A stretch of 64,000 nucleotides of DNA from Candidatus Marinacidobacterium sp. (GTDB taxonomy: Bacteria; Acidobacteriota; Vicinamibacteria; Marinacidobacterales; Marinacidobacteraceae): positions 2,048,001 to 2,112,000 of the forward strand of contig OZ244852.1 in NCBI GenBank assembly GCA_965220965.1. Reading direction: 5' to 3'. A model generated the notes under the pieces. The model was given only the letters and a program-made list of their open reading frames with translations. It did no database searches and was not told the origin of the DNA. Below are positions 1 to 64,000 of this stretch, piece by piece. The translations under genes were made by a program, and so were the position numbers. How positions within the stretch are numbered: position 1 is the stretch's first letter; the number at the start of each line of letters is the position of its first letter.

Positions 1-1
1 C

Positions 2-1393
2 GCTCTGCTGGCCGTTGGGGCGCTGCCGCTGCTTCGCCGGTTCGGGGGCGACCTCCCCTTCGCCGAGGTCTGGACGACGAGCTGGGCGAGCGCCGGAGAG
101 GCGTTCCTGGTGGCCGTCCTCGCGGCCTCGCTGGCCGAGGCCGCTCCGTTGGTGGACACGCTGCGGACCCGGCGGCGCCTGATCGGATCGAGCCGTTTCG
201 GACGCGCGGGCGGAACGTGGGCGCTGCCGCCGTCGCTCCTGCTCGGGGTGGCGGCCTCCACGGTCATCGTCCTCCTGACGGCCGTCATCGGGGGCAGCGC
301 CCGGGACCTGCTGGCCGGCCGCGGCGGGTACGCCGATCGGGGGCTCGCTCAGGTCACGGTGGACTTCCAGGGGGACGCGCGCGGCGCCTCGCTCCCGCAC
401 GGCGAACGCGTCAGGCTGCTGGATGAGCTCGTCGAGCGAATCGAGGAGGTCCCCGAGGTCGAGTCCGCCGCTTACGCGAACTTCTTACCGGACGAGTACG
501 GGGGGACGCTGGTGTACCGGGCGAGCCGGAGCGGAGGGATCCCCGACCCGGAATCGGGTCGCTCCACCCGCGCCGTCAGCCCGGGACTCTTTCGCACGCT
601 CGGCATCCCGCTGCTGGCGGGACGGGACATCGACGCCTCGGACCAGGCCTCGACGGAGCGGGTCGCCGTTCTCGACGAGTCCTACGCGGCGGCGCTCGGG
701 CTTTCCGAGCCGGTCGGACAGCTCGCCAATCTGATCACCTCCGAGGCCCGGGTGGTCGGACTGGTCGCGAACACCCGGACCTTCCCGGATCGGTCGACCT
801 ACGCGGCGGCGTACGTACCCTTCGCGGTCCCGCCCCAACGCGCCCGCTACTTCAAGGCGGAGGTCGTAGCCCGCTTCCGGGAGACCCCGACGGCGGAGCA
901 GCTCGCCCTGCTCGGTCGGCTGCCCGGACAAATCGACCCGACGCTGCGGGCGACGCGGGTGGCGTCCGTCCGGGACCGCCGCATCCAGCAACTCGGCGCC
1001 CCGCTCCTCGCCGCCGCCGCGCTCGCGATCTTCGCGCTGGCGGGCGGGCTGCTGGCGGTCGTCGGCGGCGTCGGCCACATCGCCGACCTCCAGGCGCGGG
1101 AGGCGGGGCCCACTGCCCTGCGGATCGCCCTCGGCGCGGCCCCCACGCGGCTGGTGCGGGACGCGTCCGCCGCCGCGATCCTGGCGACGGCGATGGGCGT
1201 CGCGACCGGGAGCCTGCTGGGCTGGATCCTGGCCCGCGCCGTCGCGGCGCAGGTGGCCTGGGTGGCGGCCGACGACCTCCGCTTCTATCTGGTCCCGGCG
1301 GTCGGGCTGCTGTTGCTCATGGTGGGCGTGGCGCTCGTCGCCGGGCGGCGGACCCTTCCGAAGGAGCCCTGGGCGGCGCTGAAGACGCTGTAG
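2..1393 (+). CDS. ABC transporter permease, MacB/FtsX-like (5' truncated by window edge)
   Basis: Frame is open from position 2. TM segments flank a periplasmic loop with MacB-type motifs (VSPGLFRTLGIPLLAGRDI, VVGLVAN). C-terminal FtsX-like LRIALGA plus three TM helices. Confidence 0.8.
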   Translation, partial: ALLAVGALPLLRRFGGDLPFAEVWTTSWASAGEAFLVAVLAASLAEAAPLVDTLRTRRRLIGSSRFGRAGGTWALPPSLLLGVAASTVIVLLTAVIGGSARDLLAGRGGYADRGLAQVTVDFQGDARGASLPHGERVRLLDELVERIEEVPEVESAAYANFLPDEYGGTLVYRASRSGGIPDPESGRSTRAVSPGLFRTLGIPLLAGRDIDASDQASTERVAVLDESYAAALGLSEPVGQLANLITSEARVVGLVANTRTFPDRSTYAAAYVPFAVPPQRARYFKAEVVARFRETPTAEQLALLGRLPGQIDPTLRATRVASVRDRRIQQLGAPLLAAAALAIFALAGGLLAVVGGVGHIADLQAREAGPTALRIALGAAPTRLVRDASAAAILATAMGVATGSLLGWILARAVAAQVAWVAADDLRFYLVPAVGLLLLMVGVALVAGRRTLPKEPWAALKTL

Positions 1394-1396
1394 GCC

Positions 1397-3130
1397 CTAC
1401 CTCGGGATCTCGCGGCCGCCGATGAAGGTGCGCTCGACGCGGAGGTCGCGCAGGTCGTCGGGCGGCGTCGTCAGCGGGTTATCGCTGACGATGATGAAGT
1501 CGGCGAGCATTCCCTCGGCGATCGCGCCCTTGTCGGCTTCTTCGAACGTGAACCAGGCGGGCTCCCGGGTGTGCAGGCGGAGCGCCTCCTCGATGGAGAT
1601 CGCTTCTTCCGGGCCCTTGACCTCGTTGTCGTAGCCCCGGCGGGTCACGGCGGTCCAGACCGTGATCCAGGGGCCGTAGGGGGCGGAGTCGGATCCGTGC
1701 GAGACGCGGACGCCGGCGTCGAGGAGCGATTTCGTGGGGTTCTGGGTGGCTTCCCGGTCGGCGGTGAGCGCCTCCTCGGCGTAGGCGCCGAGCCCCACGG
1801 TGAACGAGGGCTGGCTCGCCACCCCGATCCCGTTCTCCGCCATCAGGCGGATCGTCTCGTCGGGCGGCCTGACGGCGACGTGGTGGATGTAGTGGCGGTG
1901 GTCGTCGCGGGGGAGCTCCCCGAGGATGCGGGCGATCTCCTCGGCGACCATCTTCGTCCCGCCGTCCCCCATGGCGTGGATGCCGAGCTGCCACCCGAGT
2001 TCGTGCGCCCGCCGCGCCACCGGATGGAACACATCGGCGGGGATCCGGATCGCCCCGAAGAAACCGGGACGGCCCTCGTAGGGCTCGAGCGACCAGAAGA
2101 CCGGCGCGCTGAGGCCGCCGTCCACGCTCATCTTGATCGCCCCGATCCGGAACCGGTCGTCGCCGTCGCCGGTGACCATGCCGAGCGCTTCGAGCGCCTC
2201 GATCTCGGTCTCGACGCCGATCTCGGGATCGTCGTAGGTGTCGTGGCCGGGGCTCAGCCGGACCTGCATCGTGGCCCTCGGCAGTTCGTCCCGGTAGCGC
2301 TCGTAGAGCTCCTGGACGGCGGCGATCCCGTTCGGGCGCACCCCGGCGATGTTCACGCTGGTGATCCCGACCGCGGCGAGCGTCTGGAGCGAGGCGCGCA
2401 TGTCCTGGATCCCGGCTTCGGGGTCCCGCGGCGGGCTGGGCGGCATGACCGCGTCCACGATCCGGCGGGCGGCCTCGAGGACGTGGCCGTTCGGCTCGCC
2501 GCTCTCGTCGCGGAAGATCCAGCCGCCTTCGGGATCCGGGGTGTCGCGAGTGATCCCGGCCAGTTCGAGCGCCTGCGAGTTCAGCAGGTAGGTGTGCGGG
2601 CCCCGGGTGAGCACAACCGGGTTGGCGGGCGCCGCCTCGTCGAGGAGCCAGCGATCGGGGACCTTGTGGTTCGGCCAGTCCATCCGGGTGAGCCCGCCGC
2701 GGATCCACTCGCCGGCGTCGCTGCGCTCGGCCTCGGCCGAGAGGGCGGCGAAGAGCTCCTCCGGCTCGGTCGCGGAAGCCGACCACTCCGGAAGCCCGGG
2801 CACGAGCCCGTCCCGCCACGGCTGGAGGGTGCGCCCGGGACCGAGGTGGATGTGGTTGTCGTTGAACCCGGGGAGCACCACGCCGCCCTCGAGGTCCACC
2901 TCCAGCTCGGCGCCGCCCGGGAAGGCGTCGCGGACCTCCGCCTCCGACCCGACCGCCGCGAATCGGCCTCCCACCACCGCGAACGACTCGACGACGCGGA
3001 AGTCGTCGTCCACGGTGACGACGACCGCGTTCCTGTAGATCGCGTCGGCGGCCGGTCCGGCGGGACCGCACCCGGCGGCGAGAGCGATCCCGAGGATCGC
3101 GGCGGCGAATCGGAGAGCTGGTTGGCGCAT
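1397..3130 (-). CDS. Metal-dependent amidohydrolase (Amidohydro_3/YtcJ-like), predicted lipoprotein
   Basis: PGFNDNHIH metal motif, IHAMGD, GSDSAP and GMLADFIIV. Start placed at ATG 3130 (MRQPALRF...ALAAGC lipobox), not at the longer ORF start. Confidence 0.85.
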   Translation of the reverse strand: MRQPALRFAAAILGIALAAGCGPAGPAADAIYRNAVVVTVDDDFRVVESFAVVGGRFAAVGSEAEVRDAFPGGAELEVDLEGGVVLPGFNDNHIHLGPGRTLQPWRDGLVPGLPEWSASATEPEELFAALSAEAERSDAGEWIRGGLTRMDWPNHKVPDRWLLDEAAPANPVVLTRGPHTYLLNSQALELAGITRDTPDPEGGWIFRDESGEPNGHVLEAARRIVDAVMPPSPPRDPEAGIQDMRASLQTLAAVGITSVNIAGVRPNGIAAVQELYERYRDELPRATMQVRLSPGHDTYDDPEIGVETEIEALEALGMVTGDGDDRFRIGAIKMSVDGGLSAPVFWSLEPYEGRPGFFGAIRIPADVFHPVARRAHELGWQLGIHAMGDGGTKMVAEEIARILGELPRDDHRHYIHHVAVRPPDETIRLMAENGIGVASQPSFTVGLGAYAEEALTADREATQNPTKSLLDAGVRVSHGSDSAPYGPWITVWTAVTRRGYDNEVKGPEEAISIEEALRLHTREPAWFTFEEADKGAIAEGMLADFIIVSDNPLTTPPDDLRDLRVERTFIGGREIPR

Positions 3131-3198
3131 GACGGGGTGACCACGGAGCCTACGCGAAGCGGTTTCCGGCGTCGGCGTCAGACCAGCCGGTTCGGCGA

Positions 3199-3930
3199 TC
3201 AGCCCGGAAGATCCACGATCGCGCCGGTCATGGCCGGGGGCGCCTCGGCGGCGAGCCAGGCGATGACGCGGGCGGCCTCGTCGGGGGTCGAGCGGGGCTT
3301 CGCGGTGGGCATGAGCGTCAGGTAGGACTCGGTGTCCACCGAGCCGGGGCAGGCGGCGAAGACCGAGACCCCCGCCGGCCGCAGCTCCTCGGCCGTCGCC
3401 CGCGTGAACCCGAGGACGCCCCACTTCGCCGCGCAGTAGGCGGCGAGCCGGGGGATCCCGATGCGGCCGCCCACCGCCGAGAGGTTCACGATCCGTCCGG
3501 CGCGGCGCGGAACCATGGTCCGAAGCGCCGCCTTCGAGCACTGGAAGACGCCCTTCAGGTTGACCGCCACGACCCGGTCGAACTCCGCTTCCGAGGTCTG
3601 GACCACCGGAGACCGGGACGCCGTCCCGGCGGCGTTCACCAGCGCGGCGACCGGGCCGAGGCGGCGCTCGGTCTCCTGGAAGAGCTCGCTGACCTGCGCC
3701 GGCTCGGTCACGTCGGTCGGGACGATGAACGCGGATCCCCCCAGCTCGCGGATCCGGTTCTCCACGGCGACGAGGCCCATGGGCCGGCGGGCGGCGAGCG
3801 CCACCGCGAAGCCGCGCTTCGCCAGCTCGACCGCGGTCGCGGCCCCGATGCCCTGGCTCGCTCCGGTGACGACCGCGACCCGCGGTTCTTCGCTGGCCGC
3901 GGCGGGCGGGCCGTCCGGGAGGTCGCTCAG
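3199..3930 (-). CDS. Short-chain dehydrogenase/reductase (SDR)
   Basis: VVTGASQGIG Rossmann motif, VNAAG, YCAAK catalytic motif. Start uncertain: CTG at 3930 overlapping the yjbQ stop, or the upstream start at 4002. Confidence 0.85.
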   Translation of the reverse strand: MSDLPDGPPAAASEEPRVAVVTGASQGIGAATAVELAKRGFAVALAARRPMGLVAVENRIRELGGSAFIVPTDVTEPAQVSELFQETERRLGPVAALVNAAGTASRSPVVQTSEAEFDRVVAVNLKGVFQCSKAALRTMVPRRAGRIVNLSAVGGRIGIPRLAAYCAAKWGVLGFTRATAEELRPAGVSVFAACPGSVDTESYLTLMPTAKPRSTPDEAARVIAWLAAEAPPAMTGAIVDLPG

Positions 3931-4460
3931 ACGCCGATCAGATGGGCCTTGACGGTCCGCTTCCGGGGGCCGTCCAGCTCGGCGAACAGGATGCTCTGCC
4001 ACTGGCCCATGTTCACTTCGCCGTCGGTGATCGGAACGGTCACGTTCTGGCCGAGCAGGGTCGCCCGGAGGTGGGCGGCGGCGTTCTTCCGCTCGCAGTC
4101 CGACGTGTCCTCGCAGTTGTGGAGGTAGCCCCCGTCCGGGTCCACCAGCCGGTCCAGGAACTCGGTCAGATCCGCCATCAGCGCGGCCTGGAACTCGTTC
4201 ATGAACAGCGCGGTCGTGGTGTGCACGGTGGACACCACCAGGAACCCGGCGCGGATGCCCGAACTCCGGACCTCTTCACGGATCCGGTCGCTCAGGTTGT
4301 GGAGCTCGACGCGGGAGCGCGTGACCAGCTTCAGGGTGCGGGACAGCACCTTCATCTGGCCGAACGCCGCCTCGGGAGCGGCTTCTTCCCGCTCTCCGGG
4401 TTCCGGCGCGGGGAGCGCCTCCGCGGCGGAGGCGGCCTTCACTGTGTTCTCGTTCTTCAC
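3927..4460 (-). CDS. yjbQ: YjbQ/UPF0047 family protein (secondary thiamine-phosphate synthase family)
   Basis: HTTTALFMNE, NAAAHLRATLLG and GQWQSILFAELDGPRKR are UPF0047 signatures. Confidence 0.88.
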   Translation of the reverse strand: MKNENTVKAASAAEALPAPEPGEREEAAPEAAFGQMKVLSRTLKLVTRSRVELHNLSDRIREEVRSSGIRAGFLVVSTVHTTTALFMNEFQAALMADLTEFLDRLVDPDGGYLHNCEDTSDCERKNAAAHLRATLLGQNVTVPITDGEVNMGQWQSILFAELDGPRKRTVKAHLIGV

Positions 4461-4598
4461 CGGTTCAACCTGGATCTCGCTGGTGAGCGCGGAAGCCGGA
4501 GCGCCCGTGGGCGCCGGCCTGCGAGACCCGATGGGCTACATTCCAAGCGGGTCGCAGTATATCGACCCGACCCCGGCTCCCGGGTCCGCGAGCGCCGC

Positions 4599-6089
4599 AT
4601 GCACGCACAATCATTCGCAGAAAACGACGGCTTCGTCCGTCGGGTTCGCTCCGCGCTCGGCGTGAATGATTTTCTGCTGCGGCCGGAGCACGTCCTCCCC
4701 TACGAGTGCGACGGGAGCACCGCCTATCGGAGCCCCCCGGAGGCGGTGGCGCTGCCCCGCACGACCGCGCAGGTGGCCGCCGTCGTGCGCGCCTGCCGCG
4801 AAGCGGAGGTCCCGTTCACCGCCCGGGGCGCGGGGACCGGTCTCTCGGGCGGCGCCACCGCTATCGAGGGCGGCGTCGTCATCTCGCTCGCCGCGATGAA
4901 CCGGGTTCTCGAGGTGGACCCCCTGGAGCGGACCGCGCGCTGCCAGACCGGCGTGGTGAACCTCGAGATCTCCCGCGCCGCCGCGCCCCACGGGCTCTTC
5001 TTCGCGCCGGACCCGTCGAGCCAGTCCGCCTGCACGCTGGGGGGCAACATCGCCGAGAACTCGGGCGGTCCCCACTGCTTCAAGCTGGGCGCCACCACCT
5101 CGCACATCGTGGCGGCGACCGTCGTCCTCGAGGACGGGAGCGTTGTCGAGCTCCGCGAGGACGATGTCGGCTCGGGGTACGACCTGCTCGGCCTGTTCAC
5201 GGGCTCCGAGGGAACCCTCGGGATCGCCACCGAAGCGGTCGTCCGGCTGCTGCCGCTCCCGGAGAAGGTGGAGACGCTGCTCGCGCCCTTTGCCGGCCTC
5301 GTGCCGGCGTGCGAGGCGGTTTCGGCGATCGTGGCGGCGGGGGTCGTGCCGGTCGCGATGGAGGCGCTCGACGCCGCGACGATCAAGGTCGTGGAGGAGG
5401 GCGTCGGGGCGGGCTACCCGGAGGACGCCGGAGCCGTGCTGCTGCTCGAGCTCGACGGCGCCGCCCCGGCGGTGGCCCGCCAGCGGGAGGAGGTCGAGCG
5501 GATCCTGCGGGCGGCGGGAGCGCTCGAGATCCGGAGCGCGAAGGACGACGCCGAGCGGGAGCTGCTCTGGCTGGGCCGGAAGCGGGCGTTCGGCGCCATG
5601 GGCCGCATCTCCACCGATCTCTACGTGCAGGACGGGGTGGTGCCCCGGTCGGCGCTCCCCGAAGCGATCGCCGAAGTGGAGCGCATCGGAAGGAAACACC
5701 GCATCCGGGTGGCCAACGTGTTCCACGCCGGAGACGGGAACCTCCATCCCTGCGTCGCCTACGACGGACGCGACCCCGACGAGCGGGACCGGGTCATGGC
5801 GGCGAGCCACGAGATGCTCGAGATGTGCGTCCGGCTGGGCGGGACGCTCTCCGGCGAGCACGGGGTGGGCATCGAGAAGCGGGACGCGCTGGGACTCCTG
5901 TTCACCGATGACGAACTCGAGGCGATGCGCCGGGTGCGCGAGGCCTGGAGCCGAAGCGGCCTGCTGAACCCCGGCAAGATCCTGCCGCTGCGGGGCGGCT
6001 GCTCGGAAGCCGCCGGCCCCGCCTCCGCCGCGCCGGGTCTGGCCCCCGCGCCGGGGCGAACCCCGGCCATTCCCGGCGCGTGGATCTAG
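4599..6089 (+). CDS. glcD: FAD-linked oxidase, glycolate oxidase subunit GlcD-like
   Basis: RGAGTGLSGG, FAPDPSSQSACTLGGNIAENSGGPH, FHAGDGNLHP, SGEHGVG, LNPGK. In-frame ATG at 4599. Confidence 0.9.
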   Translation: MHAQSFAENDGFVRRVRSALGVNDFLLRPEHVLPYECDGSTAYRSPPEAVALPRTTAQVAAVVRACREAEVPFTARGAGTGLSGGATAIEGGVVISLAAMNRVLEVDPLERTARCQTGVVNLEISRAAAPHGLFFAPDPSSQSACTLGGNIAENSGGPHCFKLGATTSHIVAATVVLEDGSVVELREDDVGSGYDLLGLFTGSEGTLGIATEAVVRLLPLPEKVETLLAPFAGLVPACEAVSAIVAAGVVPVAMEALDAATIKVVEEGVGAGYPEDAGAVLLLELDGAAPAVARQREEVERILRAAGALEIRSAKDDAERELLWLGRKRAFGAMGRISTDLYVQDGVVPRSALPEAIAEVERIGRKHRIRVANVFHAGDGNLHPCVAYDGRDPDERDRVMAASHEMLEMCVRLGGTLSGEHGVGIEKRDALGLLFTDDELEAMRRVREAWSRSGLLNPGKILPLRGGCSEAAGPASAAPGLAPAPGRTPAIPGAWI

Positions 6090-7342
6090 CGGCCCCGTTG
6101 ATGGCGGTGGGCGACGACCTCCTCCGGGACGGGTTCGACGGCGTCCCGGTCGAGCGGCCGGGCGACGAAGACGAGGTCGCGGCGGCGCTCCGGACCGCTT
6201 CGGAGGCCGGCGAGGCCGTCGTCCTCCGCGGCGGGGGGACCCGGATGGATCTGGGCCGGCCGCCCTCGCGGGTCGACCGGGTGGTGGATCTCGGCCGCCT
6301 CGAAGGGATCATCGAGCACCACGTCGGCGACCTCACCGTGGAAGCGTGGGCCGGGACCACGGTCGCGGCGCTGAACGCCGCGCTCGCTCCCAGCGGGCAG
6401 TTCGCGGCGCTCGACCCGCCGCTCCCGGAGCGGGCCACACTGGGAGGGGTCATCGCCGCCGGCGAGCCGGGGATCCGCACGGTTCCCGGGGCCCGGCCCC
6501 GGGACGTCGTGCTGGGGCTGACCGCAGTTCTCTCCGACGGGACGCGGATCCGGTCCGGGGGGCGGGTCGTCAAGAACGTGACCGGCTACGAACTGAACAA
6601 GCTGTTCACCGGCTCGCTCGGGACGCTGGGCGCGATCACTCGGGTCACGCTGCGCTTGCGGGCGATCCCCGAGGCCTCGCGCACCGAGGTGTTCCGGCTT
6701 CAGGTCGAGGACTCCGCGGATGCGTTCGCCGACCGGGTGCTGGCCGCGGTCGGCGCGGCGCCCGGTCCCGCCGCGGCGGCGGTCGTCCCTCCGGGGACGG
6801 GGTCTCCCGGGCTGCCGGAAGACGGCGGATTCCGGCTCGCGGTGCGGTTCGAGGGGCTGCGGGAAGAGGCCGAGGTCCCCTCCGACGGAGTGGCCGACGC
6901 CGTGGGCGCCGCGGGAGAGGTCCTGGAGGACGGCTCGGCGCGCGAGTTCTGGGACGGGGTGCGCGACGGCGTCCTCTCGGTTCCGCGATCCACCGCCGCC
7001 CTCGGGGTGTCGGTCCGCGGACCGGCGGCCGCCGTGCTGCGTACCGCGTGGCGGCTGGCGGCGACCGGGCCGGCGTTCGCCTTCCCGGACCAGCGGCGCG
7101 CGGTGGCGAGCGTTCCTCCCGACGCGTTCGAAGCGGCGCGCGACCGGATCGAACCCGGCGTCGCGCTCGCGGTGGAATCCGCCCCTGCCGGGTGGAAGTC
7201 CGGCGGCGAGGTGTTCTGGCCTCCACCCCCCGCCGCGCTGGAAGCCCTGAACGCCCGGCTCAAGCGCGCCCTCGACCCGCGGGGCGTCCTCGCCCCCGGC
7301 CGCCTCGCCGGCGCCGGGGCAACGATGGAGGCGGCCTCGTGA
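6080..7342 (+). CDS. glcE: Glycolate oxidase FAD-binding subunit GlcE-like
   Basis: GGRVVKNVTGYELNKLFTGSLGTLG, terminal LDPRGVLAPGR. Lies between glcD and glcF. Confidence 0.88.
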   Translation: MDLAAPLMAVGDDLLRDGFDGVPVERPGDEDEVAAALRTASEAGEAVVLRGGGTRMDLGRPPSRVDRVVDLGRLEGIIEHHVGDLTVEAWAGTTVAALNAALAPSGQFAALDPPLPERATLGGVIAAGEPGIRTVPGARPRDVVLGLTAVLSDGTRIRSGGRVVKNVTGYELNKLFTGSLGTLGAITRVTLRLRAIPEASRTEVFRLQVEDSADAFADRVLAAVGAAPGPAAAAVVPPGTGSPGLPEDGGFRLAVRFEGLREEAEVPSDGVADAVGAAGEVLEDGSAREFWDGVRDGVLSVPRSTAALGVSVRGPAAAVLRTAWRLAATGPAFAFPDQRRAVASVPPDAFEAARDRIEPGVALAVESAPAGWKSGGEVFWPPPPAALEALNARLKRALDPRGVLAPGRLAGAGATMEAAS

Positions 7343-8694
7343 AGGACAACCACCCGGGCGCGCCGCCGTCCGCCGGAAACGGGCCCGCTTCGGCCCCCGC
7401 CGCCGGGCCGGAGCTTCCGCTCCACGGCGAGCTGGGACGCCTCTACGAGAAGACGCTCGCCTGTGTCCACTGCGGGCTGTGCCTGCCCGCCTGCCCCGCC
7501 TACGGCGAAGCGCCCCGCGAGTCGCTCGCGCCCCGGGGACAGGTCTACATCGCCCGCGCCGTCCTCGAAGGGCGGCTGGAGGCGGCCCCCGGGATCGCCG
7601 ACGACCTCTACGAGTGCCTGGCGTGCCGGGGGTGCGAGACGGTCTGCCCGGCGGGCGTCGAGGTCGGGACGATCGTCGAAGGGGTGCGCGGTCTGCTCGA
7701 CGAGAAGCGGGTCGAGCCCCGGTGGACGCGCTTCGCGCGCCGGCTGGCGCTCGGGGGCGTGGTGGCGCGGCCTCGAATGCTCCGGGTTGCGATGGCGGCG
7801 ATGCGCCTCGGGACGCGGCCCGGCGTGCGCCGCCTGGTGCGCCCCCTCCTTCGCCGTCTCGCCCCGGGGCTGGCTTCCCGCGAGAAGCTGCTTCCGGAGG
7901 TCCCTCCGGCGGAGCGCCTCCCGCGCCGGTTCCCGGCCCGCGGCGCTGCGCGGCGCGGCAAGGCGTTCCTGTTCCTCGGGTGCGTGGCGCCGCACCTGCG
8001 GCCCGAGACGACCCGGGCGGCCGGTGAAGCGCTGGCGCGCAACGGCTGGGAGGTGGAAGTCCCTCCGGCGCAGCGCTGCTGCGGGGCGCTCCACCTCCAC
8101 GCCGGGCTCCGCGATCAGGCTCAGCGGCTGGCCCGGCGCAACCTGGAGGCCTTCCCCGAGGGCGGCCCGGTGGTGACCACCGCCGCCGGTTGCGGCGCCG
8201 CGCTCTCCGAGTACGGGGAGCTCCTGACCGGAGACGACGCCGCCCGGACCTTCGGCGCCCGGATCACCGATGTCTCGGCGCTCCTCGCCCGGGAGGGGTT
8301 CGAGCCGCCGACCGCCGCGCCCGCCGACCGGCCGCTGCGGGCGGTCTACGACGCGCCCTGCCATCTGTTCCACGCGCAGAAGGTGCGCGACGAGCCGCTC
8401 GAAGTGCTGCGGAGCCTGCCCGGCGTCGAGCTCGCGCCGTTCCGCGACCCCGAGCGTTGCTGCGGCTCGGCCGGGATCTACAGCGTGACCCGGCACGAGA
8501 CCTCGATGGCGGTGCTCGACCGGAAGATGGAGGCGATCAGCCCGGCGAAGCCCGACCTGATCGCCACCGGCAACATCGGCTGCCACCTGCAATTGCGCGC
8601 CGGCGCGGAGCGCGCCGGGCTGGCCGCGGAGGTCGCCCATCCGGTCGAATTGCTGGCGCGGGCCTATCGAAGATCGGACGCGAAATCCGGTTGA
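7339..8694 (+). CDS. glcF: Glycolate oxidase Fe-S subunit GlcF-like
   Basis: Two CxxCxxCxxxCP motifs (CVHCGLCLPACP, CLACRGCETVCP) and two CCG domains. GTG start overlaps the glcE stop (GTGA). Confidence 0.88.
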   Translation: MKDNHPGAPPSAGNGPASAPAAGPELPLHGELGRLYEKTLACVHCGLCLPACPAYGEAPRESLAPRGQVYIARAVLEGRLEAAPGIADDLYECLACRGCETVCPAGVEVGTIVEGVRGLLDEKRVEPRWTRFARRLALGGVVARPRMLRVAMAAMRLGTRPGVRRLVRPLLRRLAPGLASREKLLPEVPPAERLPRRFPARGAARRGKAFLFLGCVAPHLRPETTRAAGEALARNGWEVEVPPAQRCCGALHLHAGLRDQAQRLARRNLEAFPEGGPVVTTAAGCGAALSEYGELLTGDDAARTFGARITDVSALLAREGFEPPTAAPADRPLRAVYDAPCHLFHAQKVRDEPLEVLRSLPGVELAPFRDPERCCGSAGIYSVTRHETSMAVLDRKMEAISPAKPDLIATGNIGCHLQLRAGAERAGLAAEVAHPVELLARAYRRSDAKSG

Positions 8695-8742
8695 ACAAAC
8701 CGGACCCGCCGCGCATATGCTCGCGGGTCGCGCCCCCGACCG

Positions 8743-9972
8743 ATGTCCGATCCGGTACTGCCTCGCCTCGCGCTCCAGCGGGTCCAGCGAGCGCTCCGCA
8801 AAGCCCCGGTGGTTCTCCTCAGCGGGGCCCGCGCCACCGGCAAGACGACGCTCTGCCAGGAGCTGATCCGCGAGGCGCCGCGGCGCTACCTGACGCTCTC
8901 CGACGACCGCTTTCGGGACATCGCGCGGCGCGAGGAGCGGTCGCTGGCGAACGGGGACCCGCTGGTGCTCGAGGACCTCGAACGGGAGCCGCGTCTCCTG
9001 CGCGCGATCGCGCAGGGCGTGGGCCGGCGAGCCGCCCCGGGGCGCGTCCTGCTGACCTCCTCGGCGCATCTCGAGATGCTGCCGCGCATCCGCGAGCGGT
9101 TGCCGGGACGCGCGCAGTCGGTGCGGGTCTGGCCGCTCACCCGGCGGGAAGCGCGGGGAGGCGGGACCTGCGGCCGCTGGGGCCGGCTCGCGGAGGCGCC
9201 GGAACGCGAATGGATGGACGCGTTGACGGTCACGAACGGGAACGCGCAGAAGGCCGAGGACTGGAGGGCGCTCGCCCGCCTCGGCGGCTTCCCGGCCGCG
9301 CAGCGGCTCCGGCGCCCGCGCGACCGGAAACGCTGGTTCCAGGGCTACGTGAACGAGTTCCTCAGCGAGGACCTGCGCCGCCTGTCGGCGGCGAGTTCCA
9401 CCCCCAGCTTCCGGCGGCTGATGCGCGCGGCGGCGCTCCGGCTGGGCCGGGTGGTCAACCAGACCTCGCTGGGCCGCGCCGTCAAGACACCGCAGCCGAC
9501 GGTGCGGCGGCGGCTCGGCCTGCTGGAGGCGGCCGGCCTGCTGGTGAAGGTCCCGGCGTGGACCCGGCGCGGCGCGAAGCGCCTCACCAAGTCGCCGCGC
9601 CTCTACTGGTCGGACACCGGGCTGGCGATCCACCTCGCCGACGAAGCCCGGCTCGGTGAGCCGCACCTGCGCAACCTCCTGCTGATGGACCTGATGGCGT
9701 GGCGCGACGGGGCGGACGACGCCATCGAGGTGTTCCACTGGCGCACGACGACCGACGCCGAGGTCGACTTCGTCATCGAGACATCCAAGGGACTGATCCC
9801 GGTCGAGGTCACGACCGCGTCCTCTCCGACCCCGGAGAACATCACCCAGTTGCGCACGTTCCGGGGCGAGTGTCCCGACCAGGCGCGCGCCGGCCTCGCG
9901 CTGCACACCGGCGCCGAGACCGGGTGGGTCGCCGACGGCGTCCTCGGACTCCCCTGGTGGAGGATCCTCTGA
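8743..9972 (+). CDS. AAA_14 ATPase + DUF4143 domain protein
   Basis: LSGARATGKTTL P-loop, GGFP, KRLTKSPRLYWSDTGL and WRTTTDAEVDFVIE are typical of this family. Confidence 0.82.
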   Translation: MSDPVLPRLALQRVQRALRKAPVVLLSGARATGKTTLCQELIREAPRRYLTLSDDRFRDIARREERSLANGDPLVLEDLEREPRLLRAIAQGVGRRAAPGRVLLTSSAHLEMLPRIRERLPGRAQSVRVWPLTRREARGGGTCGRWGRLAEAPEREWMDALTVTNGNAQKAEDWRALARLGGFPAAQRLRRPRDRKRWFQGYVNEFLSEDLRRLSAASSTPSFRRLMRAAALRLGRVVNQTSLGRAVKTPQPTVRRRLGLLEAAGLLVKVPAWTRRGAKRLTKSPRLYWSDTGLAIHLADEARLGEPHLRNLLLMDLMAWRDGADDAIEVFHWRTTTDAEVDFVIETSKGLIPVEVTTASSPTPENITQLRTFRGECPDQARAGLALHTGAETGWVADGVLGLPWWRIL

Positions 9973-10010
9973 GGACGGCGACGGATCCCCGATGACCGCC
10001 TGACGGACTG

Positions 10011-11909
10011 CTAGTTCCCGACCGTCAGCAGGACCTGTCCTTCGACCACCGCGTCGCCCACCGCGGCGGCCGGCGGACCGAGCCGTCCCGCGGCCGGCGC
10101 GCGCACCTCCCAGTGCATCTTCATCGACTCGATCACGGCCACCGCCTCCCCCTGCTCGACCGCGGCGCCCGGCTCGTCACGGATGCGCAGCAGCCTGCCG
10201 GCGAGCGGGGCGCGCACTTCGGCCCCGCCTGAGGCGCTCTCCTCCTTCCGCCGCGCCCCCTCGAGCGTCAGCCGCAGGGTCCCGCCCTTCGCCGAGAACC
10301 AGGCCACGCCGTCCGCGCCCGGCCCGGTGGCCACGACCCGGAGCGCCTCGTCGCCTCCCGGAGCGTGGAGCAGCGCCTCGCCGGGCCGGCCGCTCGGCCC
10401 GATCCGGGGGAAGACCCCTTCCGCCTCCCCGACCCGGCGAAACAGCCCGGCGCCCGGACCCGGCGACCTCCCGGAGGACGCCGCGACGACCGCCTCCCCC
10501 ACCCGGGGTCGCTCCAGGAGCTCCTTCGCCCAGGCGGGGAACGTCTCCTGCGCGAGCTCGCCCACCTTCTCCTCGACCCAGCCGGTGTGCGCGCGGCCAT
10601 CCCGGAAGTCCCCGTGGCGCAGGATCGCGGCGAGGAGCGGCAGGTTCGTCTCGACCCCGTGGACCACGGCTTCGTCGAGCGCCGCCGCCAGCGCGTCCGC
10701 CGCCTCATCGAGCGACACCGCGCGCCGGATCGCCTTGAACAGGAGCGAGTCGAACCCCGGAGGCGCCGCGCTCCCCGCCTCGACCCCCGAGTCCACCCGG
10801 ACGCCTGGCGGCGGGCGGTAACGGCGGATCCGCCCGGGGCTCGGCGCGAACCCCTCGCGGGGCGACTCGGCGAGCACCCGCGCCTCGATCACCGCCCCCG
10901 AGGGAACGAGCGGCTCGAACTCCTCCGGCGCCGCCGGGGCGGGGAGCGACGCCGGCCACTCCCCGAGCGCCAGCGCGAACTGGGCGTCCACCAGGTCCAC
11001 GCCGTAGGCCTCCTCGGTGACCGGGTGCTCGACCTGGAGCCGGGTGTTCACCTCGAGGAAGTGGAAGGCGCCATCGGGCTCGAGCAGGAACTCGACGGTC
11101 CCCGCGCCCCGGTAGCGGCTGGCCGCGACCAGCCGGAGCGCGGCTTCCCCCAGTCTTCGCCGCAGGCCGGGCGTCACGCCGAACCCGGGCGTCCACTCGA
11201 GGAGCTTCTGCCGGCGGCGCTGGACGGAACACTCGCGCTCGCCGAGGTGGATCCCGCCTCCCTCGCCGTCGCCGAAGACCTGGACCTCGACGTGCCTCGG
11301 GGCGTCCACCCAGCGCTCCACGTAGACGGTCCCGTCGCCGAACGCCGCGCTCGCCTGCGCCGCCGCCGCCTCGAGCGCCCGGGGGAGCTCCGCGGGATCG
11401 CGCACAACCCGGATCCCGATCCCCCCGCCGCCGGCGGCCGCCTTCACCGCCCAGGGCGAAGCGAGGCCGGCCCGCTTCAGCGCTCCGAGCGGGTCCCCGT
11501 CCCCGAGGGCGGCGGCCTCGACCCCGGGGAGCACCGGGACGTCCGTCGCGACCGCGAGCCGCCGCGCCTCCTGCTTGTCGCCGAGAAGCCGCATCGCGTC
11601 GGCGGTGGGCCCGCAGAACGCGATCCCGGCCGCTTCGGTGGCGGCGGCGAAGTCGGGGCTCTCGGAGAGGAACCCGTAGCCCGGGTGGAGGAGGTCGGCG
11701 CCCCAGTCGGCCGCCGCCGCGACGACAGCCTCCCGGTCGAGGAAGCTCTCGACCTGGAGCACCCGGTCCACTTCGGCGCGGATCGGGGCGCCGCGGTCCG
11801 CGGGCGTCGAGATCGCCGCCGCCTCGAAGCCCCGCGCGCGGGCGGCGCGAAGGATCCGCCGGGCGATCTCGCCGCGGTTCGCGATCACGAGCCGCGGCGG
11901 GGAAGCCAC
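10011..11909 (-). CDS. Acyl-CoA carboxylase alpha subunit (biotin carboxylase + biotin carrier; LiuD/AtuF-like)
   Basis: ANRGEIA, HPGYGFLSE, ERECSVQRRRQK, FLEVNTRLQVEHPVTE, and C-terminal ESMKM biotinylation motif. Confidence 0.92.
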   Translation of the reverse strand: MASPPRLVIANRGEIARRILRAARARGFEAAAISTPADRGAPIRAEVDRVLQVESFLDREAVVAAAADWGADLLHPGYGFLSESPDFAAATEAAGIAFCGPTADAMRLLGDKQEARRLAVATDVPVLPGVEAAALGDGDPLGALKRAGLASPWAVKAAAGGGGIGIRVVRDPAELPRALEAAAAQASAAFGDGTVYVERWVDAPRHVEVQVFGDGEGGGIHLGERECSVQRRRQKLLEWTPGFGVTPGLRRRLGEAALRLVAASRYRGAGTVEFLLEPDGAFHFLEVNTRLQVEHPVTEEAYGVDLVDAQFALALGEWPASLPAPAAPEEFEPLVPSGAVIEARVLAESPREGFAPSPGRIRRYRPPPGVRVDSGVEAGSAAPPGFDSLLFKAIRRAVSLDEAADALAAALDEAVVHGVETNLPLLAAILRHGDFRDGRAHTGWVEEKVGELAQETFPAWAKELLERPRVGEAVVAASSGRSPGPGAGLFRRVGEAEGVFPRIGPSGRPGEALLHAPGGDEALRVVATGPGADGVAWFSAKGGTLRLTLEGARRKEESASGGAEVRAPLAGRLLRIRDEPGAAVEQGEAVAVIESMKMHWEVRAPAAGRLGPPAAAVGDAVVEGQVLLTVGN

Positions 11910-11915
11910 CGGCCG

Positions 11916-12731
11916 CTACTCCCGCGCTCCCTCGTCCCGACGGGGAGACCAGGGCGGCGGCGTCCGGGTGAAGAACGCGGAAGTCCCGGCCTGGCCCTCG
12001 TCCCCCGCCCGGGCGGCGGCGATCGTCCGGACCGTGAGGTCCTCGATCTCGGCGGAGGGGAGCGGCGCCTCCCGGAGCATGAGCGCCTTGGCGCGGCGGA
12101 CGGCGCGGGGGGCGCTCTCGAGGTGCTCGCGCACGATCTCGTCGAGCGCCTCGTCCAGCGCGTCCGCGGGGACGGCCCGGTGGGCGATGCCCCGGGTTAC
12201 GGCCTCCGCGCCACGGAAGACGGCGCCGCCGAGCAGCAGCGGCCCGGCGAACCCCGGGCCCAGCCGCCGCACGACGTACGGCGAAATCACCGCCGGGACC
12301 AGCCCGAGCCGGGCTTCCGGCGTCCCGAACCGGGCGTCCTCGGCGGCGAGCACGAAGTCGGACGCCACCGCGAGCCCGAACCCGCCGCCGATGGCCGCGC
12401 CCTGGACCCGCGCGATGACCGGCGCCGGGAACGCCGCGACCGAGCGGAAGAGGCGGGCGAAGCGCCGCGCGTCCTCCCGGTTCGCTTCTTCGTCCGCCCT
12501 CCCGGCGTCGCGCATCGCGCCCAGATCGGCCCCGGCGCAGAAGATCTTGCCCTCCCCGGCAAGCACGACCGCGCGGCACGCCTCGGGCGCAAGGGCCGCC
12601 GCCTCGTCGAGGAGGTCCGCGATCCCGGTCACCATCTCCGGGCTCAGGGCGTTGCGCGCCTCCGGGCGGCGGAGGGTCAGGCGGACGACGCCGTCGGTCC
12701 CGGCCGCCAGTTCGAGGTGCGTTCGGGTCAT
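11916..12731 (-). CDS. Enoyl-CoA hydratase (methylglutaconyl-CoA hydratase, LiuC-like)
   Basis: FCAGADL, GAAIGGGFGL, FGTPEARLGLVPAVISPYV. ATG at 12731 overlaps the atuA stop. Confidence 0.88.
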   Translation of the reverse strand: MTRTHLELAAGTDGVVRLTLRRPEARNALSPEMVTGIADLLDEAAALAPEACRAVVLAGEGKIFCAGADLGAMRDAGRADEEANREDARRFARLFRSVAAFPAPVIARVQGAAIGGGFGLAVASDFVLAAEDARFGTPEARLGLVPAVISPYVVRRLGPGFAGPLLLGGAVFRGAEAVTRGIAHRAVPADALDEALDEIVREHLESAPRAVRRAKALMLREAPLPSAEIEDLTVRTIAAARAGDEGQAGTSAFFTRTPPPWSPRRDEGARE

Positions 12732-14641
12732 GGGACCTCCGGGGCGTAGGACGGCGAGAGCGCGCGGTCTTCGGGGGCGATCGTCCCGAGCAGATCGGCG
12801 GGAACGGCCACCGGGCGGCGCAGCAGGTCCTGCGCCAGCGTCTTTCCTTGCGGATCGAGCAGCAGGCTGCGGGTCCCTCCGCCGCCGAGCGCTCGTTCGA
12901 GGATGAAATTGAGCGCCCACAGCCCCGGAAGGTCGAAACGGGTGACCGGCCCCCCGGCGATCCCCCGGGTCCACTCCGCCATCCGCTCGGCGGTCAGGTT
13001 GCGGGCGAGCCATGCGTGGCACGCGGCGCTCCGGCCGATGACCCCGAGGTTCGCGGCGTCGCCCTTGTCGCCGCCGCGGGCGTGGGCCACCGCGCCCAGC
13101 GGAACCGTGCGGAGCGGACCTTCCGGCGGGGGCGCTGCCGGCGCGCGACCCGGCGCGGGCGACCGGCCCGCCCCTGGAGTCTGCGTGACGCCCCCGGGCC
13201 GGAACTCCTCCTCGGCGATGGTCTCGACGCCTCCCCCGGCCGACTGGCGGAAGACGCGCACCCGCGCCGGGACGCGCTCCCTGGGAACGAGCGCCGGCCA
13301 GTAGCCGACGACGTCGGAAACGGCGGGCGCCCCGCCGGTCACCGCGAGCCCGGCGGGACCGCTCAGTATGAGGCTCGAGAGCAGCTTGCGGAAGACGAGC
13401 AGCGGCGCCCGTTCGGTCGCGAACGCGGCGAAGCGCGCGAGGCCTTCTCCCGGTTCGGGAACCTCGCCGCCGAAGCCCCGCTGCGCCGCTCCGTCCCCGG
13501 CGAGATCCACCCGGAGTTCGTCGGGCGGCGCGCACCCGGCGGCGGCGCAGTCGGCTTCCAGGCGCTCCCGGAAGGCCGCTTCGAGCGCACGGACCTTGGC
13601 CCGGACATCGGGGCCTCCGACGACCAGCGCGCCGCGGGCCGCGTAACCGGAAGCCAGCGAGGCGCTCACCTTCAGATCCGGGGGCGGCGGCCCGCCCCGC
13701 GCGCCCTCGACGGCGACCCGGTCGGGGCCCTCCGCCTCGACCCGAAGCCCGGAGAAGTCCACCGTGGCGTCCGGGCAGAGATAGCCGGACGGATCCCCCA
13801 GTTCGTAGAGGAGCTGCTCCCTCGCCACCGCCGGCGTCACGAGGCCGCCGGTTCCCGGCTGCTTCGTGAGGGTGAACCGGCCGGAGGCCTCCACCTCGAC
13901 CACCGGGAACCCCTGGCGGGCGAGCCCGGGGACCCGCCCCCAGTCGGTGAAGTTGCCGCCGGTGGCCTGGACGCCGCACTCGATGAGGTGCCCGGCCACG
14001 ATCCCGCCGGCGAGCCGGTCCCAGTCGTCGGGCGCCCAGCCGAGCGCGTGGCGGATGGCGGCGAGCGTGATGCCGGTGTCGGTGACCCTTCCGGTGATGA
14101 CCACGTCGGGCCGGTGCGCCAGCGCCCGGACGACCGGTTCGGCCCCGAGGTAGGCGTTCGCCGAGAGGACCGCCGCCCGCCGGGGACCGAAGGACTGCCC
14201 GGTCTCCATGTTGTCGAAGGAGACGCCATCGGCGAGGAGCGCATCGAGGCGGTCCATCAGGTCGTCGCCGTCGACCACACCGACGACCAGCGGCTCGCCG
14301 GCGGCGCGCGCCGCCTCGAGCACCGCGCGGGCGCAGGCGGCCGGGTTCACCCCGCCGGCGTTCGCGATCACCGTGATCCCGCGCTCCCGGATCGCGCCGA
14401 GGAGGGGGGCGAGCTGGGTCACGAAGTCGCGGGCGTAGCCCCGTTCCGGATCGCGGGCGCGCTGCTTCTGAAGGATGCTCATCGTGATCTCGGCGAGGTA
14501 GTCCGCCGTCACGAACCGCGGCGGGTCCGCGCCGAGAACCTGCTGGCGCAGCGCCCCCGGGTCGTCGCCCCAGTAGCCCCCGGCGTTGCCGACGCGCACG
14601 CTCCCCCCGGAAGCGGAAGGTGGTGGCGCGGCCGTGGACAA
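12728..14641 (-). CDS. atuA: Acyclic terpene utilization AtuA family protein (DUF1446)
   Basis: GNAGGYWGDD, DYLAEITM, NAYLGA, VITGRVTD, GHLIECGVQATGGN, EQLLYE, ARGGDKGD and DPQGK. Confidence 0.88.
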   Translation of the reverse strand: MSTAAPPPSASGGSVRVGNAGGYWGDDPGALRQQVLGADPPRFVTADYLAEITMSILQKQRARDPERGYARDFVTQLAPLLGAIRERGITVIANAGGVNPAACARAVLEAARAAGEPLVVGVVDGDDLMDRLDALLADGVSFDNMETGQSFGPRRAAVLSANAYLGAEPVVRALAHRPDVVITGRVTDTGITLAAIRHALGWAPDDWDRLAGGIVAGHLIECGVQATGGNFTDWGRVPGLARQGFPVVEVEASGRFTLTKQPGTGGLVTPAVAREQLLYELGDPSGYLCPDATVDFSGLRVEAEGPDRVAVEGARGGPPPPDLKVSASLASGYAARGALVVGGPDVRAKVRALEAAFRERLEADCAAAGCAPPDELRVDLAGDGAAQRGFGGEVPEPGEGLARFAAFATERAPLLVFRKLLSSLILSGPAGLAVTGGAPAVSDVVGYWPALVPRERVPARVRVFRQSAGGGVETIAEEEFRPGGVTQTPGAGRSPAPGRAPAAPPPEGPLRTVPLGAVAHARGGDKGDAANLGVIGRSAACHAWLARNLTAERMAEWTRGIAGGPVTRFDLPGLWALNFILERALGGGGTRSLLLDPQGKTLAQDLLRRPVAVPADLLGTIAPEDRALSPSYAPEVP

Positions 14642-14648
14642 GGCCGGG

Positions 14649-16256
14649 CTACATGCGGAAGATCCCGTGGCGGGATCCGGCCGGCTCGCTGTTCATGGCG
14701 GCGGCGAGACTCAGCGCGAGCGTCCGCCGGGTGCGCCGCATGTCGATCACCCCGTCGTCCCAGAGGCGGGCGCTGGCGTGGTGGGGGTGGCCCTCGCGCT
14801 CGTAGCGGGCGCGGACCGGACCGGCGATGGCCTCCGCCTCCTCGTTCGAAAGGCTCTCCCCGGCGCGCTCGCGCTGGTCGCGCTTCACCTGGACCAGCAC
14901 CGACGCCGCCTGTTCGCCGCCCATGACCGAGATCCGGGCCGACGGCCACGACCAGACGAACGCCGGGTCGAAGGCGCGGCCGCACATCGCGTAGTTCCCG
15001 GCGCCGAAGCTGCCCCCCGCGATCAGGGTGATCCGGGGGACTCCGGCGGTCGCCACCGCGTTGACCAGCTTGGCGCCGTCCTTCGCGATCCCGCCCCGTT
15101 CGTAGCGGGCGCCCACCATGAAGCCGGTGATGTCCTGGAGGAAGAGCAGCGGCAGTCCTTCGCGCGAACAGATCTGGATGAAGTGCGCCCCCTTGAGCGC
15201 GCTCTCGCTGAACAGGACGCCGTTGCTCGCCACCACCCCGACCGCGATGCCCTCGATGTGGGCGAAGCCGGTCACCAGGGTAGTTCCGTAGCGCTCCTTG
15301 AACTCGTCGAGGCGGCTGCCGTCGAGCAGGCGGGCGAGCGTCTCGCGGATGTCCACCCGCACCCTCGGATCGCGGGGCCAGACCCCGGGAAGCTCTTCCT
15401 CGGGGTAGTCGGGGGGCTCCGGATCACGCGCCTTGAGCCGCCCGGTCCGACCCGCCGGGAGGCGGGAGACGGCGCGGCGCAGCGTCTCGAGCGCCTCCTC
15501 GTCGTTCGCCGCGACGTGGTCGGCCACGCCCGATTGCTCGGTGTGGACCCGCGCCCCGCCGAGTTCCTCGGGGGTCACTTCCTCGCCGGTGGCGGCCTTC
15601 ACCAGCGGCGGGCCGCCGAGGTAGATCGTCCCGGCGCCGGAGACGATGACCGTCTCGTCGCTCATCGCCGGGACGTAGGCGCCGCCGGCGGTGCACATGC
15701 CGAGGACGGCGGAGAGTTGCGGGATCCCGCGCGCGCTCATCACCGCCTGGTTGCGGAAGATGCGGCCGAAGTGGTCCCGGTCGGGAAACACCTCGGCCTG
15801 AAGCGGGAGGTAGGCGCCGCCACTGTCCACCAGGTAGACGCAGGGGAGCTCGCAGGCCTCGGCGATTTCCTGGGCCCGCAGGTGCTTCCTGACCGTCAGC
15901 GGAAAGTAGGCCCCGCCCTTCACGGTGGCGTCGTTCGCCACGACCATGACGAGACGGCCGGCGACCGACGCGACGCCGGTCACCAGCCCGGCCGAGGGGG
16001 TCGGAACGTCGTAGCAGTCGAGCCCGGCGAGCGGCGCCACTTCGAGGAACGGCGTCCCGGGGTCGGCGAGCCGCGCGATCCGCTCGCGGGCGAACAGCTT
16101 CCCCTGGTCCCGGTGGCGCTTGCGAGCGCGTTCGCCGCCGCCGGAGCGCGCCTCGCCGAGACGCGCTTCGAGATCCTCGCAGGCCGCCCGCCAGTGGGCC
16201 TCGTTCTCCCGGAACTCCTTGGAATCGGTGGAGATATGGGATCGGATCCGGGCCAA
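14649..16256 (-). CDS. Acyl-CoA carboxylase carboxyltransferase (methylcrotonyl-CoA carboxylase beta, LiuB-like)
   Basis: ANDATVKGG, KHLRAQEIA, LVDSGGA, CTAGGAYVPAMSDE, GGSFGAGNYAMCGR, ARLWDDG, terminal GIFRM. Start placed at TTG 16256 to avoid overlapping the divergent gene. Confidence 0.9.
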   Translation of the reverse strand: MARIRSHISTDSKEFRENEAHWRAACEDLEARLGEARSGGGERARKRHRDQGKLFARERIARLADPGTPFLEVAPLAGLDCYDVPTPSAGLVTGVASVAGRLVMVVANDATVKGGAYFPLTVRKHLRAQEIAEACELPCVYLVDSGGAYLPLQAEVFPDRDHFGRIFRNQAVMSARGIPQLSAVLGMCTAGGAYVPAMSDETVIVSGAGTIYLGGPPLVKAATGEEVTPEELGGARVHTEQSGVADHVAANDEEALETLRRAVSRLPAGRTGRLKARDPEPPDYPEEELPGVWPRDPRVRVDIRETLARLLDGSRLDEFKERYGTTLVTGFAHIEGIAVGVVASNGVLFSESALKGAHFIQICSREGLPLLFLQDITGFMVGARYERGGIAKDGAKLVNAVATAGVPRITLIAGGSFGAGNYAMCGRAFDPAFVWSWPSARISVMGGEQAASVLVQVKRDQRERAGESLSNEEAEAIAGPVRARYEREGHPHHASARLWDDGVIDMRRTRRTLALSLAAAMNSEPAGSRHGIFRM

Positions 16257-16327
16257 GCGCGTTCCTGTCGGCTGCCCGGATTCTAGTGGGCGGTGGCGCG
16301 CCATCGGGGCCCGTACACTGGGGTTCC

Positions 16328-17416
16328 ATGGCCTCGTCGCCACCCGCCCGCCGCGCCTCTCCCGCCGACCCGAACGGGTTCGAGCGGGCGCTTGCGCGGT
16401 TCCCCCGAGCCGGGCTGACGCACCTGCCGACCCCGCTCGAGGAGATGCCGAACCTGACCGCAGAGCTCCAGGGTCCGCGCCTGCTCGTGAAGCGGGACGA
16501 TCAGACCGGGCTGGCGCTCGGCGGGAACAAGGCGCGCAAGCTGGACTTCATCCTCGCCGACGCGAAAGCCCGCGGCTGCGACAGCGTCGTCACCTGGGCG
16601 GGCCTCCAGTCGAACTGGGCGCGCATGACCGCGGCGGGCTGCCGCCGCCTGGGGATGCGGGCGGTCCTCGCGCTGAAGCGGCGGGAGGACCAGCCGGTCG
16701 CGCCCGCCGACGGCAACCTGCTGCTGGACCGGCTCCTCGGGGCCGAGATCCACGTCGTGGAACCGGACGGCGATCGCGAGGCCGAAGCGGCGCGCCTCGC
16801 CGAAGCCGAGCGCGCCGCCGGCCGCCGTCCCTACCTCATCCCGGTGGGCGGCTCGGTCGTGGGAGGGTCCATGACGGAGCCCCTCGGCGCCATCGCCTAC
16901 GCCGACGGCTTCCGCGAACTCCTGATCCAGGCCCGGGACCAGGGCGTCCAGCCGACCCACGTGGTCCACGGCTCCGGCTCGCTCGGGACCCAGGCCGGCC
17001 TGTTGGCCGGCGCGCTGGCGCTCGCCCCCGAAGTCGACATCCTCGGGATCGCCACTGGCGGCCACGAGGAGGAGGGCGCGACGGAGCTCGCCGCCATCAC
17101 CCGCCGCACGCTCGCGGCGCTCGGCCTCCCGGAAGAGATCCCGCCCGGGAGTGTCCACTACGACGAGAACTACATCGGCGGGGGTTACGGGGTGCTGAAC
17201 CCGGAAACGGCGCGCGCCGTGCTCCGTGTCGCCCGCTCCGAGGGCCTCCTGCTCGACCCGGTCTACTCGGGAAAGGCGATGGCCGGCCTGCTCGACCTCA
17301 TCCGGCGGGGCCGTTTCGCTTCCTCCGATACGGTCGTCTTCCTCCACACCGGCGGCGCCCCGGGACTGTTCCCCTACCGCGAGACGCTCGAAGCGGCGCT
17401 GTCCGCCGCCGGCTGA
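16328..17416 (+). CDS. D-cysteine desulfhydrase family PLP enzyme (cytoplasmic copy)
   Basis: KRDDQTGLALGGNKARKL (PLP Lys), QSNW, LDPVYSGKAM, FLHTGG. ATG 16328 follows TACACT. Confidence 0.88.
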   Translation: MASSPPARRASPADPNGFERALARFPRAGLTHLPTPLEEMPNLTAELQGPRLLVKRDDQTGLALGGNKARKLDFILADAKARGCDSVVTWAGLQSNWARMTAAGCRRLGMRAVLALKRREDQPVAPADGNLLLDRLLGAEIHVVEPDGDREAEAARLAEAERAAGRRPYLIPVGGSVVGGSMTEPLGAIAYADGFRELLIQARDQGVQPTHVVHGSGSLGTQAGLLAGALALAPEVDILGIATGGHEEEGATELAAITRRTLAALGLPEEIPPGSVHYDENYIGGGYGVLNPETARAVLRVARSEGLLLDPVYSGKAMAGLLDLIRRGRFASSDTVVFLHTGGAPGLFPYRETLEAALSAAG

Positions 17417-17506
17417 GCCGAGGGCCGCGCCCTCCCCGGGAGGACTGGCGCCGCCCGCGAGGCCGCGGGGCCCTTACACTGGCCGATCAAGAAGGAGGCC
17501 GCCAAC

Positions 17507-18652
17507 ATGAACACCCGTCTTCCCCTGGGGGCCATAGCGGCCCTCGCGCTTCTGACCGCAGTGTCCTGCGGCGGCGCTGGCGCTGGCGCCGGCGACCTGG
17601 AGACGAGGGACCCGTCGGCGGTCTTCGGCGAGGCGCTCGGCCAGTTCGAGCGCGAGCCGCTGGCGCACCTCCCGACGCCGTTCGAGGAGCTTCCCCGGCT
17701 CGCCTCCGAGCTCGGGGGACCGCGCATCTTCGTCAAGCGGGACGACCAGACCGGGCTCGCCTTCGGGGGGAACAAGGCGCGCAAGCTGGACTTCATCCTC
17801 GCCGACGCCGTGCGGCAGGGGAGCGACACCGTGATCACCTGGGCGGGCGTGCAGTCGAACTGGGCCCGGATGACGGCCGCCGGTTCGCGGCGGCTGGGCA
17901 TGCAGCCCATCCTCGTGCTCCAGCGGGGTGAGGACCAGTCCGTTTCTCCGGCGGACGGCAACCTCCTGCTCGACCGCATCCTGGGCGCCGACGTGCGGAT
18001 CCTCGAGCCCGGCGAAGACCGGGAGGCGAGAGTCGAAGAGATCGCCGCCGCCGAGCGCGAGGCGGGGCGGAACCCGTACGTGGTCGCCGTCGGCGGCTCG
18101 CACACCGGGGGCTCGATGGACGAGCCGCTCGGCGCGGTGGCCTACGCGAACGCCTTCCGCGAACTCCACGAACAGGCGCGGCGACAGGGCGTGACGATCA
18201 CCCACGTGGTCCACGCCTCGGGTTCGGGGAGCACGCAGGCCGGCCTCGTCGTGGGGGCGAAGGCGATCGCGCCCGAGGTGCGGATCCTCGGGATCAGCAG
18301 CGGCGGGACCAAGGCACGGGGCGAGGCGAACGTGCTCGCCATCGCCCGGGAGACCGCGGGGGTGATGGGTCTGGAAGTCGGGATCGAACCGGAGGACGTG
18401 GTCGTCTTCGACGACTACGTGGGCGAGGGCTACGGCGTGCTGAACGAGGCGGTTGTCGAGGCGATCGCCCTGACGGCGCGCACCGAGGGGCTGCTGCTGG
18501 ACCCGGTCTACACCGGCAAGGCGATGGCCGGCCTGTTCGACCTCGCCCGTTCAGGGCACTTCACCGAAGGCGACGCCGTGGTCTTCCTGCACACCGGCGG
18601 AACGCCGGCGCTCTTCCCCTACCGCGAGGGAGTCCTGGAGGAGCTGCCCTAA
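17507..18652 (+). CDS. D-cysteine desulfhydrase family PLP enzyme with lipoprotein signal peptide
   Basis: Same motifs (GGNKARKL, LDPVYTGKAM, FLHTGG). AAGGAGG RBS. N-terminus MNTRLPLGAIAALALLTAVSC. Confidence 0.88.
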   Translation: MNTRLPLGAIAALALLTAVSCGGAGAGAGDLETRDPSAVFGEALGQFEREPLAHLPTPFEELPRLASELGGPRIFVKRDDQTGLAFGGNKARKLDFILADAVRQGSDTVITWAGVQSNWARMTAAGSRRLGMQPILVLQRGEDQSVSPADGNLLLDRILGADVRILEPGEDREARVEEIAAAEREAGRNPYVVAVGGSHTGGSMDEPLGAVAYANAFRELHEQARRQGVTITHVVHASGSGSTQAGLVVGAKAIAPEVRILGISSGGTKARGEANVLAIARETAGVMGLEVGIEPEDVVVFDDYVGEGYGVLNEAVVEAIALTARTEGLLLDPVYTGKAMAGLFDLARSGHFTEGDAVVFLHTGGTPALFPYREGVLEELP

Positions 18653-18673
18653 CCTGGATTCCGGTGTCGCGGA

Positions 18674-21600
18674 TCAGGGATCCGCGGCCGGGACGACGAC
18701 CCCCCGGACTCCGGCCTCGGCGAGCGCCTGGTTGAGCGCCCCGAGGTCGGGGCCGAGGAGGTCGGCGAGGCGGGTCAGAACCGGGGCCGCCTCGGCCTCG
18801 AGGTCGGCGAGCCGCTGGAAGGAGCCGCCGGTCGGGGGGCCGTAGTTCCGCGCCACGATGCTGTAGAGGTAGGCGACCTGGTTGTCGAGCCGGGGCGGGA
18901 AGTTCACGGTGTCCTGACCGGCCTCGGTCTCGGTCTGGATCAGGGTCTCCTCGATTTCGGTGAGCCCGGCGCCCAGCGCTTCGGCCTGCGCCTCGAGGTC
19001 ATCGCTCCAGCGCTCCGCCGCGCGGGCCCGCGCCTCGACCGCCGCGATCTGGCGGCGGGCCTCGCGGAGCGCGCCGATGCGGTCGTGGATCCGCTCGAGG
19101 AGCGCCTGGACGCGCTGGCCGAGCTCGTGCTGCTGGAGGAGCTCCGCCTCGGTGACGGAAACCCGGGGGTCCGCGGTCACCGCGAACGAGGCGGTTCCGG
19201 CGGATGACGCGGGGCCATCACCCTCGCTCCAGGTGAGTTCGGCGGTCCACCGCCCGGGAGGGACGAACGCGCCTCCGGTGTAGGAAATCGACATGAACGT
19301 GTCGTCCTGGAGCTTCGGCGGCCGGAACTTCAGATCCCAGGCGAGGCGATGGAGCCCGGCCTCGGTCTCGAGGACCGCCTCCCGCACATCGTCGTCGTCC
19401 TCGTCGGGCTCGGCGCCCGGGGCGGGCTTCCTGACGTATTCCCGCACGGTGGCGCCGGCCGCGTCCCGCACCACCAGCGAGGGCGACGCGTCGTCCGCCA
19501 GGTCCTCGGGGAGGTAGTAGTGGAGCAGCGCGCCGGAGGGGCGGTTCTCGGGCGCTCCCGGCCCCCGAAATCCCCGCCCGCCGCCGGTGGCCAGCCGCAC
19601 GGCGTCCCCCGCCGGGAACAGCGCCGGAGCGTCCCACGACCGGCCGGCGAATTCCGCGGCGAGCGCGCGCACCGGGGTCAGGTCGTCGAGCACCTGGAAG
19701 GAGCGTCCCTGCGTCGCCACCAGCAACTCGTCGCCGGCGACCTGCAGGTCGGTGATGGGCGTCGCCGGGATGTCCCCGAACGGGACGAAGACGCGGCCGC
19801 CGTCGAGGCTCAGGAACAGGCCGAACTCGGTCCCCAGGTAGAAGACGCCCCCGTTCTCCGGGTCTTCGCGGATCACCCGGGTCGGATGGCCCGCCGGGAT
19901 GCCTCCGTCCGCCCCGAGCCGGACCCACCGGGCGCCGAAGTCCTCGGTCCGGAAGACGTGGGGCTCGAAGTCGTTCTCGCGGTAGCGGTGGACCGCGATC
20001 GTCGCGCCGCCTTCGACATGCGGCGAGGACTCGATCATGTTGACCGTGCCGCCGGCGGGCATCTCCGGCGGGGTCACATCGACCCAGGCCGCACCCCGGT
20101 CGCGGGAGAGATGGACGCGGCCGTCGTCGGTTCCCGCCCAGAGAACCTCGGGCAGCAGCGGCGACTCGGCCAGCGCGAAGACCGTTCCGTAGACCTCGAC
20201 CCCGGTGTGGTCGTGCTGGACCGGCCCGCCGGGCAGCGGCATCTTCTCCTCGTCCCCCACCGTCAGGTCCGGCGACACGGTCTCCCACGAGAGGCCGCCG
20301 TCCCGCGTGCGGTGGACCTGGTGGGAGGCGTGGTAGACGAGCTCGTGGTCCCACCGGGACACCAGGATGGGGGCATTCCACTGGAACCGGTAGTTCAGGT
20401 CGCGCGGCGCCACCCCGTCGGCGAGCTCGGGATAGAGGATGACGTCGCGGGCGCCGGCCTCGTCGCGGTCCTGGCGCTCGATCTGACCGATGTAGTTCCC
20501 GGCGTAGGTCAGTTCCGGCCGGCCGGGGGTGACCCCGATGTGGCCGCTCTCGCCGCCGGCCACGTCGAGCCAGTGGGCTTCTGGGGAGAGGCCGCTGTCC
20601 GTCCACGACGGAACCGAGATCGTGGAGTTGTCCTGCTGCGCGCCGTAGAGCCGCCGGGGGAAGTCGTCGTCGATGGTCAGCCGGTAGAACTCGGCGGTGG
20701 GCTGGTTGTGGATCGAGGACCAGGTCGCGCCGCCGTCGAGGGTGACGACGGCGCCGCCATCGTTGGCCTCGACCATGATCCGGGAGTCGTCGGGGTTGAT
20801 CCAGAGGTCGTGGTGGTCCCCGTGGGGCGCGCTGACGGTCTGGAACGAGAGCCCGCCGTCCACCGACTTCAGGAAGGGAGCGTTCAGGACGTAGACGGTG
20901 TCCGGGTCAGTCGGATCGGCGACGACGTGCGCGTAGTACCAGCCGCGTCCCCGAAGGCGGCGGTCGCCGTTGATCCGGGTCCAGGCGTCCCCGCCGTCGT
21001 CGCTTCGGTAGAGCCCGCCGCGGTCGCCCGCGGCGGTCACCAGCGCGTAGACGCGGGCCGGATCGGAAGCGGCGATCGAGACCCCGATGCGGCCCACCGG
21101 CGCCTCTTCGGAGGCCGCCGGAAGCCCGCCGCCGACGCGCTCCCAGGTGTCGCCTCCATCCTCGCTGCGGAACAGTCCGCTCTCCGCTCCGCCGTCGATC
21201 AGCGTCCAGGGCTTCCGCTCCGCCTCCCAGATCGCGGCGAAGAGCCGGCGGGGGTTCGACGGATCCATGGCGAGCTCCACCGCCCCGGCGAGGTCGGACA
21301 CCTGGAGGACGGCCCGCCAGGTTCGTCCGCCGTCCTCGGTCCGGTAGACCCCGCGCTCTTCCGAGCGCCCGAAGATCTGGCCAAGCACCGCGACGAAGGC
21401 GCGGTCCGGATCGTCGGAGTCCACCACGATCCGGCCGATGAGCCCGGCGCGGGGGAGGCCCGCATGCGTCCAGGACCGACCGCCGTCGGTCGATCGGTAA
21501 ACCCCGTTCCCGATGGAGATATTCCCGCGCGGACAGGCGGATCCGGTTCCGACCCAGATGACCTCGGGATCCGAGGGCGCGACCGCGACCGCCCCGATGG

Positions 21601-21952
21601 AGCCCACCGCGAAGGCGTCATCCGAGACGTTCGTCCAGGACACGCCGGCGTTCTCGGTCTTCCACACGCCGCCGCCGGTGGAGCCCATCCAGAACTCGAA
21701 GGGGCGGCTCCGCACTCCGGTGACGGTCGTCACCCGGCCGCCGCGGGCCGGGCCGACGGCCCGGAAGTCGAAGCCGGAGAGCACGGCGGCGGGAACCGGG
21801 TAGTCCTCCGGAACCTGCGCGCGCTCCACCGGCCCCTGGGCGGACGCCGACGCCGCCGACAGGATGAGCACGGCAACGGCCAACCGGCCCAGCGGGCGGC
21901 GCGGCGACCTCGCCGCGCCAGGAGAACACTCGATCATCGGGGGTCGCGCCAT
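18674..21952 (-). CDS. Secreted VPS10/BNR (Asp-box) beta-propeller protein, glycosyl hydrolase-like
   Basis: Signal peptide, GPARGGRV, many S/TxDGGxTW Asp-boxes, HGDHHDLWINP, YRFQWNAPI, C-terminal helical region. Confidence 0.85.
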   Translation of the reverse strand: MARPPMIECSPGAARSPRRPLGRLAVAVLILSAASASAQGPVERAQVPEDYPVPAAVLSGFDFRAVGPARGGRVTTVTGVRSRPFEFWMGSTGGGVWKTENAGVSWTNVSDDAFAVGSIGAVAVAPSDPEVIWVGTGSACPRGNISIGNGVYRSTDGGRSWTHAGLPRAGLIGRIVVDSDDPDRAFVAVLGQIFGRSEERGVYRTEDGGRTWRAVLQVSDLAGAVELAMDPSNPRRLFAAIWEAERKPWTLIDGGAESGLFRSEDGGDTWERVGGGLPAASEEAPVGRIGVSIAASDPARVYALVTAAGDRGGLYRSDDGGDAWTRINGDRRLRGRGWYYAHVVADPTDPDTVYVLNAPFLKSVDGGLSFQTVSAPHGDHHDLWINPDDSRIMVEANDGGAVVTLDGGATWSSIHNQPTAEFYRLTIDDDFPRRLYGAQQDNSTISVPSWTDSGLSPEAHWLDVAGGESGHIGVTPGRPELTYAGNYIGQIERQDRDEAGARDVILYPELADGVAPRDLNYRFQWNAPILVSRWDHELVYHASHQVHRTRDGGLSWETVSPDLTVGDEEKMPLPGGPVQHDHTGVEVYGTVFALAESPLLPEVLWAGTDDGRVHLSRDRGAAWVDVTPPEMPAGGTVNMIESSPHVEGGATIAVHRYRENDFEPHVFRTEDFGARWVRLGADGGIPAGHPTRVIREDPENGGVFYLGTEFGLFLSLDGGRVFVPFGDIPATPITDLQVAGDELLVATQGRSFQVLDDLTPVRALAAEFAGRSWDAPALFPAGDAVRLATGGGRGFRGPGAPENRPSGALLHYYLPEDLADDASPSLVVRDAAGATVREYVRKPAPGAEPDEDDDDVREAVLETEAGLHRLAWDLKFRPPKLQDDTFMSISYTGGAFVPPGRWTAELTWSEGDGPASSAGTASFAVTADPRVSVTEAELLQQHELGQRVQALLERIHDRIGALREARRQIAAVEARARAAERWSDDLEAQAEALGAGLTEIEETLIQTETEAGQDTVNFPPRLDNQVAYLYSIVARNYGPPTGGSFQRLADLEAEAAPVLTRLADLLGPDLGALNQALAEAGVRGVVVPAADP

Positions 21953-22029
21953 GGCGCGGCGATTCTAGGACCGCAGGGACGGACGCATGCTGAGCCGCCG
22001 TCGGCGCCAGGACGGCGACGTCAGCGGAT

Positions 22030-22045
22030 ATAGCGGATACGCTAT
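22030..22045 (+). promoter_or_regulatory. Palindromic operator ATAGCG-N4-CGCTAT upstream of HTH antitoxin-like gene
   Basis: Perfect 6-bp inverted repeat in an AT-richer patch about 30 bp upstream of the ATG at 22075. Confidence 0.5.
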
Positions 22046-22074
22046 GTTCGAACAACGTTGGCGCAGGTCCTCCC

Positions 22075-22340
22075 ATGACCAGACTCAAACGCCTTAAGGC
22101 GCGCTTCATGGAGGATCCCGAATTCCGGGACGAATACGCGCGCGCTGACGAGGAGTACGCGCTCGTGGAGGCGCTGGTCCGCGCCCGCGGGGCGGCGAAA
22201 CTCACGCAAGCGGAGCTCGCCCGGCGTATGGGCACGACCCGGTCGGCGAACGCCGGTCGCCGTCGTTCGCGACGCTCCGGCGCTACGCCGAGGCGACCGG
22301 CGCGCGGCTCTCCGTGAGCCTGGCGCCGGCCGACGGCTGA
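22075..22340 (+). pseudogene. Frameshifted XRE-family HTH (HigA-like antitoxin) gene
   Basis: MTRLKRLKARFMEDPEFRDEY...LTQAELARRMGTT. The expected C-terminus SPSFATLRRYAEATGARLSVSL* lies in another frame ending at 22340, and the ARLE segment of the recognition helix is missing. Confidence 0.75.
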
Positions 22341-22355
22341 CCCGCCCGACCGCGC

Positions 22356-23438
22356 TCAGGCCGGGGCCTCGTCCATCCGCTCCACCAGCATGGCATCGCC
22401 GTAGGAGTGGAACCGGTATCCGGCGCGGACGGCCTCGCGGTAGGCGGCGAGCACCGGCTCGCGTCCGGCGAGGGCGGCGACCAGCATGAGGAGCGAGCTG
22501 CGCGGGAGATGGAAGTTCGTGACGAGCGCCGAGATGACCCCGAACCGGTGGCCGGGCAGGATCCGGAGCGAGGTGGCGCGGGAGGCGGGTCCCGGTTCGA
22601 GCACGCCCGGGGTCTCGAGCGCGCGCACCGTGGTCGTTCCCACCGCGACGACCCGCCGACCCGCCTCGAGGGCGTCCCGGATGGCGCGCCGGCTGGCGTC
22701 CGACAGGTGGAACCGTTCGCTTCCGAGTTCGTGCTCGCGCGGGTCCTCGGCGCGCACCGGGGCGAACGTGCCGTAGCCGATGTGAAGCGTCAGGTCCGCC
22801 ACCTCCACCCCGCGCCGCCGCAGCGCTTCGAACACCCCGTCGTCGAAGTGGAGGCCGGCGGTGGGCGCGGCGGCGGACCCTGAAGCCGCCGCGTAGACGG
22901 TCTGGTAGCGCTCCCGGTCCGCGGCCTCGAACCGCGCGGCGTCCGGGCCCTGGCGGCGGATGTAGGGAGGCAGCGGCGTGCTTCCCGCCCGTTCGGCGAG
23001 TTCGATGGGGGTCACGGTCCGGTCGAGGATCCGGATGCGGCGCCGACCTCCGCCGAGGGGTTCCCCGGCCTCGAGCCCGATTCCGCCCGCTTCGAGCCGC
23101 GTCCCGGGGCGCAGCGCGGGCCGGGTGAGCGCTTCGAAGGACGACGGGGCTTCGGGGGCCGGAGCGTCGCCCACCAAAGGACCACCGGGAAGCACCAGGA
23201 TCTCGACCCGCCCTCCGCTGGGGACCCGCTTCGCCTCCACCCGCGCCGGGACGACCCGCGTGGTGTTCCGGACGAGCAGGTCGCCGGCGGCAAGAAGCGA
23301 CGGGAGATCGGAGAAACGGTGGTGGCCGCGCGAACCGTCCGGACGCAGGTGAAGCAGCCGCGACGCGCTGCGGACCGCGGCCGGGTGCTGGGCCACCCGG
23401 TCGGGGGGCAGCTCGAAGTCGAAATCCGAGGTCCGCAT
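22356..23438 (-). CDS. queA: S-adenosylmethionine:tRNA ribosyltransferase-isomerase
   Basis: DFDFELP, PLPPYI, YQTVYA, AAPTAGLHF, LHIGYGTF, VGTTTVRALE, TNFHLPRSSL, SYGDAM. Confidence 0.95.
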   Translation of the reverse strand: MRTSDFDFELPPDRVAQHPAAVRSASRLLHLRPDGSRGHHRFSDLPSLLAAGDLLVRNTTRVVPARVEAKRVPSGGRVEILVLPGGPLVGDAPAPEAPSSFEALTRPALRPGTRLEAGGIGLEAGEPLGGGRRRIRILDRTVTPIELAERAGSTPLPPYIRRQGPDAARFEAADRERYQTVYAAASGSAAAPTAGLHFDDGVFEALRRRGVEVADLTLHIGYGTFAPVRAEDPREHELGSERFHLSDASRRAIRDALEAGRRVVAVGTTTVRALETPGVLEPGPASRATSLRILPGHRFGVISALVTNFHLPRSSLLMLVAALAGREPVLAAYREAVRAGYRFHSYGDAMLVERMDEAPA

Positions 23439-23457
23439 GAACGCGGATGGGCCCGGC

Positions 23458-24498
23458 TCAGAGGTCGCCGGAGTCTCCCGGCGCCGGGAAGAGCGTCCCC
23501 GCCGGAAGCGCCGCTTCGCGGCCGAGGTGGCGGGCGCCCCGAGTCGTGATCATGCGGCCGCGCGCCGTCCGGCGCAGGAAGCCCCGGAAGATCATGAACG
23601 GCTCGTGGACTTCCTCGAGGGTGCGGTTGTCCATGCCCACGGTGGCGGCCAGGTTCGCGAGCCCCACCGGGCCGCCCGCGAAGTTGTCGAGCACGCTCTC
23701 GAGGATCTTCCGGTCGAAGCGGTCGAGCCCCTCCTCGTCCACCTGCGCCACATCGAGCAGCGCGAGCGCCGCGTTCCGGTCGACGGTTCCGGAGCCCTTC
23801 ACCTGGGCCCAGTCGCGCACCCGCCGAAGCAGGTTGTTCGCCACCCTCGGCGTGCCCCGCGAGCGGCTCGCGATCTCGACCGCCGCCTCGGAGGAGAGCG
23901 GCGCGCCGAGCACTCCCGCGGCCCGCTCGAGCACCCGCTGGATGTCGCCGGCGGCGTAGAACTCGAGCTGGTGGACCAGCGGGAAGCGGTCGCGGAGCGG
24001 TCCGGTGAGCAGGTCGGCGCGGGTCGTGGCGCCGATGAGGGTGAACGGCGGCAGGTCGATCCGGAGGGTGTGCGCCCCGAGCTTCTCCCCCACCATGATG
24101 TTCACGTAGCGGTCCTCCATCGCGGGGTAGAGGACCTCGGCCACCGCCGGTCCGAGCCGGTGGATCTCGTCCACGAAGAGCACGTCGCGCGGACCCAGCG
24201 CATTCAGCAGGGCCACCATGTCCCCGGTCCGGGGAATCAGCGGCCCGGCCGAGATGTGCATCGTGACCCCGAGCTCGTTCGCCAGCACGGCGGCGAGCGA
24301 GGTCTTGCCGAGGCCCGGCGGCCCGTGGAGGAGGACGTGGTCCATCGCATCGCCGCGGGCGGAGGCCGCGCGGACGCTGATCTCCAACTGGTCCACGACG
24401 GCGCGCTGGCCGATGTAGTCGGAGAAATCCCGGGGACGCAGCGTCCGGTGGAACTCCTCGTGGTCCCGGCCGCCGCCGTCAGCCAGTCCCGGGGGCAT
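23458..24498 (-). CDS. ruvB: Holliday junction branch migration ATPase RuvB
   Basis: LRPRDFSDYIGQ, LLHGPPGLGKT, FVDEIHRL, LYPAMED, GATTR, PLRDRF, SRGTPRVANNLLRRVRD. ATG at 24498. Confidence 0.95.
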   Translation of the reverse strand: MPPGLADGGGRDHEEFHRTLRPRDFSDYIGQRAVVDQLEISVRAASARGDAMDHVLLHGPPGLGKTSLAAVLANELGVTMHISAGPLIPRTGDMVALLNALGPRDVLFVDEIHRLGPAVAEVLYPAMEDRYVNIMVGEKLGAHTLRIDLPPFTLIGATTRADLLTGPLRDRFPLVHQLEFYAAGDIQRVLERAAGVLGAPLSSEAAVEIASRSRGTPRVANNLLRRVRDWAQVKGSGTVDRNAALALLDVAQVDEEGLDRFDRKILESVLDNFAGGPVGLANLAATVGMDNRTLEEVHEPFMIFRGFLRRTARGRMITTRGARHLGREAALPAGTLFPAPGDSGDL

Positions 24499-26504
24499 CA
24501 GTGCTCCCGCTGGCGGCGATCGTCCGGGAGCGAGGTGAACTCGCCCGACTCGGCTTCCGGCGCCGGCAGCCGCAGGATGCGCATCAGGTCGAGCGCGTTC
24601 CCGTGGGGGAGCACCCCGTCCCGGAGCTGGTAGTCGAACTCCATCCGGCCGCCCGCGATCCGCTCGCGGAAGTGCATGTTCCTGACGCGCCCCGGAAGCT
24701 CGTGCTCGAGCTCGACGAGCGCCAGGTCGTGGGTCGTGAGGACCCCCACCGCGCCGCGCTGGGCCAGCTCGCGCACCAGGGCCTGCGCCGCCAGCCGCCG
24801 GTCGTTGGAGTTCGTGCCCTGGAGGACTTCGTCGAGAAGGAACAGAAGCGGCTCTTCCGCGGAGCCGGTGTCCAGAACGGCGCGGAGGGCGAGCAGTTCG
24901 GCGAGGAAGCGGGAGACGCCGTCCTGGAGCGAGTCGTGGACGGCGATCGAGGCGCCGAGAGCGAGGGGGCCGATCAGGAACCGGCTGGCCGCCACCGGGG
25001 CGCCCATCCGGGCGAGAACGAAGTTCGCGCCGATGGCCCGCAGGAGCGTGCTCTTGCCCGCCATGTTGGACCCGGTGACGACGAGCATTTCCGCCTCGCC
25101 GCGGCCGAGCTTCACCGAGTTGCGCTGCAGGCGCCCCTCCGGAATCAGCGGGTGCCCGAGGTGGAGGGCCTCGAGGCCGGGGACGTCGTCGAAATCGGCG
25201 AACACGTGGCCGGGGCGCTCCGCCGCGTACTGGGCCATGGCGAGGATCGCGTCGAACTCTCCCGCCGCCCGCCGCCAGTCCACCAGCGCGGCGCCGTGCC
25301 GCTCCCTCCAGCGGTCGAGCGCCCGCTCGTGATGGCTGCCCCAGAAACCGAACGCCGCAAAGGGGGCGAACATCGGGTTGCGTCGCCACTGCATCATCGT
25401 CTGCAGCCGCTGGAGCTTCCGGAGCGGAGCGGGCGCCTCGCTCAGGCGCTCGCCCAGCCGGCGGAGCAGAGGGGCCTCGAACTCCCCGGCGAGAAGGATC
25501 CGGGCGATCTCGAGCGTCGGCGCGGTTTCCCGGGCCACGTGCCGGACCGTCTGTTCGTGACGCCTCACCCGCGTCCGGTTCCACAGGCCGACGCCGACGG
25601 AGACCCACACCGGGACGACGAAGAACAGCGGCCCCGCAGCGCCGGTGAGCCAGGCCGCGAGCCCGCCCCCCATCGCGGCGGTCAGCAGCGTGAAGGCGGG
25701 GGTGAGCCAGCGCCTGATCTTCGGCGGAAGGGGCTGCGGAAAGGGGAACTGCGGCGCGTCGTCCCCCGCCCCGGGCGCGGTGGCCGGCGACCCGTCGGGA
25801 GGCGGCCCAAGCCAGGTCATGACCATGGCGAAGTCGGCGAGCGGCCAGGGGGTCAGCGCCCCGGTCTCCGCAACGGCGTCCCGGAGATCGCCGCGGGGGG
25901 TCAACTCGCGGATGGCGGCCTGTCGGGCGCGGGCCGCTTCGACCGGGGCGGGGTGGAGCATCCAGTCCGCCAGAACCTCGCCCCCGGCGTCGGTGCGCCA
26001 GTCGGCCAGCCGGTCGAAGAGCTGTCCGATGCCGAACAGGTCGAGATGCCGGTCGAGCCCCGGCTTGCCGAGCTGGCGGATCCGGCGGTTCCGCTCCGCG
26101 AGCCGCTCCTCGTCGCGCCGGTCGAGCTGCCGGACCGGCGCCTCCCCGGTCCGGAGGACATCCTCCGGCTTCGCCTCGTCGACTTCCTCTTCGTCGTCCC
26201 GGTCGACCCGCTTCGCCGCCCGGTGGTAGAGCTCGGCGACGTGCTGACGGCGAATGGCCTGCCGAAGCACCCGGTCGTGCTGAACCGCAATCGCCACAAA
26301 CGAGGCGAGCGGCAGGAGCAGGACCCACCACAGGGTCCAGTCGGTCCGCAGCCCGAGCGCCATGCCGACACCCAGGGCCACGACCAGAACCCGCCCCCGG
26401 GAGAGCCACCGCCCGTGGCGGAAGAGCTTCTCGGCGCGACCCACTTCCTCGCGGGTGCGATCCCACCAGGAGTGGACCGGGTCCACGAACAGCGGCCGGC
26501 TCAT
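24498..26504 (-). CDS. Membrane-anchored MutS-like ATPase (TM hairpins + MutS domain V)
   Basis: GHPLI, VTGSNMAGKSTLLR, DSLQDGVSRFLAEL, LLDEVLQGTNSNDR, TTHDL, FDYQLRDG. Two hydrophobic hairpins and no mismatch-binding domain. Confidence 0.85.
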   Translation of the reverse strand: MSRPLFVDPVHSWWDRTREEVGRAEKLFRHGRWLSRGRVLVVALGVGMALGLRTDWTLWWVLLLPLASFVAIAVQHDRVLRQAIRRQHVAELYHRAAKRVDRDDEEEVDEAKPEDVLRTGEAPVRQLDRRDEERLAERNRRIRQLGKPGLDRHLDLFGIGQLFDRLADWRTDAGGEVLADWMLHPAPVEAARARQAAIRELTPRGDLRDAVAETGALTPWPLADFAMVMTWLGPPPDGSPATAPGAGDDAPQFPFPQPLPPKIRRWLTPAFTLLTAAMGGGLAAWLTGAAGPLFFVVPVWVSVGVGLWNRTRVRRHEQTVRHVARETAPTLEIARILLAGEFEAPLLRRLGERLSEAPAPLRKLQRLQTMMQWRRNPMFAPFAAFGFWGSHHERALDRWRERHGAALVDWRRAAGEFDAILAMAQYAAERPGHVFADFDDVPGLEALHLGHPLIPEGRLQRNSVKLGRGEAEMLVVTGSNMAGKSTLLRAIGANFVLARMGAPVAASRFLIGPLALGASIAVHDSLQDGVSRFLAELLALRAVLDTGSAEEPLLFLLDEVLQGTNSNDRRLAAQALVRELAQRGAVGVLTTHDLALVELEHELPGRVRNMHFRERIAGGRMEFDYQLRDGVLPHGNALDLMRILRLPAPEAESGEFTSLPDDRRQREH

Positions 26505-27121
26505 TGGCTTCTCCGCGCCGCCACCCGGCCGATGGCCTGGCGGAACTGGGCTTCGAGGGTTTCGTCCGGGCTCTCGGAGAGGACCGAAGCGACGACCTCC
26601 TCGATCCGGCGGCGATCGGCGAACTGGAGGTTCATCAGCGCGCTCACCAGGTCCTGGCGCCGCAGATCGGCCGCCGAAGCCTCGGGTTCCGGGCCGCCGG
26701 GGGCGTCCGTGGCCAGATCGTCAGGCAGAGACTCCGCCAGCTCGGTGATCACCCGGCGGGCGATCCGCAGCCCGACGCCGGGCGCGCCCTGGAGGCGCTT
26801 CACGTCCTTCGCCCGGATCGCCTCGCGGAGGCGTCCCGGAGTCAGCGCGAGCAGATTCAGGGCGACCGCCGGTCCGACGCCGCTGATGCTCCGGAGCCGG
26901 TCGAACAGGTCCGCCTCCTCGGAACTCCCGAACCCGTAGAGCACGAACCCGTCGTCGCGATGGACCAGGGTCCGCGCCACCAGCGTGGCTTCCGCTCCCG
27001 GGCCGGGGAGGCGGGCTTCCGCCCCGGCGGATGTCTGGAGCCGGAACCCGACACCGCCGACCTCGAGGAGCACCGAGCCCTCGGAGGTCTCGACGACCGC
27101 GCCCCGGAGCCGCTCGATCAC
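26501..27121 (-). CDS. ruvA: Holliday junction DNA-binding protein RuvA
   Basis: MIERLRG, EVGGVGF, LYGF, HhH motifs ISGVGP and APGVG. Follows ruvC. Confidence 0.9.
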   Translation of the reverse strand: MIERLRGAVVETSEGSVLLEVGGVGFRLQTSAGAEARLPGPGAEATLVARTLVHRDDGFVLYGFGSSEEADLFDRLRSISGVGPAVALNLLALTPGRLREAIRAKDVKRLQGAPGVGLRIARRVITELAESLPDDLATDAPGGPEPEASAADLRRQDLVSALMNLQFADRRRIEEVVASVLSESPDETLEAQFRQAIGRVAARRSQ

Positions 27122-27627
27122 CCTCTGCTCCCCGGCGCGACCGGCCGGGCCCGGGCGAGGCGCATCGCGGCCCGCCGGGCGTCGAGGTGGGTGACCGCCA
27201 CCGCGAGCGCGTCCGCCGCATCCTCCTGCGCGGGCGCCTCGGCGAGCCCGAGGCGCCGCGCCACCATGCGCGCCACCGCGGGTTTTTCCGCCGCGCCGTA
27301 GCCGGTGAGGGCCTGCTTCACCGCGCGCGGCGCGTACTCGGCGAGCCGCAGTCCCGAGAGCGCCACCAGCACCGCCCCCCGAGCGTGGCCCAGGGTCAGC
27401 GCCGAGCCCGCGCTCCGGGCGGAGAAGACCGACTCGACCGCCGCCTCCTCGGGGGTGAACCGCCCCACGACGTCCCGGACGCCGTCGTGGAGACGGCGGA
27501 GCCGATCCACCAGCGCCTCGCCCCGGGGACAGCGGACCACCCCGAAATCCACCGCCGTCAGACGGCCGTCAGTCTCCGAGACCACGCCCCAGCCGGTGAT
27601 CCGGGAGCCGGGATCCACGCCGAGCAC
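27118..27627 (-). CDS. ruvC: Crossover junction endodeoxyribonuclease RuvC
   Basis: LGVDPGSRITGWGV, AVESVF, LGHARG, VKQALTGYGAAEK, DAADALAVA. The start may be further upstream (frame open to 27684). Confidence 0.93.
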   Translation of the reverse strand: MLGVDPGSRITGWGVVSETDGRLTAVDFGVVRCPRGEALVDRLRRLHDGVRDVVGRFTPEEAAVESVFSARSAGSALTLGHARGAVLVALSGLRLAEYAPRAVKQALTGYGAAEKPAVARMVARRLGLAEAPAQEDAADALAVAVTHLDARRAAMRLARARPVAPGSRG

Positions 27628-27680
27628 GCGGAGGGTTTCGCCCGCCGCGCTCCCGTCGCCGTGGGGACCGTCCGCTGACT

Positions 27681-28427
27681 TCAGGAGGCGGCCTCGAGAT
27701 CGTCCTCGTCGAGGTCGCAGTTGGCCCAGACATGGGTCACGTCCTCGTGGTCCTCGAGCGCCTCGAGCAGCCGCAGGACGCGCGAAACATCGCCCCCCCG
27801 GACCTGAACGTGCTGGGTCGGGAGCATCGCGATCTCTTCGCTCTCGCGGGCGATCCCGTCGGCCTCGAGCGCGTCGCGCACCGCCCCGAAGGCCTCCGGC
27901 GGGGTGCGCACATCCCAGTGCTCTCCCTCGTCCAGCACGTCGTCGGCGCCGTGCGCCAGCACGAGCTCGATCAGGTCGTCCTCGGTGGCCTGGTCCTTGG
28001 GGATGAGGAACTGCCCCGCCTTCTCGAACATCCAGTTCACCGAACCGCTCTCGCCGAGGTTGCCGCCGTGCTTGGAGAACAGGTGGCGGACATCGCTCAC
28101 GGTGCGGTTTCGGTTGTCGGTGGCGGCCTGCACGAAGACCGCCACCCCTCCAGCGGCGTATCCCTCGTAGCTGGCGTCCTCCAGCCGGAACCCTTCGAGT
28201 TCGCCCGTCCCCTTCTTGACCGCCCGATCGATGCTGTCACGCGGCACGTTGCCGGCCTTGGCCTTCTCGACGGCGAGGCGCAGGCGGGGGTTGAACTGGA
28301 GGTCGCCGCCTCCGAGGCGGGCGGCCATCGTGACCTCCTTCAGGAGGCGGGTGAACGCCTTGCCCCGCTTCGCGTCGACGATCGCCTTCTTGTGGCGGAT
28401 CGAATGCCACTTGCTGTGTCCCGACAC
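27681..28427 (-). CDS. yebC: YebC/PmpR family protein
   Basis: MSGHSKW, NPRLR, YEGY, TDNRNRT, LEDHEDV. Canonical position upstream of ruvC. Confidence 0.95.
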   Translation of the reverse strand: MSGHSKWHSIRHKKAIVDAKRGKAFTRLLKEVTMAARLGGGDLQFNPRLRLAVEKAKAGNVPRDSIDRAVKKGTGELEGFRLEDASYEGYAAGGVAVFVQAATDNRNRTVSDVRHLFSKHGGNLGESGSVNWMFEKAGQFLIPKDQATEDDLIELVLAHGADDVLDEGEHWDVRTPPEAFGAVRDALEADGIARESEEIAMLPTQHVQVRGGDVSRVLRLLEALEDHEDVTHVWANCDLDEDDLEAAS

Positions 28428-28518
28428 GAAACGACGACGACTCCCTCACTCCGGCCCCGGGACGCGGCGGCGACACCGGACGGCCGGGCAGCATCCTACC
28501 CCACGTCGGAGCGCCCGA

Positions 28519-29346
28519 TCAGTCGTCGAAGACGAAGACCGGTTCGGCGTAGTACCGGACCCGGCCGGACCCGAAGCGGTCCGCCACCAGCGCCTCGAGG
28601 CGGCGGCGCTTCTCGGGCAACGGGATCGACATCTCGAGGAACGAGAGCGGAAGGTCGAGGCCGAGAACCCGGCGGGGCACGAGGAACCGGGTGATCCCCG
28701 AGGGCAGCAGCTCCCCGGCGGCGGCGGCCTCGCGAACCTCCTCGCGGGAGACCGGCTCGTATTCCAGCACGCCGCCGAACTCCGGATGGGCGCGCCGCAC
28801 CTCGTCGAGGTTCGCGTGGGAGATCCGCCCCACGCGGGCCCGGGGATGCGCGGCGAGGGCGCCGATCCGGCGGAGGGCGGCGGCCCGTTCCGGCGGCGCG
28901 TGCGGCCCGACGAACCCGAGGGCGCTTCCGTCCGGGCGGTGCAGACGGCAGAGCGCCGTCTCCCCCGGACGCGGTTCGTCCGACTTCCGGACGCCGGCGG
29001 GCGGCGCGGCCTCGAGAGCCTCGGCCTCGCGGCGACGGATGACGTGGTTCCACTGCTTCAGGTCCAGGCCCGGATCATCGAGGCGCTCGGTCTGCACCAG
29101 CGCGTGCGGGACCCCCATGCGCGCGAGCGCCGCCACCCGGTTCGCCCCGTCGAGCAGCAGGCGAGCGCTCCCCCGGTCGCGCGCCACGATCGGCGGGTTG
29201 CGCAGCACCCGGTCGGCGCCCAGCCGTTCGATGAGGGCCGCGACCCGGGCGAGATCCACTTCCTCGTGGAACCGGATGGCCCGGACCGGCAGAACCTCGA
29301 GAGTCGGAATGGCCTCCCCGCCGGGGAGGCCGGACGGTCCCGCCAC
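28519..29346 (-). CDS. ParB/Srx-fold protein resembling SbnI-type free L-serine kinase
   Basis: FHEE, PPIV, LLDGANRVAAL, W-x-H, LLPSGITRF, LGLDLPLSFL, RYYAEPVFV, colinear with the staphylococcal SbnI sequence as recalled. Confidence 0.65.
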   Translation of the reverse strand: MAGPSGLPGGEAIPTLEVLPVRAIRFHEEVDLARVAALIERLGADRVLRNPPIVARDRGSARLLLDGANRVAALARMGVPHALVQTERLDDPGLDLKQWNHVIRRREAEALEAAPPAGVRKSDEPRPGETALCRLHRPDGSALGFVGPHAPPERAAALRRIGALAAHPRARVGRISHANLDEVRRAHPEFGGVLEYEPVSREEVREAAAAGELLPSGITRFLVPRRVLGLDLPLSFLEMSIPLPEKRRRLEALVADRFGSGRVRYYAEPVFVFDD

Positions 29347-29438
29347 GGCGGCGCGATTCTAGAGCGGCGCCCGGAAATCTCCGCAGGACCGGCTGGTAGC
29401 ATTCAGCGCCGGTCCGGCGCGCGCGCACATCACCGGAA

Positions 29439-30674
29439 ATGGTCTCCAGACTCCTCTCGTTGCGACTCGCCTGCGGGTTGCTTCTGTTCGCCGGGGCCTT
29501 GGGCCTCGCCGGCTGTTCGGGCGGCGGGGACGGAGTCCGGATCGGGGCGGCGCTCCCGCTCAGCGGAAAGCACGCGAACGTGGGCGGATTCCTCCGCAAC
29601 GGCTACGAACTGGCGGTCGCCGAGGTGAACGCCGCCGGAGGAATCGAGGTCGACGGCGCGAGACGGCCGGTGGAGCTGGTGGTCTACGACGACAAGAGCG
29701 ACGCGTCGATCTCACCCAGCCTCCTCGAGCGGCTCATCGCGGTGGACGGCGTCGCCGCCCTCCTCTCCGGCTACTCGACGCCCCTCGTCCAGGCGCAGGT
29801 CATCGTGCCGATGCGGCGCGGGGTCCCGTTCGTGAACGCCGGCGGCGCCTCACAGGCGATCTTCCGCGAGGGCAACGAGTGGGTCTTCGGGGCGCTGAGC
29901 CCGGTGGAGTCGCTGGCGCGGACCACGCTCGAGTGGCTCGTCTGGGAGCAGGACAACGACCGGCTTCCGGCGCCGCTGCGCATCGCGCTGGTCTGGCAGA
30001 ACACCGACCACGGACGGGAGTACCGCATCGGGGTCCAGTCGATCCTGGCGGACTACCCGGACCGGTTCACCGTGGTGCTCGACGAATCGTTCGAACACCT
30101 CTCCTCGGACCACACCTCGCTCATCGTGAAGGTCCGCTCGGTCGAGGCCGACGTGTTCCTCTCCGACGCGCACGAGCCCGACTTTCTGCTGCAGCACCGG
30201 GCCTACGTGGAGCAGGGGCTGAACCACATCGCGGTGAGCTACGGCGCCCGGGGGCCGGAGCGCTCGGTTCGCGAGGGCCTCGGCGACGCGGTCGCGCACC
30301 TGGTCTCGGCGCAGTGGTGGACCCGGGGCCTCCCCTACGAACGATCGCAGCGGTTCGTGGAGATGTACGAGCGGGAGTACGGCGGTCCGGTGGCCGAGTA
30401 CTACCCGGCGGTGGCCTACGAGGCCGCCCGCGGGCTCCTCGCCGCCATCGAGAGCGCCGGCTCGACGGAGCCGGCGGCGATCCGCGACGCGCTCATGGAG
30501 CTCGATCTGAGGGACTCGCTGCTGCCCGGCGAGCGACTTCACTTCCCGGCGGACACGCGCTACCAGATCCGCAACCGGTGCGTGATCGTCCAGAACCTGC
30601 CGGAAGGGGGCACCCGCATCGTCTTTCCGCCGGAAGCGGCGGACGGACCCGCCTACCTCGGCCCCGGGCCCTGA
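29439..30674 (+). CDS. Branched-chain amino acid-type ABC transporter substrate-binding lipoprotein
   Basis: Lipobox LAGC, RIGAALPLSG, VNAAGGI, VYDDKSD. Leads a liv-type operon. Confidence 0.88.
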   Translation: MVSRLLSLRLACGLLLFAGALGLAGCSGGGDGVRIGAALPLSGKHANVGGFLRNGYELAVAEVNAAGGIEVDGARRPVELVVYDDKSDASISPSLLERLIAVDGVAALLSGYSTPLVQAQVIVPMRRGVPFVNAGGASQAIFREGNEWVFGALSPVESLARTTLEWLVWEQDNDRLPAPLRIALVWQNTDHGREYRIGVQSILADYPDRFTVVLDESFEHLSSDHTSLIVKVRSVEADVFLSDAHEPDFLLQHRAYVEQGLNHIAVSYGARGPERSVREGLGDAVAHLVSAQWWTRGLPYERSQRFVEMYEREYGGPVAEYYPAVAYEAARGLLAAIESAGSTEPAAIRDALMELDLRDSLLPGERLHFPADTRYQIRNRCVIVQNLPEGGTRIVFPPEAADGPAYLGPGP

Positions 30675-30797
30675 CTCCGCAGCGGCCGGGCGGACGCGGC
30701 CCCGGACTCCGGCGCCCGCATTCCCGGAGACGGGGGGCAGCCGCCCGGCTGACGGCCCCGCCGGGACAGTGCGCGGTCCCATCGGGGGGCGGACGCC

Positions 30798-31655
30798 GTG
30801 GTTGACCTCGTCTCGGTCCTGGCTTCCGGGATCCTGGTCGGGACCGTCTACGCCTACATGGCGTACGGGCTGGGGCTGATCTACGGAGTCCTGCGGGTCG
30901 TCAACCTCGCTCACGGCGCGTTCCTGACGCTCGGGGTCTATGTCACCTGGTGGCTCCACGCGACCTTCGGGCTGGACCCGCTGGTGTCGCTGCTGGTCAC
31001 CGTCCCGCTGGGGTTCCTGCTCGGCGCCGGCGTGGAGCGGACGCTGGTGTTCCGCCTCCGCGACAGCCCTCCGGTCACGACGCTGCTGCTGCTCTTCGGC
31101 GTCTGGCTCATCGTGCGCAACGTGCTTTACCTGGTGTTCGGAGGGGCGGACCGCTCGCTGCTGACGAGCTATTCGCTGGAGTCGATCGCGCTCGGGCCGG
31201 TCACCCTGAGCATCCCGCGGCTTGTCGTCTCGGCCTTCTCGCTTCTGGGGTTCGTGGCGCTCGCCTTCCTTCTGAAGCGCACCTGGGCGGGGCTCGCGCT
31301 CCGCGCGGTGGCGCAGGACCGGGAGTCGGCGGCGCTCTCCGGAGTCCCGGTGGACCGGGTGTGGGCCACCGCCTTCGGGATCGGCTCGGCGCTCGCGATG
31401 TCCGCCGGGAGCCTGATGTCGCTCTTCTATTCGGTCACGCCCGAGTTCGGCGCGCGGTTCCTGCTGAAGAGCTTCTGCGTCGTCGTGCTCGGCGGGCTCA
31501 CGAACATCGGCGGCATCCTGATCGCGGGCATCGGCCTTGGCGTCGCGGAGGACCTGACCGCCTTCTACATCCACACCGGCTACCGGGACGTCGTGAGCTT
31601 CCTCGTGCTGGTCGCCGCGCTCGTCATGCGACGCGTCGACGCCGAAGGCGGGTAA
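30798..31655 (+). CDS. livH: Branched-chain amino acid ABC transporter permease (LivH-like)
   Basis: GLGLIYGVLRVVNLAHG, GLALRAVAQD, VVVLGGL; multiple TM segments. Confidence 0.88.
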   Translation: MVDLVSVLASGILVGTVYAYMAYGLGLIYGVLRVVNLAHGAFLTLGVYVTWWLHATFGLDPLVSLLVTVPLGFLLGAGVERTLVFRLRDSPPVTTLLLLFGVWLIVRNVLYLVFGGADRSLLTSYSLESIALGPVTLSIPRLVVSAFSLLGFVALAFLLKRTWAGLALRAVAQDRESAALSGVPVDRVWATAFGIGSALAMSAGSLMSLFYSVTPEFGARFLLKSFCVVVLGGLTNIGGILIAGIGLGVAEDLTAFYIHTGYRDVVSFLVLVAALVMRRVDAEGG

Positions 31656-31658
31656 CGC

Positions 31659-32612
31659 GTGGAGCTCCCCGTGTCCCGCCGGGTCACCCGGACCGCCGTC
31701 GCGCTGCTCGCGCTCGCCCTGGCGGCGCCGCTGCTGACCGCGAATCCCTACGCCGCTCGACTGGCGCAGCTCCTGTTCCTGAACGTGCTCCTCGCGAGCG
31801 CCTGGAACCTCGTCGGGGGGTTCGCCGGGCAGATCTCCTTCGGCAACGCCTCGCTCTTCGGCGTCGGGGCCTACGCCACCTCGCTTCTGTGGCTCTCCGG
31901 GATGCATCCGTTCCTGACGCTGCCGGTCGCGGCCGTCGCGGCGGCGCTCTTCGGCGTCCTCTGGGGGTGGCCCTGCCTTCGCCTGCGCGGGCCCTATTTC
32001 GCGATCGCCACGATCGGCGTCTCGGAGGCCACCCGGATCGTGGCGAACCACATCGAGGCGGCCGGAGGCGCTTCCGGCCTGACGCTTCCCCTCGAGCAGG
32101 ACAGCGGCGCGGTGGCGCTCTATGCGCTCGGCGCGGTCCTCGCGGTCGGCGCGGTGCTGGCGGCCGATCTCGTCCGCCGCTCCCGGCTAGGGCTTGGCCT
32201 GATCGCCCTGCGGGAGGACGCCCGCGCCGCCGCCGCCTCCGGGGTGGACGTGGCGAAAGAGCAGGTCAAGGCGTTCGCGCTGGCCGCCGCGATCACCGGA
32301 CTCGGCGGCAGCTACTACGCGCTGTTCACGCTTTACGTTGTTCCCGAGAAGGTGTTCGGCTTCGATCTGTCGATCAGCCTGGTGCTCATGGTGCTGGTGG
32401 GAGGCATCGGCACCGTGACCGGCCCGGTGCTCGGCGCCGCGATCTATCTGGTGCTCGAGCAGTTCGTGCTCGCGAGTCTCGCCGACATCCACCTCGCCGC
32501 CTTCGGGGCGCTGCTCATCTTCATCGTCGTGCTGGAACCGCGCGGGCTGGCGCCCCGGCTCGCCCAGGGACTACGGTGGGCGCGCGGCCGCCTCAGGGGC
32601 GCTGACAGATGA
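31659..32612 (+). CDS. livM: Branched-chain amino acid ABC transporter permease (LivM-like)
   Basis: WNLVGGFAGQISFG, LRLRGPYFAIAT, ALREDARAA, GGIGTVTGPVLGA. Confidence 0.88.
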   Translation: MELPVSRRVTRTAVALLALALAAPLLTANPYAARLAQLLFLNVLLASAWNLVGGFAGQISFGNASLFGVGAYATSLLWLSGMHPFLTLPVAAVAAALFGVLWGWPCLRLRGPYFAIATIGVSEATRIVANHIEAAGGASGLTLPLEQDSGAVALYALGAVLAVGAVLAADLVRRSRLGLGLIALREDARAAAASGVDVAKEQVKAFALAAAITGLGGSYYALFTLYVVPEKVFGFDLSISLVLMVLVGGIGTVTGPVLGAAIYLVLEQFVLASLADIHLAAFGALLIFIVVLEPRGLAPRLAQGLRWARGRLRGADR

Positions 32613-33394
32613 CCGCCACCAGCGAATCCGGCGTCGTGCTCGAAGCGCGGGGCCTGACCCGTCGGTTCGGGGGGCTCACGGCGGTGCGTCAGGTGGACCT
32701 CGATCTCCGCGCCGGCGAGGCGCTCGGGCTGATCGGGCCGAACGGCGCCGGCAAGACCACCCTGTTCAACCTCCTCGCCGGACAGCTCCGCTGCGACGAA
32801 GGCGCGGTGCGCCTCCTCGGAACGCGGGTGGAGGGCCGGCCCGCGCACCGGATCTGCCGAATGGGACTGGCGCGCACCTTCCAGGTGCCGCGCCCGTTCC
32901 TCGCGCTGACCGTTTCGGAAGCGGTGCTGGTGGGCGCCCGGTTCGGGCGGCCGACGCCAGGCAGGTCGCCGTTCGCGGTGGCGGACGATTGCCTGGAGCG
33001 GACGGGTCTGGCGAGCCGCAGCGACGACCCCGTCCTTTCGCTGAACCTCGCCGACCGGAAACGCCTCGACCTGGCCCGCGCGATCGCCTCGAACCCCCAG
33101 GTGCTGCTGGTGGACGAGGCCGCCGCCGGGCTGAACCCCACCGAGGTGCGGGAGATCGTGGGGCTGCTGCGCGACGTGCGGGCGTCCGGCGTGGGGATCG
33201 TCTATGTGGAGCACGTCATGGAGGCGGTGCTCGACCTCTCGGACCGGGTCCAGGTGCTGGACCAGGGGGCGACGATCGCCGTGGGCTCCCCGGAGGAGGT
33301 CACGCGGAACCCGGTCGTGGTGGAGGCCTACCTGGGCCGTCCGGTGGAGACGCTCGTCGAGACCGGCGGCGCGGAAGCGGGGCATGCCGGATGA
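32609..33394 (+). CDS. livG: ABC transporter ATP-binding protein (LivG-like)
   Basis: FGGLTAV, GPNGAGKTT, GLARTFQ, DEAAAGLN, VEH, EAYLG. Confidence 0.9.
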   Translation: MTATSESGVVLEARGLTRRFGGLTAVRQVDLDLRAGEALGLIGPNGAGKTTLFNLLAGQLRCDEGAVRLLGTRVEGRPAHRICRMGLARTFQVPRPFLALTVSEAVLVGARFGRPTPGRSPFAVADDCLERTGLASRSDDPVLSLNLADRKRLDLARAIASNPQVLLVDEAAAGLNPTEVREIVGLLRDVRASGVGIVYVEHVMEAVLDLSDRVQVLDQGATIAVGSPEEVTRNPVVVEAYLGRPVETLVETGGAEAGHAG

Positions 33395-34224
33395 GCCGCT
33401 CCCTCGAGATCCGCGACCTCGAAGTGCGGCGAGGCGGCGCCCGGGTGCTGCGGGGGATTTCCCTGGACGTCGGGAGCCGGGAGGTCGTGGCCCTTCTCGG
33501 AGCGAACGGAGCGGGCAAGACGACCACGCTGCGGGCCATCAGCGGCCTCTCGCGCGCCGAGGGCGGCGAGGTGCGCTTCGACGGCCGGCGGATCTCCGGC
33601 ATCGGCCCGACCTCGGTCGTGGCCGCCGGCGTGGCCCACGTTCCCGAGGGAAGCCGCGTCTGGCCCGAGATGACGGTGATGGAGAACCTGCGGCTCGGGG
33701 CGTTCGCGGTGCGGCGGCGCGGCGGCCTGGAGGACCGGCTGGACCGGATCCTGACGCTCCTGCCCCGGCTTCGGGAGCGCGCGGCGCAGCTCGCCGGGAC
33801 GCTCTCCGGCGGCGAGCGTCAGATGGCGGCGATCGGCCGCGCCCTCATGGCGGCGCCGAAGCTGCTCCTGATGGACGAGCCCTCACTCGGGCTGTCCCCC
33901 CGGGTCGTGGACACCGTCTTCGAGACGATCCGGGCGATCCGCAGCGAAGGCGTCGCGGTCCTGCTGGTGGAGCAGAACGTGGTGCGGGCGCTCGAGATCG
34001 CGGAGCGCGGCTACGTGCTCGACGGCGGGCGCATCGTCCGCACCGGCGCCGGGCGGGAGCTCCTGGAAGATCCAGAGGTCCGCGAGGCGTACCTCGGAAG
34101 ACCACGCAGCACGGGAAGACCACGCAGCACGGGAAGACCACGCAGCACGGGAAGACCACGCAGCACGGGAAGACCACGCAGCACGGGAAGCCCACGCGGC
34201 GCCGGGACGGGGCGGTCCTCCTGA
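33391..34224 (+). CDS. livF: ABC transporter ATP-binding protein (LivF-like) with repeat-extended C-terminus
   Basis: GANGAGKTT, LSGGERQM, MDEPSLGL, LVEQN, EAYLG followed by (GRPRST)x5. ATG at 33391 overlaps the livG stop. Confidence 0.9.
   Translation: MSRSLEIRDLEVRRGGARVLRGISLDVGSREVVALLGANGAGKTTTLRAISGLSRAEGGEVRFDGRRISGIGPTSVVAAGVAHVPEGSRVWPEMTVMENLRLGAFAVRRRGGLEDRLDRILTLLPRLRERAAQLAGTLSGGERQMAAIGRALMAAPKLLLMDEPSLGLSPRVVDTVFETIRAIRSEGVAVLLVEQNVVRALEIAERGYVLDGGRIVRTGAGRELLEDPEVREAYLGRPRSTGRPRSTGRPRSTGRPRSTGRPRSTGSPRGAGTGRSS
34096..34200 (+). repeat. 18-bp tandem repeat GGAAGACCACGCAGCACG x5 plus a degenerate partial copy
   Basis: Five exact consecutive copies from 34096 to 34185, then GGAAGCCCACGCGGC. 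Confidence 0.95.
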
Positions 34225-34306
34225 CCCTCGGCGACCTGACCCTGAATCTCCGCCAGGCGGGGACGGGGGTCGGGGCGCGCGAGGGTGTCGGGGCGCGTGT
34301 GGGGGT

Positions 34307-35743
34307 CTACTGGGAGATCCAGCCGGTGACCGGGACGAACTCCCCGTTCTCGACGCGCTTCAGCGTCACGGCGTCGAAGCCGCGGTGGTTCTCGTCGCTG
34401 AAGGTCACCGGGTGGCCCATCAGCCCTTGCCAGTTGTCCAGCGTCTCGAGGGCGCGGAGCAGGTTGATCCGCCGGAGGTCGGGGCCGGCGCGCTCCATCC
34501 CCTCGTGCGCCAGTTGCGCCCACGCCATGCCGAGCATCGCGTAGTCGCCGAACGGCACGTCGGGGGCGTAGTCCCGAAGAATCTCCCGCACCAGCCGGGT
34601 CGCGTCGGTGTCGAGGCTCAGGTCCGGCGTCGTGGAAGCCACGACCGCACCTTCCATCGCCTCGCCCGCCATCTCGATCATGATCGGGTCGGCCATCGCG
34701 ATGGAGCCGAGGATCAGGGGATTCCAGTCCTCGTCCCCGTCGGCTGCGATCGCGTCGAGCACCGCGGCGCCGAACTCGGCGACGCCCCAGACGACGATGG
34801 CGTCCGCGTTACGGGCCTTCAACTGGGCGATCGCTTCCTGCACCTGGGAACCGTCCTTCGAGGCCCGCAGCATGCCGACATCCTCGGGGGCCCGCTCGGG
34901 ACGTTCCCAGCGGCCGCCCTCCGGGCGCTCCGCCCGATACAGGTCGCCCTCGCCCCCCGCGGGGATCTCGAGCCAGCCTTCGCTCGCCGGGTCGTTCGAG
35001 CGCGGACGCCGCGGGTTGCGTTCCCCGGGAGGGAGCCGCGCATACCGGACCTCGAGTCCCTCCGGCAGGTTGGCGCGGATGTCCTCGTAGAAGGCGCGGA
35101 CGCCGAGGCGGTAGCCCTCCTGCCCCTGCGAGCCGAACGGGGTGTCCTCGGCGAGGGAGCCGATCCGGGTCGCGCCGAGCTCCGCCAGCGCGTGCCGGGC
35201 GAGGGCCTGGGCGGCGGTGATCGAGGTGGGGAAGATCGAGAAGGTGTAGGCGTGGAACGGATCGGTCCACACGCGGGCGCTCGAGCCCGGGTTGATCCAG
35301 GGCACCAGGCGGTTCCAGACCATGTCCTGCACGGCCAGGCAGTTCGCGCTGCCGAGGCCGCCGACCATGGCGAACACCTGATCGCCGCGCAGCAGCTCCT
35401 CGACGACCTCCGGCGTGACCTCGGGGTTGCCCTGATCGTCCTTCAGGTTCAGGACGACCCGACGGCCGTGGATGCCGCCCTGGTCGTTCACCCAGTCGAA
35501 GTAGGCCGACATGGCGCGCCCGACGTTGCCGAGCGCGGCGAACTCACCGGTGAGCGGCGCGAAACTCCCGAGGAGAATTTCGTCCGAGGAGACCCCGATG
35601 TCGGGGCCGCCGCAGGCGCTGGCCGAGGCCGCCAGCAGGGCGGCCGCGAGGGCCGCGGCCGGGCCGCGGCGGGAGCGCAGGGAAGGAGCGGATCGGGCGG
35701 GGGCGCGTTCGGGTCGCAAGACGATTCCTCCGGGAATGGTCAA
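34307..35743 (-). CDS. Leu/Ile/Val-binding family periplasmic substrate-binding lipoprotein
   Basis: Lipobox ASAC, ILLGSFAPLTG, VNDQGGIHGR, DDQG, VTFSDENH. Start codon uncertain. Confidence 0.82.
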   Translation of the reverse strand: MTIPGGIVLRPERAPARSAPSLRSRRGPAAALAAALLAASASACGGPDIGVSSDEILLGSFAPLTGEFAALGNVGRAMSAYFDWVNDQGGIHGRRVVLNLKDDQGNPEVTPEVVEELLRGDQVFAMVGGLGSANCLAVQDMVWNRLVPWINPGSSARVWTDPFHAYTFSIFPTSITAAQALARHALAELGATRIGSLAEDTPFGSQGQEGYRLGVRAFYEDIRANLPEGLEVRYARLPPGERNPRRPRSNDPASEGWLEIPAGGEGDLYRAERPEGGRWERPERAPEDVGMLRASKDGSQVQEAIAQLKARNADAIVVWGVAEFGAAVLDAIAADGDEDWNPLILGSIAMADPIMIEMAGEAMEGAVVASTTPDLSLDTDATRLVREILRDYAPDVPFGDYAMLGMAWAQLAHEGMERAGPDLRRINLLRALETLDNWQGLMGHPVTFSDENHRGFDAVTLKRVENGEFVPVTGWISQ

Positions 35744-35882
35744 CGGCGAAAACGCTGATTTTACCAGTTGGCGCGGGAGGGTCCCCGTCCACCTTCGGCG
35801 CCTGCGGACCGGACCGGGGCGCGCCCCGACCGCATCCGGGGCGCTCCCGCCGACGTCGCCGGCGCTTCCCGCCGCCGACCGA

Positions 35883-36551
35883 TCAGGCGCTGGAGGGAGT
35901 TTCTCCGGACTCCTCCGTCTCGCCGGCGGTCTCCTCCGCCTGGACCTCCGGCTCTTCCGCGGCGACCGACTCTTCGGCGGCCGCCTCCGACCCGGACCCC
36001 GACGCCTCGCCCCGGACGTAGGCGCCCAGATCGCGGACCGCGTCCTCGAGCGAGGACAGCCGGTCCACCAGCAGGGAGACCTGTCCGGAGACGGTCATCC
36101 GCGTCACCTTCTTCCGCGTCGTCTTCTTGCGACTGACCTTCTTGCGCGAGACCTTCTTGCGTCCGACCTTCTTCCGGGTCACCTTCTTGCGCGCCACTTT
36201 CTTGCGGCTGACTTTCTTGCGCGTGACCTTCTTGCGAGCCACCTTCCTGCGGCCGGCTTTCTTTCTCGTGACCTTCTTGCGGGCCACCTTCTTCCTGCTG
36301 ACTTTCTTCCGGGCCACCTTCCGGCGCGTCGTCTTCTTCCTCGACACCTTCTTCGCGACCTTGCGGCGCGTGGCCTTCCTGGCCCCCACTTTCCTCCGCG
36401 CCGCCTTCTTGCGGGTGGTCTTCTTTCTCGTCGCCTTCTTCCGAAGCGTCATCGCGCTCCGCGTCGCCTTCCTCCGCACGGCCTTCTTGCGAACCGCCGC
36501 CTTTTTTCGTGTGGCTTTCTTTGCGGCGCGCTTCGCTTTCTTCTTGGGCAT
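35883..36551 (-). CDS. Histone H1-like Lys/Arg-rich pentapeptide-repeat protein
   Basis: About 150 aa of RKK(V/A/T)(T/S/A) repeats, then a short amphipathic helix and an acidic tail. GAGG-like RBS upstream. Confidence 0.8.
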   Translation of the reverse strand: MPKKKAKRAAKKATRKKAAVRKKAVRRKATRSAMTLRKKATRKKTTRKKAARRKVGARKATRRKVAKKVSRKKTTRRKVARKKVSRKKVARKKVTRKKAGRRKVARKKVTRKKVSRKKVARKKVTRKKVGRKKVSRKKVSRKKTTRKKVTRMTVSGQVSLLVDRLSSLEDAVRDLGAYVRGEASGSGSEAAAEESVAAEEPEVQAEETAGETEESGETPSSA

Positions 36552-36696
36552 GAAAGAGCGTTCCTCGGGGAAGGCCCGCCAGCCGTCTCTCTGGCGGGGC
36601 AGGGACGATTGGCGGAGCGTAACAGCCCGCCTCGACGCCGGTCAACGCGGCGCCGCCTGACTCCGTCGGCTCTGCGAGAATACCGGCTCACCCGGA

Positions 36697-37572
36697 ATGC
36701 CCGCCGACCCACCGACGCGAACGTCCTCCCGAATCGTCCGGAGACTCGGAGTGTGGGCCGAGTATCTCAAGCTCGAGCACACACTCTTCGCGCTTCCGAT
36801 GATCTATGCCGGAGCGTTGCTGGCGACGCCGCCGCTGACGCTCCGAACCGGCGTGCTGATCCTGATCGCCGCCACCGGGGCTCGCACCGCAGCCCTTGGC
36901 CTGAACCGCATTCTGGATCGCCATCTGGACGCGCGAAACCCGCGCACCCGGAACCGGGCCCTCCCTCGGGGAGAGCTGACTCTACGGTCAGCGAGAGTCG
37001 CCGTCGTTCTCGCGTACGCCGTCTCGGTCGCAGCCGCCATGGCGATCGCGCCGCGCCTCGCCCTCTACAGCCCGATCCCGCTCATCGCGTTCACCGCGTA
37101 CCCGTTGCTGAAGCGCGCCACGCGCTGGGCGCACCTGGGGCTCGGCGCCACGCTCGCGCTTGGCCCGCTGTGCGGCTGGTACGCCGTCAATCTGTCGTTC
37201 GCTGGCGCGGGACCCGTCCTCACGCTTGCGCTCTTCACCGCCCTGTGGTCTGCGGGCTTCGATGTTCTCTACGCCACGCAGGACGAAGCTTCGGACCGGC
37301 GAACGGGCGTCCATTCCCTTCCCGCAGCGGTGGGATCGGCGAATGCGCTGCGGATCGCGGCCGGGTTCCACGCCGCGGCCTTCGCGGCTCTATGCGCGCT
37401 GCTGTTCTCGACCACGACCGGACTGTGGACCGCCCTCTGTTTCGCCGCGGCCGGAGTCCTCTTCGTGGTGCAGCACCAGGTCCGCAAGCATCTGAACTTC
37501 GCCTTCTTCCACGTGAACGCCGCGCTCGGCGCCGTTGTCTTTCTCGGCGTGGCGCTCCGCAACCTGTCCTGA
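36697..37572 (+). CDS. mqnP: UbiA-family polyprenyltransferase (MqnP-like, futalosine menaquinone pathway)
   Basis: KLEHTLFALP, NRILDRHLDARNPRT, GFDVLYATQD. Adjacent to ubiX and mqn genes. Confidence 0.85.
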   Translation: MPADPPTRTSSRIVRRLGVWAEYLKLEHTLFALPMIYAGALLATPPLTLRTGVLILIAATGARTAALGLNRILDRHLDARNPRTRNRALPRGELTLRSARVAVVLAYAVSVAAAMAIAPRLALYSPIPLIAFTAYPLLKRATRWAHLGLGATLALGPLCGWYAVNLSFAGAGPVLTLALFTALWSAGFDVLYATQDEASDRRTGVHSLPAAVGSANALRIAAGFHAAAFAALCALLFSTTTGLWTALCFAAAGVLFVVQHQVRKHLNFAFFHVNAALGAVVFLGVALRNLS

Positions 37573-37584
37573 CCGGAGGTCGCC

Positions 37585-38136
37585 GTGCGGGTCGTCGTCG
37601 GATTATCCGGATCTTCGGGAGCCCTCTACGGGGCGCGCTTCCTGAAGCGATGCCCGGGGGAAAAACACCTCATCGTTTCGCGATGGGGACGCGAGGTGCT
37701 GCGGCACGAAACCGGGTTTCGGGTGGAGGATCTCTCTTCCGATGTGGTGCGCGTGCATGACGACGCCGACCTGGCCGCTCCCTGGTCTTCGGGCTCGAAT
37801 CGTTACGACGCGCTGGTCGTCATTCCGTGCAGTCTCTCCACGCTCGGGAAGATCGCCGCCGGAATCGCCGACACGCTGATCACCCGCGCAGCGCAGGTGG
37901 CGCTCAAGGAACGGATGCGCCTCGTCGTCTGCGTGCGGGAAACGCCGTGGTCCACGATCACGCTCGAGAACGCGCTTCGGGTGTCCCGGGCGGGCGGAAT
38001 CGTCATGCCGGTGGCGCCTCCGCTCTACCGCAACCCCGAGTCGATGGAGCAGATCGTGGACGGGTTCTGCGACAAGGTCCTGGGCGTGATCGGCCATCCT
38101 TCCGGGCCCGGCTGGCGCGAAGAACTGACGCGCTGA
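37585..38136 (+). CDS. ubiX: Flavin prenyltransferase UbiX
   Basis: VVGLSGSSG, SSGS, PCSLSTLGKIAAG, LITRAAQVALKE, RETP. Confidence 0.92.
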   Translation: MRVVVGLSGSSGALYGARFLKRCPGEKHLIVSRWGREVLRHETGFRVEDLSSDVVRVHDDADLAAPWSSGSNRYDALVVIPCSLSTLGKIAAGIADTLITRAAQVALKERMRLVVCVRETPWSTITLENALRVSRAGGIVMPVAPPLYRNPESMEQIVDGFCDKVLGVIGHPSGPGWREELTR

Positions 38137-38224
38137 GGGGGGGCGCCGGAGCTGTGCTAGCATCGGCCGTTCTCGCATCAGCGCCGCGCTCGGCGGTCGC
38201 GACGACCCGGCGGGTGGGTCCCCC

Positions 38225-39349
38225 GTGCGAGCTCCCATCGTGTCTGCAGCAGAAATCCGTTTCCGCGACCCCTCGCTGATCCCCATCCGGGACAAGGTCC
38301 TGGCGGGCGAGCGCCTCGACGCCGCCGACGGCGTGACGATGCTCCGGACCCTCGACCTGCCGGCGCTCGGACGGCTGGCCGATCACGCGGCGCGCGCCCG
38401 CAACGGCGACCGGGTGCAGTTCGTGGTGAACCGCCAGATCAACCCCACGAACCTGTGCGTCCTGTCGTGCGTCTTCTGCGACTTCGCGGCGAAGCCGGGC
38501 GATGATCACGCCTACGAACAGAGCCTCGACGAAGTCCTCGCCCAGGTGAGCCCCGACCTGTCGGAGGTCCACATCGTGGGCGGGCTCCACCCCAAGTGGA
38601 AGTTCCCGCAGTACCTGGAGATCGTCAGCGAGATCCACCGCCAGTTCCCCCGGGTGCAGATCAAGGCCTGGACCGCGGTGGAGATCGACTGGTTCGCGCG
38701 GCTCGAGCGGACGACGATCGAGGACATTCTGATCCGGCTTCAGGACGCCGGACTGAACACCCTCCCCGGCGGAGGGGCCGAAGTCTTCTCGGACCGGGTC
38801 CGGAAGGCCACCTTCCGGACCAAGATCGGACGCGAGCGCTGGTTCGAGGTGCACCGGGCGGCCCACCGGCTCGGGATCATGACGAACGCGACGCTCCTCT
38901 ACGGTCACATCGAGACCCTCGAAGAGCGGGTGGATCACATGCTGCAGCTTCGCGAGGCGCAGGACCAGAACGGGCCGGAGGACGCCGGGTTCGCGTCGTT
39001 CATCCCGCTGGCGCTCCAGCCGGGGAACACCGGCCTCGCCGAGCGGCAGGCCTCGGTGCTCGAAGACCTTCGCACCGTCGCCTGCGCCCGCCTGCTGCTG
39101 GACAACTTCCCTCACGTGAAGGCCTACTGGGTCATGCTGGGCGAGGACTCGGCGTCCATCGCGCTCAACTTCGGAGCGAGCGATCTCGACGGAACGATCG
39201 GGGAAGAGCGGATCGCCCACTACGCGCAGGCCTCGAGCCCGGTCGGCGTCGCCCGGGAAACGCTGGTCCGGATGATCCGGGACGCCGGCAAGACGCCGGT
39301 CGAGCGGGACGCGCTCTACAACACCGTGCAGGTCTGGGAAGCCGCCTGA
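38225..39349 (+). CDS. mqnE: Aminofutalosine synthase (radical SAM) MqnE
   Basis: NPTNLCVLSCVFC, HIVGGLHP, IKAWTAVEI, PGGGAEVF, NATLLYGHIET, HVKAYWVM, DGTIGEERI. Confidence 0.9.
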   Translation: MRAPIVSAAEIRFRDPSLIPIRDKVLAGERLDAADGVTMLRTLDLPALGRLADHAARARNGDRVQFVVNRQINPTNLCVLSCVFCDFAAKPGDDHAYEQSLDEVLAQVSPDLSEVHIVGGLHPKWKFPQYLEIVSEIHRQFPRVQIKAWTAVEIDWFARLERTTIEDILIRLQDAGLNTLPGGGAEVFSDRVRKATFRTKIGRERWFEVHRAAHRLGIMTNATLLYGHIETLEERVDHMLQLREAQDQNGPEDAGFASFIPLALQPGNTGLAERQASVLEDLRTVACARLLLDNFPHVKAYWVMLGEDSASIALNFGASDLDGTIGEERIAHYAQASSPVGVARETLVRMIRDAGKTPVERDALYNTVQVWEAA

Positions 39350-39383
39350 TCGGCGCCGGCGCTCCCACAGTTCCAAATCGCCC

Positions 39384-40193
39384 TTGCGTCCCCTGATCGG
39401 GCAGCTCGACTACCTCAACACCCGGCCCTTCGAACCCCTGCCCGGGACGCGGATCATCCGCGCCATGCCGTCCGGGATCGGGCGGCTCGCCCGGAACCGG
39501 GAGATCCACGCCGGGCTCCTCTCGGTCGGCGACCTCCTGCGCGTCGAACGGGACTACGCGCCGCTCGGCGGCGGCCGTCCCGCCTTCGGCATCGCGTGCC
39601 GCCGACGCGCCGGAAGCGTCTTCCTGCTGTCCCGCGTCCCGGTCCCCGAACTCTCCGGCCGGACGATCGGGGTCACGAGACAGACCTCGACGGCGGTGCT
39701 GCTGCTCCGGGTGTGGCTCCGGGTCCATATCGGCGTCGTGGCGCCGAAGTACGTTCGCGGAATCTCCCGCAGCCAGGACGCCGCGCTCCTCATCGGAGAC
39801 GACGCGCTGCGCGAACGCGAGCATCCCGATCCCGAATTCCCGTTCCGGACGGACCTCGCCGCCGCCTGGCGCGAGTGGATGGGCCTGCCGTTCGTGTTCG
39901 CCGTCTGGAGCGCGCGCCGGTCCCTGACTCCGGCGCTGCATGACCGCCTGACCCGCACCCTTTCCGACGCGCTCGACTCCGGTCTGGCGGGGATCCCGGA
40001 AATCGCCCGGGAACACGCCGGGCCCCTCGGGGACGCCAGCGCGATCAGGGCCTATCTTTCCGACTTCACCTACCGCTTCGAGGACGAAGAACGACGAGGC
40101 CTGGAGGCGTTCCGGGATCTGGTGCGAGAACATCTGCCCGAAGCGACCACACTCCTTGAACCGACTCCTTCAGGAGCAGGGAACGAACGATGA
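39384..40193 (+). CDS. mqnA: Chorismate dehydratase MqnA
   Basis: IGQLDYLNTRP, SVFL, TSTAVLL, ALLIGDDAL, DLAAAWREWMGLPFVFAVW. Confidence 0.85.
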   Translation: MRPLIGQLDYLNTRPFEPLPGTRIIRAMPSGIGRLARNREIHAGLLSVGDLLRVERDYAPLGGGRPAFGIACRRRAGSVFLLSRVPVPELSGRTIGVTRQTSTAVLLLRVWLRVHIGVVAPKYVRGISRSQDAALLIGDDALREREHPDPEFPFRTDLAAAWREWMGLPFVFAVWSARRSLTPALHDRLTRTLSDALDSGLAGIPEIAREHAGPLGDASAIRAYLSDFTYRFEDEERRGLEAFRDLVREHLPEATTLLEPTPSGAGNER

Positions 40194-41311
40194 ACCGCAT
40201 GACGATGGCGACCATCCGCCAGAAACTGGACGGCGGCGAACGACTGACCCGCGACGACGCCGTCTGGCTGCTCTCCGAGGGGCCGCTGCTCGAAATCGGC
40301 GAGGCCGCGAACCAGGAGCGGTTCCGACGCCATTCGGAGGCCGAAGTGACGTTCGTGGTGGACACGAACCCGAACTACACGAACGTGTGCGAGGTGGACT
40401 GCACCTTCTGCGCGTTCTACCGCCGCCCCGGCCACGACGAGGCCTACACCTATACGGTCGAGAGCGTGCTCGACCGCATGGGCAAGGCGATTGAGCAGGG
40501 CGCGACGACCGTGCTGCTCCAGGGGGGCGTGAACGAGTCGCTCCCGCTGGACTACTACCTGGACCTGGTGCGCGGGACCCGGGAGCGCTACCCGGGCGTG
40601 ACCCCTCACTTCTGGTCAGCCGTCGAGATCGAAGGCATGGCGAAGGTGAGCGGCCTCTCCCTTCGCGAGGTCCTGCTTCGCCTGAATGACGCTGGGCAGG
40701 ACACCCTGCCGGGCGGCGGCGCCGAGATCCTCTCGGACCGGATCCGGCGCAAGGTCTCGCACAAGAAGGGAGGCGCGGCGGCCTGGCTGGACGTGCACCG
40801 CGAAGCGCACGCCATCGGGTGGCGGAGCACCGCCACGATGATGTACGGCCACGTCGAGGAGGTCGAGGACACCGCCGACCACCTGATGCACATCCGCGAG
40901 CTGCAGGACGAACACCGGGGCTTCACCGCGTTCGTCCCCTGGAGCTTCAAGCCGGGCAACACGCCGCTGGTGAAGAAGATCCCCAGCTACGCCGGACCGA
41001 ATGACTACCTGCGGGTCCTCGGGGTCGCCCGGCTCGTCCTCGACAACTTCGATCACATCCAGGCCTCGTGGTTCAGCGAGGGCAAGAAGGCCGGGCAGGT
41101 CGGACTCCACTGGGGCGCCGACGACTTCGGCGGCACGCTGATCGAGGAGAACGTCCACGCCTGCACCGGCTTCATCAACCGGACGAGCACCGACGAGGTG
41201 AAGACCCTGATCCGCGAGGCGGGGTTCACCCCGGTTCAGCGCGACACCCGCTACCGGATCCTGCGCCGCTTCGACGAAAACGGTTCCGGAGATCGCCCCG
41301 GCGAGTCCTGA
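40190..41311 (+). CDS. mqnC: Cyclic dehypoxanthine futalosine synthase (radical SAM) MqnC
   Basis: NYTNVCEVDCTFCAFYR, LLQGG, PGGGAEIL, TATMMYGH, FTAFVPWSF, HIQASW, GADDFGGTLIEENV. Confidence 0.92.
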   Translation: MNRMTMATIRQKLDGGERLTRDDAVWLLSEGPLLEIGEAANQERFRRHSEAEVTFVVDTNPNYTNVCEVDCTFCAFYRRPGHDEAYTYTVESVLDRMGKAIEQGATTVLLQGGVNESLPLDYYLDLVRGTRERYPGVTPHFWSAVEIEGMAKVSGLSLREVLLRLNDAGQDTLPGGGAEILSDRIRRKVSHKKGGAAAWLDVHREAHAIGWRSTATMMYGHVEEVEDTADHLMHIRELQDEHRGFTAFVPWSFKPGNTPLVKKIPSYAGPNDYLRVLGVARLVLDNFDHIQASWFSEGKKAGQVGLHWGADDFGGTLIEENVHACTGFINRTSTDEVKTLIREAGFTPVQRDTRYRILRRFDENGSGDRPGES

Positions 41312-42634
41312 GTGGTCTGGGCGCTCGGCGCGGCGCTGTTCGCCGTCTTTGCCATGTCGGCGTTCTTCTCCGGCTCGGAGACCGCTTTCATGGCGGTCCG
41401 CCTCCACCGGCTGCGGGAGATGGCGTCGCGCAACCGGCGGGCCGCCGCGGTCCTGAAGATCGTCGGCCATCCGGAACGCTTCCTGGGGGCGATCCTCACC
41501 GGCAACGTCTTCGTCAACGCCCTCGCGGGCGTGCTGATCACGCTGGTCTTCTCGGCGGGCGCGGAGACCACCGAGCAGCGGGCGCAGGCCGCCACCCTGG
41601 CCACGCTGGTCGTCGGCGCGGTTCTCCTGGTGTTCGGGGAGATGATCCCCAAGAGCGTCGCCTCCCGGCACGCCGAACGGTGGGCGCTGGTCACGATCCG
41701 CCCGGTCCAGGTTCTTCTGCGGCTGCTCGGCCCGATCACCGGGGCGCTGACCTGGCTGGTGACGCGCCTGCTCAGGATCTTCCGGATCCCGCGACCCGAC
41801 CGGGACCCGGGAATCAGCCCCGCGGAGATCCGGGCCAGCCTTCGCAGCGGATCCGGCGCCGAGCGGGCCGAGCAGGAAGTGCTGGCGCGGCTCGCCGACG
41901 CCACCGCGCGCCGGCTCACCGAGGTGATGACGCCCCGGCGGGCGGTGGAAGCCGTTTCCGAGAGCGCCGCCGCGGACGAGCTGCTCCGCCGGTTCCGCAA
42001 GGGCGGGCACCGGCAACTGCCGGTCGTCGGCGCCAGCCTCGACGAGGTCCGGGGGCTGGTGGATCTGCGCGACGCGCTGGCGGCCTCCGCGAGCGGCGAA
42101 AACTTCGTCCTGGCCGACCACATCCTCCCGGCGCAGTTCTGCCCCGGCGCGGCGACCCTCGCCCAGGCCCTGATCCAGATGCGCGACCAGGACTCCCGGC
42201 TCCTCATCGTGGTGGACGAGCACGGGGGAGTCGAGGGCATCGTCACGGCGGCCTCGCTGCTGGAGGCGGCCTGGGGCTCGGGGCCGGCGGCGGCGCGCGA
42301 TCCGGCGGGATCGTGGCTGCTCGACGGGGCGCTCCCGGTCTCCGAGGCCAACATCGAGCTGGCGCGCCGGAGCGGGGGGGCCGAGGCCTCCGGAGAGACG
42401 ATCCAGATCCCGCCGGGCGACGACTACGACACGGTCGGCGGGTTCGTCCTCGCCCATACCGGCCGGATCCCGGCGCCCGGCGAAACGGTCGCCGTGCCCG
42501 GCGGCGTCATCCGCGTGGAGGAGGTCGGGGAGAACCGGATCCGGCGACTCCGGGTCGAACCGGCGGCGGTCGCGCCGGAGGTCGCTCGCGCGGCGGTGAC
42601 GAAGCAATCGGACGACCCGGCGGCTCCGAACTGA
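41312..42634 (+). CDS. Hemolysin/CNNM (DUF21 + CBS + CorC) family membrane protein
   Basis: SAFFSGSETA, FGEMIPKS, VMTPR, VVDEHGGVEGIVT, YDTVGGFV. Confidence 0.88.
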   Translation: MVWALGAALFAVFAMSAFFSGSETAFMAVRLHRLREMASRNRRAAAVLKIVGHPERFLGAILTGNVFVNALAGVLITLVFSAGAETTEQRAQAATLATLVVGAVLLVFGEMIPKSVASRHAERWALVTIRPVQVLLRLLGPITGALTWLVTRLLRIFRIPRPDRDPGISPAEIRASLRSGSGAERAEQEVLARLADATARRLTEVMTPRRAVEAVSESAAADELLRRFRKGGHRQLPVVGASLDEVRGLVDLRDALAASASGENFVLADHILPAQFCPGAATLAQALIQMRDQDSRLLIVVDEHGGVEGIVTAASLLEAAWGSGPAAARDPAGSWLLDGALPVSEANIELARRSGGAEASGETIQIPPGDDYDTVGGFVLAHTGRIPAPGETVAVPGGVIRVEEVGENRIRRLRVEPAAVAPEVARAAVTKQSDDPAAPN

Positions 42635-42656
42635 CGCTTCGGGGGCCGGGGCCGTC

Positions 42657-43748
42657 GTGAAGCGTCCGCTGCGCCGGCGACTCGCGGAGGCGGCGCGGAC
42701 CGCGCTGCGAACGACGCTCCCTTCGTGGCCTCGAGAGGCGGGGATCCTGGTCGGCTTCTCCGGAGGTCCGGACTCGACGGTGCTGCTGCGATTGCTGGTT
42801 GACGAGGCCCGGCGGGAGGGATTCCATCCGCCGCGGGCCGGGAAGAAGGCCGTCGTGGTGGCGGCGCACCTCGACCACGGGCTCCGCCCGGACTCGGGCG
42901 ACCAGGCCGCCGCCGCGTCGCGCGCCGCCGCCGCCCTCGGCGTCCGGTGCGTGGTCGAACGCCGCGACGTGGCGGAACGGGTACGGCGCGAGGCGCAGTC
43001 GGTCCAGGAGGCGGCGCGCGAGGTTCGCCTCGCGTTCCTGGCCGAGACCGCGGGCGCCCGCGGTCTCGCCGCGGTGGCGCTCGGTCACACCCGTTCGGAT
43101 CAGGCGGAAACGCTGCTGCTCCGCCTGGCGCGGGGGTCGGGGACCGGCGGGCTCTCCGCGATGGCCCCGGCGCGCCCGATGCCCGGCCCCGGGGCCCCGC
43201 TCCTGCTCCTGCGCCCGCTGCTCGGAGTCTCGCGGAGCGAGATCGATGCGCTGGTTCAGGCCGAGGGATGGCCGGTCGCGGAGGACCCCTCGAACCGGGA
43301 TCTCCGCTTCGCCCGGAACCGGCTCCGCCAGGGAGCGCTGGCGCGGCTCCGCGACGAGATCAACCCCGCAGCGGAGACGGCGCTCGCCCGGGCCGCGACG
43401 CTGCTGCGCGACGACGAGGAGTGGCTCGCGGCGCGGGCGAAGGAGGTCTTCCGTGAACTCGCCAGCCGGGACGGCGCCGGAACCGCCCTCCCCGCGGCCG
43501 GACTCGTGGATCTCCCGCCGGCGATCTCCCGTCGCGTGGTCCGGCTGGCGCTGGAGCAGGTTCGCGGCCGCCTGCAGCGCATCGGGCTGGTCCACGTGGA
43601 GGATGTGCTCCGCCTGGCGCGCGCCGGGCGCGGCGGCGCTTCGCTGGATCTCCCCGGAGTCACCGTCAGGCTGCAGGAGGGGTTCGTGCGATTCGCGCTC
43701 CCCTCGCTGACGCAGAACCGGGAGTCTGCGACGAAGAACGGGACCTGA
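42657..43748 (+). CDS. tilS: tRNA(Ile)-lysidine synthetase
   Basis: SGGPDS PP-loop, [32 protein letters not shown]. Upstream of ftsH. Confidence 0.92.
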
Positions 43749-43844
43749 CGACGGTCGCTACGGCTCGCGGGAACACCGACTGGCGACCCGGCGTTTCCCC
43801 AACGGATGACGAAGCAATCACCCGGAAAGCGCGGCTGGCCCGCC

Positions 43845-43850
43845 TATAAT
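43845..43850 (+). promoter_or_regulatory. Putative sigma70 -10 box (TATAAT) for ftsH
   Basis: Consensus TATAAT in the tilS-ftsH intergenic region, about 90 bp before the ATG. No clear -35. Confidence 0.45.
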
Positions 43851-43942
43851 CCGGAGGAAACCATCCGGGGGAACAGGGGGCGGGGACCCTCCTCTGGAGG
43901 GGCCGGGCTTCCGCCGGCCCTGAAGGCGGGAACCGCATCACG

Positions 43943-45865
<1,923 letters not shown>

Positions 45866-45903
45866 GGAACGGGTTCGGGCCGGCGCCACGGCCCAGGCTC
45901 TGA

Positions 45904-46776
45904 ATGTCGTTCGCCGACCGGCTCCGCGACTTCGCGGGGACTCTGGCCGGACGGCTTTCCTTCCTGGATGTCGTCGACATCCTGCTGGTGGCGGGCGGCG
46001 TGTATGTCCTGCTGAAGCTCATCGAGGGACGCCGGGCCTCGCAGATGGCCTTCGGCACCGTCGTCGTGGGCGGCCTGCTGGTCCTCACCGGTTCCTCGCA
46101 GCTCGGTCTCACCACCGTGCAGTGGGTCGTGCGCAACACCCTGCCGTACCTGGGCATCGCGCTCATCGTTCTCTATCAGGCGGAGATCAGGACCGGGCTG
46201 GCGCAGATCGGTGGCGGCTTCCTGTTTCGCAACCGCCGACGCGACCAGGACCTGGAGCAGGAGACGGTCACCGCCCTGGTGCGCGCCGCGATGGACCTTT
46301 CCCGCGGGCGCGTCGGAGCGATCATCGTGTGGCAGGGCGCCATCGGGCTCAAGAGTTACGCCGACACCGGCGTCTCCATCGACGCCGCGCTGACCTCGCG
46401 GCTTCTTGTCGCGTTGTTCCAGACCACGTCCCCGCTCCACGACGGGGCGGTCATCGTGAGCGGCGGCCGGATCGTGGCCGCGCGGTGTCTGCTGCCGCTC
46501 TCCCAGCAGGAGACCCGGACCGGCGGCACGCGCCACCGGGCGGCGATGGGCCTGACCGAAGAGACCGACGCCACCGTCCTCGTGGTCTCGGAGGAGACCG
46601 GACTCGCCAGCGTCGCGTCCGGCGGCGGCATCGTGCCGGCGGCGGACGCCGCCGACCTGGAGTCCCAGTTGATCCGGTCCCGTCCTTTCCGCGCCGGTTC
46701 GCGCGCAAGCGCCGAGACCCCCCAGCCCCGGCCGGCCCCCGAAGCGGTGCTGGCCCGATCGACGCGGCGGACATGA
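45904..46776 (+). CDS. cdaA: Membrane diadenylate cyclase CdaA
   Basis: Three N-terminal TMs, PLHDGAV and GTRHRAA DAC motifs, VSEETG. Confidence 0.92.
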   Translation: MSFADRLRDFAGTLAGRLSFLDVVDILLVAGGVYVLLKLIEGRRASQMAFGTVVVGGLLVLTGSSQLGLTTVQWVVRNTLPYLGIALIVLYQAEIRTGLAQIGGGFLFRNRRRDQDLEQETVTALVRAAMDLSRGRVGAIIVWQGAIGLKSYADTGVSIDAALTSRLLVALFQTTSPLHDGAVIVSGGRIVAARCLLPLSQQETRTGGTRHRAAMGLTEETDATVLVVSEETGLASVASGGGIVPAADAADLESQLIRSRPFRAGSRASAETPQPRPAPEAVLARSTRRT

Positions 46777-47768
46777 CGGACCTCGTCCCCGGCGGGGGGC
46801 CGTTTCGCGCGAGGGAGGTCCTGCGGGTTCTCTTTTCGCTCGCCCTCGCGGCGGGCATGTGGGTCTTCGTGGCCGATGAAGAAGGGACCGAGATCCTGGT
46901 GTCGGCGCCGCTGGAGCTTCGCAACGTCCCCCCCGGCCTCGAAGTCGTGAGTCAGTCGGAACAGGCGGTGGACATCCGGCTGCGGGGCTCTTCCGGCCTG
47001 CTCCGCGACGCGCCGCTCGAGGACCTCCGGGCCGGGCTGGACCTGACCGGCGAGCTTCCCGGCGAGCGCACCTGGTTCCTGGGCACCGAGGCGGTCGAAG
47101 CCCCCTCCGGGGTCGAAGTGATGCGCGTGGATCCGTCGCAGGTGGTGTTGTGGCTGGACCGCACGGTGACGAACGAGGTCCGGGTGAGTCCGAGGGTCCT
47201 GGGACAGCCGGCGACCGGCTTCGAGATCCATCAGGTCGTGATCGAGCCCCAGGAGCTCACCGTGGAAGGCCCCGAAACACTGCTGCGGGACATGGAAGCG
47301 ATCACGACCGAGCCGATCTCGGCGCAGGGGCTGCGCGAGACCTACGCGCAGCGGCTCCAGATCGAACTGGACCCGGCGCTTCGTCCCAGTCTCCGGCGCG
47401 TCGATGTGCGACTCCTCATCGGCGAGGAGCGGGAGACGCGGGAACTGCGTCTTCCGGTGCGCCCGGCGGTCTCCGAAGAGACCGGGAACAACTGTGACGT
47501 GCTGGCGCCCGAGGTCGGGGCGACCGTGCTGGTTCCCCGGAGCCTGACCGACGCCCTCGATGCCGCCGAGACCGAAATCGGCTACGCCGAAGTGGACTGC
47601 TCCGGCCTCGAGGCGGGGAGCCACCAGGTCGTCCCGGCGGTGGTGTTCGTCGCGATCAGCGGGCCGGGCCTGGCGGTGGCGGCGCTGGACCCGGAGACGG
47701 TCACGGTCGTCGTGGCCCCCGGCGAAGAAGCGCCCCCCGAATCGGGCGCCGCTCCCGGAGACCGCTGA
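46773..47768 (+). CDS. cdaR: CdaR/YbbR-domain protein
   Basis: N-terminal TM (SLALAAGMWVFV), repeated YbbR-like beta domains. ATG overlaps the cdaA stop. Confidence 0.85.
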   Translation: MTDLVPGGGPFRAREVLRVLFSLALAAGMWVFVADEEGTEILVSAPLELRNVPPGLEVVSQSEQAVDIRLRGSSGLLRDAPLEDLRAGLDLTGELPGERTWFLGTEAVEAPSGVEVMRVDPSQVVLWLDRTVTNEVRVSPRVLGQPATGFEIHQVVIEPQELTVEGPETLLRDMEAITTEPISAQGLRETYAQRLQIELDPALRPSLRRVDVRLLIGEERETRELRLPVRPAVSEETGNNCDVLAPEVGATVLVPRSLTDALDAAETEIGYAEVDCSGLEAGSHQVVPAVVFVAISGPGLAVAALDPETVTVVVAPGEEAPPESGAAPGDR

Positions 47769-47789
47769 TCGCGTCCCGCAGCAACATTT

Positions 47790-48449
47790 ATGGCTGACTC
47801 CCCGGCCCGACCCCGCCGCTCCACGGCGCGGGAGTACTTCGAGTCGATCTGCGCCGCGGTGATCCTGGCGCTCTTCGTCCGGACCTTCGTGTTCCAGGCG
47901 TTCAAGATCCCGACCGGTTCGATGCTCGACAACCTGCTGATCGGCGACCACCTCATGGTGAACAAGATGCTCTACCACGAGGCCGGCATGCCGCTCATGC
48001 CGTCGCGTCCGGTGGAGCGCGGCGATGTGGTGGTCTTCAAGTTCCCCGAAGAGCCGGAGCGCGACTTCATCAAGCGGGTCGTCGGACTCCCCGGCGAAAC
48101 GATCACGGTCGGCCGGCGACAGGTCCTGGTGGACGGGGAACCGCTCGCGGAGCCCTACACCCGGTTCATCCATGGAGGCCAGCCGGCGACGCGCGAGCAC
48201 CGGGTGCCCGAAGGGCACTACTTCATGATGGGCGACAACCGCGACAACAGCCATGACAGCCGGTTCTGGGGCTCGCTCCCCGCCAGCCACGTCAAGGGCA
48301 AGGGGCTGTTCATCTACTGGTCCTACGGCGCGCCGCGCGAGGAGTACCTCGAAACCCGGCTCTCGAGGCGCGCCCTCGACCTGCTCCTGCTTCCGGTCCG
48401 GTTCGTCTCCCGCACCCGCTGGTCCCGCTTCTTCACTCCGGTGGAGTAA
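47790..48449 (+). CDS. lepB: Signal peptidase I
   Basis: FKIPTGSM, GDHLMVNK, FIKRVVGLPGE, MGDNRDNSHDSRFWG. Confidence 0.93.
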   Translation: MADSPARPRRSTAREYFESICAAVILALFVRTFVFQAFKIPTGSMLDNLLIGDHLMVNKMLYHEAGMPLMPSRPVERGDVVVFKFPEEPERDFIKRVVGLPGETITVGRRQVLVDGEPLAEPYTRFIHGGQPATREHRVPEGHYFMMGDNRDNSHDSRFWGSLPASHVKGKGLFIYWSYGAPREEYLETRLSRRALDLLLLPVRFVSRTRWSRFFTPVE

Positions 48450-48482
48450 GCCGCCCCAGCAGGGCAAGGGCAGGGCGCGAAG

Positions 48483-49202
48483 TCAGGCGCCCGGCGGGGC
48501 CCTTCGCGGTCCGAAGATCGCGGTCCCGACCCGCACCGCGGTGGCGCCCTCGGCGATCGCGACCTCGAAGTCGTGGCTCATCCCCATCGAGAGCTGCGGC
48601 CGAGGGGGCAACAGCCCGCCCGCGTGGCGCTCCGCAAGCTGGCGGAGGCGGGCGAACCACGGCCGGGTCACCTCCGGATCCGGATCGAACGGAGGGATCA
48701 GCATGAGGCCCAGGAGCTCGAGGCCGGGGAGCTCGCGCATCGCGGCGAGCGCCGGCTCGACATCCGCCTCGGGGATCCCGAACTTCGTGGACTCGCTGGC
48801 GAGATTCACCTGGAGGAAGACGCGCAGGGCCCCCCCGCCGGGCGGCGCCGCTCCCTCGCTCACCAGGCGCGACAGACGCCGCGCCAACCCCTCGCTGTCC
48901 ACCGAGTGGATCGTCGGAAACCAGCGGATCGCCGCCTTCGCCTTGTTCTTCTGGAGGTGGCCGATGAAGTGCGGGGTGAACGGGGCGGACACGTCGGGGA
49001 ACTTGGTCGCCGCCTCCTGAACCCGGTTCTCCCCGAAGTCCGTCACGCCGCAGGCCGCGACCGCATCGATGTCCGCGGCCGGACGGGTCTTCGAAACGGC
49101 GATCAGCCGCACCGTTCCCGGGTCCCGGCCGGCCCGGCCGCAGGCGTCGGCGATCCGGCCTCGGACTCCGGCGATCCGCTCGGCGAGCGGCGGGAGGCTC
49201 AC
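48483..49202 (-). CDS. yggS: PLP homeostasis protein (YggS/PLPBP)
   Basis: [47 protein letters not shown] at 49202 overlaps the dinG stop. Confidence 0.93.
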
Positions 49203-51229
49203 GGGAGGCCCTCCAGGAAGCGCACCGCCTCGGCGGTGTCGTGGATCCGCCGAAACGGCGGCAGGGAGTCGAGGATCCTCCGCCCGTAGGGACGGGTGAC
49301 CAGCCGGGAGTCGAACACCGCCGCGAGCCCCTGGTCCCGGTGGGACCGGATGAGGCGCCCGAGCCCCTGCTTGAGCGCGAGCGTGGTGAGCGGCACGGTG
49401 TAGTGGGCGAAGCCGCTTCCGGTCGCCTGCTCGGCGCGCTCCTGGCGGGCCTGCTGGAGCGGATCGGTGGGCACCGGAAACGGGAGCTTGTCGATCACCA
49501 GCAGGGTCAGGTCCTCTCCCGGGAGATCGACGCCCTCCCAGAAGGAGCGGACGCCGAGCAGCACGGCGTTCGATTGCCGCCGGAAGTCGTCGAGGCGACG
49601 CTGGTTCGCGCCGCCCTTCTCCTGGCGAAGCACCGGGTAGCGGCACGTCTCCCGGAGCCGCCGGTGGACGCGCTCCAGGTTGCCCCAGCTCGTGAACAGG
49701 ACGAGGGCCCGGCCGCGGCTGGCGTTGATGAGCTCGAGCAGCCGCCGGGCGACTTCGGGGACGAAGTGCGGACTCTGGGGCGGCGGCAGGTCGCGCGGCA
49801 CGAAGAGCCGCCCCTGGTCCTCATAGTCGAACGGGGAGGGGATCGCCGCCTCGCGCGCGTCCGGAACGCCGAGCTCCTCGGCGGCGTGCGCGAAGCCCCC
49901 ATCCACCGACAGCGTGGCGGAGGTCAGCACGCACGACCCGACCTCCTCGAACAGCAGGCCGGGGAGCTGGCCCCCGGGGTGCACCGGCGCCACGGTGGCG
50001 TAGAGCGCCGGGTTCGCTTTCGTTCGCTTGCCGGGCCGCCCGAGAGGCAGCGCTTCGGGCGAGGCCCGCCCGTCGTTGCGATCGACGACGCGGGTCCAGT
50101 GAACGACGTCTTCGCGCTCCCCGAAGACCTCTTCGAGATCGCGCTGGAGGTCCTGGATCTTGACGATCAGCCGCGTCGCGCCAGCCGCCGGGTCCTCCGC
50201 GCCGGGCGGCGCGGACGCCCGCTCCGACGCCGGTTCCGCCACCTCCTCGACGCTCGCCCCGAGCGCCGCGAGATGCGCCTCGGCGTGTTCCCTGGCCTCC
50301 GTCGCCGCTTCGGAGAGCGCCTGCGGATCGAATCCCTGCGCCTCGCCGGGGGCGCCCCACGGAAGCTCGCCAAAGAGCTCCTTCCAGGCGCGCTTCAGGC
50401 GCGCGGCGGCGGGCGGAGTGGCGCCCTCGGGGCGGGCCTTCTTCCAGAAGCGGTTCAGGTCGACGGCCAGCCGTTCCGCGGCGCCGGAGGTCAGGGTGTA
50501 GGAAAGGCTCTGGGTGGCGGCGGCCTCGAGGCGGTGCGCCTCATCCACGATGAGGCGGTCGTAGTCGCCGAGGATCTCCCCGAAACCGTTCTGCCGGACC
50601 AGCCGATCCGCCACCAGCAGGTGGTGGTTCACGATGAGGATCCGGCTCTTGCGGGTCGCCTGGCGAAGGTTCGTCAGATAACACTCGTCGTACTCGGGAC
50701 AGTTGCGGCCGATGCAGTTCTCCGCGACGGTCGAGATCCCGCGCCAGAACCCCGGCGAACTCCGCATCCCGGGGATCTCGTCCCGGTCGCCGGTCTTCGT
50801 GGTCGCCGCCCACGTCTCGATCCGGCGGATGTCCGCCTGCCGGGCTCGCGGGTGGAGGGCGGTTTCCCCGTCGAGGAGGCGGCCCCACTCCAGCCGGCAC
50901 AGGTAGTTCTCCCTTCCCTTGACCCGGACGGCCTGGACCCGCCGACCCAGCAGCCGCTGGAGTTGCGGCAGGTCCTTCTCGAAGAGCTGGTCCTGGAGCG
51001 CCCGGGTGGCCGTCGAGATGACGACCCTTTCGTCGTGCAGGATCGCTGGGATCAGGTAGGCGAAGGACTTGCCGATCCCGGTGCCGGCCTCCACGAAGAG
51101 CGAGCCCCCGTCGCGAAGGACCTCCTCGACCTGCGCCGCCATCTCGATCTGTCCTTCCCGGACCTCGAACCCGGGCAGGCCGCGGGCCAGCGGCCCTTCG
51201 GGACCGAGGAGGTCGGCGGCCTCGCTCAT
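49199..51229 (-). CDS. ATP-dependent DNA helicase, DinG/YoaA family
   Basis: [17 protein letters not shown], Fe-S cysteines, [29 protein letters not shown]. Confidence 0.9.
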
Positions 51230-51272
51230 GCCGTCCGGTCGCGGGGACCGGGGCGACGCCCGGCCGTCCGGT

Positions 51273-52553
51273 TCACTGGATCCGCTCGGTGTAGAGCGGG
51301 AACCCGGAGGCGAACTCGGCGACCTCGTCCCGAAGACGGGCGAGCGCCGGTTCGTCGCCGGCGGCCCGGAGCGCGCGGTCCATCAGGCCGGCCACGACCC
51401 CCATCTCCGCCTCGCGCATCCCCCGGGTGGTGAGCGCCGCCGCGCCGAGACGGATCCCGCTGGCGATCATGGGCTTTTCCGGGTCGAAGGGGATCGTGTT
51501 CTTGTTCGCGGTGATCCCAGCCTCTTCGAGCACCTGTTCGGCGTCCCGCCCGGTGGTTCCGCGGGCCCGGACATCGACGAGCACGAGGTGGTTGTCGGTC
51601 CCTCCCGAGACGATGCGGAAGCGGTGGCCGGTGAGCGCCTCGGCGAGCGCCTTCGCGTTCGCCACCGTCTGGTGGGCGTAGTCGGAGAAGCCGGGCTGGA
51701 GCGCCTCCCGGAAGCAGACCGCCTTGGCGGCGATGGTGTGCATCATCGGCCCACCCTGGGTCCCGGGGAAGGTGAGGCTCTGGATCCGCTTGCTCAGCTT
51801 CCGGTCGTTCCAGAGGATGAGGCCGCCCCTCGGACCCCGCAGCGTCTTGTGGGTCGTGGTGGTCACGATGTCGGAGAGCGGCGTGGGGTTCGGCAGCGCG
51901 CCGCCGGCGACCAGGCCGGCGATGTGCGCCATGTCGGTGAAGACCCGGGCCCCGACCTCGTCTGCGATCTCGCGGATTTCCGGGTTCGGGAAGATGCGCG
52001 GGTAGGCGCTCGCCCCCACCAGGATCATCTTCGGCCGGTGCTCGCGGGCGAGCCGCCGGAGCTCGTCGAGGTCGAGCTGCTCGGTGTCCCGACGCACCCC
52101 GTAGGGGACCGGGTGGTAGGTCTGGCCGGAGAAGTTCAGCGGATGGCCATGCGTGAGGTGGCCTCCCTGGTCGAGCGCCATGCCCAGGAACGTGTCCCCC
52201 GGCTCGAGCAGGGTCTGGAACGCGACCATGTTCGCCTGCGTCCCGCTGTGCGGCTGGACGTTCGCCGATCGCGAGCCGAAGAGCTCCTTCGCCCGGTTGC
52301 GCGCCAGCCGCTCGGCGTCGTCCACGTGGATGCAGCCGCCGTAGTAGCGCCGGCCCGGGTAGCCCTCGGCGTACTTGTTCGTCATCACGGAGCCGGTGGC
52401 CTCCATGACGGCATCGCTCGCGAAGTTCTCGGAAGCGATGAGTTCGAGGCCCTCGGACTGGCGCGCCGCCTCGGCGCGGATGGTGGCGGCGATCTCGGGA
52501 TCGGCCTCCGCGAGCGGCGGGCCGAACAGGACGCGGGTGCGGGAATCGGTCAC
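51273..52553 (-). CDS. glyA: Serine hydroxymethyltransferase
   Basis: [52 protein letters not shown]. Confidence 0.97.
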
Positions 52554-52590
52554 GGCGCGAGTATAGAAAGCGGCGCCCCGTCCTGACCCT

Positions 52591-53511
52591 TCAGAGGAGG
52601 TAGGCCGCCGCGAACCCGATCTGGGCGAGCATCATCATGAGATACATGTGGCGCCAGGAGACGTGGTTCGCGTCGGTGGCGAGCTCTCCCGGCCGCCGGA
52701 GCAGGAGCCAGGCGGTGAAGACGCCGTAAAGCGCCAGTCCCACCCCAAGCAGGTCGAGCAGGAGAGCGTTTCCGGTGAGCAGCCCGGTGCGCACGCCGAG
52801 CGGTATCAGCGGAAACGGCAGCACGAAGAACGGCGCGATGCGCCACGCGGCGCCCCGGACGCCGTAGCGGACCGGGAGCGTCCGGCACCCGCCGGCGCGG
52901 TCCGCCTCGATGTCGGAGAAGTCCTTCGTCGTCGTGGCGCCGAGCAGGAAGAGGCCGAAGATCAGGCCGATGAACCACGGCTCGGGCGCGAGGACGGTGC
53001 GCAGCGAGGACCATCCCGCCACCTTGAGGAGGAGCCCCCGGGGGACGGCCACCGTCAGGTTGGCCACCATGCCGAGGCGCTTGGTGCGGAGCGGCGGCGC
53101 GGAGTACATCCACACGAAGCCGCTGGCGACGACCACGATCCAGAAGCACTCCCGCCCCGGCCCCGGACTCGCGAACCACGCGAGCGCGAGGGCGAGCGCC
53201 CAGACCACCGCCGTGAACCTCCGCGCCGCGGGAAGGCCCAACCGGCCCGACGGAAGCACCCGTCCCGGTTTGGCGATCCGGTCGATCTCGAGGTCGCAGA
53301 TCTGGTTCAGCGCGTTGCTCGCCGCGTTCAGCGCCGCCGCCATGAGCGAGCCCACGACCGGGTGGACCCACGAGACCTCGGCGAGTGGCGGCGAGGCGCC
53401 GAAGGCGGTGACGGCGCCGCTGAGGAAGCCGACGAGCGGAGGAAGGAGCGTGAACGGACGGGACAACTCGACGTAGAGGCCGGCCTGGCGGCGGACTTCC
53501 GCGAGGGTCAC
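52591..53511 (-). CDS. UbiA-superfamily prenyltransferase (DGGGP-synthase / homogentisate prenyltransferase-like branch)
   Basis: [47 protein letters not shown]; multi-TM. GTG at 53511 overlaps the DUF92 stop. Confidence 0.82.
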
Positions 53512-54227
53512 GCGCCTGCCCCGTAGGCGAGGGTCGCCGTCAGGACGCCTCCCGCCAGAACCGAGACGGCGTTCACACCGTCGTTGTCCAGCCACCCCCG
53601 CTGCTCCAGCGGCGCCAGGAGTCCCTCGAGCATCGCCGCGGCGAACCCGCAGGAAGCCGCAACGACCGCTATCGAGGCCGTGACGACGGACCCGGCGACG
53701 GCCACGCCCGCCACCAGCGCCGCCGCGGCCGCGCCCGCGAGCGAACCGGCGACGCTCACGCCGCCCGGCGTACCCGGCGGGACGCGGGAGAGGTCGGTGA
53801 GCCGCACGACGCGCCCGTCGAGCGCCATCCCGATCTCGGAGGCGACGGTGTCGGCGGCGGCCGTCGCCAGCGCTCCCGTGAACCCCGCCGCGGCCGCCGC
53901 GAACGCGGGGTCCCTCTCGCCGAGGAAGCCGGCGGCGATCGCGAAGGCGAGCGGGGGGCCCCCGTTCGCGAGCGCCTGCCGGACGCCGCGCGCGCCGCCG
54001 CGGCGTTCGGCGACACCGCGCGCCGCCTTGCGGCGCCAGCCGATGCGGGTCGCCGCCGAGCCGAGGATGAAGTAAGCCAGCAGCGCAACGTACCCCGGCC
54101 AGCCCAGCCCGATGGCCACGCCGGCGCCCACCAGGAAGGCCGCGGCGCCGCCCATCTGGGTGAGCGTCCCGATCCGGACGGCGCCCGCCGCCAGCACGGC
54201 GTTGACGGCGAGAAGCAGGGGGAGCAC
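53508..54227 (-). CDS. DUF92 (TMEM19/VTE6-like) membrane protein
   Basis: RGVRQALANGG, AAADTVASEIG, VPPGTPGGVSVAG and NDGVN are DUF92 signatures. Confidence 0.85.
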   Translation of the reverse strand: MLPLLLAVNAVLAAGAVRIGTLTQMGGAAAFLVGAGVAIGLGWPGYVALLAYFILGSAATRIGWRRKAARGVAERRGGARGVRQALANGGPPLAFAIAAGFLGERDPAFAAAAAGFTGALATAAADTVASEIGMALDGRVVRLTDLSRVPPGTPGGVSVAGSLAGAAAAALVAGVAVAGSVVTASIAVVAASCGFAAAMLEGLLAPLEQRGWLDNDGVNAVSVLAGGVLTATLAYGAGA

Positions 54228-54275
54228 GTTGGACTCAGGGGCCCGGGGCGGGCCGGGCTCCGCGCCGCGGACGGA

Positions 54276-56531
54276 TCAGTAGTACCGGTCCCGCTCTCCG
54301 GCGCCGAAGCCGAAACTCGTCAGCCCGCCGAGGGTGATCCCGACGTGGAACAGATTCTCGGTCCTGCTGGGGAGGTTGTAGCGGATCCACTCCACGTTCA
54401 GCCCGCAGCACTGGAGCAGAAAGTCGGCCCGCACGCGCAGGTGCGACAGCCGGCGCTCGGTGATGTCGAAGTTGATGTCGGTTCCGCCGCGGAAGGCCTT
54501 GCCGAGGAAGAAGTCCGCGCCGCCGCGCAGGTAGCTCGAGGTGTCCACTTCCTCGCTGTCCTCGTCGCCGATGCGGCGCGAACGCCGGGACCAGTTGAAG
54601 TGGAACTGCTGGTCCGAGAGCCGGTCCCCGACCCGAAGGCCGGCGCGGACCGAGGTGAAAAGGCGTTCGTCCGGATCCCACTCCATCGTCCAGTCCCCGT
54701 TGACCGCCTGGTCGGGAGTGAAGCGGAAATCGGAGCGGATCGGCGACTTCTCCACCGCGCTCTCCTCGAAGGAGGAGGAGACGTAGTTCGAGTCGAACGC
54801 CCCCGCCGCTTCGTTGAAATAGAAGGTCTGGTGGACCCGCCAGGTGATCAGGTCGGTTGCGCTCGACTCCTCGACGCCGTTCCGGTAGCGCTTGGCCAGC
54901 ACCCGGTTCGCCAGCCCGAAACTCACCTCGTTTCGCTGGGGCGCGCGGTCATAGCTGTCGAGGCGGCGGACGTGTTCGGCGCCTTCGCCGCCTGTCAGGT
55001 AGCTCCACCGCACCTCCGGTTCGACGAGGTGCTTGAGGCGGGCCGCATAGAAGTTGTTCGGGGTCTCGAAGATGCGCTCCAGCTTGGGGCCCACCAGGAA
55101 CGCGTTGCCGCCGTAGAACCGGCGCGCGATCCCGAGCCCGGGAACGAAGTCGCCGGTCTCGGGATCCTCGGACCCGGTGTAGCGCATGTACCCCCCCTCG
55201 ATCTCGGCGCGAAGGTCGAGGAACGGGATCTCGGGAAGCGAAAGCCCGAGCGTGGGCGCGAAGACCATGCGGCTCCACTCCTCGAACTCATCGCGCCGCG
55301 ACTGACCGGACCGGACGAGGTCCGCCTCGTAGGAGAGCTGGACGTAGCGACCGGCCAGGTTCAGGTTCCGCCGCTCGATCGAGAGCTGCGGCCACGTCTG
55401 CCGGATGCTGTTGCGCTCCGGGTACTGGGTGTCCCGACGGTCGGCCCGGAACTTCACCCGGTGTTTCAGGAGCTGTCCGCTGAGGTCGAACTTCGTCCGC
55501 TTGTAGCGCCGGGTGGAACTCGCGAAGGAGTCCTGGAAGCGACGGCCGAAGTCGAAACTGGAATACATGTCCCCGGTCGCGCTGAGCCGGAAGCGTCCGG
55601 GGAGCCGCTGGGTGACGTCGAAGGCAAGCGAGTACTCCCGGTTCTCGGTCGTCCGGTCGTTGATGACGAAGCCCTCCACGTCGCCCCGCGACCCCTCCGC
55701 GCCGCGGTAGCGGTATTCGAGACCCATGCCGGTTCCGGAGACGGTGAAGTGGTCCACGCTGACCGTCGCGTCCATCGAGCGGTTGATCGCCCAGAAGTAG
55801 CCCTGACTGAAGAGGTGCCCCCGGGTATCGGAGCGGCCGTAGCGGGGAAGCAGGAACCCGCTTTGCCGCCCGTCTTCCTCGATGGGGTAATACATCGCCG
55901 GGAGGAAGAGCACCGGAGCGTTCTTCACCTGAAAGGACACGTTCCGGAGCCACACGTTCTTCCCCGGACGCACGACCGCGCTGGTCGCGGTGAAGCTCCA
56001 GCGGGGATTGGGCTGGGCGCAGGTGGTGAAGGCGCCGTTCGTGATCTCGTAGGCGCCGTCGTCGCGCTCCTCGAAGCGTTCGGCGACGAAGTGGAAGTCC
56101 TGTCCCACGATGCCGCGCGCCTCCTGGAAGACCGCGGTTCCGGCCTCGAGGTCCGCCGTCATGGCCTCCGCCACGACCTTCTCGTTCCCGCGCTCGAAGA
56201 CCACATCCCCGGAAGCGGACAGCGTCTGGGCGTCCTCGTCGATCTCGATCCGGTCCGCCTGGACGCGGATGTCCCGGTATGCCATCTGGGCGTAGCCCTC
56301 GAGCGCGACCCGGGCCCCCTCCCGCTCCACCGATTCGGCGCGGGTGATCATCGTTCCCTCGGGCGGGGGGTCGTGCGGCCAGGCGACCGGCGGCTCGGGC
56401 TCCCGCTCCCTCCGGGCGCCCCTCGGCTGCGCCTCGGCGTCGAGAACCGCGGAACACGCAAGCACCCCCACGGCCACGATGCTCCGGCAGAGCGGGCGGG
56501 CGGCGGATCCCATGGCCCGCAGCGGATGCAA
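54276..56531 (-). CDS. lptD: LPS-assembly protein LptD
   Basis: Signal peptide, beta-jellyroll (QADRI, ASGDV), FTTCAQPNPRW, RQSGFLLP, YFWAINRSMDAT, KHLVEP, terminal QCC. The start may be ATG 56513. Confidence 0.85.
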   Translation of the reverse strand: MHPLRAMGSAARPLCRSIVAVGVLACSAVLDAEAQPRGARREREPEPPVAWPHDPPPEGTMITRAESVEREGARVALEGYAQMAYRDIRVQADRIEIDEDAQTLSASGDVVFERGNEKVVAEAMTADLEAGTAVFQEARGIVGQDFHFVAERFEERDDGAYEITNGAFTTCAQPNPRWSFTATSAVVRPGKNVWLRNVSFQVKNAPVLFLPAMYYPIEEDGRQSGFLLPRYGRSDTRGHLFSQGYFWAINRSMDATVSVDHFTVSGTGMGLEYRYRGAEGSRGDVEGFVINDRTTENREYSLAFDVTQRLPGRFRLSATGDMYSSFDFGRRFQDSFASSTRRYKRTKFDLSGQLLKHRVKFRADRRDTQYPERNSIRQTWPQLSIERRNLNLAGRYVQLSYEADLVRSGQSRRDEFEEWSRMVFAPTLGLSLPEIPFLDLRAEIEGGYMRYTGSEDPETGDFVPGLGIARRFYGGNAFLVGPKLERIFETPNNFYAARLKHLVEPEVRWSYLTGGEGAEHVRRLDSYDRAPQRNEVSFGLANRVLAKRYRNGVEESSATDLITWRVHQTFYFNEAAGAFDSNYVSSSFEESAVEKSPIRSDFRFTPDQAVNGDWTMEWDPDERLFTSVRAGLRVGDRLSDQQFHFNWSRRSRRIGDEDSEEVDTSSYLRGGADFFLGKAFRGGTDINFDITERRLSHLRVRADFLLQCCGLNVEWIRYNLPSRTENLFHVGITLGGLTSFGFGAGERDRYY

Positions 56532-56568
56532 TGCGCGTTCCCGCTCCCCGCCGGATCCGGCGGATTCC

Positions 56569-57177
56569 CTAACGGGAGGCTTCGTAGTAGGGGTTCGTGC
56601 CGGCGGCGTGATCCGTGGTGTCCAGGATCGCCCCGATCCCGGGGACCGCCCGGCGCAGGCTCCGCTCGACGCCCTGGCGCAGGGTGGCGGTCGCCATCCC
56701 GCAGCCCTGGCAGCCGCCGCCCATCTTCAGGAACACCTGGTTGCGGTCCACCCGCACCAGGTCGATCCATCCGCCGTGCGACGCGACCGCCGGGTTGATC
56801 TCGTCGCGGAGCACCGTCTGGACGCCTTCCCGGATCGAGTCCTCCGAGGGGAGTTCGTCCAGGACCTCGGGATCGACCGCCAACTCGCCGCTCTCGAGGA
56901 CGCTCCGGATCCGGCGGCCGACCTCGCGGCCGATCGGCATCCAGTTGCCTCCGGTGTCGGCGTTCACGGTGACGAGGCTGTCCTGGATGAGCACTCCCTG
57001 GACGCCGGGTATCCCGAGGATCGCCCGGGCCATCGGCGACCGCCCGGCCTGCGCGGAGGAGTCGAAGAAGACGGACCCCTCGGGGAAGATCGGGCGGTCC
57101 ACCACGAACCGGCAGGTGTCGTTGTCGCGGGGTTCGGCGCGGATGCGGATTCCGTCTGGGGGCGTCGGCGCAGCCAT
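56569..57177 (-). CDS. Nfu/NifU-type Fe-S carrier (Nfu N-terminal domain + NifU C domain)
   Basis: SPMARAILGIPGV, EINPAVASHGG, MGGGCQGC, DTTDHAAGTNPYY. ATG at 57177. Confidence 0.88.
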   Translation of the reverse strand: MAAPTPPDGIRIRAEPRDNDTCRFVVDRPIFPEGSVFFDSSAQAGRSPMARAILGIPGVQGVLIQDSLVTVNADTGGNWMPIGREVGRRIRSVLESGELAVDPEVLDELPSEDSIREGVQTVLRDEINPAVASHGGWIDLVRVDRNQVFLKMGGGCQGCGMATATLRQGVERSLRRAVPGIGAILDTTDHAAGTNPYYEASR

Positions 57178-57602
57178 GCGAAGAGTGTAGCGGCGGGGAG
57201 GCGGCGCCGGCGCCGGGAGATGAGCGCAGGGATCGTCCATGAAACCCCCGTTCCGCGTTCCACCCATTGAACCGGGACTGGCGGGTTTGTGGATGGGGCC
57301 GAAGGCCCGGATCCGGGATCCAGTTCCCCGAAGCGCGGCGACCGCAGCCTCTTCCGGCGCCCGGTAGAGGGTCCGAATCGCGATGCGCCGACAGCGCCCG
57401 GCGCTTCGTGTCCGGCCGGTCGGGTGGTGGGCCCACATGGCGGGAGCGGTCTCCGGGGCGCGCCCCTTGCGCCGAAAGGAGAACACCCGGGACGAGCCGC
57501 CCGGCGTCTTCCGAGGTCCCGGAATCCCCCGGAATTCAGGAAAGGCGACATCGCGGCTGTCCCGGGCCTTCTCTCATTCGCACAAAGGAGCGACACCATC
57601 CG

Positions 57603-60491
57603 ATGAAACCCCTTCCCCGACCCGTCCGCGCTCTCGCGGCCTTCGCCGCGCTGGCGCTCCTCGCGGGAGCCCCGGCGCTCGCGCAGACCTCCGGCGAGAT
57701 CGAAGGCCGGGTCACTGATTCCCAGGGGCTCGCCGCGCCAGGCGTGGTCGTGACCCTCTCCGGCGAGGCGCTCATCGCCCCGCAGACCGCCGTCACCCTG
57801 AGCGACGGCTCCTACCGCTTCCGCTCGCTGCGGCGCGGTTCCTACGACCTCCGCTTCGAGATCTCCGGGTTCTCCACTCTCGTCCGGGAGGGCGTCCTCG
57901 TCGAGGGCGGCCGCACGATCACGGTTCCGGCGATCCTCGAAGTGGCGACCGTCGCGGAGACCGTGACCGTCACCGGCGAAGCCCCGGTGGTCGACGTCCG
58001 GACCACCGCAATTTCGAACGACTTCGGCAGGGAGGAGCTCCACGACGTCCCCTCCGCCACCGATGTGTGGGCCGTCCTGGCCCAGACCCCGGGCGTGCGG
58101 ATGCGCGGTTACGACGTGGGGGGATCCCACAAGAGCCAGCAGACCGGCTACGAGAGCTTCGGCATCCGCAGCCAGAACCGCGTTCTCGCCGACGGCGTGG
58201 ACACGACCGAGGGCGAAGGCGGAACCGGCTTCTACTTCGACTACTACTCCATCGAGGAGTTCACGACCGCCGCGGCCGGGGCCGACGTGGAAATGACCGG
58301 CCCGGGATCGATGATCGTCATGACGATGAAGAGCGGCGGCAACGATTTCAGCAGCCTGCTTCACGGGGACTACGAGCCGGGCGCCTTCGTCGGAAACAAC
58401 ATCGACTCGGAACTCGAGGCCCGCAACTTCAGCGGGAACCCGAACCTGCTGTTCTGGGAGGCCCACGGGGATCTCGGCGGCCCGATCGTGAAGGACCGCG
58501 CGTGGTTCTACGGCTTCTACAACCACTTCCGGATCGACAAGCAGGTTTCCGGGGTGGACCCGGAGGTGGCCACCGACCTGGGCGACTTCGACCAGTTCGG
58601 CGGCAAGATCACCGCCGCCCCGACGACGAACGACCAGATCCTCCTCTACACGAACTACCAGCTCAAGCAGAAGCCGAAGCGGGGCCTGTCGAACACGATC
58701 GGCCCCGACTCGGTGCTCGCCCAGGACAGTTGGAGCTGGGCGCACAAGGCCGAGTGGCAGCGGGTCTGGGACGAACGCACGTTCACGACTCTGGCGGCCA
58801 AACACTTCGGGTTCGGGTGGCCGATGGTTCCCCAGGTGGACCCGGAGTCGAACCCACCGCGTTACGACCAGGCCACCAGCATTCTCAGCGGCGCCGGGTG
58901 GTTCAGTGGCGTAACCGGGGCGCCGCCGTTCACGTTCGAGCGCTGGAAGCCCCAGGTCACGGCGACCGCGAACCATTACGTCCCGGACTTCGGCGGCAGC
59001 CACGACTTCAAGGTGGGCTACGAGTTCCAGACGGACAGCCGCCGGTTCGGCGCGAACTCGAACTCGGGGCACATCCGCTACATCGACGACAGCTCCCAGG
59101 GGCGTCCGTTCGATGTGGACCAGATCGCGCTGTTCAGCATGCCGGCGGACGGCCAGATCGAGGCCGACTCGCGGAACACCCACCACGATGTCTTTGCGCA
59201 GGACACCTGGCGTCCTCATCGCCGGCTGACGCTGAACCTGGGCGTCCGTTACGGCCGTCAGCGGACGCACTTCCTGGCGTCGGAGTCGAATCCGCTCTTC
59301 GCCGACTTCTTCCCGACCGGCGAGACCGAGGGACAGACGCTCGTGGTCTGGGACACCTGGGCGCCGCGGGTCGGCGCGACGTACGAGATCTCGTCCGGCA
59401 GCGTGCTGAAGGCGCACTACGGGCGCTACTTCGTGAATCTCGCCGACGCCCACCGACGGGCTGACCCGGCGAACGTCGCGTGGATCCGGTTCGACTTCCT
59501 CGACCCGAACGGGAACGGGCTCTACGACGGACCGGCGGAACTCGGCGCGGTCCGCGCGACGTCCGGCGCCACCGGGACGGAACTGACGGCAATCGGCACC
59601 CCGGTGAACCCGGATCTCGAACAGGAATTTGTGGACGAGTTCAGTCTCTCGATCGAACACGAACTGGTCGAGGACACCGCGGTGCGCGCCTCGTGGGTCC
59701 AGAAGCGGCGCAACGCCGATAGCGGACAGTGGAACGCTCCCCAGCAGCTCGCATTGCTGAACGGCGAGGGAATCGCCTGCGGAACCGACTTCGACTGCCC
59801 GGTGAACGCGCTCACCGGAGCCCCGATCAACATCCAGCGGGTCCCCGATGCAGTGGCCGATGTCGTGGACATCGGAACCGACACGTTCCCCGGCATGGAG
59901 TCCCGATACGACACGATCCAGATCGCCACCGACCGCCGTTTCGCCGGCGGGTTCTTCATCCAGGCGAGTTTCGACTACCAGTGGCGCGATGAACACCGCG
60001 CCGCCGCCGGCGAATCCACCAGCCCGCTGACCGCCGACCCCATCGATGTGGGCTCCGACGGCCACGGAACCATCTGGCAGAACCACAGTCTGGACGTGGA
60101 CTTCCGGCAGAAGACCACGAACTGGAACGGCCGCCTGCTGGCCCGCTACGCCTTCGGCTGGGGCGCCGCGCTCTCCGCGAATCTGCGTTACCAGAGCGGC
60201 TGGCCGTGGGCCCCGATCCAGACGGTTTCGGTTCCCGGCTCCGGAACCCAGCGGGTGTTCCTTTCGAACCTGGACGAGAACCGGTCCGAAGACACGACGC
60301 TGCTGGACGTCCGGATCGAGAAGGCTTTCGACTTCGAGGGCGCGCAGCTCACCGCCATGCTGGATGTCTACAACGCCCTGAACTCGAACGCGGTCACGAA
60401 CTTCAACCTGCGCACCGGCGCGAACTACTACGACGTCATCGCGGCCCTCGATCCCCGGGCCGCCAAGGTGGGACTCCGCCTCACCTTCTGA
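57603..60491 (+). CDS. TonB-dependent receptor, Oar-like (carboxypeptidase-regulatory N-domain)
   Basis: AAAGGAG RBS, signal peptide ALA-Q, GRVTDSQG..PGV, ETVTVTGEAPVVD, KSGGN, LTLNLGVRY, terminal GLRLTF. Confidence 0.88.
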   Translation: MKPLPRPVRALAAFAALALLAGAPALAQTSGEIEGRVTDSQGLAAPGVVVTLSGEALIAPQTAVTLSDGSYRFRSLRRGSYDLRFEISGFSTLVREGVLVEGGRTITVPAILEVATVAETVTVTGEAPVVDVRTTAISNDFGREELHDVPSATDVWAVLAQTPGVRMRGYDVGGSHKSQQTGYESFGIRSQNRVLADGVDTTEGEGGTGFYFDYYSIEEFTTAAAGADVEMTGPGSMIVMTMKSGGNDFSSLLHGDYEPGAFVGNNIDSELEARNFSGNPNLLFWEAHGDLGGPIVKDRAWFYGFYNHFRIDKQVSGVDPEVATDLGDFDQFGGKITAAPTTNDQILLYTNYQLKQKPKRGLSNTIGPDSVLAQDSWSWAHKAEWQRVWDERTFTTLAAKHFGFGWPMVPQVDPESNPPRYDQATSILSGAGWFSGVTGAPPFTFERWKPQVTATANHYVPDFGGSHDFKVGYEFQTDSRRFGANSNSGHIRYIDDSSQGRPFDVDQIALFSMPADGQIEADSRNTHHDVFAQDTWRPHRRLTLNLGVRYGRQRTHFLASESNPLFADFFPTGETEGQTLVVWDTWAPRVGATYEISSGSVLKAHYGRYFVNLADAHRRADPANVAWIRFDFLDPNGNGLYDGPAELGAVRATSGATGTELTAIGTPVNPDLEQEFVDEFSLSIEHELVEDTAVRASWVQKRRNADSGQWNAPQQLALLNGEGIACGTDFDCPVNALTGAPINIQRVPDAVADVVDIGTDTFPGMESRYDTIQIATDRRFAGGFFIQASFDYQWRDEHRAAAGESTSPLTADPIDVGSDGHGTIWQNHSLDVDFRQKTTNWNGRLLARYAFGWGAALSANLRYQSGWPWAPIQTVSVPGSGTQRVFLSNLDENRSEDTTLLDVRIEKAFDFEGAQLTAMLDVYNALNSNAVTNFNLRTGANYYDVIAALDPRAAKVGLRLTF

Positions 60492-60502
60492 CTTCTTCCA
60501 CG

Positions 60503-60530
60503 GGCTGGCGGTCCTCCGGGGCCGCCAGCC
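60503..60530 (+). terminator. GC-rich hairpin after TonB receptor gene
   Basis: GGCTGGCGG (60503-60511) pairs with CCGCCAGCC (60522-60530), 11 nt after the stop. Weak U-tract. Confidence 0.55.
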
Positions 60531-60544
60531 TCCGTTCGCGTCCA

Positions 60545-60752
60545 GTGACAGGTTTCCGCCGGGTTCGCGTCCTGCGCAGGTGGGAGAGCCTCGCCCCCGC
60601 CCTGACCCACAGGATGCGGTCCGCTGGCTCCGGGAGGATCGGCAGGGACAGCAAGAGGCCGAGCGCCGCCGCATGTTCCCGCGCTGATCGGCCTCTTCGG
60701 CGCAGGGCTGATCGTGCTGGGGCAGTTCCTGCTCCAACGTCTCGCCGGGTGA
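60545..60752 (+). pseudogene. Collapsed relic unit of the tandem cassette array
   Basis: A diverged copy of the unit leader (GTGACAGGTTTCC...GGAGAGCC...CCCCGCCCTGAC) is joined directly to a diverged 3' end encoding VPALIGLFGAGLIVLGQFLLQRLAG*. The promoter and most of the CDS are missing. Confidence 0.75.
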
Positions 60753-60946
60753 AGACCCCGGGCGCTCCCGGCGGCGGCCCGAGAAACTGACAAAGCGCCG
60801 CCGGGTGGCAGGTTTCCGGCGACTTTGCGTCTTGCGTCTCTCGGAGAGCCCAGCCCCCGCCCTGACGCTCAGGTCGGACTGGCGGGCTCCCGGGAGGATC
60901 CGCATGAACACGAAGAAGCCCGCAGCCGCTGCCCAGGGCGCGCCGG

Positions 60947-60975
60947 TTGCCGTCGCGCAGGCACGTCCCTACACT
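60947..60975 (+). promoter_or_regulatory. Putative sigma70 promoter TTGCCG-N17-TACACT (unit 1; also 61705-61733, 62780-62808, 63663-63691)
   Basis: The same hexamers with exact 17-nt spacing occur in all four units, 33 nt before ATG-ACC-TCA. TACACT also precedes other genes in the window. Confidence 0.6.
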
Positions 60976-61008
60976 GGAGTTGAGCGACCCGCGCCGGTTC
61001 GACCCCCG

Positions 61009-61506
61009 ATGACCTCACCCCCGACGAAGCCGGAGCCGTCGCCGCCCACCTCGGCGCAGACGGCGGCGCGGGCGCTTGCCGAGGCCCCGGTTCCGCAGGA
61101 CGAGCTGACCCGGTGGCTCTACAGCACGCTGGATTCCCACCGGCTCGAAGCGCGCGAGGACCGTCGGGACATGGAGGGACGGCTGAACGAGCAGTTCTCC
61201 TCCGTCGATCGTCGGCTCTCCGTACTGGAGCGCCAAGGGGCCGCCGTGGAAGGCCGGCTCTCCGCGGTGGAAGGTCAGGTCGCCGAACACAGGGCCGAGA
61301 CCCGGGAGCAGTTCAAGGCGGTCAACGCCACCCTGAGCGAGCTCTGCGCGCGGATGGATCGCATGGAGGCGGCGTCGGCCGCCGAAAAGGAGCAGCGGGA
61401 CCGGCTATTCCGCGTCATCGCGTGGCTCGTTCCGGCCCTGATCGGCATCTTCGGGGTGGGGCTCGCTGTGTTCGGGCAGTTTCTGCTGCAGCGCCTCGCC
61501 GGCTGA
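61009..61506 (+). CDS. Tail-anchored coiled-coil protein, array copy 1 (165 aa)
   Basis: Head WLYSTLDSHRLEAREDRRDMEGRL, 4 VxxRLSx-type heptads, C-terminal TM VIAWLVPALIGIFGVGLAVFG. Alternative in-frame ATG at 60904 after GGAGG. Confidence 0.8.
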   Translation: MTSPPTKPEPSPPTSAQTAARALAEAPVPQDELTRWLYSTLDSHRLEAREDRRDMEGRLNEQFSSVDRRLSVLERQGAAVEGRLSAVEGQVAEHRAETREQFKAVNATLSELCARMDRMEAASAAEKEQRDRLFRVIAWLVPALIGIFGVGLAVFGQFLLQRLAG

Positions 61507-61766
61507 AGACTCCAGGCCACCGTCTCCCGGCGACGGCCCGAGAAACTGACAACGCGGCGCCGGGTGACAGGTTTCCGGCGGCGGTGCGTCTTGCTCCTGT
61601 CGGAGAGCCCAGCCCCCGCCCTGACACCCAGGTGCGGCACGCGGGCTCCGGGAGCATCCGCATGGACACGAAGAAGCCCACAGCCGTTGCCCAGGGCCCG
61701 CCGGTTGCCGCCGCACAGGCCCGGCCCTACACTGGAGTCAAGCCGCCTGCGCTGGTTCAACCCCCG

Positions 61767-62381
61767 ATGACCTCACCCCCGAAGAAGCCGGAGCAGTCGT
61801 CGCCGACCCCCGCGCGGGCGCTTACCGAGGCTCCCGTTCCGCAGGACGGGCTCGGTCTGTGGCTCTACAGCGCGCTGGATTCCCAGCGGCTCGAAGCCCG
61901 CGAGGAGCGTCGGGACATGGAGGGGCGACTGAACGAGCGCTTCTCGGAACTCGGCGGCAAGGTCTCCTCCGTCGATCGCCGGCTCTCCGCCGTCGAACGC
62001 CAGGGGGCCGCGGTGGAAGGCCGGCTCTCCGGGGTGGAAGGCCGGCTCTCCGCCGTTGAGACTGGGCTCGCCGAACTTGGGAAGCGACTCGACCACCAGG
62101 GCGCCGAACTCCGAGGGCACATTGACAGCCAAATCAGCGAGCTCAGAGGGCAAATCGACAACCTCAGAGAAGAGACTCGCGCCGATCGGAACGCCATCGT
62201 CGCCACCCTGAGCGAGCTCTGCGCACGGCTCGACCGCATGGAGGCGGCCTCGGCCGCCGAGAAGGAGCAACGGGACCGGCGGTGGCGCGTGATCGCGTGG
62301 CTCGTTCCCGCCCTGATCGGCATCTTCGGGGTGGGGCTCGCTGTGTTCGGGCAGTTCCTGCTGCAACGCCTCGCCGGCTGA
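61767..62381 (+). CDS. Tail-anchored coiled-coil protein, array copy 2 (204 aa)
   Basis: Same head and anchor. The stalk has extra heptads plus 11-residue repeats (LGKRLDHQGAE, LRGHIDSQISE). Alternative ATG at 61662. Confidence 0.8.
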   Translation: MTSPPKKPEQSSPTPARALTEAPVPQDGLGLWLYSALDSQRLEAREERRDMEGRLNERFSELGGKVSSVDRRLSAVERQGAAVEGRLSGVEGRLSAVETGLAELGKRLDHQGAELRGHIDSQISELRGQIDNLREETRADRNAIVATLSELCARLDRMEAASAAEKEQRDRRWRVIAWLVPALIGIFGVGLAVFGQFLLQRLAG

Positions 62382-62387
62382 ACACCC

Positions 62388-62413
62388 GGGCCGCCGTCTC
62401 CCGGCGGCGGCCC
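62388..62413 (+). terminator. Hairpin following array genes (best copy; variants after each stop)
   Basis: GGGCCGCCG (62388-62396) pairs with CGGCGGCCC (62405-62413) immediately after the stop codon. No U-tract on the + strand. Confidence 0.5.
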
Positions 62414-62516
62414 GAGAAACTGACAACGCGGCGCCGGGTGGCAGATTTCCGCCGGCTTTGCGTCTTGCTCCTGTCGGAGAGCCCACCCCCCGCCCTGACG
62501 CTCAGGTCCGGCGTTA

Positions 62517-62716
62517 GCAACCTGTTGACGAAGTCACGCGGCCCGGTTCTCCCGGTAGGGGCTCGAGCGGCGATCCATCCCGCCCGAACCGCGCCCCTTC
62601 GGGGCGCTCATCGTTGCGTTTCGCTCGGAATATTCCCGATATTCCTCGCTCACGCGCCTTGTCGGCCGGGCGCCTCACCGCTCTCGGCGCTGCACGGGAC
62701 TTCATCAACAGGCTGC
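62517..62716. mobile_element. 200-bp MITE-like element with 19-bp terminal inverted repeats
   Basis: Left end GCAACCTGTTGACGAAGTC and right end GACTTCATCAACAGGCTGC are complementary at 17 of 19 positions. Absent at the homologous site of the other three units. No transposase ORF. Confidence 0.8.
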
Positions 62717-62841
62717 CGGCTCCCGGGAGCACCCGCATGGACACGAGGAAGCCCACGGCCGCTGCCCAGGGCGCGCCGGTTGCCGCCGCCCAGGCCCGGC
62801 CCTACACTGGAGTTAAGCGGCCTGCGCTGGTTCAACCCCCG

Positions 62842-63465
62842 ATGACCTCACCCCCGAAGAAGCCGGAGCCGTCGCCGCCCACTTCGGCGCGGACGGCGGC
62901 GCGACCGCTCGCCGAGGCCCCGGTTACCCAGGACGGGCTGACCCGGTGGCTCTACAGCGCGCTGGATTCCCACCGGCTCGAAGCCCGCGAGGACCGTCGG
63001 GACATGGAGGGGCGGCTGAACGAGCAGTTCTCCTCCGTTGATCGCCGGCTTTCCGCAGTCGAACGCCAGGGGTCCGCGGTGGACAGCCGGCTCTCCGCAG
63101 TGGACGGCCGAGTCTCCACAGTTGAAGGTCGGCTCTCGAAGGTAGAGAACCGGCTCTCGAAGGTAGAGAACCGGCTCTCGGCTGTGGAAGGCCGGCTCTC
63201 CGCAGTGGAAGGCCGGCTCTCCGCGGTTGAGGGCCAGCTCGCCGAACACAGGGCCGAGACCCGGGAGGAGTTCAAGGCGGTCAACGCCACCCTCAGCCAA
63301 ATCTGCGCGAGGCTCGACCGCATGGAGGCGGCCTCGGCCGCCGAGAAGGAGCAGCGGGACCGGAGGTGGCGTGTGATCGCGTGGCTCGTTCCGGCCCTGA
63401 TCGGCATCTTCGGGGTGGGGTTCGCTGTGTTCGGGCAGTTCCTACTGCAACGCCTCGCCGGCTGA
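62842..63465 (+). CDS. Tail-anchored coiled-coil protein, array copy 3 (207 aa)
   Basis: Colinear with copy 1 but with 10 heptads (VEGRLSA/VENRLSK type), exactly 126 nt longer. Alternative ATG at 62737. Confidence 0.8.
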   Translation: MTSPPKKPEPSPPTSARTAARPLAEAPVTQDGLTRWLYSALDSHRLEAREDRRDMEGRLNEQFSSVDRRLSAVERQGSAVDSRLSAVDGRVSTVEGRLSKVENRLSKVENRLSAVEGRLSAVEGRLSAVEGQLAEHRAETREEFKAVNATLSQICARLDRMEAASAAEKEQRDRRWRVIAWLVPALIGIFGVGFAVFGQFLLQRLAG

Positions 63466-63724
63466 ACACCCGGGCCGCCGTCTCCCGGCGACGGCCCAAG
63501 AAACTGACAAAGCGCCGCCGGGTGGCAGGTTTCCGGCGACTTTGCGTCTTGCGTCTCTCGGAGAGCCCAGCCCCCGCCCTGACACCCAGGTGCGGCACGC
63601 GGGCTCCGGGAGCATCCGCATGGACACGAAGAAGCCCACGGCCGTTGCCCAGGGCGCGCCGGTTGCCGCCGCCCAGGCCCGGCCCTACACTGGAGTTGAC
63701 GAAATCGCGCCGGTTCGAACTCCG

Positions 63725-64000
63725 ATGACCTCACCCCCGACGAAGCCGGAGCCGTCGCCGCCCACCTCGGCGCAGACGGCGGCGCGGACGCTCGCCGAGG
63801 CTCCGGTTCCCCAGGACGGGCTGACCCGGTGGCTCTACAGCGCGCTGGATTCCCACCGGCTCGAAGCGCGCGAGGACCGTCGGGACATGGAGGGGCGGCT
63901 GAACGAGCAGTTCTCCTCCGTCGATCGCCGGCTCTCCGCCGTCGAACGCCAGGGGGCCGCGGTGGACAGCCGGCTCTCCGGAGTGGAAGGCCGGCTCTCC
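63725..64000 (+). CDS. Tail-anchored coiled-coil protein, array copy 4 (3' truncated by window edge)
   Basis: MTSPPTKPEPSPPTSAQTAAR...WLYSALDSHRLEAREDRRDMEGRLNEQFSSVDRRLSA..., open to the window end. Confidence 0.8.
   Translation, partial: MTSPPTKPEPSPPTSAQTAARTLAEAPVPQDGLTRWLYSALDSHRLEAREDRRDMEGRLNEQFSSVDRRLSAVERQGAAVDSRLSGVEGRLS

Follow-up and report, generated by a model that had tools for sequence, protein, structure and literature searches.

Tandem arrays of tail-anchored rod proteins with stalks of different length in a Candidatus Marinacidobacterium genome

Among the described systems closest to the locus studied here, the CCDC90-like family PF07798 (DUF1640) covers MCUR1, CCDC90B and prokaryotic homologues, and was reportedly described by Adlakha and co-workers in 2019 as having a head-neck-stalk-anchor organisation with a homo-trimeric stalk and a beta-layer neck. 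The Bdr proteins of Borrelia have a C-terminal membrane anchor. According to the excerpted account in PMC3303823, they form a paralogous family of unknown function with internal direct repeats, the copy number of which varies by paralogue and strain, and their genes are scattered on spirochaete plasmids and cp32 prophages. In YqjD, ElaB and YgaM (DUF883), tail-anchored helical paralogues of the inner membrane, the N-terminus carries the function; in proteins of this type it binds and inactivates the 50S subunit (excerpt of 10.1101/2024.08.16.608256).

This study focused on a window of 64,000 nt from Candidatus Marinacidobacterium sp. (GCA_965220965.1, OZ244852.1, positions 2,048,001-2,112,000, forward strand), at the end of which lies an array of repeated genes. 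The array is best explained as encoding small inner-membrane proteins with a tail anchor, a family that is confined to this lineage and has expanded recently.

Comparison with described families

Like DUF1640 proteins, the array proteins are small, lack a signal peptide, and possess a repeat-built coiled-coil stalk and one C-terminal transmembrane (TM) helix starting with Trp, but their N-terminus is disordered and Pro-rich and the DUF1640 head is missing. The likeness to CCDC90/DUF1640 proposed in the initial annotation holds for the stalk and the single C-terminal anchor, both evident from the alignment, the rod measurements and the AF2 helix described below. Five of the six units matched PF07798 at 14-21 bits over model positions 74-171 (hmmscan; U4 best at 21.0 bits, U2, U3, U5 and U6 at 14-20 bits, U1 not listed), well under the gathering cut-off of 33.5 bits. 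The head (model positions ~1-70, with the motif FDTxxFVKxL..AG..E seen in relatives) was absent from the array proteins, and alignment of the family profile with eight bona fide DUF1640 proteins of relatives (hhalign) covered 21 TM columns only, with a probability of 76% for A1 and 2% for A3. By these tests the family does not belong to DUF1640. A PF07798 search of the whole genome gave a best score of 19.6 bits and no match over the cut-off, the array units being the only PF07798-like matches. True DUF1640 genes, with stalks that vary in their 11-mers and in some cases arranged in tandem, were found in 11 of 41 relatives, the bearers all belonging to the same bacterial family and including both congeners, while the source genome had none at E ≤ 0.001. 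The suggestion that the locus represents a new system is supported only in part. The array and its architecture are real and the family was found in this genus only; the theme is not unique, as sister genomes carry DUF1640 genes with variable stalks, some in tandem.

The array family shares internal repeats of varying number with Bdr, its 21- and 33-nt arrays differing between units, and departs from the excerpted description of Bdr, the only basis of this comparison, in being chromosomal and strictly head-to-tail, with housekeeping flanks. Its members resemble YqjD, ElaB and YgaM in being helical paralogues anchored in the inner membrane by their tail, with conserved Pro, Trp and Gly in the TM helix, but have much longer, repeat-variable rods encoded in tandem arrays and no DUF883 match; this model was absent at E ≤ 1 from the Pfam matches of U1, U2, U4 and U5, and absent among the matches listed (25) for U3 and U6. 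A further comparison is offered by the sister genome G015, in which seven head-to-tail genes specify N-terminally anchored heptad proteins of 133-172 aa that differ in heptad number. These also combine a membrane anchor, a variable coil and a tandem array, but the anchor is at the other end and the coil is probably periplasmic, and their similarity to the array family is at the coiled-coil level only (best E 8e-11, over the repeats). One gene resembling the G015 proteins occupies the gap syntenic to the array in the second species, G002.

Array organisation and probable nested gene starts

Repeat finding and ORF listing revealed six complete genes in head-to-tail order and one relic with an internal deletion, spanning 60492-66568 in extended numbering (Table 1). 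At least four units and a relic had been reported in the initial annotation, and the array proved to be larger, with the rest of U4 and the whole of U5 and U6 recovered beyond the window. The relic has no in-frame start. The surroundings are chromosomal, with outer-membrane receptor loci on both sides and flanks of housekeeping genes, and the receptor gene on the left has an orthologue in G002 (90% identical). A recombinase or partner gene, for which the initial annotation had advised searching, was not found near the array among the flanking genes examined, and neither was a conserved neighbour.

Table 1. Features of the array and its left flank. Positions above 64000 continue the window numbering beyond its end (extended coordinate = L001 coordinate + 58000).
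Feature	Position	Strand	Description
Left-flank gene	57267..60491	+	Outside the array; TonB-dependent-receptor-like outer-membrane protein (OMP_b-brl_4, CarboxypepD_reg, TonB_dep_Rec_b-barrel)
U0 relic	60492..60752	+	Leader fragment with SD-like site fused to last ~25 codons (TM tail ...GQFLLQRLAG, stop)
U1 gene	60904..61506	+	200 aa from SD-ATG1, 165 aa from ATG2 at 61009; ~4 heptads
U1 promoter motif	60947..60975	+	Sigma-70-like TTGCCG-N17-TACACT within ATG1-ATG2 stretch
U2 gene	61662..62381	+	239 aa from ATG1, 204 aa from ATG2 at 61767; type-B head, heptads and hendecads
U2 promoter motif	61705-61733		
MITE-like repeat	62508..62712	+	Dispersed repeat with terminal inverted repeats, in U3 leader 5' of ATG1
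U3 gene	62737..63465	+	242 aa from ATG1, 207 aa from ATG2 at 62842; ten heptads
U3 promoter motif	62780-62808		
U4 gene	63620..64000, to 64396 extended	+	258 aa from ATG1, 223 aa from ATG2 at 63725; cut by window end
U4 promoter motif	63663-63691		
U5 gene	64552-65163 extended (L001 6552-7163)		203 aa from ATG1, 168 aa from ATG2
U5 promoter motif	64595-64623		
MITE, first copy beyond window	65291-65552 extended		
U6 motif variant	65614-65642		TTGCCA-N17-TACACT
U6 gene	65876-66568 extended (L001 7876-8568)		230 aa from ATG2; stops at GQFLLQ

Two further arrays in the same genome, alike in layout, hold a subfamily that is ~40% identical, which brings the total to 11 genes in three arrays. The family was found in 2 of 55 genomes in an order-level search and in 2 of 401 at phylum level, one being the window's own genome and the other a weak 26.5-bit match, and an HMM search of 1.84 billion protein representatives returned four strong matches, all to this family and only in this genus. 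The architecture is conserved in G002. In both congeners the syntenic gap holds different genes, which points to a recent origin of the array at its present locus.

The conserved leader of about 255 bp recognised in the initial annotation does contain a promoter-like motif, but it also includes a GGAGG and an in-frame ATG (ATG1), which is the public gene start (200, 239, 242, 258 and 203 aa for U1-U5) and lies 105 nt upstream of the start chosen earlier (ATG2). The start of each gene is accordingly ambiguous. The GGAGG precedes ATG1 by 7-9 nt in subfamily A, subfamily B and one G002 gene (a strong SD stands before 14.5% of first ATGs, compared with 5.4% for the control). Met36, encoded by ATG2, is invariant in the family alignment, and two nested starts per unit are likely. 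TTGCCG-N17-TACACT occurs in U1-U5, with TTGCCA in U6, and all 10 genome-wide occurrences fall in this gene family. It is the sole leader DNA kept across four diverged lineages: in an alignment of 11 leaders from these lineages, the longest invariant runs were GGTTGC and CCTACACTG, at fixed spacing. The motif uses two rare codons, GTT (5.3% of Val codons) and ACT (2.1% of Thr codons), and falls inside the ORF predicted by gene callers. The conserved peptide RPYTG coincides with it and is probably a -10 element at the DNA level. Each unit probably has its own promoter, as had been proposed, the motif being present in every unit, although a promoter scan called only the U6 version by the tool's own criteria and the conserved DNA could instead be a regulator site. 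The stretch between ATG1 and ATG2 keeps its reading frame in each of the four lineages, an argument for its translation too, and a picture of one promoter per unit driving a short protein would then be incomplete. The hairpin reported after each gene found little backing (two terminator-like sites against 3.0 expected, neither 3' of a gene), and the fold of the leader was unremarkable (z -1.48).

Protein layout and evolution of the arrays

From N- to C-terminus, the proteins comprise a disordered Pro/Ala-rich region (53-68 residues) and a short hydrophobic head. The stalk that comes next, one continuous alpha-helix, is built of heptad (21-nt) and hendecad (33-nt) repeats and leads into a conserved neck with a basic patch, and then a TM helix carrying a Gly zipper. 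For U1, AF2 gave low confidence to residues 1-60 and a single helix, TM included, over residues 65-199 (block pLDDT 81-90). Residues W174, A178, G181, G184, G186 and G191 are invariant in the alignment and P177 is present in at least 90% of sequences, with an R/K-rich flank before the TM helix (five basic residues before, one after). The protein lengths first given (165, 204 and 207 aa) are exact when ATG2 is taken as the start, and the alignment confirmed the head, the basic patch and the GQFLLQRLAG tail, which reads GHFLLQRLAG in U5 and ends at GQFLLQ in U6. The Cys-containing neck is present in this array as described, but its Cys is not kept in the second subfamily.

Stalk change by whole repeats, as originally noted, was borne out by TRF, the copy number varying between units from 3.5 to 9.6 in the 21-nt arrays (9.6 in U3, period 21) and being 4.2 and 5.7 in the 33-nt arrays. 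The rods of U1 to U6 measure 106, 149, 148, 164, 113 and 179 residues, and across the three arrays ten rods were measured (one for each gene, leaving out a MITE-split copy, thus 10 of 11 genes), all of different length, from 94 to 274 residues, which would correspond to ~14-41 nm if fully helical. Hydrophobic periodicity over whole rods was no more than moderate (z reaching 5.9, with several rods near 0) and subfamily-B rods have 46-47% charged residues, suggesting that parts of the rods may form single alpha-helices instead of coiled coils.

The gene copies are under purifying selection, in agreement with the initial reading, with omega values of 0.05-0.53 in the neck and TM block (dS 0.22-0.59) and 0-0.46 in the head (pairs with dS >0). 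They are also recombinant mosaics: head DNA is identical among U2, U5 and U6 although their neck and TM blocks differ at dS 0.32-0.51, and all four leader/head and all four head/neck combinations occur, which upholds the earlier proposal of diversification by recombination. TM blocks are 90-96% identical among interior units and 72-81% at the edges (that of U0 is 72-76% identical to U1-U5 and 81% to U6), a pattern of concerted evolution in which interior units have been homogenised and edge units have diverged. Unequal crossing-over and gene conversion shape the arrays, while in-frame gain and loss of stalk repeats adds length variation; P0006, for example, lacks 13 stalk residues that the G002 gene has. 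A MITE-like repeat (57 BLAST HSPs across the genome, very high unitig depth) has inserted three times in this array, the second copy beyond the window separating the SD-ATG1 and TTGCCA-N17-TACACT of U6 from its gene, and has split one gene in another array, so parts of the arrays could be decaying.

Possible roles and alternative explanations

The reading given somewhat better than even chances is that of a lineage-restricted family of tail-anchored rods, maintained by selection in mosaic arrays with their own promoters and serving as cytoplasmic spacers or tethers. In each unit, the sigma-70-like promoter would lie between the upstream SD-ATG and the invariant second ATG, and conservation suggests that a long and a short isoform, or the short one alone, may be made. 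The positive-inside rule and the missing signal peptide point to rods that face the cytoplasm, where they may form oligomers by way of the stalk and the Gly zipper of the TM helix, act as spacers or tethers that position the Pro-rich tip and the head at graded heights over the membrane, and present both to a putative cytoplasmic partner. A more specific version, in which the 11 genes supply graded cytoplasmic 'distance pegs' of ~14-41 nm with the same tip and head, have taken over the role of DUF1640 and yield two isoforms from the nested promoter, is decidedly improbable as a whole; it would cast them as bacterial equivalents of tail-anchored tethers.

A highly diverged DUF1640 branch with a swapped head, doing that family's job in this lineage, is unlikely but the strongest of the rivals. 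It would account for the sub-threshold matches to PF07798 in five of six units, the only ones in a genome that lacks the variable-stalk true members of its relatives, and for one ESM-Atlas lead to a 'putative DUF1640' cluster (score 0.88). The low scores, missing head and TM-only profile alignment speak against it, and coiled-coil and TM segments match through composition alone. By analogy with YqjD, ElaB and YgaM, the proteins might tether or hibernate ribosomes, or tether other particles, with the Pro-rich N-terminus as the binding part, a role that is very unlikely; the topology class is alike (no signal peptide, a helical body, and Pro, Trp and Gly in the C-terminal TM helix) and the tips are Pro-rich and disordered, but the rods far exceed the YqjD-type length, DUF883 is missing from the Pfam matches, and RPYTG overlaps a synonymously conserved DNA motif and may be no protein motif. 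A phage-derived or anti-phage function (superinfection exclusion, an XhlA-like holin accessory or defence), diversified by an arms race, deserves equally little credence. Tandem, fast-diversifying paralogues would suit it, as would weak PHROG matches ('hol-like' phrog_25947 in 5 of 10 members, hemolysin/XhlA phrog_937 in 2 of 10) and the best weak outside match, a tail-anchored protein of 103 aa (P0012), but none of 31 candidate stretches in viral contigs was confirmed, PADLOC matches to SMC, ZorA and JetC are coiled-coil noise, the housekeeping flanks hold no integrase or phage genes, and variation lies in length while the tips are under purifying selection. Assignment to the XhlA type was rejected, given two matching members of ten, a best E of 1.6e-4 and flanks free of phage genes.

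Periplasmic rods (N-out), setting or spanning envelope distances like Lpp or TolA, are more improbable still. The outer-membrane receptor loci beside the array would fit them, as would the presumed periplasmic coils of the N-anchored heptad arrays in related genomes and the Pro-rich tips, which we take to resemble TonB-type spacers; the missing signal peptide and the five basic residues before the TM helix against one after it speak for the opposite orientation, and no signal-less route across the membrane is known for a charged N-terminal domain of 170-340 residues. The least credible explanation is an assembly artefact or functionless, decaying junk repeats. Short-read unitigs are broken all through the array, and MITEs, a relic and a split gene lie within the arrays, but the six reading frames are all intact and their omega is well under 1, and the same architecture is kept in a second species. 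Unitig depths, which are not copy numbers and come from best-matching runs that are possibly the source sample itself, fit single-copy units in two runs: in run X1 the flanks stood at 125 and 106, unique stalk pieces at 110-120 and a three-unit piece at 324, and in both runs stalk pieces were at flank depth and the three-unit piece at about three times that.

If the favoured reading of selected, tail-anchored cytoplasmic rods is true, these arrays are a clean natural case of a bacterium keeping a length series of one membrane-anchored rod, with repeat slippage, gene conversion and unequal crossing-over visible in the genes themselves. Their practical value stays modest for as long as neither a function nor a partner has been found, and the nested promoter serves as a warning for annotation, since what reads as a conserved peptide, RPYTG, probably represents a -10 element. 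The arrays could also illuminate the function of prokaryotic DUF1640 proteins. One bacterial family holds three unrelated or barely related versions of the theme, namely the array family, DUF1640 and the N-anchored heptad proteins, which suggests that length-graded membrane rods meet a real, unstudied cellular need.

Extent and layout of the array

The array is real, well delimited and larger than first noted. In this genome (3.25 Mb in two contigs, G+C about 72%; the window is C1:2048001-2112000), repeat finding revealed a head-to-tail row of units that starts at 60.5 kb and reaches the window end. Its repeated parts are a 76-nt leader piece (five copies), a 300-nt N-terminal/head piece (four) and a 91-nt tail piece (four), with 21-nt periodic repeats inside the genes. 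Six-frame motif scanning, applied to the genome and to the contig extension (L001), traced the array beyond that point. With unit limits placed at stop codons, there are six complete genes (U1 to U6, subfamily A) and a relic (U0), more than the initial annotation had reported; its protein lengths of 165, 204 and 207 aa were exact when counted from the start it had chosen (MTSPP...), and its descriptions of the head, Cys-containing neck and tail matched the sequences. Within the genes, TRF detected tandem repeats of period 21, with 3.5-9.6 copies each, and of period 33, with 4.2 and 5.7 copies.

The assembly was checked against de Bruijn contigs of public sequencing runs, the best-matching of which may be the source sample itself. 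These contigs break within the array, which its repeats would lead one to expect. Flank depths in run X1 were 125 and 106, against 110-120 for the five unique stalk pieces and 324 for the piece common to the three type-B heads, and the 1:1:3 pattern was seen again in run X2 at 3-10x. Runs X3 and X4 span parts of the array and were read for those parts alone. Unitig depths are not a copy-number measure, and their agreement with the assembled array is a matter of consistency, not proof.

A genome search with U3 recovered two more clusters (subfamily B), whose proteins are 39-42% identical to U1 and align with it over the entire layout. Common to both subfamilies are an N-terminal M-x-x...VA...RPYT(G/E), an invariant second Met, a Pro-rich stretch up to PVPQD, a hydrophobic head, a repeat stalk and the basic motif EQRDR, followed by a TM helix in which W174, A178, G181, G184, G186 and G191 are invariant and P177 is present in at least 90% of sequences. 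Measured from PVPQD to the TM Trp, subfamily A rods have 106, 113, 148, 149, 164 and 179 residues and subfamily B rods 94, 120, 171 and 274, so that all ten differ in length, while the N-terminus (53-68 aa) and tail (28 aa) are near-constant. An AlphaFold2 model of U1 from the ten-sequence alignment (mean pLDDT 73; helix blocks 81-90) gave low confidence for residues 1-60 and predicted a single continuous helix for residues 65-199; whole-rod Fourier analysis was too coarse to tell heptad from hendecad register. The terminal ~35 codons of a neighbouring M23-peptidase gene occur a second time next to the MITE-split family gene, which suggests local duplication or rearrangement.

Coordinates of the array units, related loci and neighbouring features (L numbers are fetched stretches; L001 coordinates plus 58000 give the extended coordinate; G001 and G002 are congeners, G011 and G015 other relatives in the same bacterial family)
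Feature	Location	Description
U0	60492-60752	relic: leader fragment and final ~25 codons
U1	stop at 61506	165 aa from ATG2, 200 aa from ATG1
U2	stop at 62381	204 aa from ATG2, 239 aa from ATG1
U3	stop at 63465	207 aa from ATG2, 242 aa from ATG1
U4	stop at 64396	223 aa from ATG2, 258 aa from ATG1
U5	stop at 65163	168 aa from ATG2, 203 aa from ATG1
U6	stop at 66568	230 aa from ATG2
Subfamily B cluster	C1:170.7-173.6 kb	three tandem genes: 188, 266, 370 aa
Subfamily B cluster	C1:1717-1719 kb	one 201-aa gene and a further copy interrupted by a MITE fragment
Duplicated M23-peptidase end	L013 about 7090-7196	
MITE-like copies	window 62508-62712; L001 7291-7552, about 7650-7860; L013 6250-6325	
Bracketing receptor-like genes	window 57267-60491; L001 13012-16098	
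Syntenic gap, G002	L046 (G002:C1:3707600-3711400)	
Syntenic gap, G001	L047 (G001:C33:11300-14500)	
Family gene near tRNA-Pro, G002	L019 1306-1380	
PIN-domain-like ORF, G002	L017 1652-2173	judged by eye
DUF1640 genes, G015	G015:C1:1814410-1818312	six matches in G015, at least five within 4 kb
DUF1640 genes, G011	G011:C1:521115-522401	three together
N-anchored heptad-repeat genes, G015	L014 (G015:C1:1850001-1866000) 5774-10372, minus strand	seven, head-to-tail

Leaders and start codons

The 255-bp leader of the initial annotation proved not to be wholly non-coding, since an in-frame start (ATG1) lies 105 nt upstream of the start used there (ATG2), but the promoter motif placed within it was supported. 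Public gene calls begin at ATG1 (200, 239, 242, 258 and 203 aa), which is preceded at 7 nt by GGGAG(G/C) in subfamily A and by GGAGG in subfamily B; a strong SD is uncommon in this genome, occurring before 14.5% of first ATGs against 5.4% of control positions. When 11 leaders were aligned, drawn from subfamilies A and B and the two single G002 genes (four diverged lineages in all), the longest invariant runs were GGTTGC (CGGTTGC[CG]G allowing one C/G column) and CCTACACTG, separated by a spacer of variable sequence whose length was always 17 nt. All ten genome-wide occurrences of TTGC[CG]G-N17-TACACT belong to the window family, and the U6 version, TTGCCA, was the sole site by the scan's stricter promoter rule, against 0.1 expected. 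The motif imposes the codons GTT (5.3% of Val) and ACT (2.1% of Thr; 545 long ORFs), and the residue preceding the Val varies between P, A and S under fixed last two bases CG, a pattern of constraint at the DNA level, not the protein level. Conservation over four lineages, family-only occurrence and rare codons together support TTGCCG-N17-TACACT as a putative promoter.

The second Met, ATG2, is invariant in the alignment, and the stretch between the two starts remains in frame across the four lineages although its length differs; its GC3 is 0.69-0.77, compared with 0.83-0.87 downstream, a difference compatible with translation or its absence. Probably the two starts are nested and both in use: upstream or read-through transcripts would be translated from the SD-preceded ATG1 into a long form, and each unit's own sigma-70-type promoter would yield a short form from ATG2. 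The hairpin that had been reported at the unit end is weak, and an intrinsic terminator scan gave no site behind any array gene. A structured leader RNA was also considered and rejected, given an unremarkable fold (z -1.48) and one compensatory pair among 48; an Rfam search of the array had no hit at E <= 0.1.

Known families, distribution and genomic setting

Comparison with Pfam, NCBIfam, PHROGs, PADLOC and PDB yielded only sub-threshold matches of coiled-coil type, apart from DUF7310, matched by U3 alone (41.6 against a cut-off of 40) and read as repeat-driven; ESM Atlas gave unannotated coiled-coil clusters (0.88-0.91), which are leads only. DUF883 had no match at E <= 1 in U1, U2, U4 and U5, and none among the matches listed for U3 and U6. 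The most consistent match was CCDC90-like/DUF1640, in five of six units at 14-21 bits (cut-off 33.5) and always at model positions 74-171, corresponding to stalk and TM; those units are the sole DUF1640-like matches in the genome. The likeness to CCDC90/DUF1640 proposed initially therefore holds for stalk/TM architecture, but membership was rejected, given the missing head and a score under the cut-off. Of 41 relatives, 11 encode bona fide DUF1640 proteins, which have an FDTxxFVK head, 11-mer stalks that differ in repeat number and a TM opening with Trp; these 11 all belong to the window genome's bacterial family, the order's other two families having none, and some of the genes stand in tandem sets. 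Both congeners encode full-length members (57.5 and 45.4 bits) and the window's genome none. Profile-profile comparison with eight of the relatives' proteins aligned only 21 TM columns, with a probability of 76% for the full-length profile and 2% for the C-terminal profile, and a very distant kinship may exist.

Parallels in architecture occur elsewhere. Borrelia Bdr genes also have variable internal repeats and are of unknown function (PMC3303823), and the C-tail-anchored YqjD/ElaB/YgaM proteins are reported to have a conserved TM Pro, Trp and Gly, as in the window family, and a functional N-terminus (10.1101/2024.08.16.608256). G015, which represents a different genus within the window genome's bacterial family, carries N-anchored heptad proteins of 133-172 aa with differing repeat number, a mirror image of the window family; these and the DUF1640 genes are analogous tandem sets in sister genomes. 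The array fits a kind of system already known, that of paralogous membrane-anchored coiled-coil proteins with repeat-length variation. Our literature search found no published account of tandem tail-anchored coiled-coil arrays, which does not prove that none has been published.

By sequence comparison, the window proteins constitute a new, genus-restricted family. A word-indexed search of 5.8 billion proteins matched only the window's own five, and a family HMM built on the C-terminal 70 residues of 12 sequences had nine matches at E <= 0.001 among 1.84 billion representatives. Four of these reached E <= 1e-10: the window's cluster, a 47-aa subfamily B fragment and variants of two G002 genes, one of which lacks 13 stalk residues that the G002 gene has, so stalk length also varies between strains or species. 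The module was present in two of 55 genomes of the order (the window's own and G002) and in two of 401 sampled phylum genomes including the window's own, the other match scoring 26.5 bits; among the three genus members compared it was not found in G001 (120 contigs, 92% complete). Viral contigs offered 31 candidate stretches, of which none passed confirmation. In a genome-contig collection two of 87 candidates were confirmed, over only 32 and 15 TM-part residues, and were not taken as relatives.

Ordinary genes flank all family loci (TonB-dependent-receptor-like genes, an FG-GAP/UnbV protein, a TPR protein, transketolase, a radical-SAM enzyme, a DUF885 protein, an M23 peptidase and a MacB-type permease), and no recombinase, phage gene or conserved partner was found among them. 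In the congeners, orthologues of the main-array flanking genes (receptor 89-90% identical, right-hand protein 66-67%) lie 2.8 and 3.4 kb apart, compared with an array-filled gap of 6.2 kb here. Both congener gaps hold other genes, namely hemerythrin-like, lipoprotein and metalloprotease-like genes (the last carrying HEIGHCLGLAH), which indicates that the array at the main locus is specific to this species. The G002 gap also encodes a small N-anchored protein with three AQVREEV heptads. About 95 bp separate the end of one G002 family gene from a tRNA-Pro gene, and the other G002 family gene adjoins a PIN-domain-like ORF. Two paralogous CarboxypepD_reg/TonB-dependent-receptor-like genes bracket the array; with 14 matches to the bracketing receptor in each congener, this receptor family is large.

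The genome also carries a MITE-like element, roughly 200-260 bp long and with terminal inverted repeats (GCAACCTGTTGACGAAGTC...), that gave 57 BLAST HSPs genome-wide; its unitig depth was very high in each of three runs and peaked near 18,900 in X3. The main array contains three insertions of it, two of them at the same leader position, and a further one splits a subfamily B gene.

Array evolution and proposed role

Nei-Gojobori estimates among the six units gave dS of 0.22-0.59 and omega of 0.05-0.53 for the neck and TM block, omega of 0-0.46 for the head (pairs with dS above 0) and 0.11-0.89 for the Pro-rich part. The copies are thus not fresh duplicates and are constrained as proteins, in keeping with the selection proposed earlier. 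In U6, a MITE parts ATG1 and the promoter from the gene; its ORF is intact, with neck and TM omega of 0.32-0.53. Head DNA is identical in U2, U5 and U6 (dS 0), compared with dS of 0.32-0.51 among their neck and TM blocks, and when three modules were typed per unit, all four leader/head and all four head/neck combinations were found. The units are therefore mosaics and recombination among them, as also foreseen, is required. Identity between TM blocks is 90-96% within the interior (U1-U5), 72-81% between the interior and the edge units (U0 and U6) and 81% between U0 and U6, the usual mark of concerted evolution in a tandem array.

With no signal peptide, and with five basic residues before the TM and one after, the rods should face the cytoplasm, leaving ~5 residues outside. 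Leu and Val occupy the core positions of the R-L-S-A-V-E-G heptads, and together with the invariant Gly zipper this hints at parallel oligomers. At 0.15 nm per residue the rods would span about 14 to 41 nm. The account as a whole, in which architecture, length series, selection, recombination and the conserved promoter-like element are shown by the data, and orientation, assembly and function are inferred, has somewhat better than even chances of being right. Paralogues differ systematically only in rod length and, in subfamily A, in having one of two head types, and tip and anchor are conserved within each subfamily, which points to a spacer or tether. This is the most likely role, held with much less assurance than that account: the rods may act as spacers or tethers for a cytoplasmic partner, and a common tip would be presented at graded heights above the membrane.
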